The notes under the pieces: generated by a model | Database searches by the model: none | What the model was told of the DNA's origin: nothing | What the model saw: only the letters and a program-made list of their open reading frames with translations | Translations under genes and position numbers: made by a program | Part shown: piece after piece, positions 1 to 64,000 of the stretch | Layout of the letters: every line of letters starts with the position of its first letter | Position numbering within the stretch: the first letter of the stretch is position 1 | IMG/VR virus record: IMGVR_UViG_3300049893_002759 | Location: 4,056-68,055 of that record | Direction: 5' to 3' (one strand) | DNA length: 64,000 bases | Source of the DNA: a virus

Positions 1-1
1 A

Positions 2-3000
2 TCCCTGATACAACAGCTGGAAACTAATCCACGTACTCCCATAGCAGGATTTAATATCAGGGGATTCGATATTGGATTCATACAGCGCAGAGCTAGAACT
101 TATGGCTTAGAAAAACGATTTCTACAGACTATGAGAAATAGAGAAGTATTGGATCCTGCTAATTCAGTGAAAGATATTGTTGCATCTGCTATTAGTAGAC
201 ATGCAGATATAGGTACATTTAATCAAAGTTTGGGTGCAGCAAGTTGGCAAGAAGCTGAATCAGTATTTGGAGAACTTCCCTTTAGTAAAAGGCCAGTTGA
301 ATATAACCTTCTTGCTCAGGTAAAAGGTTATCTTACAGCTAATAGAGAAACAGCAATGTTTAAGGGATGGAAGCTAGAAGACTTATATAAGTTACTTCCA
401 GGAGAAGGTATAAAAGGTCAGGCTCACGAAGCTGCCACAGACATTAAGATGACTCAAAGAGTGATGCAAGCTGCTCGGAGTGGAGAACTAGAAAAAGAGT
501 TACAAAATCCAACTAAAGCTCTCCAATGGATGGAAACAGTAAAGGCCAGGGGCTTTGGGAAATTCCAAACCGAACGCTTGCTAGCGCAAGCGGATATAGA
601 TCAATTAGGATTAAAAGTACCACGTTGGTGGCAAACTAAACAAGCCAAAATTGCTGGACTAGGCCTAGCAGCCGTTGTGGCAGCAAGCTTGTTTTCTGGC
701 AAAGATGATGAATATAACACGATAGAAGGTCTTCCTCATGGTGGCTTTGCCCAATCAGGTAGATTACAGCTTACAGAGTTTGGTTCTGGTTATCGAGGTA
801 TTATAAAAATCAGTAAGCTTCTAACGCAGAATAATCCTTTTGCTACTAACTCTAGTGTAGCTAATGCTGGAGATATTCGTTATGCAGCAAAATATATTCG
901 AAATCTTGAACAGGGCTTTAAAAAGTCAGGTATGTCTCATGAAGTAGCACAGGCCTTTACAGATGTTAAAACAGAAATACGAACTGCTATAGAAGCAGGA
1001 CATAAAGATATCATTTCTGTATTTGAAGAAAATCTTCATAATACTGCTGATAGGCTGGGTGTTAGTCCTGTTTCTTATCTGAAAGAAATAATTAGACACG
1101 AAAACGTTCATGTGGGGATTCGTGTCAATAAACCATCTTTAGGTCGTGGCATCTTTGAATTGGATCAGCAAGAAAATCTTATTACAGATTTTGAAGAACT
1201 GAAAACATTTGCAAAAGAACATGGTATTAAACCGTCTTCGTTATATACTTGGTCTAGTAGATTACTTCAACATAATTATAATAATAAAAATGTTGATTTA
1301 TATTTAGAAGAAAGATTAGCTTGGGGTATTCAGCATGCTACACGAACAGGTTCTCGTGGGCGTCTTGCTGCAACAGGCATTCCTGCAGAAGGTCTTTATT
1401 CTGCAACTAAAGAACAGTTTATTCAATCTTATTCACCAAATTCACCTTTATCTTCATCAGAGTCTGAGTTTCTTGATGCTTTATACCAACCTCTTTCTAC
1501 AAAAGAAATGCAAGTTGGTTTAGAATTTGAACGACAAGGTCGAGTATCTCGTTTAGCGAAAGCCAAATATTTTAAAGAATGGATTGACGTTAAAACGCCA
1601 GTTACACAAAATGCGTTTTCTGGATTTGATGATAATTTCAATACAATTGAAGGATTAAATCACACCGGTATTGCTGGTGTTCGTCGTAAAAAGATTACAG
1701 ATTTTGGATCTGGTTTCACAACAGCTAAAGGTGTCGCAGAGCATTTAACTAAAACAGCTACTACTGGCCTTAAAGAAGTCGTTAATAGCGCTGTTGTAAA
1801 AGAAACTTTACAATTAGAATCTGAAGGAATAGCTCGTCAATTATTGGATGGCAGAGAGGCTGCCAATATAATAGAAGGTCTCGATCATTCAGGTATAGCT
1901 TCAATATTGCGTAAAAATACAGACTTTAGTTCTCCTGCTGTAGGAGCACGTACGCTACGTCGTGCTGAACGTTTATATAAATCGACAATGCGAGCTTCAT
2001 TGCAGGAAGCTGGATATAAAGGCAAAATAGATTGGTTAAGTCATATAGATGAAGATACTGGAGATATTGTATTAGCAGCTCGTAATGCTAAAGGAGAACG
2101 ACTAATGGGTATTCAGCGTTCTCTGCAAGAAGGAACAGTTAGTTTAACAAGTATAGAAATTGATCCAAGTTTGCGTGGTGGTCTTGGTCGTCGTTTTTAT
2201 GAACTAGAAGGCAGAATGCTTAAGCGTTTGGGCTTTGAGGGTGCTGAGATTACATCCCCGGTTGCTAATCCAGTAACAGGTAGAATGCAAGCTCAAATGT
2301 ATGGATCTAAACCAATGTCTATTTTTAATAGAGATCTTGAAGAAGCCTATGGTGTAAATCCAACTGAATTTCATGAAATGTTAATGTCCAAGAAAATGAC
2401 AAAAGAACAGTGGGAAGCTGTTGGACTTGCTCCTACTTTTGTGGGTCGTATTCCTACTCGTAATTCTGCAAATAACACAATAGACGGAATGGGCCATTCT
2501 GGTATTGCTCATAAGCTTAGAAAATTACTTTCGCCATTTGGATCTAAATGGGATGGACTTAGAAACTTTATACAAGGCACAGAAACGTTTCAAGAAATGA
2601 TATCCAGTAAAGGATTTCAGAAAGCCCTCAAAGATGCTGTTACTGTTAGACAATTAGGAATACCTGGTGCATTTGGTTCAGTACATGAAATGCGTGCAAC
2701 CTTTAGGGGTCGTGAATTTTCATTTGCTCGTAAAACTGGATCTATTCAAGAATTAGAAACTGATACTATGAACATGTTTTCAGAATCATTTGCCCCATCT
2801 GTATATTCACATTCCAAGTCTCATATAGATATGGAAATGTTTCAAGGAAAAGAATTTGCTGATGTTGCTAATCTTGATGCCAATAATATTACCGAACTAG
2901 TATCAAATGTTAAAGAAATGCATCGTAAGGGAATCGTTCACGGCGATCTTCATCAGGGTAATATTATGCTTACTAAAGAAGGTAATGTTGGCATTATTGA

Positions 3001-3298
3001 CTGGGGTACAGCAGGACCAACAGGATCTATACCAGATATTAGACTTAATGGTAAAGAAGTAACAGTGAATAATGTAGTTCAACGAAATGAAGCAATCGAT
3101 TGGAATAGAGTATTTAGAATTTCAAAACGATCTGGAAATTCACTTGAATCTTATCATGCCGCACCATTAGAAAGTTCTGAAATTAGATCTAAAACTGTTG
3201 TTGGTAGAAAGAAAAAGAGACAATCAGAATTACAAAAAGCTGCTTCTGCAACTGCTTGGATGCATGGTAAAAATGGTGGCAGAAAATCTAGGTTATAA
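2..3298 (+). CDS. Polyvalent multi-enzyme protein, 5'-truncated: DEDDh/DnaQ-like exonuclease + HExxH metallopeptidase + GNAT + kinase, separated by repeated linkers
   Basis: The frame is open from base 2 (SLIQQLETNPRTPIAGFNIRGFDIGFIQRR...), so the ATG at 131 is internal. Motifs: ExoII-like GFNIRGFD and ExoIII-like AHEAATD; RHENVH...EERLAW; SIEIDPSLRGGLGRRFY; GAFGSV...ARK...HGDLHQGNIM...IIDWG. Confidence 0.75.
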   Translation, partial: SLIQQLETNPRTPIAGFNIRGFDIGFIQRRARTYGLEKRFLQTMRNREVLDPANSVKDIVASAISRHADIGTFNQSLGAASWQEAESVFGELPFSKRPVEYNLLAQVKGYLTANRETAMFKGWKLEDLYKLLPGEGIKGQAHEAATDIKMTQRVMQAARSGELEKELQNPTKALQWMETVKARGFGKFQTERLLAQADIDQLGLKVPRWWQTKQAKIAGLGLAAVVAASLFSGKDDEYNTIEGLPHGGFAQSGRLQLTEFGSGYRGIIKISKLLTQNNPFATNSSVANAGDIRYAAKYIRNLEQGFKKSGMSHEVAQAFTDVKTEIRTAIEAGHKDIISVFEENLHNTADRLGVSPVSYLKEIIRHENVHVGIRVNKPSLGRGIFELDQQENLITDFEELKTFAKEHGIKPSSLYTWSSRLLQHNYNNKNVDLYLEERLAWGIQHATRTGSRGRLAATGIPAEGLYSATKEQFIQSYSPNSPLSSSESEFLDALYQPLSTKEMQVGLEFERQGRVSRLAKAKYFKEWIDVKTPVTQNAFSGFDDNFNTIEGLNHTGIAGVRRKKITDFGSGFTTAKGVAEHLTKTATTGLKEVVNSAVVKETLQLESEGIARQLLDGREAANIIEGLDHSGIASILRKNTDFSSPAVGARTLRRAERLYKSTMRASLQEAGYKGKIDWLSHIDEDTGDIVLAARNAKGERLMGIQRSLQEGTVSLTSIEIDPSLRGGLGRRFYELEGRMLKRLGFEGAEITSPVANPVTGRMQAQMYGSKPMSIFNRDLEEAYGVNPTEFHEMLMSKKMTKEQWEAVGLAPTFVGRIPTRNSANNTIDGMGHSGIAHKLRKLLSPFGSKWDGLRNFIQGTETFQEMISSKGFQKALKDAVTVRQLGIPGAFGSVHEMRATFRGREFSFARKTGSIQELETDTMNMFSESFAPSVYSHSKSHIDMEMFQGKEFADVANLDANNITELVSNVKEMHRKGIVHGDLHQGNIMLTKEGNVGIIDWGTAGPTGSIPDIRLNGKEVTVNNVVQRNEAIDWNRVFRISKRSGNSLESYHAAPLESSEIRSKTVVGRKKKRQSELQKAASATAWMHGKNGGRKSRL
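691..2545 (+). repeat. Four dispersed copies of a ~30-aa peptide linker, N[TI]I[ED]G[LM]xHxG[IF]AxxxRxxx(x)[TS][DEP]F[GS]S
   Basis: Copies at ~691-790 (DDEYNTIEGLPHGGFAQSGRLQLTEFGSG), ~1615-1714 (DDNFNTIEGLNHTGIAGVRRKKITDFGSG), ~1850-1933 (AANIIEGLDHSGIASILRKNTDFSS) and ~2462-2545 (ANNTIDGMGHSGIAHKLRKLLSPFGS). Confidence 0.9.
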
Positions 3299-3309
3299 TG
3301 GTGTGATAT

Positions 3310-4050
3310 ATGATTAATCCAAATATTACTAGAACTTCATTTGGCGGCCAGACTAGAACAAGTGTATTGCAACAAGCAGTTTTAGAAGCTAATCGTAAAG
3401 CTCCTGGATCGTTTAAGACTATAGGTAATAACTTTATTCCTAATAGCAATAAAATAGAATCTGATTTAACTAATCTTAAAGTACGTATTGGAATGGAACA
3501 AGCAACACGTGATCCTGGTGGAATATCAGGTAAAGCTTTCAAGGCTTTATATCCAGATAAATATGCTGCACTTCAAGAAAATATTTTAGATAAAAACAAA
3601 CAATTTTTAAGAGGGCAAATAGTTGGCGCTTCTTTAACCGGCAATAAAGCTGCTTTATCTGCTGCACAAAAATCTTTTACTGAAGCTATGAAAACAGGTG
3701 GCAGTCCTTTTAGTATGTCTATGCCCACAAGACTTGCATTAAATGCTAATTGGTCCGCTACTAAAATGGGAGCTAAAGTAGGAATGGGTGCTTTACGTGA
3801 AGCTAATATGGTTAGCCATGCTGTTCTTGGAACAGGCTTAAAACAAGTAGGTATTGCTGCTGCCCTAGTTGGTGGAATTGGATATGGAATAGGTAGTGCA
3901 TTAGGCATTTCTGGATCACAAGTTGCAGAAACAGCTTCTGCTGTTCATCAAGAATTTAAACAAGCTAGTAAACCAGTGTATGGTTATAGTGAAATTGGAC
4001 AATCTACTCAGGGTCTAGTTTTTGGATTGCATTCTAGGAGAACAAGATAA
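3310..4050 (+). CDS. Hypothetical Gly/Ala-rich protein with C-terminal hydrophobic helix (possible internal virion/ejection protein)
   Basis: 246-aa ORF; glycine-zipper-like segment GIAAALVGGIGYGIGSALGISG; translationally coupled to the next gene. Confidence 0.55.
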   Translation: MINPNITRTSFGGQTRTSVLQQAVLEANRKAPGSFKTIGNNFIPNSNKIESDLTNLKVRIGMEQATRDPGGISGKAFKALYPDKYAALQENILDKNKQFLRGQIVGASLTGNKAALSAAQKSFTEAMKTGGSPFSMSMPTRLALNANWSATKMGAKVGMGALREANMVSHAVLGTGLKQVGIAAALVGGIGYGIGSALGISGSQVAETASAVHQEFKQASKPVYGYSEIGQSTQGLVFGLHSRRTR

Positions 4051-4484
4051 TGTCTATTTTAATAAAATCTGCTTTCAATGGAATTGGTCAATTGCCTGGT
4101 GTAAGGCATTTAACGAAAGCTTTAGGAATTAAAGAAGGATTTAAAGGGCTTGGAGTTGCTGCTTCTATTGGTGTAGGCACTGTATTTGGATATTATAGCT
4201 ATGGTCATACATATGGAACAGGAACAGCAGCGCTGTATGGTATTGCTTCTGCTTATCCTATTACTGGAATTCCTCTTTTAATTCTTCAAGGTGGTAAAAC
4301 TATTGGAGATTTAACTTATAACTTACAAAAAAATAAACAACGTAGCTCATTTGCTAAAAATCAAATAAATGATAAATTTGGTACAATAAATGCTATGAGG
4401 CAGTATTCTGGACAAAAATTACGAAGAGATCATTCTTCAGTACAAAGAGTTTTAGGAAATGAAGCTGCCTATCTTCATCGATAA
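4050..4484 (+). CDS. Hypothetical membrane-associating protein
   Basis: 144 aa; TAATG overlap with the upstream gene; Gly-rich hydrophobic segments and a basic C-terminal half. Confidence 0.55.
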   Translation: MSILIKSAFNGIGQLPGVRHLTKALGIKEGFKGLGVAASIGVGTVFGYYSYGHTYGTGTAALYGIASAYPITGIPLLILQGGKTIGDLTYNLQKNKQRSSFAKNQINDKFGTINAMRQYSGQKLRRDHSSVQRVLGNEAAYLHR

Positions 4485-4497
4485 AGGAGTTACTAAT

Positions 4498-4953
4498 ATG
4501 CCATTGGGAACTAGTGTAATGAATTATGCCAGCAAAGCTGGTGGATATGCAATGCGTGGATGGAATGCCTATGCTGGTGCTATTGGTAATCGTACTTTAG
4601 CTGCAGCTGCTCTAGGTGGTATAAGCGGTGCCAGTTATGAGATGGCTGCTAATAATTCTGCCGGTACATTAACAGGTGGATTGAAAGGTTTTGCTATGGG
4701 AGCAGCAATGGGTGCTGGCGCTTATAGATATGGTGGAGCTATGTACCGTGGTGGTCGTTCTACTTATCGCGCGATATCTATGGGCAGAACTGGAGCTAAT
4801 TATTCAGGTGCCGGTCTTGCTGGACTAACAATGCGTGGAGCAGGTAGGCGTGCTTTCCGTCAGATTCGTAATGATGCTATGTCAGCATACTCTCATATTG
4901 GAAAAGGGATTAATAAAGGTTTTAATGCCTTTAAAGGACTACAGTCTACTTAG
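4498..4953 (+). CDS. Hypothetical basic Gly/Ala-rich protein
   Basis: AAAGGAG SD just upstream favours ATG 4498 over 4459; glycine-zipper-like GAAMGAGA and an Arg-rich tail. Confidence 0.55.
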   Translation: MPLGTSVMNYASKAGGYAMRGWNAYAGAIGNRTLAAAALGGISGASYEMAANNSAGTLTGGLKGFAMGAAMGAGAYRYGGAMYRGGRSTYRAISMGRTGANYSGAGLAGLTMRGAGRRAFRQIRNDAMSAYSHIGKGINKGFNAFKGLQST

Positions 4954-4961
4954 AGGATAAT

Positions 4962-6905
4962 GTGGCGTTAAATATATTGCAATCAGATGATGCTTGTCGT
5001 ACCTGTTTGAAAGGGTATGCTAAAAAACATGACTTCAAAGTAGGCGACAAGTTTGACATTCAATGTAGGGGTATTCCTAGACAGTATGTAAGTGATGCTG
5101 CAGCTGCTCTATTGACTAGTAACTTTAATGCTGAATTAGTACTTGATCCAGTCAAGTGGGCAGCTGAGGTTCTTGATTGGCATTGTCTTGATGCCGATTC
5201 AGATGTCTGGGCTAGAAAAAATCCAGATGAATATTTTCATCAAGTTGCAGAGAATCCAGGAAGACAAAGTAAATACCATCGTCCTTACCAAGCAACAATG
5301 TTACGTTGTTCTGCTAAATACAAAGTATTTCGTATTGGACGTCAGTCTGGAAAAACAGAGACTCTAGTAATCAGTATATTATTCCAGATGTTTACTAATA
5401 GTGGATTTAAAATTGTATTAATTACACCTTTTCAATCTCAAATTGATCTTATCTTCAAACGTATAGAAGATCTTATTTATTCAAATACTACACTTTCTAA
5501 TTCAATTAAAAGAAGTGTAAAAGCGCCTCAATATACTCTAACCTTACATAATGGTTCTCAAATTAAGGGCTTCACTGCAGGTACCAAGTCTGGTAACGGT
5601 GCAGCTTCTGTTCGTGGTCAAGACGCAAACATGCTAGTATTTGACGAAGCAGATTATCTTGATCGTGCAGATCTTGATGCCGCAATGGCTATTATTACTA
5701 ACTTTCCTGATGCAACTGTTTGGATGTCTTCTACTCCTACTGGACGTCGTGAGAAATTCTATGAAATTTGTCAGGATCGTGAATGGAAAGAGTTCCATTT
5801 TCCATCTCATGTAAATCCTAACTGGTCTGAAAAGCTAGACCGATTATTTAAAAAGAATCTTACAGCTATTGGTTACAAACACGAAATTCTTGCTGAATTT
5901 GGCGAACAAGAAGAAGGTGTATTTCAAGCACCATATGTTGATGCAGCTATACAAGATTATTCGTATGCATCTTGTATTCCATCTAATGGGTGGCTATATT
6001 CTATTGGTGTTGACTGGAACTCACCAAAAATTGGTACTACTATTTATGTTACTGGATTTAATCCATCCACTAATAAGTTTCGGACTGTTGAACATGCATG
6101 TGTTCAAAGAGCTGGTTGGACACAAACAGCTGCTTGTGAAAAAATTATTGAACTTCATCGTAAATGGCGTCCATTTGCTATTTATGTAGATCAAGGTTAT
6201 GGGTCGACTCAGATTGAAATCATACGTAAGTTTGGCTTCGATGCTCGTATTGATCCTGAAAAAGGACCATCTCATATTGACTCTCGTTTGCCAAAAACAC
6301 TAAAGCCTTATGACTTTGGTAGTGCAATAGAAATTAGAGATCCATTTACAAAAGAATTACGGAAGAAACCTGCTAAAGGGTTTTTGGTAGAAAGCGCTGT
6401 GCGTCGATTTGAGTCTGGGGACATTATGATTCCTAAACAAGATGAGCAGCTTAAAAAAGAACTATTAGGATATATCGTTAAACATGTTACTGTTACTGGA
6501 CAAGTAGTTTATACAACAGTTGACGATGCAGTTGGTGACCATAATCTTGATGCATTTATGTTGTCTTTAGTAGCTTTTACATTAGAAAAAGGACCAATGG
6601 GTAAACCTGTTCTTAATCACAAAACTCTGTTTACTCCGATAGATAATCGTTCTATTGATGAAACAAATAAAGATGCTGCATTAAAAATACATAATGAAAA
6701 AGATAGACTTCTTGAACGTGAACAAAATAAGCCGGCTGATCGTGATTTTAAAACTACTGCTCCTGTTTCTAACTTATGGAGCTGGCCTGGATTTGGTTAT
6801 GATGCACCACGACCTATTATTAGTGGAGGCTTTCATGGAAGAAGACAATCGACTACAATATTTAAACGTCCAACTAATAACGGAAAACGACGGAATTCTT
6901 TTTGA
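4962..6905 (+). CDS. terL: Terminase large subunit
   Basis: Walker A GRQSGKT, Walker B LVFDEAD, motif III SSTP, nuclease motifs IGVDW and DHNLDA; GTG start with AGAGGA SD. Confidence 0.93.
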   Translation: MALNILQSDDACRTCLKGYAKKHDFKVGDKFDIQCRGIPRQYVSDAAAALLTSNFNAELVLDPVKWAAEVLDWHCLDADSDVWARKNPDEYFHQVAENPGRQSKYHRPYQATMLRCSAKYKVFRIGRQSGKTETLVISILFQMFTNSGFKIVLITPFQSQIDLIFKRIEDLIYSNTTLSNSIKRSVKAPQYTLTLHNGSQIKGFTAGTKSGNGAASVRGQDANMLVFDEADYLDRADLDAAMAIITNFPDATVWMSSTPTGRREKFYEICQDREWKEFHFPSHVNPNWSEKLDRLFKKNLTAIGYKHEILAEFGEQEEGVFQAPYVDAAIQDYSYASCIPSNGWLYSIGVDWNSPKIGTTIYVTGFNPSTNKFRTVEHACVQRAGWTQTAACEKIIELHRKWRPFAIYVDQGYGSTQIEIIRKFGFDARIDPEKGPSHIDSRLPKTLKPYDFGSAIEIRDPFTKELRKKPAKGFLVESAVRRFESGDIMIPKQDEQLKKELLGYIVKHVTVTGQVVYTTVDDAVGDHNLDAFMLSLVAFTLEKGPMGKPVLNHKTLFTPIDNRSIDETNKDAALKIHNEKDRLLEREQNKPADRDFKTTAPVSNLWSWPGFGYDAPRPIISGGFHGRRQSTTIFKRPTNNGKRRNSF

Positions 6906-6914
6906 GGTGCTGTA

Positions 6915-7364
6915 ATGGGTATAGGCATTTATACTGAAGCAAATTCAGAAACATTATTATCACAAGATGATCTATTTACGAAGCCATTTGCGATCACATT
7001 TGATGGACGCACTGGTGGGTACAAGGAGGTGAAGCTCTTTTTACGCAACGATGATGTTACTCGTTACTATACTGATCTTATCGTTTCGTTAGAAGACCTT
7101 CAGGATCCTCCAGTTACTTCTAGACCAGAAGATGGTTTTGTTTGGAAATTATCATATGGTGACATTAAACCCACGTTTAATGATTGGGTTAATACTCCAG
7201 CTGCTAATTCATTAACAATACCTGTCAGTATTGGTGGATTAGGTGATCCAGATGTTTCTACTTATCTACCATTTTGGGTATTTATTCAAATTCCTCCAAA
7301 CCTTGATATACAAGTTATAACTGGAGTAAAATTTGTAATACAAGGAAATGAGGCGTTAATTTAA
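6915..7364 (+). CDS. Hypothetical beta-rich virion protein
   Basis: 149 aa with GAGGTG SD, in the structural operon. Confidence 0.6.
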   Translation: MGIGIYTEANSETLLSQDDLFTKPFAITFDGRTGGYKEVKLFLRNDDVTRYYTDLIVSLEDLQDPPVTSRPEDGFVWKLSYGDIKPTFNDWVNTPAANSLTIPVSIGGLGDPDVSTYLPFWVFIQIPPNLDIQVITGVKFVIQGNEALI

Positions 7365-8044
7365 TGACTATTGGTTTTAGTGCAAAGAATATTTTGGATC
7401 GAAGACCAAATATTGTTTTTGTTGCTCCTCGTTCTGGATTAACCATTCCTGAACCAGAGCGCAATACCGCTGCACTTACTCCAAAAGAAGAACGCGTTTC
7501 GCAATTAATTCAATCATTAAAAAATACAGCTGCAACAGCTGATGCAATTGAAGTACTAGTAGCTGAACGTGCTAAAAATGAAGTTCTTAAACTTAATTTG
7601 AGTAATCCAGAAGATGCTGTTGTAGCCCAGGCTGCTGCACGTATTTTCCCACAACAAGCTATTAATAAAAATGGTTTTATTCATGTACCTGAAATTACAT
7701 TTGATATGTATAACAAATGTATTCAAGACATGAAAGAAGCAGGTAAAGTTGCAGGCACTAAACAACAAACTAAACAAACTGGACCACTCAGAGCAGATAA
7801 AACTGATTTTGGTGGAGGTACGTCTGATCGACGTCCTGATATTAATCAAACCAATGTCCCATTTGCTCCAATTGATCTTCCTGCTTTTATCGCTGCTGGT
7901 ATTCCTATTCTATTTAACATGCTATTCCCCCTTATTAATGGGGCTATTAAAAAGGATGTTGTTGGACATACTCACCCAATTGTTACACCAACAGATCCAG
8001 TTCCAGTACCTTCTGGGCCAGGTATCCCAGTATCTCCGGTGTAA
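7364..8044 (+). CDS. Hypothetical protein
   Basis: 226 aa; coupled start; hydrophobic segment and Pro-rich C-terminus. Confidence 0.6.
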   Translation: MTIGFSAKNILDRRPNIVFVAPRSGLTIPEPERNTAALTPKEERVSQLIQSLKNTAATADAIEVLVAERAKNEVLKLNLSNPEDAVVAQAAARIFPQQAINKNGFIHVPEITFDMYNKCIQDMKEAGKVAGTKQQTKQTGPLRADKTDFGGGTSDRRPDINQTNVPFAPIDLPAFIAAGIPILFNMLFPLINGAIKKDVVGHTHPIVTPTDPVPVPSGPGIPVSPV

Positions 8045-8046
8045 TC

Positions 8047-9570
8047 ATGGAAGCAACTCATGCAGCAGATTGTGGAGCTATAATCAAAGCTTTTGAAAAA
8101 TATCTATTAAGCGCTCCATCTGAAGGTGGAATTATCGGAACAGTAATGCCTAAATTAGCGGCTATTAGTTCTAATTCTACAGCTTCAGCAGCACATTTAG
8201 AAAATGCAGTTAATCCTCCTATTCCACAAGAAATTTTAGGAGCTTTTAATCAATCTGGTACTCCAGAAATATCGGTTGATATTCCAGGACAACTCAATGC
8301 TCTAGGTGCTCAAGTAGTAGATATTAAAAATTGGCAACAATGGTTAGCTAGTTGTATCCCTTGTTCATTACGAGTAGACTTCCGCGCTGAATTACTTAAT
8401 AAGTTGGACGATCAACTCTTAGACATTATGGAAGAAATGGTTAATCAATATTTAAAACAATTATCGTTTATCTTAAATTTATTAAATGCTACAGATGTAT
8501 ATTCAGATGTATGTCCTTTATTAGCAATAACTAGTGATATTTGTATTCCAGACTTACAACGTATTATTTCATTACTAGCATCTATGCTTTATAGAATGAC
8601 AGTAAGAGAACTAACTGGTGTAGACTTAATGAAGTTATTGGTTTTACCAATCTTTCAACCTATTTTCTCTGGGCTGGTTGGCATACTTGGACAATATAAA
8701 ATATTAATTACCGATCCTCTTAATTGTGTAGTTGGAAACTTTAGTGCTCAATTAGGCAAACTACAAACTACATCAACTTTTAACGAGTCGCTTGCTCGAG
8801 AATTGACTAATAAAGCAAATGCTTTAGGTCTAGTTCGTGAAGAAACTCAAAAAGCTGATACATTTAAAGCATTAAATGAAGCGCGGCAGCCTTTTTCATC
8901 AATTGATGAAGGTATTGAAGCAATGCAAAATGCAACTGGTTCAGCAGCCTTTCATTTAAGACGCCTTATGATGACAGGTATATTTGAAGTAGAAAACTTA
9001 TTAGATGAATTAAAAAGTGAATTATCATCGTTTCTTGGTATTAATAACAAAGAAACAGTAGATTTTCTACTTAATCAGTATCAAAAATTATTAATTGTGA
9101 GACTAATTACATTTGTTGCAGCTTTAGTTAAAGCTACTACTGTAGGTTTCAATTGTAATTTTAGCGATCCAGCAGCAGCAGAAGATACTGTAGGTAAATT
9201 CCTAAATGATTTCTTAGGGCCAAATGCACCCGTTATTGTTCGTAATGATTCAACAACTGGTGATATTCAGTTATTTGTAAATCCAACTGTTACAGATTCA
9301 TTAAAAAATATTCAACAATTTCGAACAACGCCAACTTTAGTTCAAGCTGGAATCTTTTCTACTCTGGGTCGAGTAGCACCTCAAACACCTACTGTTGGAT
9401 CTATTATTACACCTACAGGCAATAAAGAGGTAGATGCCGCATTTGATGCTATAATGACCCAGTCAAGTCAAGCAGTTACAATTAAACCTCGTTGTGTTTT
9501 TGAACCAGGTGAGGTAAGTAGCAATAAACTTGCACAATGGATCGCTGAATTAAATGCAACAGGAGTTTAA
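8047..9570 (+). CDS. Hypothetical helical protein with scattered Cys
   Basis: 507-aa ORF between terminase and portal; CIPC, VCP and ICIP motifs. Confidence 0.6.
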   Translation: MEATHAADCGAIIKAFEKYLLSAPSEGGIIGTVMPKLAAISSNSTASAAHLENAVNPPIPQEILGAFNQSGTPEISVDIPGQLNALGAQVVDIKNWQQWLASCIPCSLRVDFRAELLNKLDDQLLDIMEEMVNQYLKQLSFILNLLNATDVYSDVCPLLAITSDICIPDLQRIISLLASMLYRMTVRELTGVDLMKLLVLPIFQPIFSGLVGILGQYKILITDPLNCVVGNFSAQLGKLQTTSTFNESLARELTNKANALGLVREETQKADTFKALNEARQPFSSIDEGIEAMQNATGSAAFHLRRLMMTGIFEVENLLDELKSELSSFLGINNKETVDFLLNQYQKLLIVRLITFVAALVKATTVGFNCNFSDPAAAEDTVGKFLNDFLGPNAPVIVRNDSTTGDIQLFVNPTVTDSLKNIQQFRTTPTLVQAGIFSTLGRVAPQTPTVGSIITPTGNKEVDAAFDAIMTQSSQAVTIKPRCVFEPGEVSSNKLAQWIAELNATGV

Positions 9571-9576
9571 TACTAT

Positions 9577-12500
9577 ATGAAGATCTTTGGATTTAACTTT
9601 GGAGAAAAAATTTTTGCTCCACTTGTAACTCCTGACACTCAAGTGTCACTTCGTAAACAGGATGCATCTCCAACAATACGTCCTGAATTGAAGTCTATTT
9701 CTATTCCAGAAAACAAAAAACCAGCTAATATTCCACCTGTTGCTTCTAAGGTACTTGCTTACAATCAAGTAGGGGCTCGTAGAGGGCAATTTAATGAATC
9801 AGAATATGATCTAGCTTTAATCAACCGTATTGAAGATACTGATTCTTATGTACATCAAGCTTTTGTCAAAAAAGTAGGCCTGATGTTTAAAGAAGGTTAT
9901 GATCTTGTTGGTGCTGATCCTAAAACTATTCAGTACATTAAATTACGTTTTGCTCAAATTGCTAGAGCTACAAACACCCCCACAGATGAGTTATTGCGTT
10001 CATTAGGCAGATCATTAATTAAAAAATCAAATGCCTTTCTTGTCAAAGCTAGAAAGGAATCAGCTTCAGGTGGACGTTCTCGTATAGTACCTGGTACTTC
10101 TAAAGAGTTAGAACCAGTAGCAGGTTATTTTATTGCTCCTGCAGAAACAATGCAGTATGAAGCAGACAAAAATGGTCGTGTTACTCGATGGAAGCAACAA
10201 TTGCCAGATGGCCAGTTTACTTACTTTAGGCCAGAAGATGTTATTCATTTCTATTTTAATAGAAAAGATGGATTCATTTATGGTACTCCAACTATAGTAC
10301 CTGTTATTGATGATATCCGTTCTCTTCGTAAAATTGAAGAGAATATTGAATTGTTGGTATATCAACATTTATTTCCATTATTCCACTACAAGATTGGAAC
10401 TGATGACTTTCCGGCTACAGTAGATGAACAAGGAAACGATGAAATTGATTTAGCAAAACGAGAAATACAAGTTATGCCAGCAGAAGGTGGATTAGTCACC
10501 TCTCATCGTCATGAAATATCATTAATTGGTGCAGAAAACAGATCGTTGCGTGCAGAAGGTTATCTTGAGCACTTTAAAAAGAGAGTTTTTTCTGGTTTAG
10601 GTATTTCTGCAGTTGATATGGGTGAAGGCGAATGTTATTCAGCTGATACAGAAACCTTAACGGAAAATGGATGGAAATTCCACTGGCAAATTGATCATAC
10701 AACTGAACGTATTGCTACATATAATCCTGCAACTAATAAGATTGAATTCAATTTTGCTAACTACAAGCATGAATCTCATTATCGTGGACCAATGTTTCAT
10801 TTTACAAATGGAGAAGAACTTAATGTATTGGTAACACCAAAACACGATATGTGGCTACAAAATGTAGTCCGTGTAAGTGTATGGGGTAAAGTTCATGCTG
10901 AAGATTTGTTAACTAAACCAAACTTACATTGCAACATGTTGTTATCTACTGCATTTGATGAAGAAGAAGTATCGCAAGTTTTTCCTGATGAACTCATTGA
11001 ATCTTGGGCTACTCTTGCGGGCTGGATTGTAGGTATTGGTGAATATGTCCCTGCAACAAATCAAATTATGTTGAAAACTAATAAGATTCCTCGTGGAGAG
11101 CATCCTCTTGCTAGGGTCTTTAGCGAATTACATATTCCTTTTAATGTAACTAAAGTAACAAGTCATGCTCGTCGTCATCTTGAGATTACATTTGATGCTG
11201 ATGAATATTCTGGACAATTGAAAAAATACCTTAAATCTGAAGGCCATTCTGTTGTAAATGAAGTTTTAAAGCTTCCTATTGCAGCAAGAAAAATTGTTGC
11301 AGACGAAATGTTAGCATCTGGTGGTACTAGTAAGGGATTTAAATACATTAAGAAATATGGCAAGGCTCGTCACTGGTGGTTTGTATCTTCTAGTCATACA
11401 GTCTTAGATATTGTTCAAACAATACTTCTTTCTTGTGGTTATTTAGCTGTAAAAAAGAAAGGTCAACATAAAGACAAGTCTTTTGAATATGTTAATGTTC
11501 GCTGCGCATTGCGTAGACAACAATTATCTCCTATTAATCAAGAAACTATTAAGCAGGTTTCATATGATGGAACTATTTACTGTTACAACGTGCCAAATCA
11601 TCTATTTTTAACTAGACGACAAGGCTGTGTAGCTATTAATGGTAATACTGCTAATCGTGCTACTTCAGACAATATGTCCCGCAACTTAGTAGACTCTGTA
11701 AAAGATATTCAACGTGTTATGGAGTCACAGTTTAGTGCATTCATAATTAATGAATTATTGCTTGAATCTACATTTGGTTCAGATGTACTTAATGACGAAT
11801 CTCGCGTATCTCTTAAATTTAAAGAGATCGATCTGGATTATCAGATTAAAAAAGAAAATCATTATGCTGACCAATTTACTAAAAATACTATTTCTCATCA
11901 TGAAGCTCGTATTGGTATGGGTCGTCAACCTATGCGTATGCCAACAGCTGAAGAAATTGATGGTAATCCAAATATTGCTGAAAATTATCCAGAATGGTAT
12001 GGAACATTTTGGAAACTTATTGATGAACCTAAAGCTCTTATTCAAGCTATCGACGAACCTTATTCTGCAGCAGCCATTACAGCCGCTGCCAATAAAGGAA
12101 CTGAGGTAACTTCTGCTAATATTACAGAAGCCGGCGAACAACAAAAAGAACATGAAGTAGCTCTAGAAGCAGAAAAAGGTAAGGCTAAGGTTGCTATTGC
12201 TAAATTACGCCCTAAACCAGCTGCCAAAAAGAAAGATTCTTTCTTAAATGTAAAATTTGAAGCTTTAGAAAGTGACACGATTAGGATGATTAATCAAGGT
12301 AGTTTTTCTAATGACTGGTTAAAACATCTAGCATTCATGTCTGAGACGGATATGATTCGTGATTTGCGTACAAAGGCTATGACAGCATTTGCTTCTGGTT
12401 ATAGATCTATCAATCCACGTAGTGACCAACAAATTAATGCTACTATGCGCGCGCGTAGTAAAATAGAAAATCGTGTTAATTTTTATGTTCAACGCTTAAT

Positions 12501-12828
12501 TCGTCAAACTTTAGATGCAATTAAACGTCAAAATATTGATACTCTGGAGAAAGATGTTAGAATTCAAAAAGTTAAGGCAGCGTTTGAAGCATTTCGTTTC
12601 CGTAATGACTTTATTGAAGATGTGGAGGTCCGTAAAGCGTACAACTTAGGAGTTATTGAAGCAGCACGAAGTCTCGGGCATACTCAATGGACACTGGCTG
12701 TACCACATGATTCTTGTTCTGGATGTAAATTAGCATCTCAAACAATTCACCAAATTGGTGATAGTCTTGATTTAGAGGACGTACCTCCTCTGCATGCTAA
12801 TTCTAGAAGTCAAATAAAGATTCTATGA
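9577..12828 (+). CDS. Portal protein with an intein and a C-terminal MuF/head-morphogenesis-like region
   Basis: Portal-like FRPEDVIHF...YGTPTI segment; position between terminase and protease; C-terminal CSGC...VPPLHANSRS resembles the MuF PPxHPNCR motif. Confidence 0.82.
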   Translation: MKIFGFNFGEKIFAPLVTPDTQVSLRKQDASPTIRPELKSISIPENKKPANIPPVASKVLAYNQVGARRGQFNESEYDLALINRIEDTDSYVHQAFVKKVGLMFKEGYDLVGADPKTIQYIKLRFAQIARATNTPTDELLRSLGRSLIKKSNAFLVKARKESASGGRSRIVPGTSKELEPVAGYFIAPAETMQYEADKNGRVTRWKQQLPDGQFTYFRPEDVIHFYFNRKDGFIYGTPTIVPVIDDIRSLRKIEENIELLVYQHLFPLFHYKIGTDDFPATVDEQGNDEIDLAKREIQVMPAEGGLVTSHRHEISLIGAENRSLRAEGYLEHFKKRVFSGLGISAVDMGEGECYSADTETLTENGWKFHWQIDHTTERIATYNPATNKIEFNFANYKHESHYRGPMFHFTNGEELNVLVTPKHDMWLQNVVRVSVWGKVHAEDLLTKPNLHCNMLLSTAFDEEEVSQVFPDELIESWATLAGWIVGIGEYVPATNQIMLKTNKIPRGEHPLARVFSELHIPFNVTKVTSHARRHLEITFDADEYSGQLKKYLKSEGHSVVNEVLKLPIAARKIVADEMLASGGTSKGFKYIKKYGKARHWWFVSSSHTVLDIVQTILLSCGYLAVKKKGQHKDKSFEYVNVRCALRRQQLSPINQETIKQVSYDGTIYCYNVPNHLFLTRRQGCVAINGNTANRATSDNMSRNLVDSVKDIQRVMESQFSAFIINELLLESTFGSDVLNDESRVSLKFKEIDLDYQIKKENHYADQFTKNTISHHEARIGMGRQPMRMPTAEEIDGNPNIAENYPEWYGTFWKLIDEPKALIQAIDEPYSAAAITAAANKGTEVTSANITEAGEQQKEHEVALEAEKGKAKVAIAKLRPKPAAKKKDSFLNVKFEALESDTIRMINQGSFSNDWLKHLAFMSETDMIRDLRTKAMTAFASGYRSINPRSDQQINATMRARSKIENRVNFYVQRLIRQTLDAIKRQNIDTLEKDVRIQKVKAAFEAFRFRNDFIEDVEVRKAYNLGVIEAARSLGHTQWTLAVPHDSCSGCKLASQTIHQIGDSLDLEDVPPLHANSRSQIKIL
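10633..11646 (+). mobile_element. Intein (338 aa) with degenerate LAGLIDADG-type homing endonuclease
   Basis: N-terminal junction GE|CYSADTETLTENGWK; block B VTPKH; block F/G YDGTIYCYNVPNHLFLTRRQGCVAINGN|T. Removing it rejoins DMGEGE to TANRATS. Confidence 0.9.
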
Positions 12829-15038
12829 AGGACGGTTTAATTATGAATAAACATGAATTTGGATATCGTACAGATCGAGGATGGCATATTGATGATCGTT
12901 ATGACTTTCAAGTTATAAGTCATTCTGATAATGATCTTGCTCAAATACGCGATGATTACATGGGCGCGTTTAAGCCAGGCGATCCATCAACACCTCATTC
13001 TTCTGGACTTGGTGTTGTTGCTAATACAGATGGGCAACAAGCAAGAACTGGATTAATCATAAAGATTGCTGCTACTCATTCAGGTTTAATAACCAGAAAT
13101 AATGGTCTTTATCTACCTGATAAAATGCGTGCTGCTGTAGGAACTTGGACTGATCATTATCAAAAACCTATTCAGCTTCACCACAGTGATTCGAGTGACC
13201 CTATTGGGCGAGTCATTGCTGCTCGTTATGTTGACACTTCTAGTCCAGTAGTAGATCGTTTCCAAAATTCTGTTTTACGTGATCAATTTAATAATCAAAT
13301 TGGCCACGCAGATAGAAAATTCTGGGATAAATTCATTAGCGACAGAACATCGTTTATCGATAAGTTACAAATGTTAAGACTAATGGATTCTATTTTGAAT
13401 GATCCTCACTATCAAGGTGTTGGATATATTGAGCTTACTGCTAACATTACAGATCCAACAGCTATTCAAAAAGTTCTTGATAAGCGTTATATTACAGGGT
13501 CTGTAGGTGCTGTTTCAGATAAAGCAGTATGTTCTACTTGTAATACCAACTGGTTAGAAGAAGAACATTGTGGGCATCGTCCTGGACGTGTATATGATGG
13601 TAAAAAGTGTATTGTTATTACAGGCAATCTAGAATATGATGAATATTCATTTGTCAATACGCCTGCAGATAGACATTCTGGCGTAATTGATGCAGGACAG
13701 ATTAAAAATTCTGTTCAAGATGCAACTGACAGATCCGTTCGATACTTTCCTGTATTTAACGCACTGAAGGAGGACTCTACTATGAGTGATACAAAGACCG
13801 AAACAATTAAGGACTCGACTGTGGCGACTCCTGAACCAACAGAGACCACTGCAGATGTAGTTGTAGACAATTCAGCAACTGTTCAAGATGCTGTTCAGCC
13901 ATCTATTGATGAACAAATTACAGTTTTGATGGATAAACTTTTGTCTACTGGTTTGACTGAAGATGAATCTGAACAACTTTACCAATTTCAGCTTAATGAA
14001 ATGGATCAAGGTATTGTTGAAGATGCTAAACTTTCTTCTGAAAAACGCAAGAAACTTGCGTCTTCAACCTTTTGTGGTCCTAACAAATCTTTTCCAGTTC
14101 CAGATTGCGCTCATGTAGTTGCAGCACGTCGTCTAATTGGTCGTTATAAAGGTGAAGGATCTAAAGACTCAATTCTTGCTTGTGTAGCTAGAAAAGCTAA
14201 GGCACTTGGTTGTGATTCTACTAAAGACTCTATAAAAGATTCTGTAAAAGACAATGCTTTAGTTCCTGTAAACGGTCCAACTCATTCTGATGTTCCAGAT
14301 CCAAAAGCTGTAAAAGCAGCAGAATTACTAGAGCTTTTGCTTGCTGCATTTGGTGATGGACCTGAAGCTACATCGGATTACAGTCTAAATAATTCTGATA
14401 AAGAGAAATTAACACAATTAGTTCGTAAGTTATTAGCATTTAGTAAAGATTCTTTACATGAAATTCTTGTTGAGGAAAAGGTAATTGATTCTTCTGTTGT
14501 AGAAGACAGAGAGAGTTTGATTACTGAAGTGGCTAAAAATGAAGAGCTTATTGGTGATCTTCGTGATCAATTAACAGCACTTAGAAAGGAACTAAAGGCC
14601 GCATATGAAGATGTAGTTACCCTTGAAGATCAATTAATTTCTTCTCGAGAAATAGTTCGTTCTGTTAAAACTGAAAAGGCATCTCTACTTCATATGTTAG
14701 ATGGTTCTTTTACAGATGCTATAAAAGACAGTGTTGCGTCTTTAACTGACGAGGCATTAGATTCTGCAATTGCAACCTTATCAACAAAAGTTGACATATC
14801 AAAAATTGCTGATAAGCTTAACAGTGGACTCTCAAGAACACCAAATGAGACAGTTGAAGTTCCAGCAGGGTTGACCGAGCCTACTGCTGTAACCCAACCA
14901 ACCAATAAGCCTACCTATGCTACCCAGCAAATGGTAGATGAAGTTTACCGCCGTACATTACTTAGCCAAGGACATACAGCTGCACAAGCATTTTATACAG
15001 ATGCTGTTAAGCGTGGCCTAGCTAAACCAAAAGAGTAA
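12825..15038 (+). CDS. Prohead maturation serine protease fused to scaffolding region
   Basis: IQLHH...PIGR, GSVG and EYSFVNTPAD resemble HK97/herpes-fold prohead proteases; CSTC...CGHRPG Zn-like insert; acidic coiled-coil C-terminal half. The start may be ATG 12843. Confidence 0.8.
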   Translation: MKDGLIMNKHEFGYRTDRGWHIDDRYDFQVISHSDNDLAQIRDDYMGAFKPGDPSTPHSSGLGVVANTDGQQARTGLIIKIAATHSGLITRNNGLYLPDKMRAAVGTWTDHYQKPIQLHHSDSSDPIGRVIAARYVDTSSPVVDRFQNSVLRDQFNNQIGHADRKFWDKFISDRTSFIDKLQMLRLMDSILNDPHYQGVGYIELTANITDPTAIQKVLDKRYITGSVGAVSDKAVCSTCNTNWLEEEHCGHRPGRVYDGKKCIVITGNLEYDEYSFVNTPADRHSGVIDAGQIKNSVQDATDRSVRYFPVFNALKEDSTMSDTKTETIKDSTVATPEPTETTADVVVDNSATVQDAVQPSIDEQITVLMDKLLSTGLTEDESEQLYQFQLNEMDQGIVEDAKLSSEKRKKLASSTFCGPNKSFPVPDCAHVVAARRLIGRYKGEGSKDSILACVARKAKALGCDSTKDSIKDSVKDNALVPVNGPTHSDVPDPKAVKAAELLELLLAAFGDGPEATSDYSLNNSDKEKLTQLVRKLLAFSKDSLHEILVEEKVIDSSVVEDRESLITEVAKNEELIGDLRDQLTALRKELKAAYEDVVTLEDQLISSREIVRSVKTEKASLLHMLDGSFTDAIKDSVASLTDEALDSAIATLSTKVDISKIADKLNSGLSRTPNETVEVPAGLTEPTAVTQPTNKPTYATQQMVDEVYRRTLLSQGHTAAQAFYTDAVKRGLAKPKE
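13782..15038 (+). CDS. Putative nested in-frame scaffolding protein (internal start)
   Basis: AAGGAGG SD at 13767-13773 precedes the in-frame ATG 13782 (MSDTKTET...), right after the protease domain. Confidence 0.6.
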   Translation: MSDTKTETIKDSTVATPEPTETTADVVVDNSATVQDAVQPSIDEQITVLMDKLLSTGLTEDESEQLYQFQLNEMDQGIVEDAKLSSEKRKKLASSTFCGPNKSFPVPDCAHVVAARRLIGRYKGEGSKDSILACVARKAKALGCDSTKDSIKDSVKDNALVPVNGPTHSDVPDPKAVKAAELLELLLAAFGDGPEATSDYSLNNSDKEKLTQLVRKLLAFSKDSLHEILVEEKVIDSSVVEDRESLITEVAKNEELIGDLRDQLTALRKELKAAYEDVVTLEDQLISSREIVRSVKTEKASLLHMLDGSFTDAIKDSVASLTDEALDSAIATLSTKVDISKIADKLNSGLSRTPNETVEVPAGLTEPTAVTQPTNKPTYATQQMVDEVYRRTLLSQGHTAAQAFYTDAVKRGLAKPKE

Positions 15039-15063
15039 TGTAGGCTAAGGAGGATAAACCCAA

Positions 15064-16326
15064 ATGGCGTTTAATTCCGTAGGACAGTATGTAGGTACCC
15101 ACAAGACTTGGGATCATGTTGGTAATATCCTACCTAATGTAGAACACTCAGAGGGCGAACGCCCAGCTATTGAGTGGAAGGTAGCAGAATGGCTTCCTGT
15201 TCAATTTTTTGACAAACACTATGAAAACTGGTTTGTTATTATGCCAGGAAAGGTAGTGGCATTGGATCCTGACAACCGTCTTTGTCCAGCTGGTTTGAAA
15301 ATTCCTGCTGAACTAGCGGGAGCTGGCGATGTAGTAACCTATACTCTCGATGATGTCGAGGCAGGTACTATTAACGTAGCAACAGGTGCTCCAGTAACAC
15401 TTGCACAGTTAACTGATCCAGGTTCTACTCGTGGATATACCAAAGCTGAAATTGATTCGGCAGGTTTCCTAGGTCGTGCTGGGGTTGCATTTACTGTATC
15501 TAATCCAGTAGGTATCGCACCCTATGCATATCTACAATGGGCAGGTGGAGATGGATTTAATCCAACTGAGTATCGTAAGCATAACTACAACATGCAGCAT
15601 CAAGTAGCAGTACTTTGTGACTATGTTCTAGAAATGCCTTTAGTACCAGGAGCCACTGCTTCTGAAGCACTTACTTTCTCTGTAGATTCAACAGAAGGAC
15701 CAAATGTATTTACTGATTCTGGTTTGGCTAACCTACCAGTAGCAGCTAATACTGATCGTACTCCAATCACTTTTGCAGGTGGTTCATCCGCAACTCTATT
15801 TGTTAACCAAGTTGCTGATAAAACCCTTATTGCAGGTCCAGGCGATTGGGCAGTTGATCTTACAACTGGTTTTGTTTCTGTTTATGCAGCACTAGCACCA
15901 GTCGGCGTAACTATTAGCTATAGTCACTATGCAGCAGCTCCAGCTTCTGTAAGTCGATTTGCTTGCGCTGTTGGCGATCTACATGGTGGAGATTTAGTAA
16001 CTTTTGATGCTGACTCTAACTATCGTGTAGCAAATTCAGCTACATTATTCCTCAGTGGCAGTCCAACTGGTGCTGAAGTAGCTCGCGCTCTAGGTCTTGT
16101 TATTGGACAAGTTCTCGATCGTGACTCTAGCCATCCAAAAGATTTGCTAGATCGTGTCAAAACTTCTTATGCTCCAGCTCTTGGAACTGATCCATCTGGT
16201 GGCAAGCCAGGATATCTTGGTCAACTCGATCAGATGCCAGGTTCAGCTAATGGTGGAGTGCCTTCCAATGTGCATTATGCCGGTGCAGCTGACACTGTAG
16301 TACGCATCAACTTGACCAGATTCTAA
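15064..16326 (+). CDS. Probable capsid decoration/stabilising protein
   Basis: Strong AAGGAGG SD; lies between scaffold and capsid; small-residue-rich; codon style like the capsid gene. Confidence 0.6.
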   Translation: MAFNSVGQYVGTHKTWDHVGNILPNVEHSEGERPAIEWKVAEWLPVQFFDKHYENWFVIMPGKVVALDPDNRLCPAGLKIPAELAGAGDVVTYTLDDVEAGTINVATGAPVTLAQLTDPGSTRGYTKAEIDSAGFLGRAGVAFTVSNPVGIAPYAYLQWAGGDGFNPTEYRKHNYNMQHQVAVLCDYVLEMPLVPGATASEALTFSVDSTEGPNVFTDSGLANLPVAANTDRTPITFAGGSSATLFVNQVADKTLIAGPGDWAVDLTTGFVSVYAALAPVGVTISYSHYAAAPASVSRFACAVGDLHGGDLVTFDADSNYRVANSATLFLSGSPTGAEVARALGLVIGQVLDRDSSHPKDLLDRVKTSYAPALGTDPSGGKPGYLGQLDQMPGSANGGVPSNVHYAGAADTVVRINLTRF

Positions 16327-16341
16327 TAGGAGGAACAAGAA

Positions 16342-17613
16342 ATGCCCGGCAATATTAACGACTTTGTAAGCTTAGATGAGCTTAAAGCCAATGTAAAAGA
16401 TCAGGCGTCTATGGAATTCGTATGGCGCACTGGTAAAGACCCAGTAAGCGGTCGTGGTGTAAACATTAAGGACGCTTTGTCAGTTCCTGATGCTCCACTT
16501 CTTCTTCCTAAGGTTATCTCTAACGTTGTTCGTGAAGCAGCAGAACCTTTGTTAATTGGCACCAGCCTTCTACAAAGAATCAACTATTCTTATGGACAAA
16601 CTATCACCTTCCCAGCAATCGGAGCACTAGTTGCTGCTGATATTGCAGAAGGTCAAGAATACCCAGAACAAAGACTAGCAATGGGTGGAGCAACTGTAAC
16701 TGCACAAATTGGTAAGAGCGGTCTAGCTGTTAAAGTAACTGAAGAAATGGTTCGCTATTCCCAATTTGATGTAATCGGTATGCACCTTCGTGCAGCTGGT
16801 CGTGCTCTAGCACGTCACAAAGAAGTTAAGATCTTTAACATGATCAAGGCTCTTGGTGTTTGTGTATTTGACAATGCGCAGCCAGCACGCTCTATGAAAG
16901 GCGTTACCACTGGTCGTGCAATCGATGGATCTCCAAACGGTTCAGTAACCATGGACGATATCTTTGATTGTTTTGCACAAGTTATGGTTCAGGGTTTTAT
17001 GCCAGATACTATCCTCATGCATCCATTAACTTGGGCAATGTGGGTTAAAGATCCAACTCTTCGTGCATTTGCATTAATGAACGGTGGAGGAACATTCTTT
17101 GCTAACTGGACTGGACAAGTTAATCAGCAATATGCTGCTAACGCAAGCCAGGGCGGATTGGGTATCGGCGCAGGTCAGAACATTGTAGAAGGTGGCAACG
17201 CAGCTGGATTGGCAGCAAGTCAGCTAACCGCCTTTAATCCACAAATGAATTCTGCTCCACAACTACCTGGTTATCTTGGTATGAGCTTCCGTATCCTTGT
17301 TAGCCCATTAGTTCCATGCGATCCACGTCGCAAGCTAACTGACATCTTTATGTTTGATAGCCGTGAACTAGGAGCTCTCATTGTTGACGAAGAAGTTACC
17401 ACTGAAGAATTTGTTGATCCTAAAGTTGAACTACGTAAGATCAAACTTCGTGAACGTTATGCGGTAGCAGTCCTTAACGAAGGACAAGGTATTGCTACTA
17501 TTAAGAACGTACGTATCGTACCAAACGAAATCGTACTTCCAGCACAAACTACTATCGATGTGGCTTCTAGTGCATTAGGTCCAATTTCTCCAACTGCTGA
17601 CGTACTCAGCTGA
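16342..17613 (+). CDS. Major capsid protein (HK97 fold)
   Basis: AGGAGG SD; LLLPKVISNVVREAAEP, IAEGQEYPE, KSGLAVKVTEEMVRYS, PDTILMHP and ERYAVAVL are capsid-like; followed by a terminator. Confidence 0.88.
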   Translation: MPGNINDFVSLDELKANVKDQASMEFVWRTGKDPVSGRGVNIKDALSVPDAPLLLPKVISNVVREAAEPLLIGTSLLQRINYSYGQTITFPAIGALVAADIAEGQEYPEQRLAMGGATVTAQIGKSGLAVKVTEEMVRYSQFDVIGMHLRAAGRALARHKEVKIFNMIKALGVCVFDNAQPARSMKGVTTGRAIDGSPNGSVTMDDIFDCFAQVMVQGFMPDTILMHPLTWAMWVKDPTLRAFALMNGGGTFFANWTGQVNQQYAANASQGGLGIGAGQNIVEGGNAAGLAASQLTAFNPQMNSAPQLPGYLGMSFRILVSPLVPCDPRRKLTDIFMFDSRELGALIVDEEVTTEEFVDPKVELRKIKLRERYAVAVLNEGQGIATIKNVRIVPNEIVLPAQTTIDVASSALGPISPTADVLS

Positions 17614-17638
17614 GAAATAAGCTTAAGTAAGTTATAAT

Positions 17639-17668
17639 GAAACCCCCTGTAAAGGGGGTTTCTTTTTA
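17639..17668 (+). terminator. Rho-independent terminator after capsid gene
   Basis: GAAACCCCCT-GTAA-AGGGGGTTTC followed by TTTTT. Confidence 0.88.
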
Positions 17669-17743
17669 TATAAACTACGTATTGATTGCTATTGATTAAA
17701 GACAAAGTACAATAGAGTTAGACCTTACAAAATAGGAGAAAAC

Positions 17744-18346
17744 ATGCATCGTATTGAATTGGTTACCGATACTCAACCAATGTTTTACATTCCAGGTAAG
17801 TTACACTTAACGTGGGAATCTCCTGGACCAGTAGATGTAGATTTGTCTATATTCACTGAACAAGAAAAGAACTGGCTTAGGAATGGAAAAATTAAAAACG
17901 TTCTTAAGATTGTTAACTTAAATCCTGAAGCGCCAAAGGAGGTGACACAAACAGCTTCAATAGGAATTAATTCAGCTTCTGCTGTACCAAAACCACAAGA
18001 ACAAATAGTTCAAAACATTAAATTGAATGCTGAAGAAATGAGACTTAAGCGTGAAGCCGAATCTAAAAAGACCCTCACAGCACCAATGCCAAGCTTGTCT
18101 CGTTTTATTGAAAAATGTGGAGACCTTCTTCAATTAAGAGTTATGAAAGAACAAGAATTAATAGGCAAAAACCGCGCAAAAGTTTTAAAATTACTTGATG
18201 AGCGCATAACAGCAATATCTACTAATATTAGTAATATTGTTGGAACATCCCTTAATGAAGACTCAATTGCTAGTGATGCAAATCTTCCTAAAATTGAAGA
18301 AGAACTTCAAGAGCTTGTTACAGTTAATTTAGGAGCTGAAGACTAA
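17744..18346 (+). CDS. Hypothetical protein
   Basis: 200 aa with AGGAG SD. Confidence 0.65.
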   Translation: MHRIELVTDTQPMFYIPGKLHLTWESPGPVDVDLSIFTEQEKNWLRNGKIKNVLKIVNLNPEAPKEVTQTASIGINSASAVPKPQEQIVQNIKLNAEEMRLKREAESKKTLTAPMPSLSRFIEKCGDLLQLRVMKEQELIGKNRAKVLKLLDERITAISTNISNIVGTSLNEDSIASDANLPKIEEELQELVTVNLGAED

Positions 18347-19443
18347 TGCCTACTACCCTCGACATAATTGACTTTGTTAATCCAGCCAATAATGTTATTG
18401 GCGTTCCGCTTAATAATGCTATTCAAATAATCTTTGATAGAGAAATTGACGAATGGTCTATTGAACATGGTGGATTAATTGTTGAGGGTCCAGATAGCGA
18501 TCAAGTTATATATCCAGGCTATGTTCCTACTACGTTAATACCGGGTAGTGAACAAGAGATTCTACAATCTCCAGGTTTAATGGGTATTGTACCGGGTAAG
18601 TTTACTTTTCAGCGTATTGCACTAGCGACAACTGATATAGTAAATACACCTGATACTACTGGAGCAGGAAATCTTTATCGTACAAAAGCTATATTTAAAC
18701 CAGATCAACCATTAAAGCCACAGACTAATTATTCTGTTTACTTAGTTGGAGACGATGATCCTACAGATGAAGAAATGCTTGGTCTTCGTACTCGTACGGT
18801 TTTTGATCCAGTTATAGGAGCAAATACAGGTACAGGAAGTGTAACTTTTTCTGGAACTTATTTAGGTAATCTTACTCAAGATACAATTAATATTCGTATT
18901 ACACAATCAGGAGTAAGTGGAGAAGCTGAATTTGAAGCATGGCGCACTAGTCAGCCTCTTGACTTGGTTGGTCCATATCGTACTTCCACCAGCGAATGCC
19001 AAGTACTCGATGGAATAACTATTCAATTTGTGGAAGGATTATTTCAAGTTGATGACGAATTTTCAGTAGTAGTAAAACGTCCACAAGTTACAACAGGTAC
19101 AGCTATTTTTACATTTTCTACTGGTAATGGTTCTATTACTGTAGTGCCAACTACAACTGCGACATCAGTAACAGGAGATCCTGCTCCATTAATTCCATCT
19201 ACTCAGTTTAAAGTTTTGAAAACAACTCCAATAGATGGAGGAACTAATTTACCTCCTGCTGGCAATAGACGACTCACTATTGAGTTTAGTGATGAAATTG
19301 ATCCAACTTCTGTTACAACTGATAGAGTACAAGTAATAGTAGAACCTGTTATAGATCATCCACTTTTAATTAATCAAATACAAGCTGGTCCAATTTCTCA
19401 TGTAGTTACAGTAAGTGGTACAAAAATGTTTATTGATTTGTAA
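18346..19443 (+). CDS. Ig-like (SbsA/Big_5-type) domain virion protein
   Basis: PANNVIGVPLNNAIQIIFDREID...FKPDQPLKPQTNYSV, plus a second copy TTPIDGGTNL...TIEFSDEIDPTSV. Confidence 0.65.
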   Translation: MPTTLDIIDFVNPANNVIGVPLNNAIQIIFDREIDEWSIEHGGLIVEGPDSDQVIYPGYVPTTLIPGSEQEILQSPGLMGIVPGKFTFQRIALATTDIVNTPDTTGAGNLYRTKAIFKPDQPLKPQTNYSVYLVGDDDPTDEEMLGLRTRTVFDPVIGANTGTGSVTFSGTYLGNLTQDTINIRITQSGVSGEAEFEAWRTSQPLDLVGPYRTSTSECQVLDGITIQFVEGLFQVDDEFSVVVKRPQVTTGTAIFTFSTGNGSITVVPTTTATSVTGDPAPLIPSTQFKVLKTTPIDGGTNLPPAGNRRLTIEFSDEIDPTSVTTDRVQVIVEPVIDHPLLINQIQAGPISHVVTVSGTKMFIDL

Positions 19444-19469
19444 CTTTATTAAGTCTTAAAGGACGCTAT

Positions 19470-19841
19470 ATGACACAGCCAAAAGCTTTAGTTTTAGATG
19501 AAATAGTTCGCATTTATAAGAATAGCGCCAATCGTGTGATTGGTATTCACTGTATTGCTGTGCATGAACAAAGAGAAGTGTTCCCAAATCCAATTCCATC
19601 TAAAATAAATGCTTCTAGATTTAAACGTACTGCTACTATTCATGTTCATTTTGATAGACTTAATTTAGTTATGGGCGAATCTCGAGTAATTAGCGCAATA
19701 CAGATGCTAGGCAAATATGATGATTTTACCTACAATGGTACAAATACAGATATCATAATTGTAAAATATCTAGGAAATGATCAAACAAATGATTTAGAAG
19801 TAAGCTTAAAAAATCTACCTACTATTGGAGAAACACTCTAA
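19470..19841 (+). CDS. Hypothetical protein, paralog of 24694..25095
   Basis: Shares RFKRTA...I(S/A)xIQxxGKYD with 24694..25095. Confidence 0.65.
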   Translation: MTQPKALVLDEIVRIYKNSANRVIGIHCIAVHEQREVFPNPIPSKINASRFKRTATIHVHFDRLNLVMGESRVISAIQMLGKYDDFTYNGTNTDIIIVKYLGNDQTNDLEVSLKNLPTIGETL

Positions 19842-20326
19842 TGAGTTGTCCAACATCTAAATCAATTCAGCAACATATTATTGAACATGAAATTCTTGGT
19901 GTTGGATCATCTAGTTCTGCAGATTTGTTAGTTATTGATGGTTATCCAACTTATATTGACCCGAGTAGAGGTGGAAAAAGATTATCCACTAATAGGCCAA
20001 TATTTATTGCAACTAAAAAAGCAAAAGCAGAAAATGTATATCTTCAAACCGCATCTTCGATTGCAAGTTCTAAAACTGGGTATAGAATGTTACATAATGG
20101 TACTATTACAAGTATAGTCCTTCAATTATCTAGTTCAGCTAATGTTAACTTACATATTTATCGTAACAATACCTTAACTCCACTTGTAACTCTTAATGTA
20201 AATGGTCAAGGTGGACATTCTTACTCAGTAAATGTTGATTTTGCTGAATCTGATATTTTGCAGTTTTTTATTGAAGGAATATGCCATAATCCAGTTAGTT
20301 GGATTGAAGTTGCGTGGCGATTCTAA
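19841..20326 (+). CDS. Virion fibre-tip-like protein, paralog of the C-terminal domain of 20346..21821
   Basis: TGYRMLHNGTITSI...NVDF...EVAWRF aligns with TGFRMLRNGTITGI...NVDF...EIAWRV. Confidence 0.65.
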   Translation: MSCPTSKSIQQHIIEHEILGVGSSSSADLLVIDGYPTYIDPSRGGKRLSTNRPIFIATKKAKAENVYLQTASSIASSKTGYRMLHNGTITSIVLQLSSSANVNLHIYRNNTLTPLVTLNVNGQGGHSYSVNVDFAESDILQFFIEGICHNPVSWIEVAWRF

Positions 20327-20345
20327 TTTTGGAGCGTGATTATGC

Positions 20346-21821
20346 GTGTCTACTCTTCTTTATGTACGTACATCTAGTGCCGGTACAGGCCCAGATGTTT
20401 TTCTTCAAGATCTAGGTATTACTGTTGCTACTAGCGCTACATGGACACTATTAAGTTCTTCATCTCCTGAGCGTCCTGATGGTTCAAATGGTCAATTCAC
20501 TGCTCGTGAAATTCGTGATTCAGTAGACCTTTTCAATGCTATTGATTCAGGTTTACTTGAATGGTCAAAAGACGGAATTGCAGTTGAAACTGCAGTCAGC
20601 TATACATCTGACTATATGTTGTTCCAGGACTTCACTGATGATAGTCCTTATTTTCTAAACTTAACTGTTAGTGGAACATTGACTGCTTCTGGTTTTGATA
20701 TCTCAAATCACTTCAATGGTGGTCCAAATAAGCATGATGCTTCAGAGATTGATGTAGAAGGCACTTACAGCAATATTCCTGCTGCACCTTCAGATCTAGA
20801 AACTGTAATTGCAAGTATTAATACTGCACTTAGCACCGCATCTTCATTTGCTTTTGGCGTTGTTAATGCTGACTCTGGTACTGCAACGGCTGACGTAGGT
20901 TCAGATACTATCTCTATTACTGGTGCAAATGGTATTGTTACTTCTGCAGCTGATAACCCAGAAACATTAAGCATTGATGGTAATGCTCTATTGCCACGCG
21001 ATGGTTCTCGCCCAATGACGGGAGACCTTAATCTTGCTGGCAATAGTGTTGTTTCAGGTCTTAATGCTACTTTTACTGGTAATGTAAATCTTGGAGGAGC
21101 TACACAATTTAAGCTGCCACAAGCAACCGACGTTCCTTCTACCTTTACTGGTGGTAGTGAAGGCGATCTTGCTTGGGATACAGACGATGAGGCTCTTTAT
21201 GCTCATGATGGTACACAATGGTTCGCTATTGCTCCTGCTTCAGGTATAATTACTGACCATGGTGGCTTAACTGGTCTTCTTGATGATGACCATCCACAGT
21301 ATGCATTATTGAACGGTAATGCTGTTAGAAATACCGTTTCTGGTGTCTTTGACTTCACTAATGGTGATTTGATTCTTCCAGTTGATGTAACTCCACCAGC
21401 TGGCGTTAATGGACAGATAACAACTATTGGTGGTGTTCAATATGTATATGACGGCACACGTTCTAAATGGCTTTCTGTAAACCATGAAACACTTTGGGCA
21501 GCTAGAAATTCTGGTTCTGCTAATAATATTTATTTGCGTGGACCAGACAGTATTGCAACCAGTGCTACAGGATTTAGAATGTTGCGTAATGGTACGATTA
21601 CAGGTATTACAGCTGCATTTTCAGCTGTTGATACAGCTACGATTGAAGTGCGTAGAAACGATTCACCAACCGTACTTGCTTCATTAGTGGTAACTGCTGC
21701 TGCTGGTGCTCAAAACGCAACTATTAACGTAGATTTCAATGCTGGAGATGAAATACAAATTTATCTCAATGGTAGTGCACCATATCCTATGGCTAGTGTT
21801 GAAATTGCTTGGAGAGTTTGA
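20346..21821 (+). CDS. Putative head/neck fibre protein
   Basis: T/S/G/A/D-rich; fibre-like motifs LPRDGSRPMTGDL and DHGGLTGLLDDDHPQY. Confidence 0.6.
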   Translation: MSTLLYVRTSSAGTGPDVFLQDLGITVATSATWTLLSSSSPERPDGSNGQFTAREIRDSVDLFNAIDSGLLEWSKDGIAVETAVSYTSDYMLFQDFTDDSPYFLNLTVSGTLTASGFDISNHFNGGPNKHDASEIDVEGTYSNIPAAPSDLETVIASINTALSTASSFAFGVVNADSGTATADVGSDTISITGANGIVTSAADNPETLSIDGNALLPRDGSRPMTGDLNLAGNSVVSGLNATFTGNVNLGGATQFKLPQATDVPSTFTGGSEGDLAWDTDDEALYAHDGTQWFAIAPASGIITDHGGLTGLLDDDHPQYALLNGNAVRNTVSGVFDFTNGDLILPVDVTPPAGVNGQITTIGGVQYVYDGTRSKWLSVNHETLWAARNSGSANNIYLRGPDSIATSATGFRMLRNGTITGITAAFSAVDTATIEVRRNDSPTVLASLVVTAAAGAQNATINVDFNAGDEIQIYLNGSAPYPMASVEIAWRV

Positions 21822-21841
21822 TTTAATATTTAATTAGATAC

Positions 21842-21874
21842 ACACAAAAAGGGGCATTATGCCCCTTTTTGTGT
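21842..21874. terminator. Bidirectional-type rho-independent terminator
   Basis: Inverted repeat ACACAAAAAGGGGCA-TTA-TGCCCCTTTTTGTGT. Confidence 0.85.
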
Positions 21875-21888
21875 TATAAAATAACTAT

Positions 21889-22863
21889 ATGTCATTTTTA
21901 ATTAGCACCACTGGAACTACAGTTAACTTATATGATTTAGGAGTAATTATTACTCACCCTACTATAGATAGGGACCTTTCTGTAGAGTTTAGTGCAACTG
22001 AATTAGCTGATAGTACATTACTAACTACTGCTATCAATAACGGCACTTTAACATTAAAAATTTCTGATGAAGAATATGGAAATTATGAAGTAGATTCTAC
22101 AGAATATTACTCTGGTTTATCAGTTCAAAATCAATTTATTAAAGCTGAAATTGAAAACTATATAACACAAAAAGAATTAAGTGCTGGTGTTTTAGATACT
22201 CTTATTGATCCTGCAGCATCTGCTATCTCTATTACATCTACTGCTTCGTTAACAAAAAATGTTTATTCTGTTAATGGAAAATTCCAGAAATGGAAACTAG
22301 AACCTAACGATAAAGTAGTTATTACAGGTGGTGCTGCGGCCGGGACCTATACTGTTGACGAAGTAATCGATCAATATCAGTTTACTGTTATAGAAAGCAT
22401 AGTAGATACAGCAGGTACAGGTACTTTTGCACTTTATCATCCTATTGGATCAACAAGGGTTACGGTAGATACAACTGGCCTTACAAACATAAGTGGTTCT
22501 AACTTACAAACAGTACTTAGTTCTATAGATGATGCAATTAGTGCTACAAGTGGTTTTGATGCTATTCAACATAATAGTTTACGTCAGTTAATTCATTTTA
22601 TTAATGAAGGTCCAGGTGATGGTTTTGCTAGTGGTTGTACTAAAACTGTTTCTGGTGGCATATTTCCTACATCTGTAATATGGAGATTGCCTGATAATAA
22701 AAAGCTTGTAGAATTAACTATTACACGCAATAACTCATTATTGCCAATCATTGAAGAATGGAAGATGTATGATACTGATGGAATAACAGTATTAACTACC
22801 CTTACAGATACTATTAATTATTACAGTGTATTTGAAAATTACAGAACAAGGACAATCTCATGA
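21889..22863 (+). CDS. Putative fibre/structural protein sharing its N-terminal domain with 20346..21821
   Basis: LYDLG...EFSATELADSTLLTTAINNG aligns with LQDLG...QFTAREIRDSVDLFNAIDSG. Confidence 0.6.
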   Translation: MSFLISTTGTTVNLYDLGVIITHPTIDRDLSVEFSATELADSTLLTTAINNGTLTLKISDEEYGNYEVDSTEYYSGLSVQNQFIKAEIENYITQKELSAGVLDTLIDPAASAISITSTASLTKNVYSVNGKFQKWKLEPNDKVVITGGAAAGTYTVDEVIDQYQFTVIESIVDTAGTGTFALYHPIGSTRVTVDTTGLTNISGSNLQTVLSSIDDAISATSGFDAIQHNSLRQLIHFINEGPGDGFASGCTKTVSGGIFPTSVIWRLPDNKKLVELTITRNNSLLPIIEEWKMYDTDGITVLTTLTDTINYYSVFENYRTRTIS

Positions 22864-23846
22864 GCGCAAATAGTCCTGCTAGTATTCTTTTTACAATTAG
22901 TGGTGTTCCATTAGGTGTTGATGATGGACAATCCGCAACCACCTCTGGATTGCAAGGTTTAGTGGTTGCGGGATCTGACGGTACTGAATTACATCATATA
23001 CGTACAACTGCAGATGGTAGCATTCGTATTGATCCTATTGGTACTACAGCACAGCCAGTGACGGATAATGGTGGTTCATTAACTATTGATGCCACTTCGT
23101 TACCTTTGCCTATAGGCGCAGCTACTGAAACAACATTATCTACTCTTTTAACAGAAAATGTTTTTTTAGATCATATAGGTGAAGTTCAATCTACTCCAAC
23201 AGTAAACACCATACTTGGTCGACTAAAAGATCTATATGACATATTGATTGCACGTTTAGGTACATTAGGTCAAAAGTTAATGAGTGGATCAACTCCAGTC
23301 GTTATTGCTAGTGATCAAACGCCTATTCAAACTAGTCTTACTGATTCTGATGGCACGCCTGTAGGTGTAGATGATGGAGAAAGTATTCCTGTAGGAACAG
23401 ATGGAATATTAGCAATGGGCAGTGATTACACTGGATATGCTAGACGAATCAGAACAACTGCAGATGGTCGTTTAATAGTAAATAGTGCTGTAGCAGCTCC
23501 TCCTGCTACTTCAGTTGTTAATCAAGGTGTAACTGGTGATGTAGCTACTGTAACCGATGTTTTTTATACTATTCCAAATGGTGAACAATTAAAAATACAA
23601 AGATTTGCAGGTGGCGGCGAACAAGCAACAGGTGGTAGTAAAGTGGAATTATATTGGGCACCAAACGGTAACACTACTGGAATAGAAAGAATTCGCGTAG
23701 GTTATGTTAATGGTAATAATTTTGAATTTACACTAGACTGGGATGCTCCCGCATTAGGTAATGGCACACGAGCTATATTGATTCGTCGAGAACGTTTTTC
23801 AGGTGGCGCCATTGAATTAGCAGGCTTTTGGGATGGATATTACTAA
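22860..23846 (+). CDS. Putative fibre protein with internal ~45-aa duplication
   Basis: PLGVDDGQS...GSD...IRTTADGSI and PVGVDDGES...GSD...IRTTADGRL. Confidence 0.6.
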   Translation: MSANSPASILFTISGVPLGVDDGQSATTSGLQGLVVAGSDGTELHHIRTTADGSIRIDPIGTTAQPVTDNGGSLTIDATSLPLPIGAATETTLSTLLTENVFLDHIGEVQSTPTVNTILGRLKDLYDILIARLGTLGQKLMSGSTPVVIASDQTPIQTSLTDSDGTPVGVDDGESIPVGTDGILAMGSDYTGYARRIRTTADGRLIVNSAVAAPPATSVVNQGVTGDVATVTDVFYTIPNGEQLKIQRFAGGGEQATGGSKVELYWAPNGNTTGIERIRVGYVNGNNFEFTLDWDAPALGNGTRAILIRRERFSGGAIELAGFWDGYY

Positions 23847-24529
23847 TGTTGCATTTACGAATTTCTTATTCAGTTTGGCTTGATTTATTAACCGAAAATA
23901 CTTCATGGCAAACTTATTATTTACAAAAAGATAATGGTTATTCTGTCTATAGTGGACATGAAAATATAGTTTATGAATCATTTACAAATGATATGTCAGG
24001 CTTTTTAAATCTATTTGATGATTCAATACTAGTATCTATGGCTGATGATGCTATGGCATTACTTTCAACAACTACTGTTCCACCTCATCGAGATACAAAT
24101 GGAAATTTAATTGTTGCTCCAACACATTTTACAATCAGTGAATCTTGGAGAATGGAAGGCATTCGTTTTACAGCTAGTGGTAATAGCCTTACCATGTATG
24201 ATTATCCCATAACCAAAGAAATTCTTATGCAGGGAGCACAATGGTGGACAGTATGTAATTCACTTGATGATGAAGCTGATTTTAGCGTAATAGACAAAAC
24301 TAACGCATTAGGATTACATACCCTATATGGTCTTCCAGTAGGTTATCCAATTGAATTAAAGAAGTTTATTAATAATTATCACGTGCCATCTGGTAGCCAT
24401 ACTGGTTTGATTCAAGCTCCAACTGTAACACCAATAGTTTCAGGATTACATGTCAGAATTGCATATACAAATAATGGTGATGATAACGCAGAAATTGGAG
24501 TGAATTATATCTATTATGAAAAAACCTAA
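23846..24529 (+). CDS. Hypothetical structural protein
   Basis: TAATG coupled start at 23846 is preferred over 23828. Confidence 0.55.
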   Translation: MLHLRISYSVWLDLLTENTSWQTYYLQKDNGYSVYSGHENIVYESFTNDMSGFLNLFDDSILVSMADDAMALLSTTTVPPHRDTNGNLIVAPTHFTISESWRMEGIRFTASGNSLTMYDYPITKEILMQGAQWWTVCNSLDDEADFSVIDKTNALGLHTLYGLPVGYPIELKKFINNYHVPSGSHTGLIQAPTVTPIVSGLHVRIAYTNNGDDNAEIGVNYIYYEKT

Positions 24530-24659
24530 AAAGTTAATTATTAATGGTGAAGAAGTAGAGCCACTTCCTAAGAAAAAACTTCATGAAGAACTAACTCTTA
24601 CTGAAATTGAAAAACTAATTAAAGACAAGCAAAAAGAACTTGGACTTATCAAGAACTAA
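24516..24659 (+). CDS. Small Lys/Glu-rich hypothetical protein (47 aa), not in the ORF track
   Basis: MKKPKKLIINGEEVEPLPKKKLHEELTLTEIEKLIKDKQKELGLIKN*; fills the gap between neighbouring genes. Confidence 0.5.
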   Translation: MKKPKKLIINGEEVEPLPKKKLHEELTLTEIEKLIKDKQKELGLIKN

Positions 24660-24664
24660 TAATC

Positions 24665-24673
24665 TGTTAGAAT
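24665..24673 (+). promoter_or_regulatory. Candidate extended -10 promoter (TGTTAGAAT)
   Basis: Intergenic, just upstream of the SD of 24694; similar elements at 53091 (TGTTAAAAT) and ~31300 (TTGTAGAAT). Confidence 0.3.
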
Positions 24674-24693
24674 AACATTGAGGTGCATGTCTA

Positions 24694-25095
24694 ATGCCTG
24701 CAGGATATACTTCTGGTCAAATTTCTGTTCTTGATACTATTACTCGCACATGCTTCAATGGTGCGGGTGATGTTATAGCTACACAAGTTATTACAGTTCA
24801 AGCTTATACCATACAAGGTTTTAATGCTGCTGGAATGAATTTGGTAACTTCAGATGGTTTAAGTACCAATCGTTTTAAGCGTACTGCTGTAGTTAAACTT
24901 TCTACTACTAAGTCTCCGATAACTGGAGCTTCATCTACTATTGCTAGTATTCAGACTGAAGGGAAATATGACGCCCGTACTGAAAGTGGGGGCGATATCA
25001 CTACTGTAACTTATACAGGTCGAGCACCAGTCAATGATATTATTGTTCCTGTTACTACTTTGGGTGGAGTGCTTAAAGTAGGTGATTCTGTGTGA
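24694..25095 (+). CDS. Hypothetical protein, paralog of 19470..19841
   Basis: GAGGTG SD; STNRFKRTAVV...IASIQTEGKYD. Confidence 0.65.
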   Translation: MPAGYTSGQISVLDTITRTCFNGAGDVIATQVITVQAYTIQGFNAAGMNLVTSDGLSTNRFKRTAVVKLSTTKSPITGASSTIASIQTEGKYDARTESGGDITTVTYTGRAPVNDIIVPVTTLGGVLKVGDSV

Positions 25096-25892
25096 AAGTT
25101 AAATTAGTTCTTTCTGGTTCTGGTACTAAATTTCCTATTTTTGCAGGCGCTCTTAAGCGTTTGGAAGAGGCAGGTTATATAATAGAAGAAATTATTGGCA
25201 CATCTGGTGGCGCCATTATTGCTGCTGCACTTGCCTCAGGAATGTCTGCTGATAAGATTATTAATTTATGTAAAGAGATTATGCCTCGTTTGCATAAATT
25301 GGTCGATTTTAATGTATTCAGACCACTTACAGACTGGGGGTTTGTTGGTGGCAAAAAGATCAAAGAAGAACTAGGTAAACACTTTGTTAACATTTTAGGT
25401 GAAGTGAAAATCCCATTACATATAACAGTAACTAATTTTGATACGGGTATGTTAGAAATTTTTAGTTCTAAAACTCACCCTAAACTAGAAACAAATAGAG
25501 CTGTCCGTGCAAGTGCTTCTATCCCAGTCTTTTTTGTACCAGAAATTATTAATGGAGACATGTATATTGATGGTGGAGTAAAAGCTAATTTTGCCATCGA
25601 TTACTTTAAAGATACTTCAAATATAATTGGTCTTTACTTTGTAGAAAAGCCAGGACGTAAACCACGTCCAAAAGGTATATTAGCTTTTGTTAATTTTATC
25701 GGACGAATTATCGATATGTTAATAAATGCTAAAACTCAAGACGATATAGAAGATGCTCCAAATGCTATACGCATTCCATTAACTAGTGAAGTTAATGGAC
25801 TTGATTTTTCATTTAAACCTGAAGAAGTAGAAGCTATGATTAAAGAAGGCTATAATGGAGTGGATCGTTGGATTAAAACTAATTCGAGGTAA
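25092..25892 (+). CDS. Patatin-like phospholipase
   Basis: LVLSGSG oxyanion loop, GTSGG nucleophile elbow (GxSxG), ASASIPVFF, YIDGG catalytic Asp motif. Confidence 0.9.
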   Translation: MKVKLVLSGSGTKFPIFAGALKRLEEAGYIIEEIIGTSGGAIIAAALASGMSADKIINLCKEIMPRLHKLVDFNVFRPLTDWGFVGGKKIKEELGKHFVNILGEVKIPLHITVTNFDTGMLEIFSSKTHPKLETNRAVRASASIPVFFVPEIINGDMYIDGGVKANFAIDYFKDTSNIIGLYFVEKPGRKPRPKGILAFVNFIGRIIDMLINAKTQDDIEDAPNAIRIPLTSEVNGLDFSFKPEEVEAMIKEGYNGVDRWIKTNSR

Positions 25893-25897
25893 CTCTA

Positions 25898-26344
25898 ATG
25901 AGTAAAACATCTAAAATTCTACATAAAATACATACAGGCGATTTAATTTTTATTGCTGCTTCTAAACAAAATCCTGTTGAATGGATTGATGTAGCATTGA
26001 TTTACAATCACGATGTTTTCCGAACTATACAACTAGGAGATGGTAATAGTAAAACTATTCGTCAATCTACAGCTGAATATTTAGAACATGAATATAGGCC
26101 TATTGGTGTATTTCGACATTTTCACATGGCTTTAGAAGAGCGAGAGTTATTAGCAAAAACAATAGTGCATGTATTTGATAAGCCTTTAAGTTTTTGGATG
26201 AAAGTATATAGTTTCTTTAAAAAGCCAGTTAAAGAATTTAATTGGAACAATCAACAATCAATTAAACCATTATTGCTTAAGCACTTTAAACAAGAATCAG
26301 TTAAGCAGTGGGAAGAATCAGGTATGCTTGTTCGCTTAATATAA
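25898..26344 (+). CDS. Hypothetical protein, possibly a degenerate permuted papain-like (YiiX/NlpC-P60) fold
   Basis: HTGDLIF...WIDVALIY resembles the GDLIF...SHVGI start of that family but lacks the catalytic His and any Cys. Confidence 0.35.
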   Translation: MSKTSKILHKIHTGDLIFIAASKQNPVEWIDVALIYNHDVFRTIQLGDGNSKTIRQSTAEYLEHEYRPIGVFRHFHMALEERELLAKTIVHVFDKPLSFWMKVYSFFKKPVKEFNWNNQQSIKPLLLKHFKQESVKQWEESGMLVRLI

Positions 26345-26355
26345 GGTGGTCATCA

Positions 26356-27348
26356 ATGAATTCTCGTGATCCAATTAGAGTAGGACAACAAGGTCGCCTT
26401 CGTGTACAATTTTTTGATGCTGCAGGTCAGCCTATTGAAGCAACTAGCGTAACTGTTGATTTATTTGCTCCTGGACTTAATCCTGATGTCGATACTCCTA
26501 CAATTACCGGACTAATTCCCACATATAATGGACAAGGCGTATTTGAACTTTTAGTTACTGCAATAGGGCCAGGAGGACAATGGGCCGATAGATGGACAGG
26601 TTCTATTCTTGGTACCCCAACTATAGCCGTACAGAAATTTTCTGTAATATCTGATGGTATTATCGCATCTTATCCTATTCATGGATTAGGAGAAAATACT
26701 CTTGTTGAAATATTACTTTCAAAAGATATTACTTCTATTAACGGCGTAAGTTTAGATGAAGATTTTGGATTCTTTTATACTACTTCTTATAACCCTCTTT
26801 ACTCTAGTGTTAAAAAAGTCAAACTTGATGCTGGCGGTATGATTGGTAACCTTCCAGATGATACGATTAATTTAGCTATTCTAGAAGCTTCTATTGAAGC
26901 TGATGTACTTCATTTTAGAAAAGCTATCATCAATGAAAACGTATTTGTCCATGCAAGACGCCAATATGTGACCTGTTTAGCAGCACAAGGATTAGCTCAA
27001 AATATTTTAGCTAATGGCGGAGTGGTTAAGAGTAAAGCTCTTGCAGATTTTAAAGTTGAATATGATGTTAATATTCTTGGTGATTTACTACGTAGCTTAA
27101 ATGATTGTTGTAAAAAATGGGAAGCTCAAATTCAAACTGGCGGTGGCGCGCGAACTGTTCGTAATCCACGAATGGTAGTTAAAGGAGAACTTGATCCAGA
27201 TCGTCCAGCAACAGGCAAATTATGGTATGGTTTGTCTTCTGGAGAACAACCTATTGGCAACAACAAGTATCGTACCAGCGGCACTCGTCGTTGGAGAACT
27301 GGTTGGATATCTAGAACTCCACGTACTGGTAATGGAAGTGAATGGTAG
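26356..27348 (+). CDS. Putative head-tail adaptor/neck protein
   Basis: AAGGTG SD before ATG 26356; KSKALADFKVEY resembles adaptor 'SKSLGDFSVSY'; located upstream of the sheath. Confidence 0.5.
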   Translation: MNSRDPIRVGQQGRLRVQFFDAAGQPIEATSVTVDLFAPGLNPDVDTPTITGLIPTYNGQGVFELLVTAIGPGGQWADRWTGSILGTPTIAVQKFSVISDGIIASYPIHGLGENTLVEILLSKDITSINGVSLDEDFGFFYTTSYNPLYSSVKKVKLDAGGMIGNLPDDTINLAILEASIEADVLHFRKAIINENVFVHARRQYVTCLAAQGLAQNILANGGVVKSKALADFKVEYDVNILGDLLRSLNDCCKKWEAQIQTGGGARTVRNPRMVVKGELDPDRPATGKLWYGLSSGEQPIGNNKYRTSGTRRWRTGWISRTPRTGNGSEW

Positions 27349-27905
27349 TGTCAAAAAAATATGATTTTTATTCATCAACCAAAACAGGAATGACAGAGAT
27401 TGATCTTCGATCTGAATTCTTAAATACTATGTATGGGAAAGGTCCTGAAATTCCAAAACGACAAGAAGGTTTAGTTCGTATCTTTCGTCGTACTGTTGAT
27501 AATAAACTTATTTCCTGTCCATGTGTTGATCCAGTAACAGGTGAGCCTGATAGAGAAACACGATGTCCTGTTTGTTTAGGCGAAGGTAATCTTTGGGATG
27601 AAGTTAAGATTGATTTCTATCACATTCGTGCAGAATCTCAATCTTCTTTATCTTTTCAAGACAAACAACGAGCACCAGGAATTATGAACACTATCGCCGA
27701 AGTTTTTTATATTCCTTGGCAGTTCGAATTGACAAAAGAAGATAAGATTGTAATATTAACACTTGACAAGGAAGGTTATGTAGCTACTCCTCTAACCCGA
27801 TTTCAATTGTTTAGAATTTCCGATATAAGACCAATGCGACTCGATAATGGACGCTTGGAATTCTGGAAGATCTACACTTATGAAGATGGATCTAAGTTCT
27901 TATAA
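27342..27905 (+). CDS. Putative head-closure/neck protein with Zn-finger insert
   Basis: CPC...CPVCLGEG motif; position in the neck cluster. Confidence 0.5.
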   Translation: MVVSKKYDFYSSTKTGMTEIDLRSEFLNTMYGKGPEIPKRQEGLVRIFRRTVDNKLISCPCVDPVTGEPDRETRCPVCLGEGNLWDEVKIDFYHIRAESQSSLSFQDKQRAPGIMNTIAEVFYIPWQFELTKEDKIVILTLDKEGYVATPLTRFQLFRISDIRPMRLDNGRLEFWKIYTYEDGSKFL

Positions 27906-27914
27906 AGGTGATTT

Positions 27915-28601
27915 ATGAGTCAATTTGATATTTCAGCTGAACTTCTAGAAAATCCTTATAGAATTAGAGTGGCGCAAACTTTTAGTGGTATTGTTGAGCG
28001 AACCGAAGGTACTCGGTCAGTAACTCCCGGTCCCGCCAAAAACTATTTTGAATTTTGTGAATTATTAAAGCAAGCACTAGATGATTATCAAGCACGTCTT
28101 GAAAGTCCAAATAAAGTTGTTTTATCATGGGAAACTCCTGACAAAACAGCTATCACAGAAGTAGTAAGTATCAACCTAGTTAAACGACTACCAGGCGCAT
28201 TCGATCAAGGGGCACCATTTGAAGGATCGGTCAAAAACCTTCGCCCTATTATGAGAGAAAGTAAACCTGACCCAGATGCTCCCGGATATAGAAAAATCAT
28301 ACTTGGGAAATGGTATGACAATTTAGTTCGGCTTACATGTTGGGCTCAAACTAACAAAGAGGCAATACAGCGTTCTTTTTGGTTTGAACAGTTTATTGAA
28401 AAATATACCTGGTTCTTCAAAATGTCTGGTGTTCAAAGAGTAATCTTTTGGGGACAAGAAGAAGATATAGTCATAGATAATGACGGCAAAAAGTTATATG
28501 GCAGACCATTACTTTTCTATGTACAAACTGAAGAATTGACAGTTCATTCTGAAAAAGAACTTGAAGAAATTTATGTCAATCTTGCTGTCAAGAAAAAGTA
28601 A
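27915..28601 (+). CDS. Putative tail terminator/completion protein
   Basis: 228 aa immediately upstream of the sheath; YDNLVRLTCWAQTNKEA. Confidence 0.45.
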   Translation: MSQFDISAELLENPYRIRVAQTFSGIVERTEGTRSVTPGPAKNYFEFCELLKQALDDYQARLESPNKVVLSWETPDKTAITEVVSINLVKRLPGAFDQGAPFEGSVKNLRPIMRESKPDPDAPGYRKIILGKWYDNLVRLTCWAQTNKEAIQRSFWFEQFIEKYTWFFKMSGVQRVIFWGQEEDIVIDNDGKKLYGRPLLFYVQTEELTVHSEKELEEIYVNLAVKKK

Positions 28602-28626
28602 ATTGGTCTAAAGGAGGAAATTCCAA

Positions 28627-30537
28627 ATGCCTTTTGAGAATTTACCAGGTATTTTTGATACCAAGCTGGATGGAAGTCTAACCTTGCCATCTACAAACGA
28701 TTCTCCAATCGTTGTTGTTCTTGGTACCTCAGAAAAGGGTGATACCGAACAGCTATTTACTGCTGTTCGTCTACAGGACGCCGCACGTGTTTACGGTAAA
28801 ACTGGAACTCTTATCCGTGGAATGTATGAAGCTGCCTCTACTGGTGCAACCAATATTCGCCTCTTCCGTATCGGAGCAACTGCTGCTTTATTGGAAGATG
28901 TCGGCGATGGTCTCACCATTGAAACAGTAGCTAAAGATGATTCTACTGGTACAGATTTTAAAATCTGGTTTGTCGCTGCAAGTGGTCGTCTTCGTGTATA
29001 TCGTTCCAGCGATAGCACTCTAGTGTTTGATTCTGGAGATGGAACCCCCGATTCTAAGGTAGATCTTGGTGAAGTTGTAGTTACTGGTACAGCTACTGGT
29101 GGCATCAATATTGGATCTTCTGCTGCTACAGCAGTAAATCTTGAAGATGTTCCAGGCGTAGATGCTACTACTACCTTCACTGCAGGAACCGACGGCATAA
29201 ACCTCAGCAGAATGGAGCTTTATCAAGCTTTAGATCAAGCTTATGGATTGCTTGAGGATGCAGATCTAGATATGGTTCTTCCAATGAATGTATATCTAGA
29301 CGATAAAAATGTTATGGACATGACACTAGCTACTGCTTCTGGTCTAATGTCTGCTGTTTCCGGATTTTCTTCTATTGAAGTAGGCGGAGACAATGATGTC
29401 CTAGGTAAGCTATATACAGAAGAATTTGATGGACAAAAATACTTCTTCTGGGACGTAGATCGCGACGGTGTAGCAGAAATTGTTCCAACTGTTCGTGGTT
29501 TAACAGCTCCACAGCAAACTGCTCTTAATGCTGGTAACATCAGTATTGCAGCAGTATTAGCATCTGATCCAGCTGATCTTGTTGAAGCAAGTTTTCATGA
29601 AGTAAACTTTGCTTATCAATTAGCTAATTTTTGTTATAGAAGTTCACATCTTAATACTGAAATGCATGGATTAATTGGCGTATTGCCACCAGCAGCTTTC
29701 TCTCCAAGAGAGGTTGCATTGTGGGTTGGTCAAAATCCAGTTACTGAAGTAGATGGAAATGGTGAAGTTCAAATCGTAACCAACGGCAAGGGCCTACTTG
29801 GTAACAAATGGGTAGCCGGACGTATTGCTGAAGGAACTCTTCCAGCTCATATCATTGATGGAGCAGCTCGTGTCAATGGTGGATTTATCGCTACTGACAA
29901 TGGCGAAATCGATGGTATTCAGCTAAAAGATGAAAATGATAGATTGGTTGATATTGGTAAATATCTAGATCTTGTATCTGCATATGTACAACATGTTAAC
30001 CCATCTCGTGCATCTGCTTACGTCGCAACAGGTGCTGCAGCATATGCTGGTTTAATTACACGTTTGCCTGCATCTTCTGCGCCAACCAATAAAGTTGTAT
30101 CTAATGTAAGTTTGCCATTCCGTATTAACAATACTAAACTTGATGCTCTTGCTGGTAAGAGATACGTAGGGTTTGTAGCTAAGCCAAAGGGTGTAGTTGT
30201 AGCTGATGCTCCATCTGGATCACGTCCAGATAGCGACTATAACCGTCGTTCAACAATGCGAATCGTTAAGGCAACTATTGATGTTGTTCGTGAAGTTGGA
30301 GAACCATTCCTTGGCGAAGGCATGACCGGTGCTCAATTGTCCGCTCTTGAAACTGCTGTTCAGCAAGCTCTTGGCGAACTGGTCAAATCAAAACCACCAG
30401 TATTGGTACGTTTTGAAGTTAAAGTAACCGCCAGTGCACTTGAGCGTATTCAGGGTAAATGCAAAGTAGAACTAGTGCTTGTGCCAGCATTTGAACTACG
30501 CCAAATCAATGTCACCGTTGCCCTAGCGGCTGCTTGA
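28627..30537 (+). CDS. Contractile tail sheath protein
   Basis: N-terminal LPGIF, VVLGTSEKG; C-terminal STMRIV...FLGE...VELVLVPAFELRQINVTV is typical of sheath; AGGAGG SD. Confidence 0.88.
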   Translation: MPFENLPGIFDTKLDGSLTLPSTNDSPIVVVLGTSEKGDTEQLFTAVRLQDAARVYGKTGTLIRGMYEAASTGATNIRLFRIGATAALLEDVGDGLTIETVAKDDSTGTDFKIWFVAASGRLRVYRSSDSTLVFDSGDGTPDSKVDLGEVVVTGTATGGINIGSSAATAVNLEDVPGVDATTTFTAGTDGINLSRMELYQALDQAYGLLEDADLDMVLPMNVYLDDKNVMDMTLATASGLMSAVSGFSSIEVGGDNDVLGKLYTEEFDGQKYFFWDVDRDGVAEIVPTVRGLTAPQQTALNAGNISIAAVLASDPADLVEASFHEVNFAYQLANFCYRSSHLNTEMHGLIGVLPPAAFSPREVALWVGQNPVTEVDGNGEVQIVTNGKGLLGNKWVAGRIAEGTLPAHIIDGAARVNGGFIATDNGEIDGIQLKDENDRLVDIGKYLDLVSAYVQHVNPSRASAYVATGAAAYAGLITRLPASSAPTNKVVSNVSLPFRINNTKLDALAGKRYVGFVAKPKGVVVADAPSGSRPDSDYNRRSTMRIVKATIDVVREVGEPFLGEGMTGAQLSALETAVQQALGELVKSKPPVLVRFEVKVTASALERIQGKCKVELVLVPAFELRQINVTVALAAA

Positions 30538-30556
30538 TAAGAGGAGATGACGAATA

Positions 30557-31243
30557 ATGGCTACAGCAACTAAGGCTATAGGTCAGTCCTACAATTCATT
30601 TTCAGGAATTGACATCAAAGCCGTTTTTAACAACGTAGTACTTGGAGAATTGCAAGCAATTAGCTACTCTATTACTCGTGAAAAAGCCCCAATTTACACC
30701 ATGGGCTCTGCTGATCCACGTGCATTTGGACGTGGTAAACGCGGTATTGCAGGTACAATGATTTTTATTGTATTTGATCGTGGTGCTCTAATTGGAACTT
30801 TTGGTGCATTTTCTCGTAATCCAGGAAGCAGATTAAACTTTTCTGCTGATAAAGAAGAACTTCGCTCTCTGCAGGCTGGAATTAGCCCTAATATTCAAGC
30901 AGGCATTCAAGAAAGTCGTCGTCTTCTAGAAGAGGCACGTAATGAGTCTCCACTCACAAATGTTGGTGGTGATCAAGCAATTACCGCTCCATGGTATGCT
31001 GATCAAGTACCTCCATTTGACGTAACTCTTGCTGCAGCAAACGAGTATGGTGCGCTAGCTGTAATGAGAATTTTCCAAGTGGAAATTCTTAATGAAGGAT
31101 ATGGTGTCTCTATTGACGATATCGTATCTGAACAACAGATGACTTATGTTGCACGTCAGGTTATTAACTGGCAACCAATTGACAATCCAAATATTGATAA
31201 AATTGGTACTGCTACAGAAGTTTCAGCAGCTGAAGAAGGTTAA
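30557..31243 (+). CDS. Tail tube protein
   Basis: Follows sheath; SFSGIDI...ELQAISYSITREKAPIYTMG...GKRGIAGTMIF; followed by a terminator. Confidence 0.78.
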   Translation: MATATKAIGQSYNSFSGIDIKAVFNNVVLGELQAISYSITREKAPIYTMGSADPRAFGRGKRGIAGTMIFIVFDRGALIGTFGAFSRNPGSRLNFSADKEELRSLQAGISPNIQAGIQESRRLLEEARNESPLTNVGGDQAITAPWYADQVPPFDVTLAAANEYGALAVMRIFQVEILNEGYGVSIDDIVSEQQMTYVARQVINWQPIDNPNIDKIGTATEVSAAEEG

Positions 31244-31265
31244 TTAAGTAACATAACCTAAGAAT

Positions 31266-31298
31266 AAAGCCACGCAATTACGCGTGGCTTTTTCTTTT
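31266..31298 (+). terminator. Rho-independent terminator after tube gene
   Basis: AAAGCCACGC-AATTAC-GCGTGGCTTT followed by TTCTTTT. Confidence 0.85.
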
Positions 31299-31314
31299 GT
31301 TGTAGAATCAATAT

Positions 31315-32511
31315 ATGGCTAACATATTTAAAGGCGCACCAAAAACTAGTATTCTTAATGGCGAATTTGCCTTAGAGCAAAATGCTATGGCAGATTTTGC
31401 TACAACAATTGATGCTGAACAACAAAAACTCAAAGCTCAACAAGAACAGCAAAAGAAGATTTTAAATTTTAATGGATCTTCTTATTCTGGAGCTGACATT
31501 AGAGTGTTAGTACACAAATATGAATCTCCTACCGTAGATTTAAAAGCTGATATTGAACGAGCAATCGCTGTTTATAGTCAAATACAAGATGTCTTTTTTG
31601 ATCTAAATACTCAAATTATTCCTAATATTAAAATAGCTTCTATAGCTCTCCATCGTGGAGAGATAACAAATATAGCTTATCAAATTGCTATTAAAACTTA
31701 TCGTGATGCTGTAGTTAGAATTATTGGTTTAGAAAATACTATTAAAGATAGCGGCTTTATGCAGTTTATAGGTACTTCCCTTTCTGGACGTCTTGTAGAT
31801 ATTCAACGCAATCCTGATGCTGTTACAGTTGAGTTTGACAATACCCTTCGTTACATTGATGATCTTATTCGCGGATGGCAAAGCCAAGCTAATTCTCTTG
31901 GTAGTCGAGTTGGCGATTTCCGAACTACAAAAGTATTAGCTGAATTACAAACTATATCAATTAGTACATTTCGAGAAAAAACAGCTGTAAGAGCTTGTGG
32001 TCGTGTAGGAGTGAAAGGATACACTCGTGGTCCTCGTACAATTGCGGGCTCTATGATCTTTACTGTATTTGACAGAAATGTTCTTTTTGAATTATTAGAT
32101 ACTTCTCAACATGATGCTGATGATAAATTTAGAGCAGCCATTAAAGATCAACTTCCACCTATTGATATTACCATTGCATTTGCAAATGAATATGGTGCAT
32201 TATCTAGAATGGGTTTATATGGAGTAGAATTTGTAAGTGAAGGACAAACAATGTCTATAGAAGATATTATTCTAGAAGATGTATGCCAATTTGTAGCCAG
32301 AGATGTAGATCCAATGACTCCAGTAGTAAACGACCAAGGCGAACCATATAATATTATTCTCAATAATTACAATCAAGCAGTAGCACTAGGTCGCGGTGCA
32401 ACCCCTATTACCGATCTTAGAGCTTCTGATTTGCGTGGAACAGAATGGGATCTACGTACAGGTAACAGTCCAGAAAAAAGATTTCGTGATCGTCAGAATC
32501 CATTTTTCTAA
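31315..32511 (+). CDS. Tail tube paralog with helical insertion (possible tube initiator)
   Basis: SYSGADI...ELQTISISTFREK...RGPRTIAGSMIFTVFDR...DQLPPIDITIAFANEYG, homologous to 30557..31243. Confidence 0.72.
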   Translation: MANIFKGAPKTSILNGEFALEQNAMADFATTIDAEQQKLKAQQEQQKKILNFNGSSYSGADIRVLVHKYESPTVDLKADIERAIAVYSQIQDVFFDLNTQIIPNIKIASIALHRGEITNIAYQIAIKTYRDAVVRIIGLENTIKDSGFMQFIGTSLSGRLVDIQRNPDAVTVEFDNTLRYIDDLIRGWQSQANSLGSRVGDFRTTKVLAELQTISISTFREKTAVRACGRVGVKGYTRGPRTIAGSMIFTVFDRNVLFELLDTSQHDADDKFRAAIKDQLPPIDITIAFANEYGALSRMGLYGVEFVSEGQTMSIEDIILEDVCQFVARDVDPMTPVVNDQGEPYNIILNNYNQAVALGRGATPITDLRASDLRGTEWDLRTGNSPEKRFRDRQNPFF

Positions 32512-32530
32512 TCAATTTGAGGTGTAATCA

Positions 32531-33352
32531 ATGCCAACGCCAAATCAATTTAGTAATGTTTATGATCTAGAGTACTTTTCTGGTGCTCAAATGAATATGT
32601 ATATTGGCGATGTATTAATCGATGAAGTAACTTCTCTAGAAGTTAAAGTGCATCAAAAAAAGATGCCTGTATACGGATATGCATCTCAATTGTTTGATAA
32701 AGTTGCTGCTGGAACTATTTTAGTGGAAGGTTCATTTACTATTAACTATAAAGAATCTGGATATCTTTATACAGTATTAGAAAGATATCGATCTTTAATT
32801 AAAGGTGGACACAGCAATAAGCAATCTCCTTTTATTAGCCAAGACGCTTTATCGCAAATTTCTAAAAATAGAACAGGTGGAGCTATTAGTAATAACCAAA
32901 AAGGATTTTTGCGTCGTCAAAATATTGAACAAATTAATGCATCAGTAGAAGAAATTATTAGTGGTAAAAATATAAATGGCGACAACATTCGACCTGAAGA
33001 GCTAATAGATTATTACAACTCTATTACTGGATTCAATAATAATTCTAGAGCAAGAAATGGCAGCGCACCAGGAGCCTTACCGCCCACAGAAGCAATCTTC
33101 GAAACTTTTGAAGATAAAATTTGGGGATCTGAAGATTTAAATAGAGATTCTGAAGGTCGCCGTGGAGATTCTAATCGATTTGATGATTTTACTATCTATG
33201 TAACTATGGGTGATTATAATCGTAATGATAGAGTTAATCACACGGCTAAACGTATTGATAATGTTCACCTACTTGGACAAGCACAAACTATCGCAATTAA
33301 TGGAGAGCCTATTGCAGAAGCATATTGGTTCTTTGCTAAAAATTTCGTATAA
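32531..33352 (+). CDS. Third, more divergent tail tube-like protein
   Basis: YFSGAQM...KMPVYGYAS...GTILVEGSFTINY...YWFFAKN. Confidence 0.6.
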   Translation: MPTPNQFSNVYDLEYFSGAQMNMYIGDVLIDEVTSLEVKVHQKKMPVYGYASQLFDKVAAGTILVEGSFTINYKESGYLYTVLERYRSLIKGGHSNKQSPFISQDALSQISKNRTGGAISNNQKGFLRRQNIEQINASVEEIISGKNINGDNIRPEELIDYYNSITGFNNNSRARNGSAPGALPPTEAIFETFEDKIWGSEDLNRDSEGRRGDSNRFDDFTIYVTMGDYNRNDRVNHTAKRIDNVHLLGQAQTIAINGEPIAEAYWFFAKNFV

Positions 33353-33370
33353 TAATTTGAAGGAGGTTCC

Positions 33371-33778
33371 ATGGAACCAGAAGAAATAGTGGAAGAAGAA
33401 AAGAAAGAACCAAGTCTTGCAGATAGGCTTCGTTCTCTGTTTGCAGAATTTGATAACGCACCAACTGCAGCTGATATTGAAGCTTTAAAAGCGAAATATG
33501 GAGATGTGTTTCTTTCAGCTTTAAATGATGATGAAATGTTTTTATTTCGTGCTGTAACACGAAAGGAACATCGTGCAGCAAATACTGCTATTGCTGAAGG
33601 AAAATTACAAGGCGATCTTTTCGAAGAAGAAATTGTAAAAACTTGTTTACTATGGAGATCTTCATCTGAAGACCTAGGAAATAAAGCAGGTACTATTCCA
33701 TCTTTATTTGAACAAATTATGCAAAATTCGAACTTCTTAGCACCACAACTATTAAGTAATTTAGTAACTAAGTTGTAA
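33371..33778 (+). CDS. Putative tail assembly chaperone
   Basis: AGGAGG SD; small acidic protein KAKYGDVF...FRAVTRKE between tube and tape-measure-like genes. Confidence 0.6.
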   Translation: MEPEEIVEEEKKEPSLADRLRSLFAEFDNAPTAADIEALKAKYGDVFLSALNDDEMFLFRAVTRKEHRAANTAIAEGKLQGDLFEEEIVKTCLLWRSSSEDLGNKAGTIPSLFEQIMQNSNFLAPQLLSNLVTKL

Positions 33779-33780
33779 CA

Positions 33781-34764
33781 ATGCATGAAAAGATCGTTGG
33801 ATATAGACGTCGCTATGGCGATAACTGGCTAACAGTGTTTCCAAATAATTTAGAAATACCTTGGAGGCAGCTAACTCTTCAAGAATTTCTAGATTATGAC
33901 GATCTTTTTCGTTCAGGCAGATATACAGCAGTTGAAATAGAAGATGAAATCTTTTGTACTGCTGTACTTGAGCCTATCTATCCTAATAATCTTGATATAC
34001 TTCCTGCCGGTATAGTTAGTGTAGTTGTAGCTCAAATTCTTTATGTGTCAGGACCGACTAGTCCTGAACAAATTAGCAATGATTTAAACATTGCTCGTAC
34101 TCAAGTACAAGACTTTATTTCATCGGCTGTAACACTTATTTGTTCAGTTTATCCTGCATATAAACCAGAAGAAGTATTTAATTTGAAATACGATATCTTC
34201 ATGAAACGTCTTGCTATGGCAGAGAAACGCCTTCTAGAATTAGGTATATTGCGTGAACCATTAGTTATTGAATCAGCATCATCTGATCAAGCAGTTGCAT
34301 CTGAACAGCAAGAATTACCTTCTCAGAGAAAACGCAGAGAACTTTTAGAAGCTCAACGTCGCAAAATTGAATCTAAATTACAAGACCTTAATCAAAATAC
34401 TAAACATCCAGAAGGCGTAATTACTCACAATCAAATGAGTGATACAGCCCTTAGTTTTGTTCCGGACTTAAGTAATGATCCTCGTGATTATGAGTTGAAT
34501 AAATTAAAAACTGAACAAGCCAAAAAAGAAGCTCTTCAAGGTCTTGAAGCTATTTATCCTGAATACTTTAAGATAATGAAAGAAGGTAAAAAATTAACTC
34601 CTGAAACTATTCAACAAGTTAAAGGAAGTTCTAATGCAGAAGTTAAAGAGCGCTATAAAGAATATGTTGCTAAAGTTACTTCTGGTGAAATTAAAATTCC
34701 TGCTTCTGTACAAGAACCAATTAAACCAAAAACTCCTGGTAAAATAAAAGTTAAGAGGCGTTAA
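33781..34764 (+). CDS. Second putative tail assembly chaperone (N-terminal domain paralogous to 33371..33778)
   Basis: RYGD...WRQLTLQEF...EDEIF...PAGIV...QILYVSG aligns with KYGD...FRAVTRKEH...EEEIV...KAGTI...QIMQNSN. Confidence 0.55.
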   Translation: MHEKIVGYRRRYGDNWLTVFPNNLEIPWRQLTLQEFLDYDDLFRSGRYTAVEIEDEIFCTAVLEPIYPNNLDILPAGIVSVVVAQILYVSGPTSPEQISNDLNIARTQVQDFISSAVTLICSVYPAYKPEEVFNLKYDIFMKRLAMAEKRLLELGILREPLVIESASSDQAVASEQQELPSQRKRRELLEAQRRKIESKLQDLNQNTKHPEGVITHNQMSDTALSFVPDLSNDPRDYELNKLKTEQAKKEALQGLEAIYPEYFKIMKEGKKLTPETIQQVKGSSNAEVKERYKEYVAKVTSGEIKIPASVQEPIKPKTPGKIKVKRR

Positions 34765-34766
34765 CT

Positions 34767-37700
34767 TTGCTAAATATTACCAGAGAAGATTTAATCACTT
34801 TTGCACCAGATCGTCCATATAGAAACTATTCTTGGTCAAGTGGTGATCAAACACAGGTTACTCCTTATGCAACACAAGGCATAAGAGGTGCTGCATTTTT
34901 AGCAGGAGCAGGAGCTACGGTTGGTGCGTTTTCAGTAGCTAAACGTTTTGGTTATAATCCTTGGGATCCTATTTATTCAGGTATTCGTACAGTCGAAGAA
35001 TTGTCTCCAGGACATATATTTCGTACATTTCAATTGGGCAACTTTGTTTCTCAATTTACAACACAAGGGTTAGCTCCACTTGATATTTCTGCAGACTTAA
35101 TACAAAAAACAAAAAACTCTGCTTGGTTTGCTGATCTAGTTCATCGTACTGGACCTGCTACATTATCTGCTACTCAAACTGGATTACAGTTTAGAGATGG
35201 CACTCTTTATGCTGGAGAACAGGTACTACTAGAAAATGCTCGACGAATGACAAGTGTTGGTAGTCCATATTATGCAGCTGCCTACTCTCGCGCTCTTGGA
35301 TTTAAAGGCCTTCCTAATACTACTTTGCCTGATCATTTTCAATTTCAACGCCCACTAGTTGAAGGCCTTACTGAATCTATTTATTTTACTGGTGGACCAA
35401 CACGTGGTCGTGCTGCGTTAACACAATTCCAGGCTATAGCTGGAGAATCTATTGAGCGTGCTAATAGATTGGCAGCAGCACCTTTTGGTATTGAACCATT
35501 CTCAACTGGGTTGAAAGGTGTTGAAGAGTTTTGGGAACGTAACTTTGGTACTCGCTTTACTCTAGCAGTCAAATCAGGTAGTGCTACAGAAACATTAGGT
35601 CGCATGGCTGGAAAATGGGGCGGTATTGGTACTGCAGCTTATCTAGCTTATCAAACTGCTGACTGGGCAACTCGCAATACTGAAATACTAGACAATACTA
35701 TTTTTAATGAAGGTATTACTGCTGGCATTGCTACACTTGGAGTTAAAGCTAATAAATTCGCGTCTACAATAGCTGATATTCTACCTGGTGCTAGAGCATA
35801 TCGTGAAAAACAAGAAGAACTTGCACCAGGTTCTACTAGTTTATTAAAACTAGCAGCATTTCCTCTTACGGGAGCTATGGTTGGCGGTAGTGCTTATTAC
35901 TTTACTGGACTTCGTGAACGCTTAAAAGCTACTAATGAATTAATGGAGAAAGGCTTATCATATACTCAGGCTCTTCCTTTAGCTGAACAACGTTGGCTAG
36001 AAACTAGTACTAGTTTTATTGAAGACAACCCATTGACTCGATTACTAGAGTCTAAATTTGGGAAGAATATTCCATTTCTTGGAAAAATTACCCGTCCTAA
36101 AGGATTTGCTTTATTAGGAGCATTAGCTCTTACTGTGCCAGTCTTACCGTTTCTTCCTGGAGCTTTAATTCCAGAAAAGACTAGTGAGGAATTAGACAAA
36201 ATTTACTCTGGTCAAGAAGAAGTTGCTGTTAGAAAGGGACGCTTTTGGGAACTTGGTCGTTCACCTTATGAAGGCGGGAAAATTGAATATTTTCGCCCAC
36301 ATTGGTACGCACGCTTGATGCAACGATCTTATGGTAAGTCCATGTATGACAATCAAGATCCAAATCCAATTGTTCAATGGGTAAAAGAAAACTTTACGTA
36401 TGATGTAGAAAAAGAACATTATTATGATCGTCCTTATCCAATTACAGGAACTGCTTTTGAAGACATTCCTCTAATAGGTCCTATTCTTGGAGCAACTATT
36501 GGTAGGATTATTAAACCACCTAAGTTAATGCATACAGAAGAATGGTTAAAGCAAGGTAGTTCATCTAGGCTAGATGAAGAATCTGAAGTATTACGTACTC
36601 CTGGTCGTTTAGGTGAACAAGCTCCACTTGTAAACGATGCATCTCGTGGAACACCAATTGATCCTAATTCTCTTCGTCAAGTTGCTGGCGAACAAGCATA
36701 TCGTTTGACAGAACTTTCTGGTTTAATTGGCTTTACGACTTCAGCTTTAAAAGGTGCAATTACTGGTGAACAAGAATTCTTTGATCAAGAAGAAGTTCTT
36801 CAATCTGCTAGAAGGATGTATGGAGCTGAACGTTCTTTTTGGGATCTAAATATGGGTGGCGCTGCATTTACTAACGAACTTTTTCGTCGTATGTATCCAC
36901 ATAGACGCAGACAAATCGAAGAATATAATCCAATTAGAAATACTATGCCAGATTGGATGCCAGGTCCCGGAGAAAGATCTGCTGATTTTTTACATGGTGA
37001 TCCATTTACTAAAGTTCAAGAAGGAGAAATGCGCCTTCCTGGTGAAGGATACGCAGCTCGTTTCCCTGAATTATCAGGAATAAATCCTGAAGACTATCCT
37101 CTTATTCATAAATATAAGATTCTAGCTGATATTGCACCATATGCAGATCGTACTAAAGCTTTAGGTGCTAAACTTACTGGCCTTGCTAATGCTGGGTCTT
37201 TGTCTGAATATGAACTTAATTTATTACAACAAGTTAAACGTCAAGGTGCAGAACGTAAAAAAACTAAATCTTTTTATCAATTTGAAGTAACTGGTGAATC
37301 ACCAGATTTAACGCTCCCAGAAGAACTGGGCGCTACTCAGTCTCGTGCTGCTGTTGCGGCACTTAATCGTATTCTTGCTGCTAAACAAGATGAAAAAATT
37401 AGTCCAGCACGTTCTGTAATTGGTGGATATTGGGAATCTTTAGCTAAAGCTTTACAAAACCCATTAGAAGCAATTGTACCTGTTGCTCCTGGATCTAAAC
37501 TTCTTAACATGAAGTCAGCTATTCAGGAATATAAACAAACACAAGTATTTGGTCCTGATATAGCATTTTGGGAACATCCAATTGAAAATTTTATTCGTCC
37601 ATTTATACGTGAGACAGCAGACCTATTTGCTGATCAGCCAGTTCCAGAAGAGGTACAAAAGAAACGTGGTATAGAAGAATATTTCGATATTTTAGAATAT

Positions 37701-38582
37701 ATAAAAAATAAACGACTGGCTGAAGTAGCTCGGACATCAGGTGCATCTGATGTATCTGGTGCTTATGAGCGTATGGCTACTGAAACATCGGTGGGCATTA
37801 ATCCATATACTCGAAATTATTCTGCGCTTTTTCGTTCTCTTCCACGTAGTGAACGAGATTATTTTCAAGAGTTTGCTGGAGCAAAAACACAAGAAGAACG
37901 TCAACAAATCCTATCATTAGTTCCTCCTAATTTACGCAGAATTTACGCAGCTCAATGGGAGCAGCAATATGCTGATACTTTAAAAAACGCTCTTGATCGT
38001 GAGCTACTATCAGGTGAAGCAGCTCAAGCAGCACAAAATGATCTTCAAGCTTTTTATAATAAGAAAGCTACTGAAGGTTTTCCTGTTAATGATTCATTAA
38101 TTGATAGATATCAAGATGAACGTGAAGATGAAGAAACATATGCTGATTGGTTTAGACGTTCTGTTTTAATTCCTGGTGTCGTTGGTGAAGAAGGAATTCC
38201 TGGCCCTGACTGGGTAGGATGGCATCCTGGAATAGACTTAGATGAAATTAAACTCAAAGTAGTTAAAAATGAAGCTATGGATATTCATGACTTTAATCTT
38301 TGGTCTTCAGATGAAAGATCTGTTAGTCGCAAGTCTTACTTAGATGATGTTACAGAAGACTTAATTGAAAATGTAATTTCTAATGAAAATAATAGTCCTC
38401 AACATGTTCAGCAAGAAGTGCGTAAAATATTAGCTGAACTTGGTATTGGTTCTAATGCACAAATATTTGTATATGAAGTGCCTGATAATCGAGAAGAGAC
38501 TAAAATACAAATACAAGCTTCTGAATTACGAGATCGAGAAATTCGTGAAGTTCTAACAGAGAGGTTAAACGAACTTGGCTAA
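34767..38582 (+). CDS. Tape-measure-like / internal virion protein (1271 aa)
   Basis: TTG start with GAGG SD; follows the chaperones; several hydrophobic Gly/Ala segments and a helical composition. Confidence 0.5.
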   Translation: MLNITREDLITFAPDRPYRNYSWSSGDQTQVTPYATQGIRGAAFLAGAGATVGAFSVAKRFGYNPWDPIYSGIRTVEELSPGHIFRTFQLGNFVSQFTTQGLAPLDISADLIQKTKNSAWFADLVHRTGPATLSATQTGLQFRDGTLYAGEQVLLENARRMTSVGSPYYAAAYSRALGFKGLPNTTLPDHFQFQRPLVEGLTESIYFTGGPTRGRAALTQFQAIAGESIERANRLAAAPFGIEPFSTGLKGVEEFWERNFGTRFTLAVKSGSATETLGRMAGKWGGIGTAAYLAYQTADWATRNTEILDNTIFNEGITAGIATLGVKANKFASTIADILPGARAYREKQEELAPGSTSLLKLAAFPLTGAMVGGSAYYFTGLRERLKATNELMEKGLSYTQALPLAEQRWLETSTSFIEDNPLTRLLESKFGKNIPFLGKITRPKGFALLGALALTVPVLPFLPGALIPEKTSEELDKIYSGQEEVAVRKGRFWELGRSPYEGGKIEYFRPHWYARLMQRSYGKSMYDNQDPNPIVQWVKENFTYDVEKEHYYDRPYPITGTAFEDIPLIGPILGATIGRIIKPPKLMHTEEWLKQGSSSRLDEESEVLRTPGRLGEQAPLVNDASRGTPIDPNSLRQVAGEQAYRLTELSGLIGFTTSALKGAITGEQEFFDQEEVLQSARRMYGAERSFWDLNMGGAAFTNELFRRMYPHRRRQIEEYNPIRNTMPDWMPGPGERSADFLHGDPFTKVQEGEMRLPGEGYAARFPELSGINPEDYPLIHKYKILADIAPYADRTKALGAKLTGLANAGSLSEYELNLLQQVKRQGAERKKTKSFYQFEVTGESPDLTLPEELGATQSRAAVAALNRILAAKQDEKISPARSVIGGYWESLAKALQNPLEAIVPVAPGSKLLNMKSAIQEYKQTQVFGPDIAFWEHPIENFIRPFIRETADLFADQPVPEEVQKKRGIEEYFDILEYIKNKRLAEVARTSGASDVSGAYERMATETSVGINPYTRNYSALFRSLPRSERDYFQEFAGAKTQEERQQILSLVPPNLRRIYAAQWEQQYADTLKNALDRELLSGEAAQAAQNDLQAFYNKKATEGFPVNDSLIDRYQDEREDEETYADWFRRSVLIPGVVGEEGIPGPDWVGWHPGIDLDEIKLKVVKNEAMDIHDFNLWSSDERSVSRKSYLDDVTEDLIENVISNENNSPQHVQQEVRKILAELGIGSNAQIFVYEVPDNREETKIQIQASELRDREIREVLTERLNELG

Positions 38583-49787: not shown

Positions 49788-50261
49788 ATGCCTCGTAATT
49801 ATGACAGCATAGATTTAGATTTTACTTGGGATGGCGATTTTCTCGTCGATTCACAAGGTGATTTAAAAGATACAAAAGAAGATATTTTATTATCATTTCG
49901 TAATGAAGTATTTACAGTTATTAAATCTTCACTTAAAGATTGGCGTGAAGAGCCAGGGGTAGGCGCTAGTTTAGATGATTTTGTTGGTGAACCTAATGTT
50001 GCAGATACAGGCAAAGCTATTGAACAAAGAGTTCGTTCAGCATTAATAGTTATTACTAGTGCAAATGATCTTAATGTCAGAGTAATTCCAGTAGGGGTAC
50101 ACAAAGTACTTATTACTATTACTATTCAAGTATTGGCCACTCCTGAAAATGGACTTACCTCAGGTGAAGCATTAAATGTCAGTTTCTTGTATGATTATTT
50201 TGAACGCGGCACATTTGTTCCTCTAGATGAGATGAACAAATTTAGCAGGAGGAACATATAA
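49788..50261 (+). CDS. Baseplate gp25-like (sheath initiator) protein
   Basis: DLDF...GDL...DWREEPGVGASLDDFVGEPN resembles gp25/GPW proteins; precedes baseplate J. Confidence 0.75.
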   Translation: MPRNYDSIDLDFTWDGDFLVDSQGDLKDTKEDILLSFRNEVFTVIKSSLKDWREEPGVGASLDDFVGEPNVADTGKAIEQRVRSALIVITSANDLNVRVIPVGVHKVLITITIQVLATPENGLTSGEALNVSFLYDYFERGTFVPLDEMNKFSRRNI

Positions 50262-51476
50262 ATGCCTTTAGTTTTTGAAAAATCGTTCGAAAAATTACAA
50301 TCAGAAACTATGAGCGAATTGACTAGCTCTACCAATATTACTCGAATTACTCCAGGTTCGAAAGCACGCACTCTTGCACAAATTTTTAACAGAAAGTTAA
50401 ATAAAGCTTATCAAGATTTTGATATTAATTTTCTTCGTACTTTCTTGCCATTTGCGCAGGGTCGTTTTCTTGACTATATTGGAGATGCACTTAATGTTCC
50501 TCGTCTTGGCGCAACTCGATCACAAGCTAGTATAAATTCTCAACTTCAAAAGGTGTATGTTGAAAGTGGTACCTTTGGTGACCTAAATAGTGGTAATGAT
50601 ATCTTTTTGCCGGTTGGATTACAGATTTCAACTCTTCCACAAAATGAAGGAATTACTTATCGTCTTACAGAAAGCGTAATTTTACCAGCTACTGGTAATG
50701 AAATTTTTATCGCTATTGAAGCCACTAGAGATGGAGTTATATCTAATGTAGGTCCAGATACCCTTCGATTCACAACATTTAATAACTACACAGCAAATAC
50801 AGGATTATTATTTAATAATATAGGGATTATTAATACTGGTCGAGATATTGAGTCTGACACTAACTATAGGTTTCGTATTAGCAATCAAGCCTTGTCGGCA
50901 GAAGCTGCTAATCAAACAGCGGTACGACTTTCTCTTTTAACGATTCCTGGAGTGTCAGATATAGTAGCAGCTCCTTATGCTCGTGGTATTGGAACTTTTG
51001 ATTATATTATTCAAACTGTAGTGCCCAATACTCCAGAACCAGTTATTAATGCTTGTCAGCAAGCCATTGAAAGAGTACAGGGTTTTGGTATTAGTGGTAG
51101 AGCAGTTCGTCCACGTTTAACAGGCATGTCTTTTACTATCAGCATTACATGGCGAAATGATGCAACAGCAGATGACAGAGCAACTATTAAAAGAGCCATA
51201 CCTACTGCAATCCAAAATTATGTAAATAATTTAAAGATAGGTGAAGAATTTATTTATAATGAATTAATTCAAGTCGTTATGGATGTAGATAATAAAATTA
51301 AAAATATTGGTACTGCTGCTGAAGCAATTGATGAAATCTTTATCTATAGAGAATCTAAACTTAGAGATAGTTCTTTGAAAGAAGAACTAATTGGCGATTA
51401 TGCGCCTTCAAGTGATGAGCGTTTGATTATCGAAGAATCTCTGGACACCCCAATTATTCTTATTGATAAAAATTGA
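50262..51476 (+). CDS. Baseplate J-like wedge protein
   Basis: TPGSKARTL, AQGRFLDYIG, GRDIESDTNYRFRI, IPGVSD...GIGTFD, YVNNLKIGE. Confidence 0.85.
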   Translation: MPLVFEKSFEKLQSETMSELTSSTNITRITPGSKARTLAQIFNRKLNKAYQDFDINFLRTFLPFAQGRFLDYIGDALNVPRLGATRSQASINSQLQKVYVESGTFGDLNSGNDIFLPVGLQISTLPQNEGITYRLTESVILPATGNEIFIAIEATRDGVISNVGPDTLRFTTFNNYTANTGLLFNNIGIINTGRDIESDTNYRFRISNQALSAEAANQTAVRLSLLTIPGVSDIVAAPYARGIGTFDYIIQTVVPNTPEPVINACQQAIERVQGFGISGRAVRPRLTGMSFTISITWRNDATADDRATIKRAIPTAIQNYVNNLKIGEEFIYNELIQVVMDVDNKIKNIGTAAEAIDEIFIYRESKLRDSSLKEELIGDYAPSSDERLIIEESLDTPIILIDKN

Positions 51477-51485
51477 GGTTAATCT

Positions 51486-53090
51486 ATGTCACGTAAATCA
51501 AAAGTTACCCAAGAAATGGCTAATGGTTTTCCTGAATGGACAAAAGTTCGTACAGACGATCAGTCTGTAGGACAGTCATTGATTAATACAATTGGCCTTG
51601 AAATGGAAACTCTGCTTACTGAAATGTTTAGAGCTCAAAAAAGCATGTTTTTAACTACTGCGTTTACAGGAGAAATTGATCAAACTTTTAAAATAACCTT
51701 ACCAAATTATTTTAGTTTTGATACTAACAATACTAATACATTAGCTTCTATATCAGTAGTACCTACTATTTCAGGAAGATTAGGTAATGAATGGTTCACA
51801 GTTGAGCATATAGAAGATGGGTCTCTTCACTCTTTTTGGTATGATGCTATACCTTCTCGTATAGGTTTAGTGTCTACATTTGTGCTTGAAGATTTACTAG
51901 TAGCTTCTGGGATGTCTACTGATATAAACTTACAACTCGTTAACAGTGGATTAGATTTAGACAATAAACTTACTGTAGTAACCAACGGACAACAATTAGT
52001 TTCTGTAGATGCTAACAATAATCTTCAGCGTAGCAAGGTGCGTATTGATGGTATTACTTGGAAGGGAACTACTGAATCAGAAGATGTTGTCTTTTTGTTT
52101 GCTGAAAGTAAACAAACTTTTAAAGCTTGGACTAATATTACTAAAATAGCACCAATAGATTTTTCAGAAGAAACTCATATTGATGTCTTTTCACATCAGT
52201 TTAATCAGCCATATTATATAGATAGTTTCGAATCTCTATCACAGTTTTCTGAATCACGCGAGAATCTTCCGTTATTTTGGACTATTATTGAATCTAATGA
52301 TAATAATTCTATATTACAAGCTCAACGATATACAGCAGAAAAAGCTATTGATTTGATTCGTAATCAACCAACCTTTGCTGAATATCGTAGTTGGGAACTT
52401 TTAGATGCATTAAATAATCCAGTTATAATAAATGATATTGTTCCTGTTCCTAATGAACAGCGAATTTTTGCTATTACTAATTCGGGCTTATTAATTTATG
52501 ACACCTTTATGGAGCTTCCAAACTTAAAGGCACTTACTCTTCGTACTCCTAATGCCCTGATTGATATAGAAACTAGTTCTGATTATATTATTCGTGAAGG
52601 CGAAGTTGAAGTTTCTCCAATTTTTAAACGTCCAATTAAAACCATCATACGTCATAGGGTCAAAATTAAATATCCTGATGGAATTGAACAGGGCATTTTA
52701 TTAGACGGTACTCTTGTACCAGTTAGTGTTGATTATTGGATTAATGAAGAAATTACTGATAGATTTATTCGCCAACCATTTTTCTTAGAATTAACTGATC
52801 TAGGACAACACGTTATTACTCTTGAATGTGTATATTTAGATCAAACAGTTGAGTTTGCTCAACGAGCAATTCTTGTTCAATCAAAAAGTCCATTAGTGCA
52901 ATTAGATTTTTCTAATATTACCACTACTGCAAGCGGCATTGATATTGATCATCAAAATCGTCTTTTGATTCTTGATAGTGCAGGAACTGTTCATCATATG
53001 CAGCTTTATTATGATAAAGTCTTAATAGACTTTGAAAATAAAGAACTTACATTTCGAGAACAATATGATGAAATTAAAGTCATCAAGTAG
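51486..53090 (+). CDS. Putative baseplate protein
   Basis: 534 aa following baseplate J; MANGFPEW start. Confidence 0.5.
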   Translation: MSRKSKVTQEMANGFPEWTKVRTDDQSVGQSLINTIGLEMETLLTEMFRAQKSMFLTTAFTGEIDQTFKITLPNYFSFDTNNTNTLASISVVPTISGRLGNEWFTVEHIEDGSLHSFWYDAIPSRIGLVSTFVLEDLLVASGMSTDINLQLVNSGLDLDNKLTVVTNGQQLVSVDANNNLQRSKVRIDGITWKGTTESEDVVFLFAESKQTFKAWTNITKIAPIDFSEETHIDVFSHQFNQPYYIDSFESLSQFSESRENLPLFWTIIESNDNNSILQAQRYTAEKAIDLIRNQPTFAEYRSWELLDALNNPVIINDIVPVPNEQRIFAITNSGLLIYDTFMELPNLKALTLRTPNALIDIETSSDYIIREGEVEVSPIFKRPIKTIIRHRVKIKYPDGIEQGILLDGTLVPVSVDYWINEEITDRFIRQPFFLELTDLGQHVITLECVYLDQTVEFAQRAILVQSKSPLVQLDFSNITTTASGIDIDHQNRLLILDSAGTVHHMQLYYDKVLIDFENKELTFREQYDEIKVIK

Positions 53091-53134
53091 TGTTAAAATG
53101 TTCTATAAAGACTATATTGAGGGGCGTATAATTC

Positions 53135-54070
53135 ATGACTGTTGGTAATCAAGCAATATCGCATGAGTTTACTATTGCAGAAATTGCTTTTAGAGGCGTG
53201 CCTGTTGCTACTCCAGTATTTAATGAACTTGATTATCATGGTTCATTACTAGGGTTGCAACGACTTCCAGAAGAGAGAAATGCTTCTTATAAGCAACGTC
53301 TTCTTGACGTTTATGTTCATCGTGCCAACTCTTCTTATACTGGTCTAGTAAATGGTATAACTCGTGAATTAGGACTACAATTCTTTACTCCAATTCAAAT
53401 TACAGTAGCTACTGGCGTTAATCCATCTTGGTCTCCACGTATTGAATTTGTTGATAATTTAGTTTATATCTGGAAAGATTCATTCACTCAAGAATTGGAT
53501 ATAGTTATTGATCGTGGTGATCCTAAGCTACCATCTTATTTTATTATTGGTTTAGTAGCAGCTATTAATACATCTAGTGTTTTTGATGCAATCGTTCTTG
53601 ATTCGCAATGGAACTATAAGCGTAGTGATAGTATTGTGAATCAATCAAGTTCTAAATTAGTAGAGGCACAGCCTTTATTGCCATCACTTACTAACCATCT
53701 TGGTGTAAAGTTTATAGATAAAGGTTCTGTAATCTTTAGTGATATTGATACATTTCGAACTGAAGTCAATTCTGTAGGATTAGTTAATAGTTTTGGTAAA
53801 TACCATATTAACTATCAAACAGGCCTTATAACATCATTTAATTTTCCATTAGATGGATCAATTATTCAACATTCATTTCGTCAAGAAATTTTTCAACCTA
53901 TAGCTTCGCCGGTAATTATTAGAGCAATTCATTCAGCTGAATTTCAAAAAGTAATGTTTCATCAAAATGAACAAATTGATGGTACATTTACAAATGGAAC
54001 ACCTACAGATAAAGGCGCTTCTATTATTAACGAATTATTATCTGTAGTACCAATGTATTGGGGACCATAA
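53135..54070 (+). CDS. Putative baseplate wedge protein (gpI/J-like motif)
   Basis: ELDYHGSLLGLQRLPEERNASYKQRL resembles the wedge LD..G..LG..R...E.D..YR.R motif. Confidence 0.55.
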   Translation: MTVGNQAISHEFTIAEIAFRGVPVATPVFNELDYHGSLLGLQRLPEERNASYKQRLLDVYVHRANSSYTGLVNGITRELGLQFFTPIQITVATGVNPSWSPRIEFVDNLVYIWKDSFTQELDIVIDRGDPKLPSYFIIGLVAAINTSSVFDAIVLDSQWNYKRSDSIVNQSSSKLVEAQPLLPSLTNHLGVKFIDKGSVIFSDIDTFRTEVNSVGLVNSFGKYHINYQTGLITSFNFPLDGSIIQHSFRQEIFQPIASPVIIRAIHSAEFQKVMFHQNEQIDGTFTNGTPTDKGASIINELLSVVPMYWGP

Positions 54071-54073
54071 CAA

Positions 54074-56413
54074 ATGTCTTTCTTTTCTAGCAAATTTGAT
54101 ACACAAGTAGTAATTTATAAATCAGCTGGTCAAGGAGCATTAACAGGATTTCGTTCTGAATTTGCAAATACACCTCATCCTGCTACTGGAAAATTAATTA
54201 CTGGTTTTCAGTTTGATGAAGCAGTTTGGCGTACTGACCTAGAAGATAATAGTAATTTTGTTGAACCTACATTGTTAGATTCATATACCGCTAATCTGAA
54301 TGATAAATTTCAAACTGGCGTAGGCGACAATAACGATTTGTTTATTAATGAAATTAAAACCCAATTTCAAGGAATTAATAATTCATCATTACCAGTTTGG
54401 CTACCTAAAATTAATCATGGTTATTTTTATGGTGGTCAAGATGAATTTTATCTTTTTTCTGATGATGGATTAACTGTTTATCCAACTCAATTTCAGGTAT
54501 GGACATCACAAGTCACAACTGCTTCAGGTGGTAATTTTATAGATTTACAATTTGTTCCTAAGCAGGGTGTTCCGGTTTTAGCTAGAAGCTTTACATGGAA
54601 TCGAGAAAAAGGTTTTTATGAAGTAGATGAATCAGCTCGTAAGGTAACCTCATTTACACCTAAATTTGTTGATGATGAATTCTTGTTAACTACTGCCGGA
54701 GATGAGATTTTATGGGATAATCTTTCTCTCGGAGCTTTAGAATTTGTTATTGAATTATCTGGCGATTTGCCACGCGTAATTTTTAATCAGCAAGTAGTTA
54801 AACCAGTAGGTCATCTGCTATCTAATATCATTACTTATGCACCTGATGAATTAGATGCAATGGAATTGGTAGGCGTTATTTTTGAACAAGATTTTCAAGA
54901 ACATCATTTAAAATTTGCACCACTTGATAAACAGTCTGGTATACAGATTGTTTTACAAAATGGGACAAGTGTTATTGAATATACTGTTGTAGAAGAATTT
55001 ACAGAAGGTGGCAGTCAAGAAGTCCAAGTGGATTGGGATTTAGGTATTCTACGTTTTGGATCTGAAACTTATGGCGGGAAGCCATCAACCGGATTTAATA
55101 TTCGTGTTTTTTATCATAAAACTTTAGCACTTGAATATGAACCTATTAATTCTAGAGATTTTGTTGTTAATACATTAGCAAATACAAACCCTATTCGACG
55201 CTATACAGCTGATGGCTTTGTGTTAATTCGTCAACAAACAGAAGACCCTGCTAATCTAGTGCTTACAACTGAGCTACCTCTTATTTCTCCAAATTTTTAT
55301 GGTCCACTTTATATTGGTAATAGCTTTTCTAAACTATTAGCTACAGTAACTACAGTTGATAATGTGGCCATTGAAGGACAGGAAATTTTCTTCGAAATTC
55401 TTTCAGGTCCATCTGATGCAACTTTTGGTGCTGATTTAAATGCTAGTGCTATTTCAAATGCACAAGGTCAAAGTGTTACTTTATTTAATCCTCCTCGTTC
55501 TATTGAACAAATGGGTGGCGTAACCAATGAAGTTACAATCAGTGGTTCAACTAGTCAATTATTCTTGCCTGAATATGTTCCACCAGGTAGTAATAATACT
55601 TTATTTGTATTTCAGGTACATACAACAGATAATATTCTAGGTATTCCAAAAACAGATTTGTTATCTTTTTATGAAAATTACATTCAAGAACAAGATACGA
55701 TCAGCAGTCAAACACAGGGTCCACGTATTAATATTAATATGGGAGATTTAGGAAGTTATGATTGGATTGGTGGCGCATATAGTGATTTCATTAAATGGGA
55801 AATACTACACAGAAGCTTTCATAATCTAGCTACACCTATTGTTTATGATTCAGATGATTTAGATGATCTACGTATTGGCAAGAAAACTGTTATTGCAGTT
55901 TTAGATTCTGATGCAATTAATCCACATACTGGAACTACTCCAGCATTTGTGCCACTTCAACCTGTTGATTACTCTATTACAGATTCAGGTACATTGGTAA
56001 ATTTTGATCAAGTATTGCCAGTTGCGAGTGGCCTTTATAAATCTTATCTTGTAATTGGTCCAACTAAAGTGGCTATTCGTGCTTATACAAATAACCTTCG
56101 TACTGGACAAACTATTTATAGTAATACTATAGAAATTTTATTAGATATTCCTGATGCAGCTAAAGGATTAGTTTTTGTTGATACAATTAACTCTATGCCT
56201 TCTGGCTTATTAGGTAACTCATATAATTGGGACCAAGAGAATCTTGAATTAGAATCTGTTAATATATCTACATCAGGGCTCTTGCCTATTGGCTGGAGAA
56301 TTAGATCGCCAGGAATTACTATTGCTAGTGCTTTAGATTCAATTACCTTTTTAGATATTAATCCTCTAACTGTTCCAGCTGATACAATTTCCCACGAGTT
56401 TGAAGTTGACTGA
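54074..56413 (+). CDS. Putative baseplate/tail structural protein with Ig-like segment
   Basis: 779 aa, acidic and beta-rich; VDWDLGILRFG; LATVTTVDNVAIEGQEIFF...SNAQGQS resembles a Big_1 domain. Confidence 0.55.
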   Translation: MSFFSSKFDTQVVIYKSAGQGALTGFRSEFANTPHPATGKLITGFQFDEAVWRTDLEDNSNFVEPTLLDSYTANLNDKFQTGVGDNNDLFINEIKTQFQGINNSSLPVWLPKINHGYFYGGQDEFYLFSDDGLTVYPTQFQVWTSQVTTASGGNFIDLQFVPKQGVPVLARSFTWNREKGFYEVDESARKVTSFTPKFVDDEFLLTTAGDEILWDNLSLGALEFVIELSGDLPRVIFNQQVVKPVGHLLSNIITYAPDELDAMELVGVIFEQDFQEHHLKFAPLDKQSGIQIVLQNGTSVIEYTVVEEFTEGGSQEVQVDWDLGILRFGSETYGGKPSTGFNIRVFYHKTLALEYEPINSRDFVVNTLANTNPIRRYTADGFVLIRQQTEDPANLVLTTELPLISPNFYGPLYIGNSFSKLLATVTTVDNVAIEGQEIFFEILSGPSDATFGADLNASAISNAQGQSVTLFNPPRSIEQMGGVTNEVTISGSTSQLFLPEYVPPGSNNTLFVFQVHTTDNILGIPKTDLLSFYENYIQEQDTISSQTQGPRININMGDLGSYDWIGGAYSDFIKWEILHRSFHNLATPIVYDSDDLDDLRIGKKTVIAVLDSDAINPHTGTTPAFVPLQPVDYSITDSGTLVNFDQVLPVASGLYKSYLVIGPTKVAIRAYTNNLRTGQTIYSNTIEILLDIPDAAKGLVFVDTINSMPSGLLGNSYNWDQENLELESVNISTSGLLPIGWRIRSPGITIASALDSITFLDINPLTVPADTISHEFEVD

Positions 56414-56422
56414 GGTGTTTAA

Positions 56423-59176
56423 ATGGCTGATAAATTTCGTACAACATTTGTTATTCCAGTAAGTTTTGCTTCCGGTGAACAACCAACAAGTGTAAAACTT
56501 AATTCTATTTCTACTCAGTCTAGAAATGGATTGGCTATTCTTGAAAGAGCTATTGGTGATCTTTGGAATCAAAGTGGGGATTCTATCACATCAGCATATC
56601 CCAACCATATTGCTAATTTAGCAAGGGCGGTTGGAGATCAGGCATTATTGAATGCTCAAATTCCATTACCTAATTTTAATGGTACAGCTTCTGTGCGTAT
56701 TCGCCAACCTATCGTAACATTCTTAGGAAAATCAGAAATTCACTTAGATTTTAAACCTCAAGTTGATTCAACTTTAAGAAGTTCTATAGATGCTTTACAG
56801 TATGATGGATCAAATACTTATGATGCAAGTGAAGTAACTAATCCAACTACTGATGGCCAATGGGCAGTAGATAGTAGTCAGGCACGTATTAGATTAGGTC
56901 GCGCTTTACATACTGTTCAAGCAGTTGATTATATTGAATACAATGTATTGGCAGCAGATTTTGCAGAATCAAGTGATTCGTTGGATTCTTCTAGTTTTAG
57001 TATCATTCCAAATCAAGACCAGTCTGATTGGAAGGGTCTTAAAATTTGTCAGATTACGGCAAACCAATACAACATTGTATTGCCATTCCGTAGACCTGAT
57101 TCGGCTCCTGCTGGTTTATCTAAGTTGCCATTAAGTGCTAATAACTCTGCTGAAGTAGGTTCGCCTAGTACAATTCGTTATTGGGGCCCTATTGCAGCTG
57201 GATATGTTTTTAATGCAACTATCTCTAGTAATAAATTCTATCGATATACACTATCACAAGTAGTAATGGATTTGTTTACCTCTTCAGTAGCAGGAACAAT
57301 CATTCCTTCTGGAACTCTTTATTTATGGGATACTGTTACGGATACTGTAGTAGAAGGCATAACCTTTAAAGTACCATCTGTAACTCCAACACTTGGAGGC
57401 GTATCAGGACAGCAACCATTTATTTTACAGGCCGATGGCGCTTCTTTAGATCAAGTCTTTAATGGGCCTAATGGTGATTTTACGTCTTTAATGACAACAG
57501 ATGTTCCTGCTGATTATCAGTCTCGATTTGCATTAATTTGTGTAGGACAATCTTTAGCTGCATCAGTTAATCAACTTAAAAAAGATTTAACTGAAGGAAG
57601 TAATATCTTAGGGCCACGTAAACGTATCTCCCATCGTGATCTAATTGAGACGCAACCAACACAACAAACTCGCCATCCAACTAATATTCCACCATCATTT
57701 ATTACAGGTGATGACCACTCATACTTATTAAGTCGTTTAGGTTCTGCAGAAACAGCTACTACATCTGCACATCGTGACCGTTTTAATAACGGTATATTAG
57801 GCAACCTACTACTATTAAGTAGTAGTTCTAGTTCTAATTATCAAAACTTATCTGCAGCAAGTAATTATATTTATTTTGGCTCTGTAAGTAGTTCTTCTCC
57901 AAGAATTAGAGGTAACCCAGGTGCTATCTCTAGTGCGCCAGCTGGAGTTGCTCAAAATGCATTTACCATTGATAATGCATCTCTTGATGTATCTACTGGT
58001 ATAATTCAACTTAGTAGCGGTAAATTACGTTCTTATAATGGCACTGATCTTGCCATGTTTAATGGAAGTGGCAATCATTCAAGTGGTGCTTTTTGGACAC
58101 AAAGAACCATTTTTAATGGAACAACTCAAAGCTTATCTACATTTACTGCTTCATTAAATAGTACTCGATATATAGATATTGACGCAACTAGTTCTAACTT
58201 AGTTAGCTTCAAAGGTCAAGATTTAGATATCTCTGCAGCATCTGGCGATAGTAATGATGTCGTAATAGGAGATAATAATACTTCTACCCAATTGCGTCTC
58301 AAAAACAATATTCTAGTATTTGGAAAAACTACTGATATAACAATTCCAGGTCAAGCACGTCTCTATAGAAGTGCTGGCAATATACTTACCTTTCAAGAAG
58401 ATGCTGATGGTAATAATCTATTTAGTACAGCTGGAGCAAAACTGCGTGCTGGAGCTCTAATAGCTTCAGATGGTGAAATTCATTTTGATAGCGATGCAAC
58501 AGAAAATGATAAAATTGCTTTTGACGATACAACAAATAATTTTGATTTTTACGCAGATAATTCTATTAATAGTTCAATAGTTAATGCAGGAAGAATAGTT
58601 GCAACACAAGGACATTACTATAGCCCAGCAAAAGAAGCAGCTGTTAGATTTAAAATTGATCCTGTATATGTAGATAAAGGATCTGGTGGACAAAACACAT
58701 GGTATAGAGCTCGTGGAGATGTACCATTAATGGCAGAATTTAATGAAGTCGATTGGTATACAGTAGATCTAACTAATGATTTTACTGAACATAGAATTGC
58801 TTTTTGGCTGCCAGCTCCAGTTAGTGTTTCTTACATAAGAAAAATGAGATTTAGTATGCATATTGATGGACTTGCTGTGCCTATCACTTTTACAGCACGA
58901 TGTAGTTTAGCAAGTGCTGATGAAACCGCTTGGCAGTTTGGAGGCCTTACAGTCGAAACATCAGAAGATGATTCTGCTGGTTTGGTAAATAACGATGATG
59001 CCACTTTTGAATTTGATTTTGGATCGCCAGGAATCTTTGATGTAGGTGGGCGTAAAATCGAAGGTATGTTTTTACAATTTAAAATAAGTGTTCCTGGACC
59101 AGTAACTGCTAACCTTTATGTACATAGCGCAAAGGTTACATATGTCTCATCTAGATCTAGTATATTTGACGATTAA
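56423..59176 (+). CDS. Putative tail fibre/spike protein
   Basis: 917 aa, Ser/Thr/Asn/Gly-rich; N-terminal FASGEQPTSVKLN attachment-like motif. Confidence 0.55.
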   Translation: MADKFRTTFVIPVSFASGEQPTSVKLNSISTQSRNGLAILERAIGDLWNQSGDSITSAYPNHIANLARAVGDQALLNAQIPLPNFNGTASVRIRQPIVTFLGKSEIHLDFKPQVDSTLRSSIDALQYDGSNTYDASEVTNPTTDGQWAVDSSQARIRLGRALHTVQAVDYIEYNVLAADFAESSDSLDSSSFSIIPNQDQSDWKGLKICQITANQYNIVLPFRRPDSAPAGLSKLPLSANNSAEVGSPSTIRYWGPIAAGYVFNATISSNKFYRYTLSQVVMDLFTSSVAGTIIPSGTLYLWDTVTDTVVEGITFKVPSVTPTLGGVSGQQPFILQADGASLDQVFNGPNGDFTSLMTTDVPADYQSRFALICVGQSLAASVNQLKKDLTEGSNILGPRKRISHRDLIETQPTQQTRHPTNIPPSFITGDDHSYLLSRLGSAETATTSAHRDRFNNGILGNLLLLSSSSSSNYQNLSAASNYIYFGSVSSSSPRIRGNPGAISSAPAGVAQNAFTIDNASLDVSTGIIQLSSGKLRSYNGTDLAMFNGSGNHSSGAFWTQRTIFNGTTQSLSTFTASLNSTRYIDIDATSSNLVSFKGQDLDISAASGDSNDVVIGDNNTSTQLRLKNNILVFGKTTDITIPGQARLYRSAGNILTFQEDADGNNLFSTAGAKLRAGALIASDGEIHFDSDATENDKIAFDDTTNNFDFYADNSINSSIVNAGRIVATQGHYYSPAKEAAVRFKIDPVYVDKGSGGQNTWYRARGDVPLMAEFNEVDWYTVDLTNDFTEHRIAFWLPAPVSVSYIRKMRFSMHIDGLAVPITFTARCSLASADETAWQFGGLTVETSEDDSAGLVNNDDATFEFDFGSPGIFDVGGRKIEGMFLQFKISVPGPVTANLYVHSAKVTYVSSRSSIFDD

Positions 59177-59181
59177 CATAT

Positions 59182-64000: not shown

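Follow-up and report, generated by a model that had tools for sequence, protein, structure and literature searches.

A linker-punctuated polyvalent protein encoded beside the terminase gene of a large uncultured freshwater phage

Polyvalent proteins and internal head proteins of phages

Polyvalent proteins of phages and conjugative elements place several unrelated catalytic domains (kinases, GNATs, metallopeptidases and nucleases) on one polypeptide. Iyer, Burroughs, Anand, de Souza and Aravind (2017, PMC5512222) describe portal-terminase phages whose polyvalent proteins include kinase, GNAT and metallopeptidase domains, and predict that these proteins are packaged in the capsid and released by proteolysis. 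In the portions of that paper on which we draw, architectures are mosaic among relatives and some polyvalent kinases lack a C-terminal lobe. The gene studied here comes from a large uncultured freshwater phage, and its window, the whole stretch of 64,000 nucleotides that was analysed, covers contig positions 4056-68055. The polyprotein that it encodes is alike in combining unrelated enzymes in one chain of a portal-terminase phage, in its kinase without a C-terminal lobe and in the mosaic architectures of its relatives, which comprise 163 module clusters in 163 proteins.

It differs in being punctuated by a conserved peptide, which we call the joint. The same portions of PMC5512222 describe no conserved inter-domain peptide, fixed exonuclease head or basic tail, and the terms ‘SNase’, ‘linker’ and ‘spacer’ have 0 occurrences each in its main text. 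Pfam detects no MuF, ArdC-N, MPTase or LPD signature domain in the polyprotein at E ≤ 1, and an Atlas lead to LPD23 reaches only 0.79. The protein and its joint have no match in cultured or GenBank phages, and text searches of the literature found no published description of the joint.

Internal head proteins offer another comparison. The T4 internal proteins and Alt carry a capsid-targeting sequence that is cut by the prohead protease gp21, and the inner-body proteins of phiKZ are cut by gp175. These proteases cut after Glu, at L/I-x-E in T4 and S/A/G-x-E in phiKZ, and the joint contains I-E-G. The likeness is one of concept (procapsid loading by a short peptide, trimming by a maturation protease, and injection) and is only proposed for the polyprotein. 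Whereas each T4 and phiKZ protein has its own gene and a single N-terminal tag of ~10 residues, members of the joint family are single chains with two to seven internal 38-residue putative signals. Encapsulin cargo-loading peptides are short, disordered, and tether arbitrary enzymes inside an HK97-fold shell. The T-D-F-G-S-G-W of the joint, with its G-S core and hydrophobic flanks, loosely brings them to mind, but encapsulin peptides are terminal, shorter and carried on single proteins, unlike the internal joint.

Early host takeover provides a further point of reference, exemplified by the pre-early nuclease functions of T5. Another example is T7 gp0.7, a protein kinase (PMC5512222). By description, gp0.7 resembles the polyprotein kinase as a phage Ser/Thr-type enzyme acting on host proteins, but it is a separate early gene outside any multi-enzyme chain.

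Four enzyme-like modules in one reading frame

A sequence-only reading of this DNA had proposed a modular polyvalent protein with several enzymes, in a single frame cut by the left edge of the window. The frame is indeed one open frame at 2..3298 (+) with an open 5’ end, which in the ORF listing holds the C-terminal 1098 of 1173 residues. Leftward extension of the contig adds 75 residues and gives the full-length ORF (contig 3832-7353, 1173 aa, GTG start). The polyvalent description is supported, as this ORF contains four enzyme-like modules with intact catalytic motifs: a DEDDh exonuclease, an HExxH peptidase-like module, a GNAT-fold acetyltransferase and a minimal protein kinase. All motifs on which that reading relied were found where it had placed them.

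The N-terminal module (residues 1-289) is a DEDDh (DnaQ-like) exonuclease; its in-window part occupies 2..643 (+), the ORF starting 223 nt to the left of the window. GFNIRGFD (window 47-70) and HEAATD (425-442) belong to a complete motif set comprising the Exo I D-x-E, the Exo II D and the Exo III H-x4-D, all visible in the PDB alignment to 9mrd. The corresponding residues D13, E15, D98, H217 and D222 are invariant in an alignment of 11 proteins. The module matches PHROG 192, ‘DNA polymerase exonuclease subunit’, at E 3.1e-6, which together with the five invariant residues backs the exonuclease assignment. PDB sequence matches to DEDDh enzymes are weak (best 9mrd, E 0.012; DnaQ 8h18, E 0.17), and Pfam DNA_pol_B_exo1 (E 0.21) stays under its family cut-off. 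PF00929 or PF03104 is found in some relatives.

Module 2 (803..1612, +) is metallopeptidase-like and matches the HExxH-A HMM at E 7.7e-9. Its RHENVH (window 1094-1111) contains HENVH at residues 441-445, and EERLA (~1307-1321) contains EE at residues 511-512, providing an HExxH motif with a downstream Glu as candidate third ligand. HExxH and EE..A are invariant in all seven aligned modules (H137, E138, H141, E207 and E208 in the numbering of the module alignment). The module has no match in Pfam or among PDB sequences. Its AF2 model is poor (mean pLDDT 49.6), and Foldseek with this model returned nothing at E ≤ 0.001. VIA-align gives weak matches, with Z from 5.2 at most down to 3, and most of the top rows are zincin-fold hydrolases: YbeY, 3e11, ArdC (Z 4.0), SPRTN, M30, IrrE/PprI and selecase, along with CapP-type peptidases. 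The earlier zincin claim holds for the motifs, and for the fold it is limited to these weak structural matches.

Module 4 (1949..2446, +) is a GNAT-fold acetyltransferase-like module. LRGGLGRRF near window 2177 corresponds to acetyl-CoA motif A (R/Q-x-x-G-x-G/A), and both glycines are invariant in 11 modules; relatives contain 13 homologous modules. The module profile matches the PDB GNATs 5jph (E 7.8e-4) and 1y9k (E 0.016). Foldseek with the AF2 model, whose core has a pLDDT of ~90, returned 30 PDB matches at E ≤ 0.001. Those listed at this threshold are all acetyltransferase domains (p300, KKT23, 1y9k, SAGA HAT module) or the acetyl-CoA-binding GNAT-type domain of M. tuberculosis ICL2. Pfam has no match to the GNAT module of this polyprotein at E ≤ 10, and one of the 11 module members matches Acetyltransf_7 (E 0.1). 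The profile and Foldseek matches support the GNAT as first read.

Module 5 (2561..3202, +) is a minimal protein-kinase-like domain with a G-loop, K986, HGD..N and DWG; HGDLHQGN lies at window 2939 and DWG at 2999. G961, G964, G967, K986, E994, H1055, D1057, N1062 and D1075 are invariant or present in at least 90% of sequences. Pfam reports APH at 3.2e-9, with RIO1 and ABC1 over their cut-offs and Pkinase exactly at its cut-off. Against the PDB, the kinase profile matches 1476 sequences at E ≤ 1, and all 60 matches listed are Ser/Thr kinases, with E from 1e-8. The kinase claim is borne out by the APH and Ser/Thr kinase matches. The full C-terminal lobe (APE motif, F to I helices) is absent: only ~96 residues follow DWG, ~30 of them belonging to the family tail, and the PDB alignments end shortly past the DFG region of the matched kinases. 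We therefore class the domain as a minimal or atypical kinase.

A repeated joint and the exchange of modules

The most diagnostic feature of the polyprotein, absent from the earlier finding, is the joint, a 38-residue peptide (FSGKDDxYNTIEGLxHxGxAxxxRxxxTDFGSGW) that occurs at every module boundary. A six-frame search found four copies in the polyprotein and none elsewhere in the window. Joint 1 (LFSGKDDEYNTIEGLPHGGFAQSGRLQLTEFGSGYRGI; 689..802, +; joint-HMM 73.6 bits), which is included in the joint alignment, and joint 2 (1613..1726, +; 62.6 bits) are canonical. Joint 3, which ends FSSP (1838..1948, +; 39.9 bits), and joint 4 (NNTIDGMGHSGIAHKLRKLLSPFGSKW; 2447..2560, +; 41.5 bits) are degenerate. 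Joints 2 and 3 are separated by a 37-residue spacer without a relative among the modules (1727..1837, +), an ‘empty slot’. Internal modules shorter than 60 aa account for 30 of 339 in the 163-protein set, and tandem joints are also seen. The joints have low AF2 confidence (pLDDT < 50), beside ~90 for the GNAT core.

The chain has two further recurrent elements. A hydrophobic, glycine-zipper-like segment, AKIAGLGLAAVVAASLF (644..694, +), runs into joint 1. Across 163 relatives, the median maximum Kyte-Doolittle score in a 17-residue window is 1.45 before the first joint (n = 123) versus 0.11 before later joints (n = 339). At the other end, a basic C-terminal tail (..KKKRQSELQKAASATAWMHGKNGGRKSRL) and the stop codon occupy 3203..3298 (+), and relatives retain this tail regardless of their last module. 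A 30-residue tail HMM matches only joint-bearing ORFs among the ORFs of the related loci, nearly always at the C-terminus.

How widespread is this organization? A joint profile of 42 positions, searched against 1.84 billion cluster representatives, matched 605 of them at E ≤ 1e-3 and 151 at E ≤ 1e-30, and the 163 mapped joint-bearing proteins contain two to seven copies each. All 43 related viral loci have a joint-bearing gene, as a single ORF in 42; the remaining locus has a second ORF with one weak joint match (10.2 bits). The longest contigs bearing relatives are ~190-200 kb. The polyprotein belongs to a large group of polyvalent proteins in uncultured phages that share this linker punctuation.

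Within this family the ends are stable and the interior is exchanged. Relatives mostly retain the N-terminal exonuclease, the hydrophobic segment and the basic tail, and differ in the enzymes between them. Exonuclease modules are N-terminal in 83 of 89 cases and kinase modules C-terminal in 81 of 110. The 163 clusters hold 631 modules, 120 clusters are singletons, and most modules of joint-bearing proteins have no Pfam match. In proteins whose exonuclease is 50-78% identical to that of the polyprotein, the slots between these joints are filled by GNAT, HExxH-A, HExxH-B, SNase or unclassified modules. Domain swapping among related phages, as the sequence-only reading had predicted, is therefore found, with close relatives differing by whole modules.

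The joint itself is conserved. Mean pairwise identity is 55% for joints versus 43% for the large terminase subunit (TerL), and in 91% of 465 locus pairs joints diverge less than TerL. That the peptide is better conserved than TerL across phages with TerL identity of ~40% indicates purifying selection on its amino acids. Polyvalent proteins as such are known. The joint family gives a handle on the loading, separation and exchange of their parts, since one conserved peptide, varying less than terminase, marks all module boundaries in at least 605 protein clusters.

Genomic setting and candidate roles

The gene order is a conserved 285-aa gene, the polyprotein gene, three membrane-type genes, TerL and a portal gene. 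The polyprotein gene had been placed upstream of terminase, and TerL does follow at 4962..6905 (+; PHROG 2 at 1.1e-30). In tblastn it is 27-35% identical to TerL of Moorella phage MTATph1, Acinetobacter phage ME3 and Bacillus phage 0305phi8-36. The gene had also been placed at the head of the late operon, which does not hold: it is not the first in the + strand array, and the 285-aa gene lies directly 5’ of it in 35 of 43 related loci. The polyprotein gene, the three small genes and TerL are separated by gaps of at most 12 nt, and no terminator-like site was found on the + strand between the polyprotein gene and TerL. In 40 of 43 loci, TerL lies 1.2-4.2 kb downstream of the joint-bearing gene and shares its strand, and a portal gene follows wherever the related locus extends far enough. 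Profile searches place the portal in PHROG 9232 (1.3e-50) and the major head protein in PHROG 3922 (1.2e-24). No head-maturation protease was identified within the window; the 737-aa post-portal protein has no Pfam match and only weak Atlas leads, to neighbours with Peptidase_S78 at 0.91-0.92.

With moderate confidence, we favour the reading that this linker-punctuated polyvalent protein is expressed along with the head and packaging genes and then loaded into the capsid, the joint serving as a short linear signal recognised by a conserved phage partner. The likeliest partner would be the head-maturation protease, cutting the train into single enzymes; alternatively, the joint could bind the procapsid interior and load the train. 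The enzymes would reach the host along with the DNA and there break down nucleic acid and modify or cleave host proteins, for takeover or counter-defence. Virion packaging, joint cleavage and anti-defence action are what we infer for the polyprotein. This reading draws on the four modules, the conserved joint, the cassette behaviour, the place beside TerL and the precedent in PMC5512222. Points against it are that the joint, at 38 largely invariant residues, is far longer than known prohead-protease sites and may have a role other than cleavage, that the window yielded no head-maturation protease beyond the weak Peptidase_S78 leads, and that the small genes next to TerL may serve lysis (see below).

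Could the protein instead act in the infected cell without being packaged? It would then be made there, possibly early from a leading genome end, and be anchored in the membrane by its hydrophobic segment as one tethered host-takeover multi-enzyme, whose joints would be flexible tethers binding a common host or phage factor. One chain would then unite activities that T7 and T5 assign to separate proteins (the gp0.7 kinase and the pre-early nuclease functions). We regard this as unlikely, though several observations speak for it. Contig ends pile up at most 6.4 kb upstream of the joint-bearing gene or inside it in 29 of 43 loci (3.8 kb upstream here), and if they are physical genome ends the gene could enter first and be early, which also counts against the favoured reading. 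The hydrophobic segment precedes the first joint, and a kinase with nucleases is typical of early takeover, with the T7 kinase as the precedent cited in PMC5512222. However, the gene sits in a compact same-strand array with TerL that has no intervening terminator-like site, 40 of 43 loci keep it beside packaging and head genes, and assembly breaks in a hypervariable gene can also yield contig ends, four related loci breaking within the joint-bearing ORF.

Self-cleavage of the train, in which its own HExxH peptidase-like module would cleave joints in cis or trans, seems improbable to us. The invariance of HExxH and EE in the module family and the weak fold matches to zincins, including ArdC, SPRTN, IrrE/PprI and CapP-type peptidases, would suit such a role, and autoproteolytic metallopeptidase domains in polyvalent proteins were proposed by Iyer et al. 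(PMC5512222). Yet an HExxH-A or HExxH-B module occurs in just 28 of 163 joint-bearing proteins, and the closest relatives (P0002, P0003, P0004 and P0009) are exonuclease-GNAT-kinase proteins with the same joints and no peptidase module. The joint might also matter mainly as DNA, a shared homology patch for cassette recombination between phages, with no role for the peptide. Module swapping, empty slots and tandem joints fit this idea, but joints 1 and 2 have a DNA identity of only 72% over 39 nt despite a conserved peptide, which places the selection on the amino acid sequence; with a peptide more conserved than TerL as well, we consider a role in DNA alone very improbable.

Capsid loading, the favoured reading, has a bolder form that we offer tentatively, as possible but not probable. 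The joint would be a universal ‘load and release’ signal by which flanked cassettes are tethered in the assembling HK97-type procapsid and then cut free, giving hundreds of phage lineages plug-and-play injection of changing enzyme sets. Such a signal would unite, in a phage, the principle of encapsulin cargo-loading peptides with that of T4-type capsid-targeting sequences. If the joint does act in loading or cutting, it would account for the ability of large phages to deliver enzyme payloads and reshuffle them rapidly, supply a sequence rule for finding unknown effector modules, and possibly serve as a portable tag for bringing foreign proteins into phage heads. Were it merely a tether, the family would still give an extensive catalogue of functionally unassigned phage enzymes.

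The three tightly packed genes between the polyprotein gene and TerL (3310..4953, +, from the ORF listing; 246, 144 and 164 aa) encode Gly/Ala-rich proteins with hydrophobic segments, for which PHROG and Pfam searches found no family match. Counterparts with the conserved C-terminal motifs ..GLVQGLHRGRH and ..GNEA...H occupy the equivalent place in most related loci. The distant relative ME3 encodes membrane proteins and a lysozyme upstream of TerL, which suggests that the three small neighbours may serve lysis and not encode ejection proteins.

The polyprotein and its enzymatic modules

The contig that carries the window (68,055 nt, viral, 36% complete by CheckV) encodes a multi-enzyme polyprotein upstream of TerL. 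The sequence-only reading had placed its frame at window positions 2-3298 on the plus strand, open at the left. This is confirmed, and since the frame continues 223 nt left of the window, only 75 residues are absent there, including the first exonuclease motif (DIETGG). The full ORF (3832-7353 of the complete contig, L002) has a GTG start and encodes 1173 residues. TerL (window 4962-6905; PHROG 2, E 1.1e-30) shares 27-35% identity with its counterparts in Moorella phage MTATph1, Acinetobacter phage ME3 and Bacillus phage 0305phi8-36, and the phage is a distant, uncultured relative of this group of large phages. DNA near-identical to window 1-9000 occurs in freshwater and freshwater-sediment metagenomes from three studies, one possibly the source, and no RNA runs are listed among the matching sequencing runs. 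Contigs from four of the DNA runs gave only short, low-depth pieces of this region, with no joint within 1-3298, and do not bear on whether populations gain or lose modules.

Three of the four enzymatic assignments made from sequence alone found support in profile or structure searches. In the exonuclease, all 11 aligned family members keep the DEDDh residues D13, E15, D98, H217 and D222, the module matches PHROG 192 (E 3.1e-6), and solved DEDDh enzymes match weakly with their motifs aligned (9mrd, E 0.012; DnaQ 8h18, E 0.17). A scan of genome contigs with exonuclease patterns, which do not test for joint-bearing prophages, returned three weak matches, to the exonuclease only. The kinase matches Pfam APH (3.2e-9), with RIO1 and ABC1 above their cut-offs and Pkinase exactly at its cut-off. 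With its family profile, 1476 PDB sequences matched at E ≤ 1; the best 60 of these 1476, from E 1e-8, are all Ser/Thr kinases. Conserved features comprise the glycine loop, K986, H1055, D1057, N1062 and D1075. The usual C-lobe is absent because only ~96 residues follow the DWG; similarly truncated kinases are reported in polyvalent proteins in the main text of Iyer et al. (PMC5512222). For the GNAT module, a profile of 11 modules matched 5jph (7.8e-4) and 1y9k (0.016) in the PDB, and six of the nine matches are named acetyltransferases or RibT. Its AF2 model has a core pLDDT of ~90 and gave 30 Foldseek matches at E ≤ 0.001, those listed being acetyltransferases or acetyl-CoA-binding domains; a Pfam search did not reach a family match.

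For the fourth assignment, a zincin, seven homologous modules share an invariant HExxH and, downstream of it, an invariant EE..A. The AF2 model of the module is poor (pLDDT 49.6). The module's profile matched no PDB sequences, a Pfam search returned nothing relevant, and no structure reached E ≤ 0.001 in Foldseek. In VIA-align, where Z reached just 5.2 to 3, most of the top matches are hydrolases with a zincin fold (YbeY, a predicted zincin, ArdC, SPRTN, M30, PprI, selecase and CapP), and Atlas leads, all scoring 0.80 or lower, are LPD23, Tox-MPTase4, Peptidase_M78 and Peptidase_M91. We treat it as a putative peptidase-like module.

Conserved joints between exchangeable modules

Each module boundary of the polyprotein bears a single peptide, the joint, with the consensus xFSGxDDxYNTIEGLxHxGxAxxxRxxxTDFGSG (70 aligned copies, mean column identity 51%). 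The four joints lie at window 689-802, 1613-1726, 1838-1948 and 2447-2560, two canonical and two degenerate; only 37 residues separate joints 2 and 3, leaving an empty slot. No further joint motif was found in six frames of the window outside the polyprotein. Joints have AF2 pLDDT values below 50 beside a confident core, and on this modelling the joint behaves as a short linear motif rather than a folded domain. Across 31 non-redundant loci, its mean pairwise identity is 55% vs 43% for the TerL core, and in 91% of 465 pairs the joint exceeds the TerL core, values that are biased upward for the joint because the copies compared were chosen by HMM score.

A hydrophobic segment, AKIAGLGLAAVVAASLF, leads into joint 1, and the maximum hydropathy in relatives has a median of 1.45 ahead of the first joint vs 0.11 ahead of later ones. 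The C-terminus is a basic tail (..WMHGKNGGRKSRL) that relatives retain irrespective of their last module, and its HMM matches only polyprotein ORFs among locus ORFs. We rejected the idea that this tail and the motif ending the 246-aa protein encoded downstream form one shared tag, as a 30-residue tail HMM matched no neighbour at E ≤ 1.

A word-indexed search recovered 31 relatives of 724-1952 aa. Among 1.84 billion cluster representatives, a profile of just the joint matched 605 proteins at E ≤ 1e-3, of which 422 reach E ≤ 1e-10 and 151 reach E ≤ 1e-30; the lengths of the 150 matches listed run from 511 to 2454 aa. In 163 joint-bearing proteins there are 2-7 joints each, and internal modules have a median length of 224 aa (30 of 339 are <60 aa). 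When 60% mutual coverage is required, the modules that are 40 aa or longer (631 in all) fall into 163 clusters, 120 of them singletons; BLAST single linkage merged families via multi-domain segments. The largest clusters are kinase (110, of which 81 C-terminal), exonuclease (89, of which 83 N-terminal) and SNase (46). By HMM, the 163 proteins include 118 with the kinase, 96 with the exonuclease, 53 with SNase and 17 with a GNAT-like module, and 40 carry a second type of N-terminal module. Pfam names few modules: among 35 proteins scanned, it identified SNase and ABC1 (10 each), Pkinase (8), RNase_T and DnaJ (2 each), as well as an intein with LAGLIDADG in one.

The sequence-only reading had proposed domain swapping, and this is what the relatives display. 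Between the same joints, proteins whose exonuclease is 50-78% identical to that of the polyprotein carry a different set: GNAT alone; HExxH-B; SNase, HExxH-B and HExxH-A; or SNase, F10, GNAT and HExxH-A. Three relatives (P0003, P0020 and P0025) are encoded on contigs of 190-200 kb.

With polyvalent proteins as described in the main text of Iyer et al. 2017 (PMC5512222), the polyprotein shares several unrelated catalytic domains in one chain, a phage that packages by portal and terminase, and architectures that are mosaic among relatives; Pfam detects none of their signature domains (MuF, ArdC-N, MPTase, LPD) in it at E ≤ 1. A difference is the conserved inter-domain peptide, present here and not mentioned in that text, where 'SNase', 'linker' and 'spacer' each occur zero times; the supplements to that paper may list this kinase group. 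A full-text literature search for joint strings returned nothing relevant, and tblastn against GenBank phages matched neither the polyprotein nor the joint.

Gene order and the possible role of the joint

Scanning viral contigs with the family alignment identified 43 loci; a search with the single polyprotein as query found none. The joint occurs in all 43, in a single ORF in 42, and the remaining locus (L034) has one extra weak match. TerL lies on the same strand, 1.2-4.2 kb downstream, in 40 of the 43, and the portal gene comes next where the locus extends far enough. Directly upstream of the polyprotein, left of the window, is a plus-strand gene for a 285-aa protein (L002:2913-3770), found in the same position in 35 of 43 loci at 25-50% identity. 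Its product matched nothing in PHROG, Pfam or the PDB, and a small terminase would be a guess only. Between polyprotein and TerL are three Gly/Ala-rich genes with hydrophobic segments (window 3310-4953); two or three such genes occupy this position in related loci, and in most their products end in conserved ..STxGLVQGLHRGRH and ..GNEAxxxH, with no detectable relation to the polyprotein tail. The gaps between polyprotein, small genes and TerL are at most 12 nt in the window, with no plus-strand terminator-like sites between them. Downstream are the portal gene (window 9577-12828), a gene for a 737-aa protein (12825-15038) and the major head protein gene (16342-17613).

The joint is repeated, confined to the polyprotein, predicted to be disordered and above TerL in conservation, and the simplest account of such a peptide is a conserved reader that the phage itself encodes. 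A purely DNA-level role is unlikely: joints 1 and 2 of the polyprotein gene are just 72% alike over 39 nt of DNA, so the constraint acts on the peptide. The polyprotein's own HExxH module was rejected as a general reader, and self-cleavage of the joints by it is improbable, as it is present in only 28 of the 163 proteins; a complex prediction of module and joint scored 0.01, which gives no verdict and is not evidence either way. Candidate readers would be a head-maturation protease or the procapsid interior. The only protease lead within the window, a weak one, is the 737-aa protein, a candidate maturation protease that has no Pfam match and no usable PDB sequence match and whose Atlas neighbours include Peptidase_S78 (HK97-type prohead protease) clusters at scores of 0.91-0.92.

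On these grounds we favour an enzyme train that would be loaded into the capsid, with the joints serving as loading and/or cutting signals. We infer all of this beyond the gene order and consider it about evenly balanced between right and wrong. Its main rival is an enzyme that is not packaged and acts in takeover while tethered to the membrane. In 29 of the 43 loci (not de-replicated) the contig ends within 6.4 kb upstream of the polyprotein ORF or inside it, and our own contig ends 3.8 kb upstream (L002:1-3831). Such a pile-up may mark a physical genome end that enters first, which would favour the tethered enzyme, or a repeat boundary, but it is equally explicable by assembly breaks in a hypervariable gene.

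The portal ORF encodes 1083 aa, of which the portal PHROG match spans just residues 64-381; PHROGs for ribonucleotide reductase and thymidylate synthase, both unrelated, match its long C-terminal part weakly. The TerL open frame, 1.9 kb here, is 3.0-4.4 kb in many relatives (L003, L010, L011, L013, L014, L015, L017, L023, L024, L030, L032 and L038), which suggests insertions such as inteins.

Follow-up and report, generated by a model that had tools for sequence, protein, structure and literature searches.

The locus considered here raises the question of why one peptide should recur between the otherwise unrelated domains of a single phage protein, and what that peptide does. The window, i.e. 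the whole 64,000-nt stretch of DNA that was analysed, comes from a jumbo myovirus, uncultivated and about 190 kb in size, and opens within a polyprotein ORF (1..3298; all features given here lie on the + strand) that is truncated at its 5' end by the window edge. The virus record has 68,055 nt, and the true start codon, a GTG at its base 3832, precedes the window by 224 nt; the full form (P0002) comprises 1173 aa. Four copies of a linker had been claimed for this polyprotein in a preliminary description of the DNA, and all four were recovered both by a regular expression and by an independent profile. The linker is a 36-aa motif, FSGKDDxYNTIEGLxHGGxAxxxRKxxTDFGSGW, and the expression N.I[ED]G..H.G has four matches in the ORF, at residues 314, 622, 697 and 900 (window nt 716, 1640, 1865 and 2474). 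The profile, built from 54 copies on other viral contigs with no window sequence included, placed copy 1 at 692-799 (residues 306-341; i-E 3.3e-19), copy 2 at 1616-1723 (residues 614-649; i-E 2.1e-18), copy 3, the most degenerate and lacking the FSGKDD part, at 1841-1945 (residues 689-723; i-E 3e-05), and copy 4 at 2450-2557 (residues 892-927; i-E 1.9e-09). The next best of the 1216 six-frame segments of the 68-kb record had an E of 0.21 with the same profile, and the whole motif is present in one ORF only of this phage.

Alignment of the four copies over 38 aa revealed that N9, I11, G13, H16, G18, A20, R24, F30 and S32 are invariant, exactly the residues N, I, G, H, G, A, R, F and S that had been listed as constant. 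Identity to copy 1 is 53, 35 and 34% for the other three copies. Pairs of copies have 13-20 of 35-36 residues identical, 4-11 of them with different codons, and their nucleotide identity is only 48-58%. The linker is thus conserved at the protein level and not at the DNA level, as the selection on the protein proposed earlier implied.

Regarding the rest of the chain, the N-terminal module (2..643, residues 1-289) comprises a DEDD-type 3'-5' exonuclease-like domain and a helical region; of its motifs, WLDIETGG (ExoI) is encoded 5' of the window and HEAATD at window 425-442, the matches to PHROG 192 and to the Pfam families RNase_H_2 and PolB-exo are all weak, and the AlphaFold2 model has pLDDT >90. 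This module occurs 83 times among the 163 linker-bearing proteins compared, in 81 cases at the N-terminus. A hydrophobic, transmembrane-like helix (AKIAGLGLAAVVAASL, 644..691), recognised from the sequence, lies directly 5' of linker 1, and a hydrophobic 17-mer at most 24 aa upstream precedes 81 of 160 first copies versus 43 of 330 later copies. Module 1 (800..1615, residues 342-613) is helical and, judging from its HExxH motif (HENVH, window 1097-1111), possibly a zincin-like metallopeptidase; its pLDDT is mostly <60, no Pfam or PDB match was detected, and the PDB sequence search gave chance-level matches only. Copies 2 and 3 enclose 39 aa (1724..1840, residues 650-688) with no family match and a helical prediction of low confidence in AlphaFold2, in keeping with the nearly empty slot noted previously. 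Module 3 (1946..2449, residues 724-891) is an alpha/beta domain with the motif RGGLGRRFY, confidently folded in the AlphaFold2 model (pLDDT 82-95), and possibly GNAT-like in appearance; it had no Pfam or PDB sequence match beyond chance-level PDB matches, and belongs to a module cluster (K8) found in 15 proteins. The protein-kinase-like module (2558..3154), with HGDLHQGN at window 2939-2962 and IIDWG at 2993-3007, matches the Pfam families APH, Pkinase, RIO1 and ABC1 and, by Foldseek, RIO2, RIO1 and other kinases with E down to 1.8e-07, its AlphaFold2 pLDDT being >90. The chain ends in a conserved basic C-terminal tail (3197..3298, ending in LQKAASATAWMHGKNGGRKSRL followed by the stop), and similar tails are carried by two small proteins encoded downstream. 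A stand-alone linker-kinase-tail gene of 161-515 aa was looked for and none was found, the modules appearing inside chains only, and neither MuF, ArdC-N nor other polyvalent hub domains were detected by Pfam in the polyprotein or its homologues.

In the AlphaFold2 model, pLDDT exceeds 80 over the greater part of residues 10-280, 730-890 and 940-1110 and is <50 at residues 306-368, 636-720 and 897-923, and since it drops and rises at these points the linker copies are placed at the edges of folded domains. The earlier statement that a linker marks every domain boundary was therefore correct in that the copies edge folded domains, and too broad in that the junctions between the exonuclease, the helical region and the hydrophobic helix, and that between the kinase and the C-terminal tail, have no copy. 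All four copies have pLDDT <50, their sole helix being a short one at motif positions 19-27, and a tandem linker construct likewise gave low pLDDT and one helix. No Pfam match to the linker was obtained with 32 whole homologues or 58 isolated copies and no NCBIfam match was found, a search against PDB profiles returned only a weak match to Hef (E 0.24), and an ESM Atlas search with residues 606-735 gave no usable match; the linker is without a named family, as had been supposed.

The reality of the motif could have been called into question by a profile search beyond this protein, which found 567 further protein clusters among 1.84 billion; among the matches listed (150 of the 567), protein length ranges from 511 to 2454 aa and the number of copies per protein from 2 to 7. 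Over 493 copies in the 163 proteins, eight positions are 92-99% identical, with N9 and G13 at 96%, G18 and G31 at 97%, R24 and F30 at 98% and S32 at 99%. Glu12 is conserved in 82% of copies, with Asp, Gln and Pro as alternatives, H16 is replaced by Glu only (18% of copies), R24 and K/R25 are conserved basic residues, and conserved hydrophobic positions are F1, Y8, I11, L14, h19, F30 and W34. No other part of this otherwise strongly divergent protein is as well conserved as the linker. Among the 163 proteins, the segments between linkers group into at least 174 clusters by sequence, and 142 different architectures occur; the module types in relatives include kinase, DEDD exonuclease, SNase (12 of 32 homologues) and HExxH modules, while most have no known family. 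Two linkers are separated by spacers of <100 aa in 35 cases, and at least 13 of these short spacers have a conserved DD-helix mini-module in common; since, in addition, very short units of 7-45 aa are still flanked by full linker copies, the stretch between linkers behaves as a unit. Mean identity between linker copies is 0.55-0.71 whether the flanking modules are the same or different, and the N-terminal half has an identity of 0.71 versus 0.63 when the upstream module is shared, a small effect; the linker is thus nearly independent of the flanking modules, which points to one constant partner. In the genomes examined, including a complete one of 191 kb, the linker is present in one protein per genome only, and where a protein starts with the usual N-terminal module, the linker is located between modules and not at an end. 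No match to the polyprotein, and hence no cultured relative, emerged from a tblastn search of 50,697 phage records, and a motif scan of 185,579 species genomes gave 29 pattern matches, none of which was confirmed, and yielded neither a prophage nor a host.

The window also encodes a terminase large subunit (TerL; 4962..6905; PHROG 2, E 1.1e-30), portal, major capsid protein and tail sheath. The polyprotein gene sits inside the head/packaging block: of 32 related loci, 22 have a conserved TerS-like gene upstream of it and 27 have TerL downstream. Three small Gly-rich hydrophobic proteins of types A, B and C (3310..4953; 246, 144 and 164 aa) are encoded between the polyprotein and TerL, and this triplet is conserved in relatives; types A and B have the conserved C-terminal tail in common with the polyprotein, and the linker is absent from them. 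With one linker protein per genome and neighbours without a linker, the job of the linker appears to be specific to multi-module chains. An ORF of 737 aa (12825..15038), located after the portal gene, encodes a prohead protease/scaffold fusion as judged by tblastn to ORF123 'protease/scaffold' of Bacillus phage 0305phi8-36 (1e-23) and to a KLEB27-3 'prohead protease' (2e-16); H120 and S226 are invariant and the C-terminal half is coiled-coil. One homologue of this fusion carries the label of a Flammeovirgaceae MAG, which hints weakly at a host among the Bacteroidota. Five related virus records gave no match to Pfam S78 and none to Pfam S77, the latter being uninformative since the control genomes had none either, and ClpP was found in two of the five, far from the head genes. 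Among the tail genes, a 1271-aa protein (34767..38582) has a homologue in a second phage lineage that carries linker-separated modules at its N-terminus. Searches of Pfam, PHROGs, NCBIfam and PDB with the small neighbours, the upstream 285-aa protein and the 420-, 507- and 1271-aa ORFs gave nothing useful.

Taken together, these observations are read here, tentatively, as those of a recognition and cleavage delimiter that releases virion-delivered modules, and a putative processing site is the best-fitting of the three functions that had been proposed. The polyprotein would be a virion-associated 'polyvalent' effector chain of exonuclease, HExxH domain, alpha/beta domain and kinase, and entry of the whole chain into the particle would be signalled by its conserved C-terminal tail instead of by the linker. 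The linker itself would be a short linear motif by which one constant partner recognises the chain, and most likely the site at which the chain is cut into separate modules; its high conservation, in a segment modelled at low confidence, is in keeping with recognition by a partner. We infer virion packaging and cleavage of the polyprotein, as well as which enzyme cuts it and at which bond. The most probable cutter may be the phage's own prohead protease/scaffold protein, a candidate trans-acting enzyme for the linkers, with HExxH modules acting in cis or autoproteolysis as possible alternatives; a zincin in cis is not the general enzyme because HExxH occurs in only 55 of the 163 proteins.

Giant phages package numerous ejection proteins, and their prohead proteases process these, along with many head proteins, at short motifs with a terminal Glu, those described for T4, phiKZ, 201phi2-1 and SPN3US being L/I-X-E|, S/A/G-X-E| and A-X-E| (PMC5694885). 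The linker is similar in having T-I-E followed by Gly and in occurring with a prohead protease gene, so that a candidate scissile bond is the one after the conserved Glu (T-I-E|G), resembling the X-X-E| of the T4, phiKZ and SPN3US proteases; another candidate would be the almost invariant F-G|S. However, the motifs of those systems have three residues, are found in many head proteins and serve mostly in removal of N-terminal propeptides (PMC5694885), whereas the linker has 36 aa and lies between the modules of one protein only, and here the protease belongs to the 0305phi8-36 'protease/scaffold' type and not to the gp21 type. Two further observations count against this reading: Glu12 is not fully conserved, and no linker-like sub-motif was found in this phage's major capsid protein, portal, protease/scaffold or other head and neighbouring proteins. 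The predicted complex of protease residues 60-300 (52-row alignment) with the linker scored 0.02 against a mark of 0.32, a result that speaks neither for nor against binding. If the linker protein of the second lineage is a tail component, it would be out of reach of the prohead protease.

The 36 residues with their many conserved hydrophobics are far longer than known prohead-protease sites and fit a docking motif as well, and the linker might instead arrange cargo without any cleavage. Each copy would bind a repeated virion component, whether capsid interior, scaffold, portal, or the tail lumen or a protein of the 1271-aa type, and the chain would be loaded and held like a string of beads and ejected uncut. 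We consider this a serious but rather unlikely alternative. Long patterns that are rich in conserved hydrophobic and glycine positions and modelled with low confidence alone are typical of peptides that fold upon binding, binding through several copies would be multivalent, the gene lies among packaging and head genes, and the presence of the linker on a giant protein among tail genes, perhaps beyond the head protease, would be accommodated. Known targeting peptides are usually terminal, those of T4 (CTS), encapsulin and the P22 scaffold being terminal tags common to all cargo of a particle; the linker resembles these as a short conserved peptide directing or holding cargo in an HK97-fold shell, but differs in that it is repeated, occurs in a single protein of each genome and, where that protein has the usual N-terminal module, lies internally, while the adjoining cargo-like small proteins have the polyprotein's C-terminal tail instead. 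For these reasons the general capsid-targeting or cargo-loading tag suggested in the preliminary description fits less well. Self-cleavage at F-G|S, by an N-to-O acyl shift or hydrolysis with a triad of Asp5/Asp6, His16 and Ser32, would dispense with a separate protease, and we judge it improbable. It would draw on F30-G31-S32 as the most conserved triplet, on the replacement of H16 by Glu alone and on a presumed resemblance of F-G-S to G|S autoprocessing sites, and it would operate in head- and tail-gene contexts and in the 108 of 163 proteins that have no HExxH; yet known autoproteolytic domains are folded and of at least about 100 aa, whereas the linker has 36 aa, a low-confidence model and no family match of any kind. 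The broader notion of an autonomous, portable 'break-here' element, self-cleaving or protease-independent, in which a minimal module with Asp, His and Ser cuts F-G|S once the chain has reached the particle or the host, is quite improbable.

A non-specific DNA-binding motif of helix-hairpin-helix (HhH) type, by which the modules would be tethered to phage DNA, co-packaged and co-ejected, has about the same slight probability as that portable element. The only PDB profile match is to the first HhH of the Hef nuclease (1x2i), aligned as Hef IVEGLPH-VSATLARRLLKHFGS versus linker tIEGLrHgGiaeklRkklTdFGS, the basic residues R24 and K/R25 are conserved, the polyprotein gene lies between terminase subunit genes and closely spaced linker pairs recur. 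However, this local likeness to the HhH of the XPF/Hef/UvrC type (EGLPH...R..L...FGS) is not significant, none of the 58 linker copies matches a Pfam HhH family at E up to 10, the linker profile finds nothing in the chromosome of E. coli K-12, which encodes HhH proteins such as RuvA, the hairpin glycine spacing differs from the canonical GhG, and AlphaFold2 gives one short helix and not two, weak evidence given its low confidence. HhH identity thus received no support from Pfam, the E. coli K-12 search or AlphaFold2. A primarily DNA-level recombination anchor for in-frame cassette swaps between co-infecting relatives, as had also been put forward, is very improbable. Architectures are indeed extremely mosaic (142 in 163 proteins) and linkers are the sole DNA similarity detectable by blastn, all nine HSPs against the 32 related loci falling inside them (38-106 nt, 71-89% identity), but codon identity at identical residues is 1796/3849 (0.467) in linkers versus 3202/6754 (0.474) in TerL, and the DNA of the window copies is only 48-58% identical. 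As synonymous-site identity equals that of TerL, the DNA similarity is a by-product of amino-acid conservation, and near-invariant single residues point to a role of the protein, so that recombination at linkers probably follows from their conservation and does not explain it. A passive flexible spacer without a specific partner, although compatible with low pLDDT in all copies, has a next to negligible probability: eight positions are nearly fixed over 493 copies while the enzymatic domains diverged beyond recognition, and such a reading is untenable. Overall, the earlier interpretation stands as regards a real and unnamed motif that is under protein-level selection and delimits modules, while the functions proposed for it are only partly supported.

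The polyprotein is a new version of the known 'polyvalent protein' theme (Iyer, Burroughs, Anand, de Souza and Aravind, 2017; PMC5512222). As in the polyvalent proteins of that paper's main text, unrelated enzymatic domains are combined in one polypeptide (here an exonuclease-like N-terminus and a kinase, with SNase in some homologues), the phage is of the portal-terminase kind with the gene beside packaging and head genes, and variability is cassette-like (PMC5512222). Zincin-like metallopeptidase modules are common but not obligatory in polyvalent proteins; the frequent HExxH modules of the present family may be their counterpart. The kinase is of the truncated type described there, which the same text ascribes to phages of Bacteroidetes and Verrucomicrobia-Chlamydia lineages (PMC5512222). 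Processing of polyvalent proteins by peptidases was proposed in that work, but its main text contains no conserved inter-domain connector (the word 'linker' occurs 0 times; PMC5512222), whereas here the same 36-aa motif lies at module borders, and most modules here have no family. One of the 40 unnamed LPD domains of PMC5512222 could in principle overlap the linker, although no Pfam family matched.

Should the linker be a universal delimiter, its profile would provide a search handle, and the stretches between copies would be candidate phage effectors delivered or made as a set. The 163 proteins with their at least 174 module clusters, mostly without a family, would then amount to a catalogue of unexplored anti-host and anti-defence activities from uncultivated jumbo phages. 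To our knowledge, no other phage polyprotein system has a dedicated conserved recognition element between modules; if true, the logic of the linker would be comparable to that of viral polyprotein cleavage sites or eukaryotic polyprotein precursors, and a portable 36-residue signal for cutting or docking would serve as a tool. The processing of polyvalent proteins, a question raised in 2017, becomes directly testable, and if the linker were self-cleaving, jumbo phages would deliver more than 170 freely shuffled effector types from a single gene.

The first ORF, cut by the window's edge (the window covers bases 4056-68055 of a 68,055-nt IMG/VR virus record; CheckV completeness 36%), begins in the record with a GTG at 3832 and ends at 7353; its product is the 1173-aa polyprotein P0002. 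A simple pattern search placed motif starts at residues 314, 622, 697 and 900 (window nt 716, 1640, 1865 and 2474), and an independent profile of 54 copies taken exclusively from other viral contigs recovered the same four linkers reported in the preliminary description, each a full conserved element, at 692-799 (i-E 3.3e-19), 1616-1723 (2.1e-18), 1841-1945 (3e-05) and 2450-2557 (1.9e-09); beyond these, the best of 1216 six-frame segments of the record reached only E 0.21. The residues previously listed as retained (N9, I11, G13, H16, G18, A20, R24, F30 and S32) are invariant across the four copies. Copy pairs have 13-20 of 35-36 residues in common, with 4-11 of the identical residues encoded by different codons, at a nucleotide identity of 48-58%, so the conservation lies at the protein level, as had been claimed.

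A word-based search revealed 31 further proteins (724-1952 aa), all of them containing the motif, which gives 95 copies across 32 proteins with the query included (2-6 each), while 64 pattern matches in IMG/VR fell into 32 loci, with copies confined to one large ORF in 32/32. The profile scan for further occurrences suggested at the outset, carried out exhaustively with HMMER, using 58 copies to query 1.84 billion cluster representatives, detected 567 proteins at E <= 1e-3, of which 393 reached <= 1e-10 and 132 reached <= 1e-30; among the matches listed (150 of 567), lengths were 511-2454 aa with 2-7 matched stretches. In five virus records, one of them a complete genome of 191,113 nt flanked by terminal repeats, copies were always within a single ORF per record, and no confirmed copy was found in any of 185,579 prokaryotic species, scanned as one genome each.

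The collected set comprises 493 copies in 163 proteins, of which 60, 56, 37, 4, 5 and 1 have two, three, four, five, six and seven copies, respectively. The consensus, FSGKDDxYNTIEGLxHGGxAxxxRKxxTDFGSGW, is most strongly conserved at N9 (96%), G13 (96%), G18 (97%), R24 (98%), T28 (92%), F30 (98%), G31 (97%) and S32 (99%); H16 is conserved in 79% of copies and replaced by Glu in 18%. No Pfam family covered the motif in the 32 whole proteins and 8 further proteins, none matched any of 58 copies searched in isolation with a cutoff of E 10, and no NCBIfam family was found. The Pfam, NCBIfam, PHROG and PDB searches all leave the linker without a name, in agreement with the initial impression.

Regarding structure, the AlphaFold2 model of P0002 (32-row alignment, mean pLDDT 68.6) contains three confidently predicted bodies: a DEDD exonuclease-like domain plus helices, with a terminal hydrophobic helix AKIAGLGLAAVVAASL (residues ~5-300), an alpha/beta domain (724-891) and a kinase (~930-1125), the last of these resembling RIO-type and other protein kinases in Foldseek (E down to 1.8e-07), with which Pfam concurs. 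pLDDT is below 50 at residues 306-368, 482-633, 636-720 and 897-923. All linkers were modelled as low-confidence coil, motif positions 19-27 forming a single short helix in each (H324-332, H632-640, H707-714 and H910-918), and confidence was likewise low when linker 2, spacer and linker 3 were modelled as one separate construct (mean pLDDT 45). The poorly modelled module 1 (residues 342-613) contains HENVH and had no family match in Pfam or PDB sequence searches. The slot between copies 2 and 3, rightly described as nearly empty, holds 39 aa without a family match.

Internal segments among relatives (n=330) are bimodal in length, with a median of 227 aa and 29 below 60 aa; those of at least 40 aa form 174 clusters, 33 with three or more members and 130 singletons, and the 163 proteins display 142 distinct module orders. 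The kinase is the commonest module (91 proteins), followed by the DEDD exonuclease (83, N-terminal in 81) and SNase (47), and most remaining modules had no Pfam match. Given 35 spacers of <100 aa between linkers in this set, the near-empty slot is not unique to the window's phage. At least 13 of the 35 share a short, conserved helix that carries a DD pair; this mini-module, which follows the pattern hydrophobic-x-x-hydrophobic-D-D-hydrophobic-A...R/Y and fills ~17-40 aa from one linker to the next, occurs in P0008, P0031, P0035, P0045-47, P0050, P0052, P0074, P0091, P0108, P0116 and P0159. Other short spacers are extremely basic (P0040, P0076, P0132) or transmembrane-looking (P0012, P0045, P0073). 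Flanking modules barely affect identity between linker copies (0.55-0.71).

The window's phage is a contractile-tailed virus with genes for a tail sheath (28627-30537), a terminase large subunit (TerL, 4962-6905), a 1083-aa portal (9577-12828) and a major capsid protein (16342-17613). A 1980-aa protein (43070-49012), which probably acts as tape measure or in cell puncturing, has a region at residues ~975-1120 that resembles an M23-type peptidase or an endolysin; its residues 1650-1820 match a giant 'endolysin' PHROG. The closest cultured terminases are those of the jumbo myoviruses Moorella phage MTATph1 (34.5%), Acinetobacter ME3 (34%) and Bacillus 0305phi8-36 (27%), and the polyprotein had no match in 50,697 phage records. 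Gene order is conserved: the polyprotein gene is preceded in 22/32 loci by a 285-aa gene and followed by small genes spanning 1.4-5 kb, then TerL (downstream in 27/32), three more genes and the portal. We take the 285-aa gene to be TerS-like solely from its location and a motif rich in Cys. The portal has an apparent intein-like insert at ~residues 353-693 (starting ...GEGE|CYSADTETL and ending ...VAINGN|T), and its residues 351-719 match ribonucleotide reductase and thymidylate synthase PHROGs. TerL appears split by intein/homing-endonuclease-like sequence in three related loci (L009, 8256-9236; L011, 13602 onward; L012, 15316 onward), the ORFs terminating ...HNSGK... or ...VHNC.....

Downstream of the portal, a 737-aa ORF (12825-15038) is a prohead protease/scaffold gene; in tblastn its product matches the 'protease/scaffold' ORF123 of 0305phi8-36 (1e-23) and the 'prohead protease' of phage KLEB27-3 (2e-16), and it has invariant His and Ser and a coiled-coil C-terminal half. 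It was not detected by the canonical Pfam S78 and S77 models, the S77 search matching no control genome either. An invariant C-x2-C-x9-C-x-H cluster (C236, C239, C249, H251) is inserted in its protease domain. Its homolog P0273 carries the NCBI label of a 'Flammeovirgaceae bacterium' MAG, the sole hint of a Bacteroidota host and possibly a binning artefact. A ClpP-family protease gene is present in two of five related records (G001:C1:114445-114945, locus L036; G002:C1:30086-30565, locus L035), distant from head genes.

Between polyprotein and TerL lies a recurring triplet of small genes, types A, B and C (L003-L032), encoded in the window at 3310-4953 by ORFs of 246, 144 and 164 aa. Their products are hydrophobic and Gly-rich, type C included, and had no family match in Pfam, PHROGs, NCBIfam or PDB. 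Type A ends ...GLVQGLHRGRHG (pattern matched by 15 ORFs) and type B ...TMRQRSLQAIQNS..NGR.ALGNEA... (16 ORFs, one probably by chance). P0002 ends ...LQKAASATAWMHGKNGGRKSRL and other polyproteins ...MR..M....IGHHRG, often as a 44-66-aa unit after the final linker; a stand-alone linker-kinase-tail gene of 161-515 aa was sought and not found. The polyprotein C-termini resemble the type A/B tails, a likeness that favours the tail over the linker as the putative shared signal for incorporation into the particle.

Several features bear on what the linker does. Its extreme conservation, low-confidence modelling and independence of its flanks point to a linear motif that would be recognised by one constant partner, and its position between even tiny units, its restriction to one protein per genome and the presence of neighbors with a tail and without a linker suggest that it delimits the units of a multi-module chain. 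Cleavage would be the simplest delimiting role: the phage encodes a prohead protease, giant phages are known to cleave their ejection proteins at short motifs, on the C-terminal side of a Glu (PMC5694885), and PMC5512222 proposes processing of polyvalent proteins. However, the motif far exceeds known sites in length, Glu12 is not fully conserved, other head proteins of the phage showed no comparable site, HExxH modules occur in only 55/163 proteins, and the tail-region context may be beyond a head protease's reach. Given this real counter-evidence, proteolytic delimitation is the favoured reading only tentatively, as somewhat short of probable.

Docking of a partner without cleavage is possible but appreciably more doubtful, and self-cleavage by the linker is unlikely. 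HhH-like DNA binding, suggested by a single PDB profile match (E 0.24), is slightly less likely still, being unsupported by Pfam on 58 copies, a profile search of the E. coli K-12 chromosome or the AlphaFold2 models. As for the recombination anchor of the preliminary description, blastn similarity between this gene and related loci is confined to linkers (9/9 HSPs), which makes in-frame exchange plausible at these sites, consistent with the mosaic architectures; synonymous identity in linkers, however, is not raised (0.467 vs 0.474 in TerL), and a DNA-level anchor as the primary function is very improbable. Recombination at linkers would be a consequence and not the selected function.

Terminase is absent nearby in five loci of a second lineage (L021, L024, L025, L027 and L034). 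There, a giant ORF (796-2410 aa) located after sheath and tube homologs starts with the modules and their intervening linkers, and the rest of it is a homolog of the 1271-aa protein encoded at window 34767-38582, for which no PHROG or PDB match was found. In one such record (89% complete) the giant ORF is the sole carrier of copies. Thus the linker system can also be carried by a different large protein whose gene lies in the structural block.

P0002 fits the concept of polyvalent proteins in the main text of PMC5512222, its kinase fitting the truncated type described there; that main text does not mention a conserved connector ('linker' occurs 0 times), and no account of such an inter-module element came up in full-text literature searches. 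With cleavage and its enzyme as proposals, we regard the system as a variation on that published concept: a jumbo-phage lineage of polyvalent proteins organised around a universal 36-aa delimiter.
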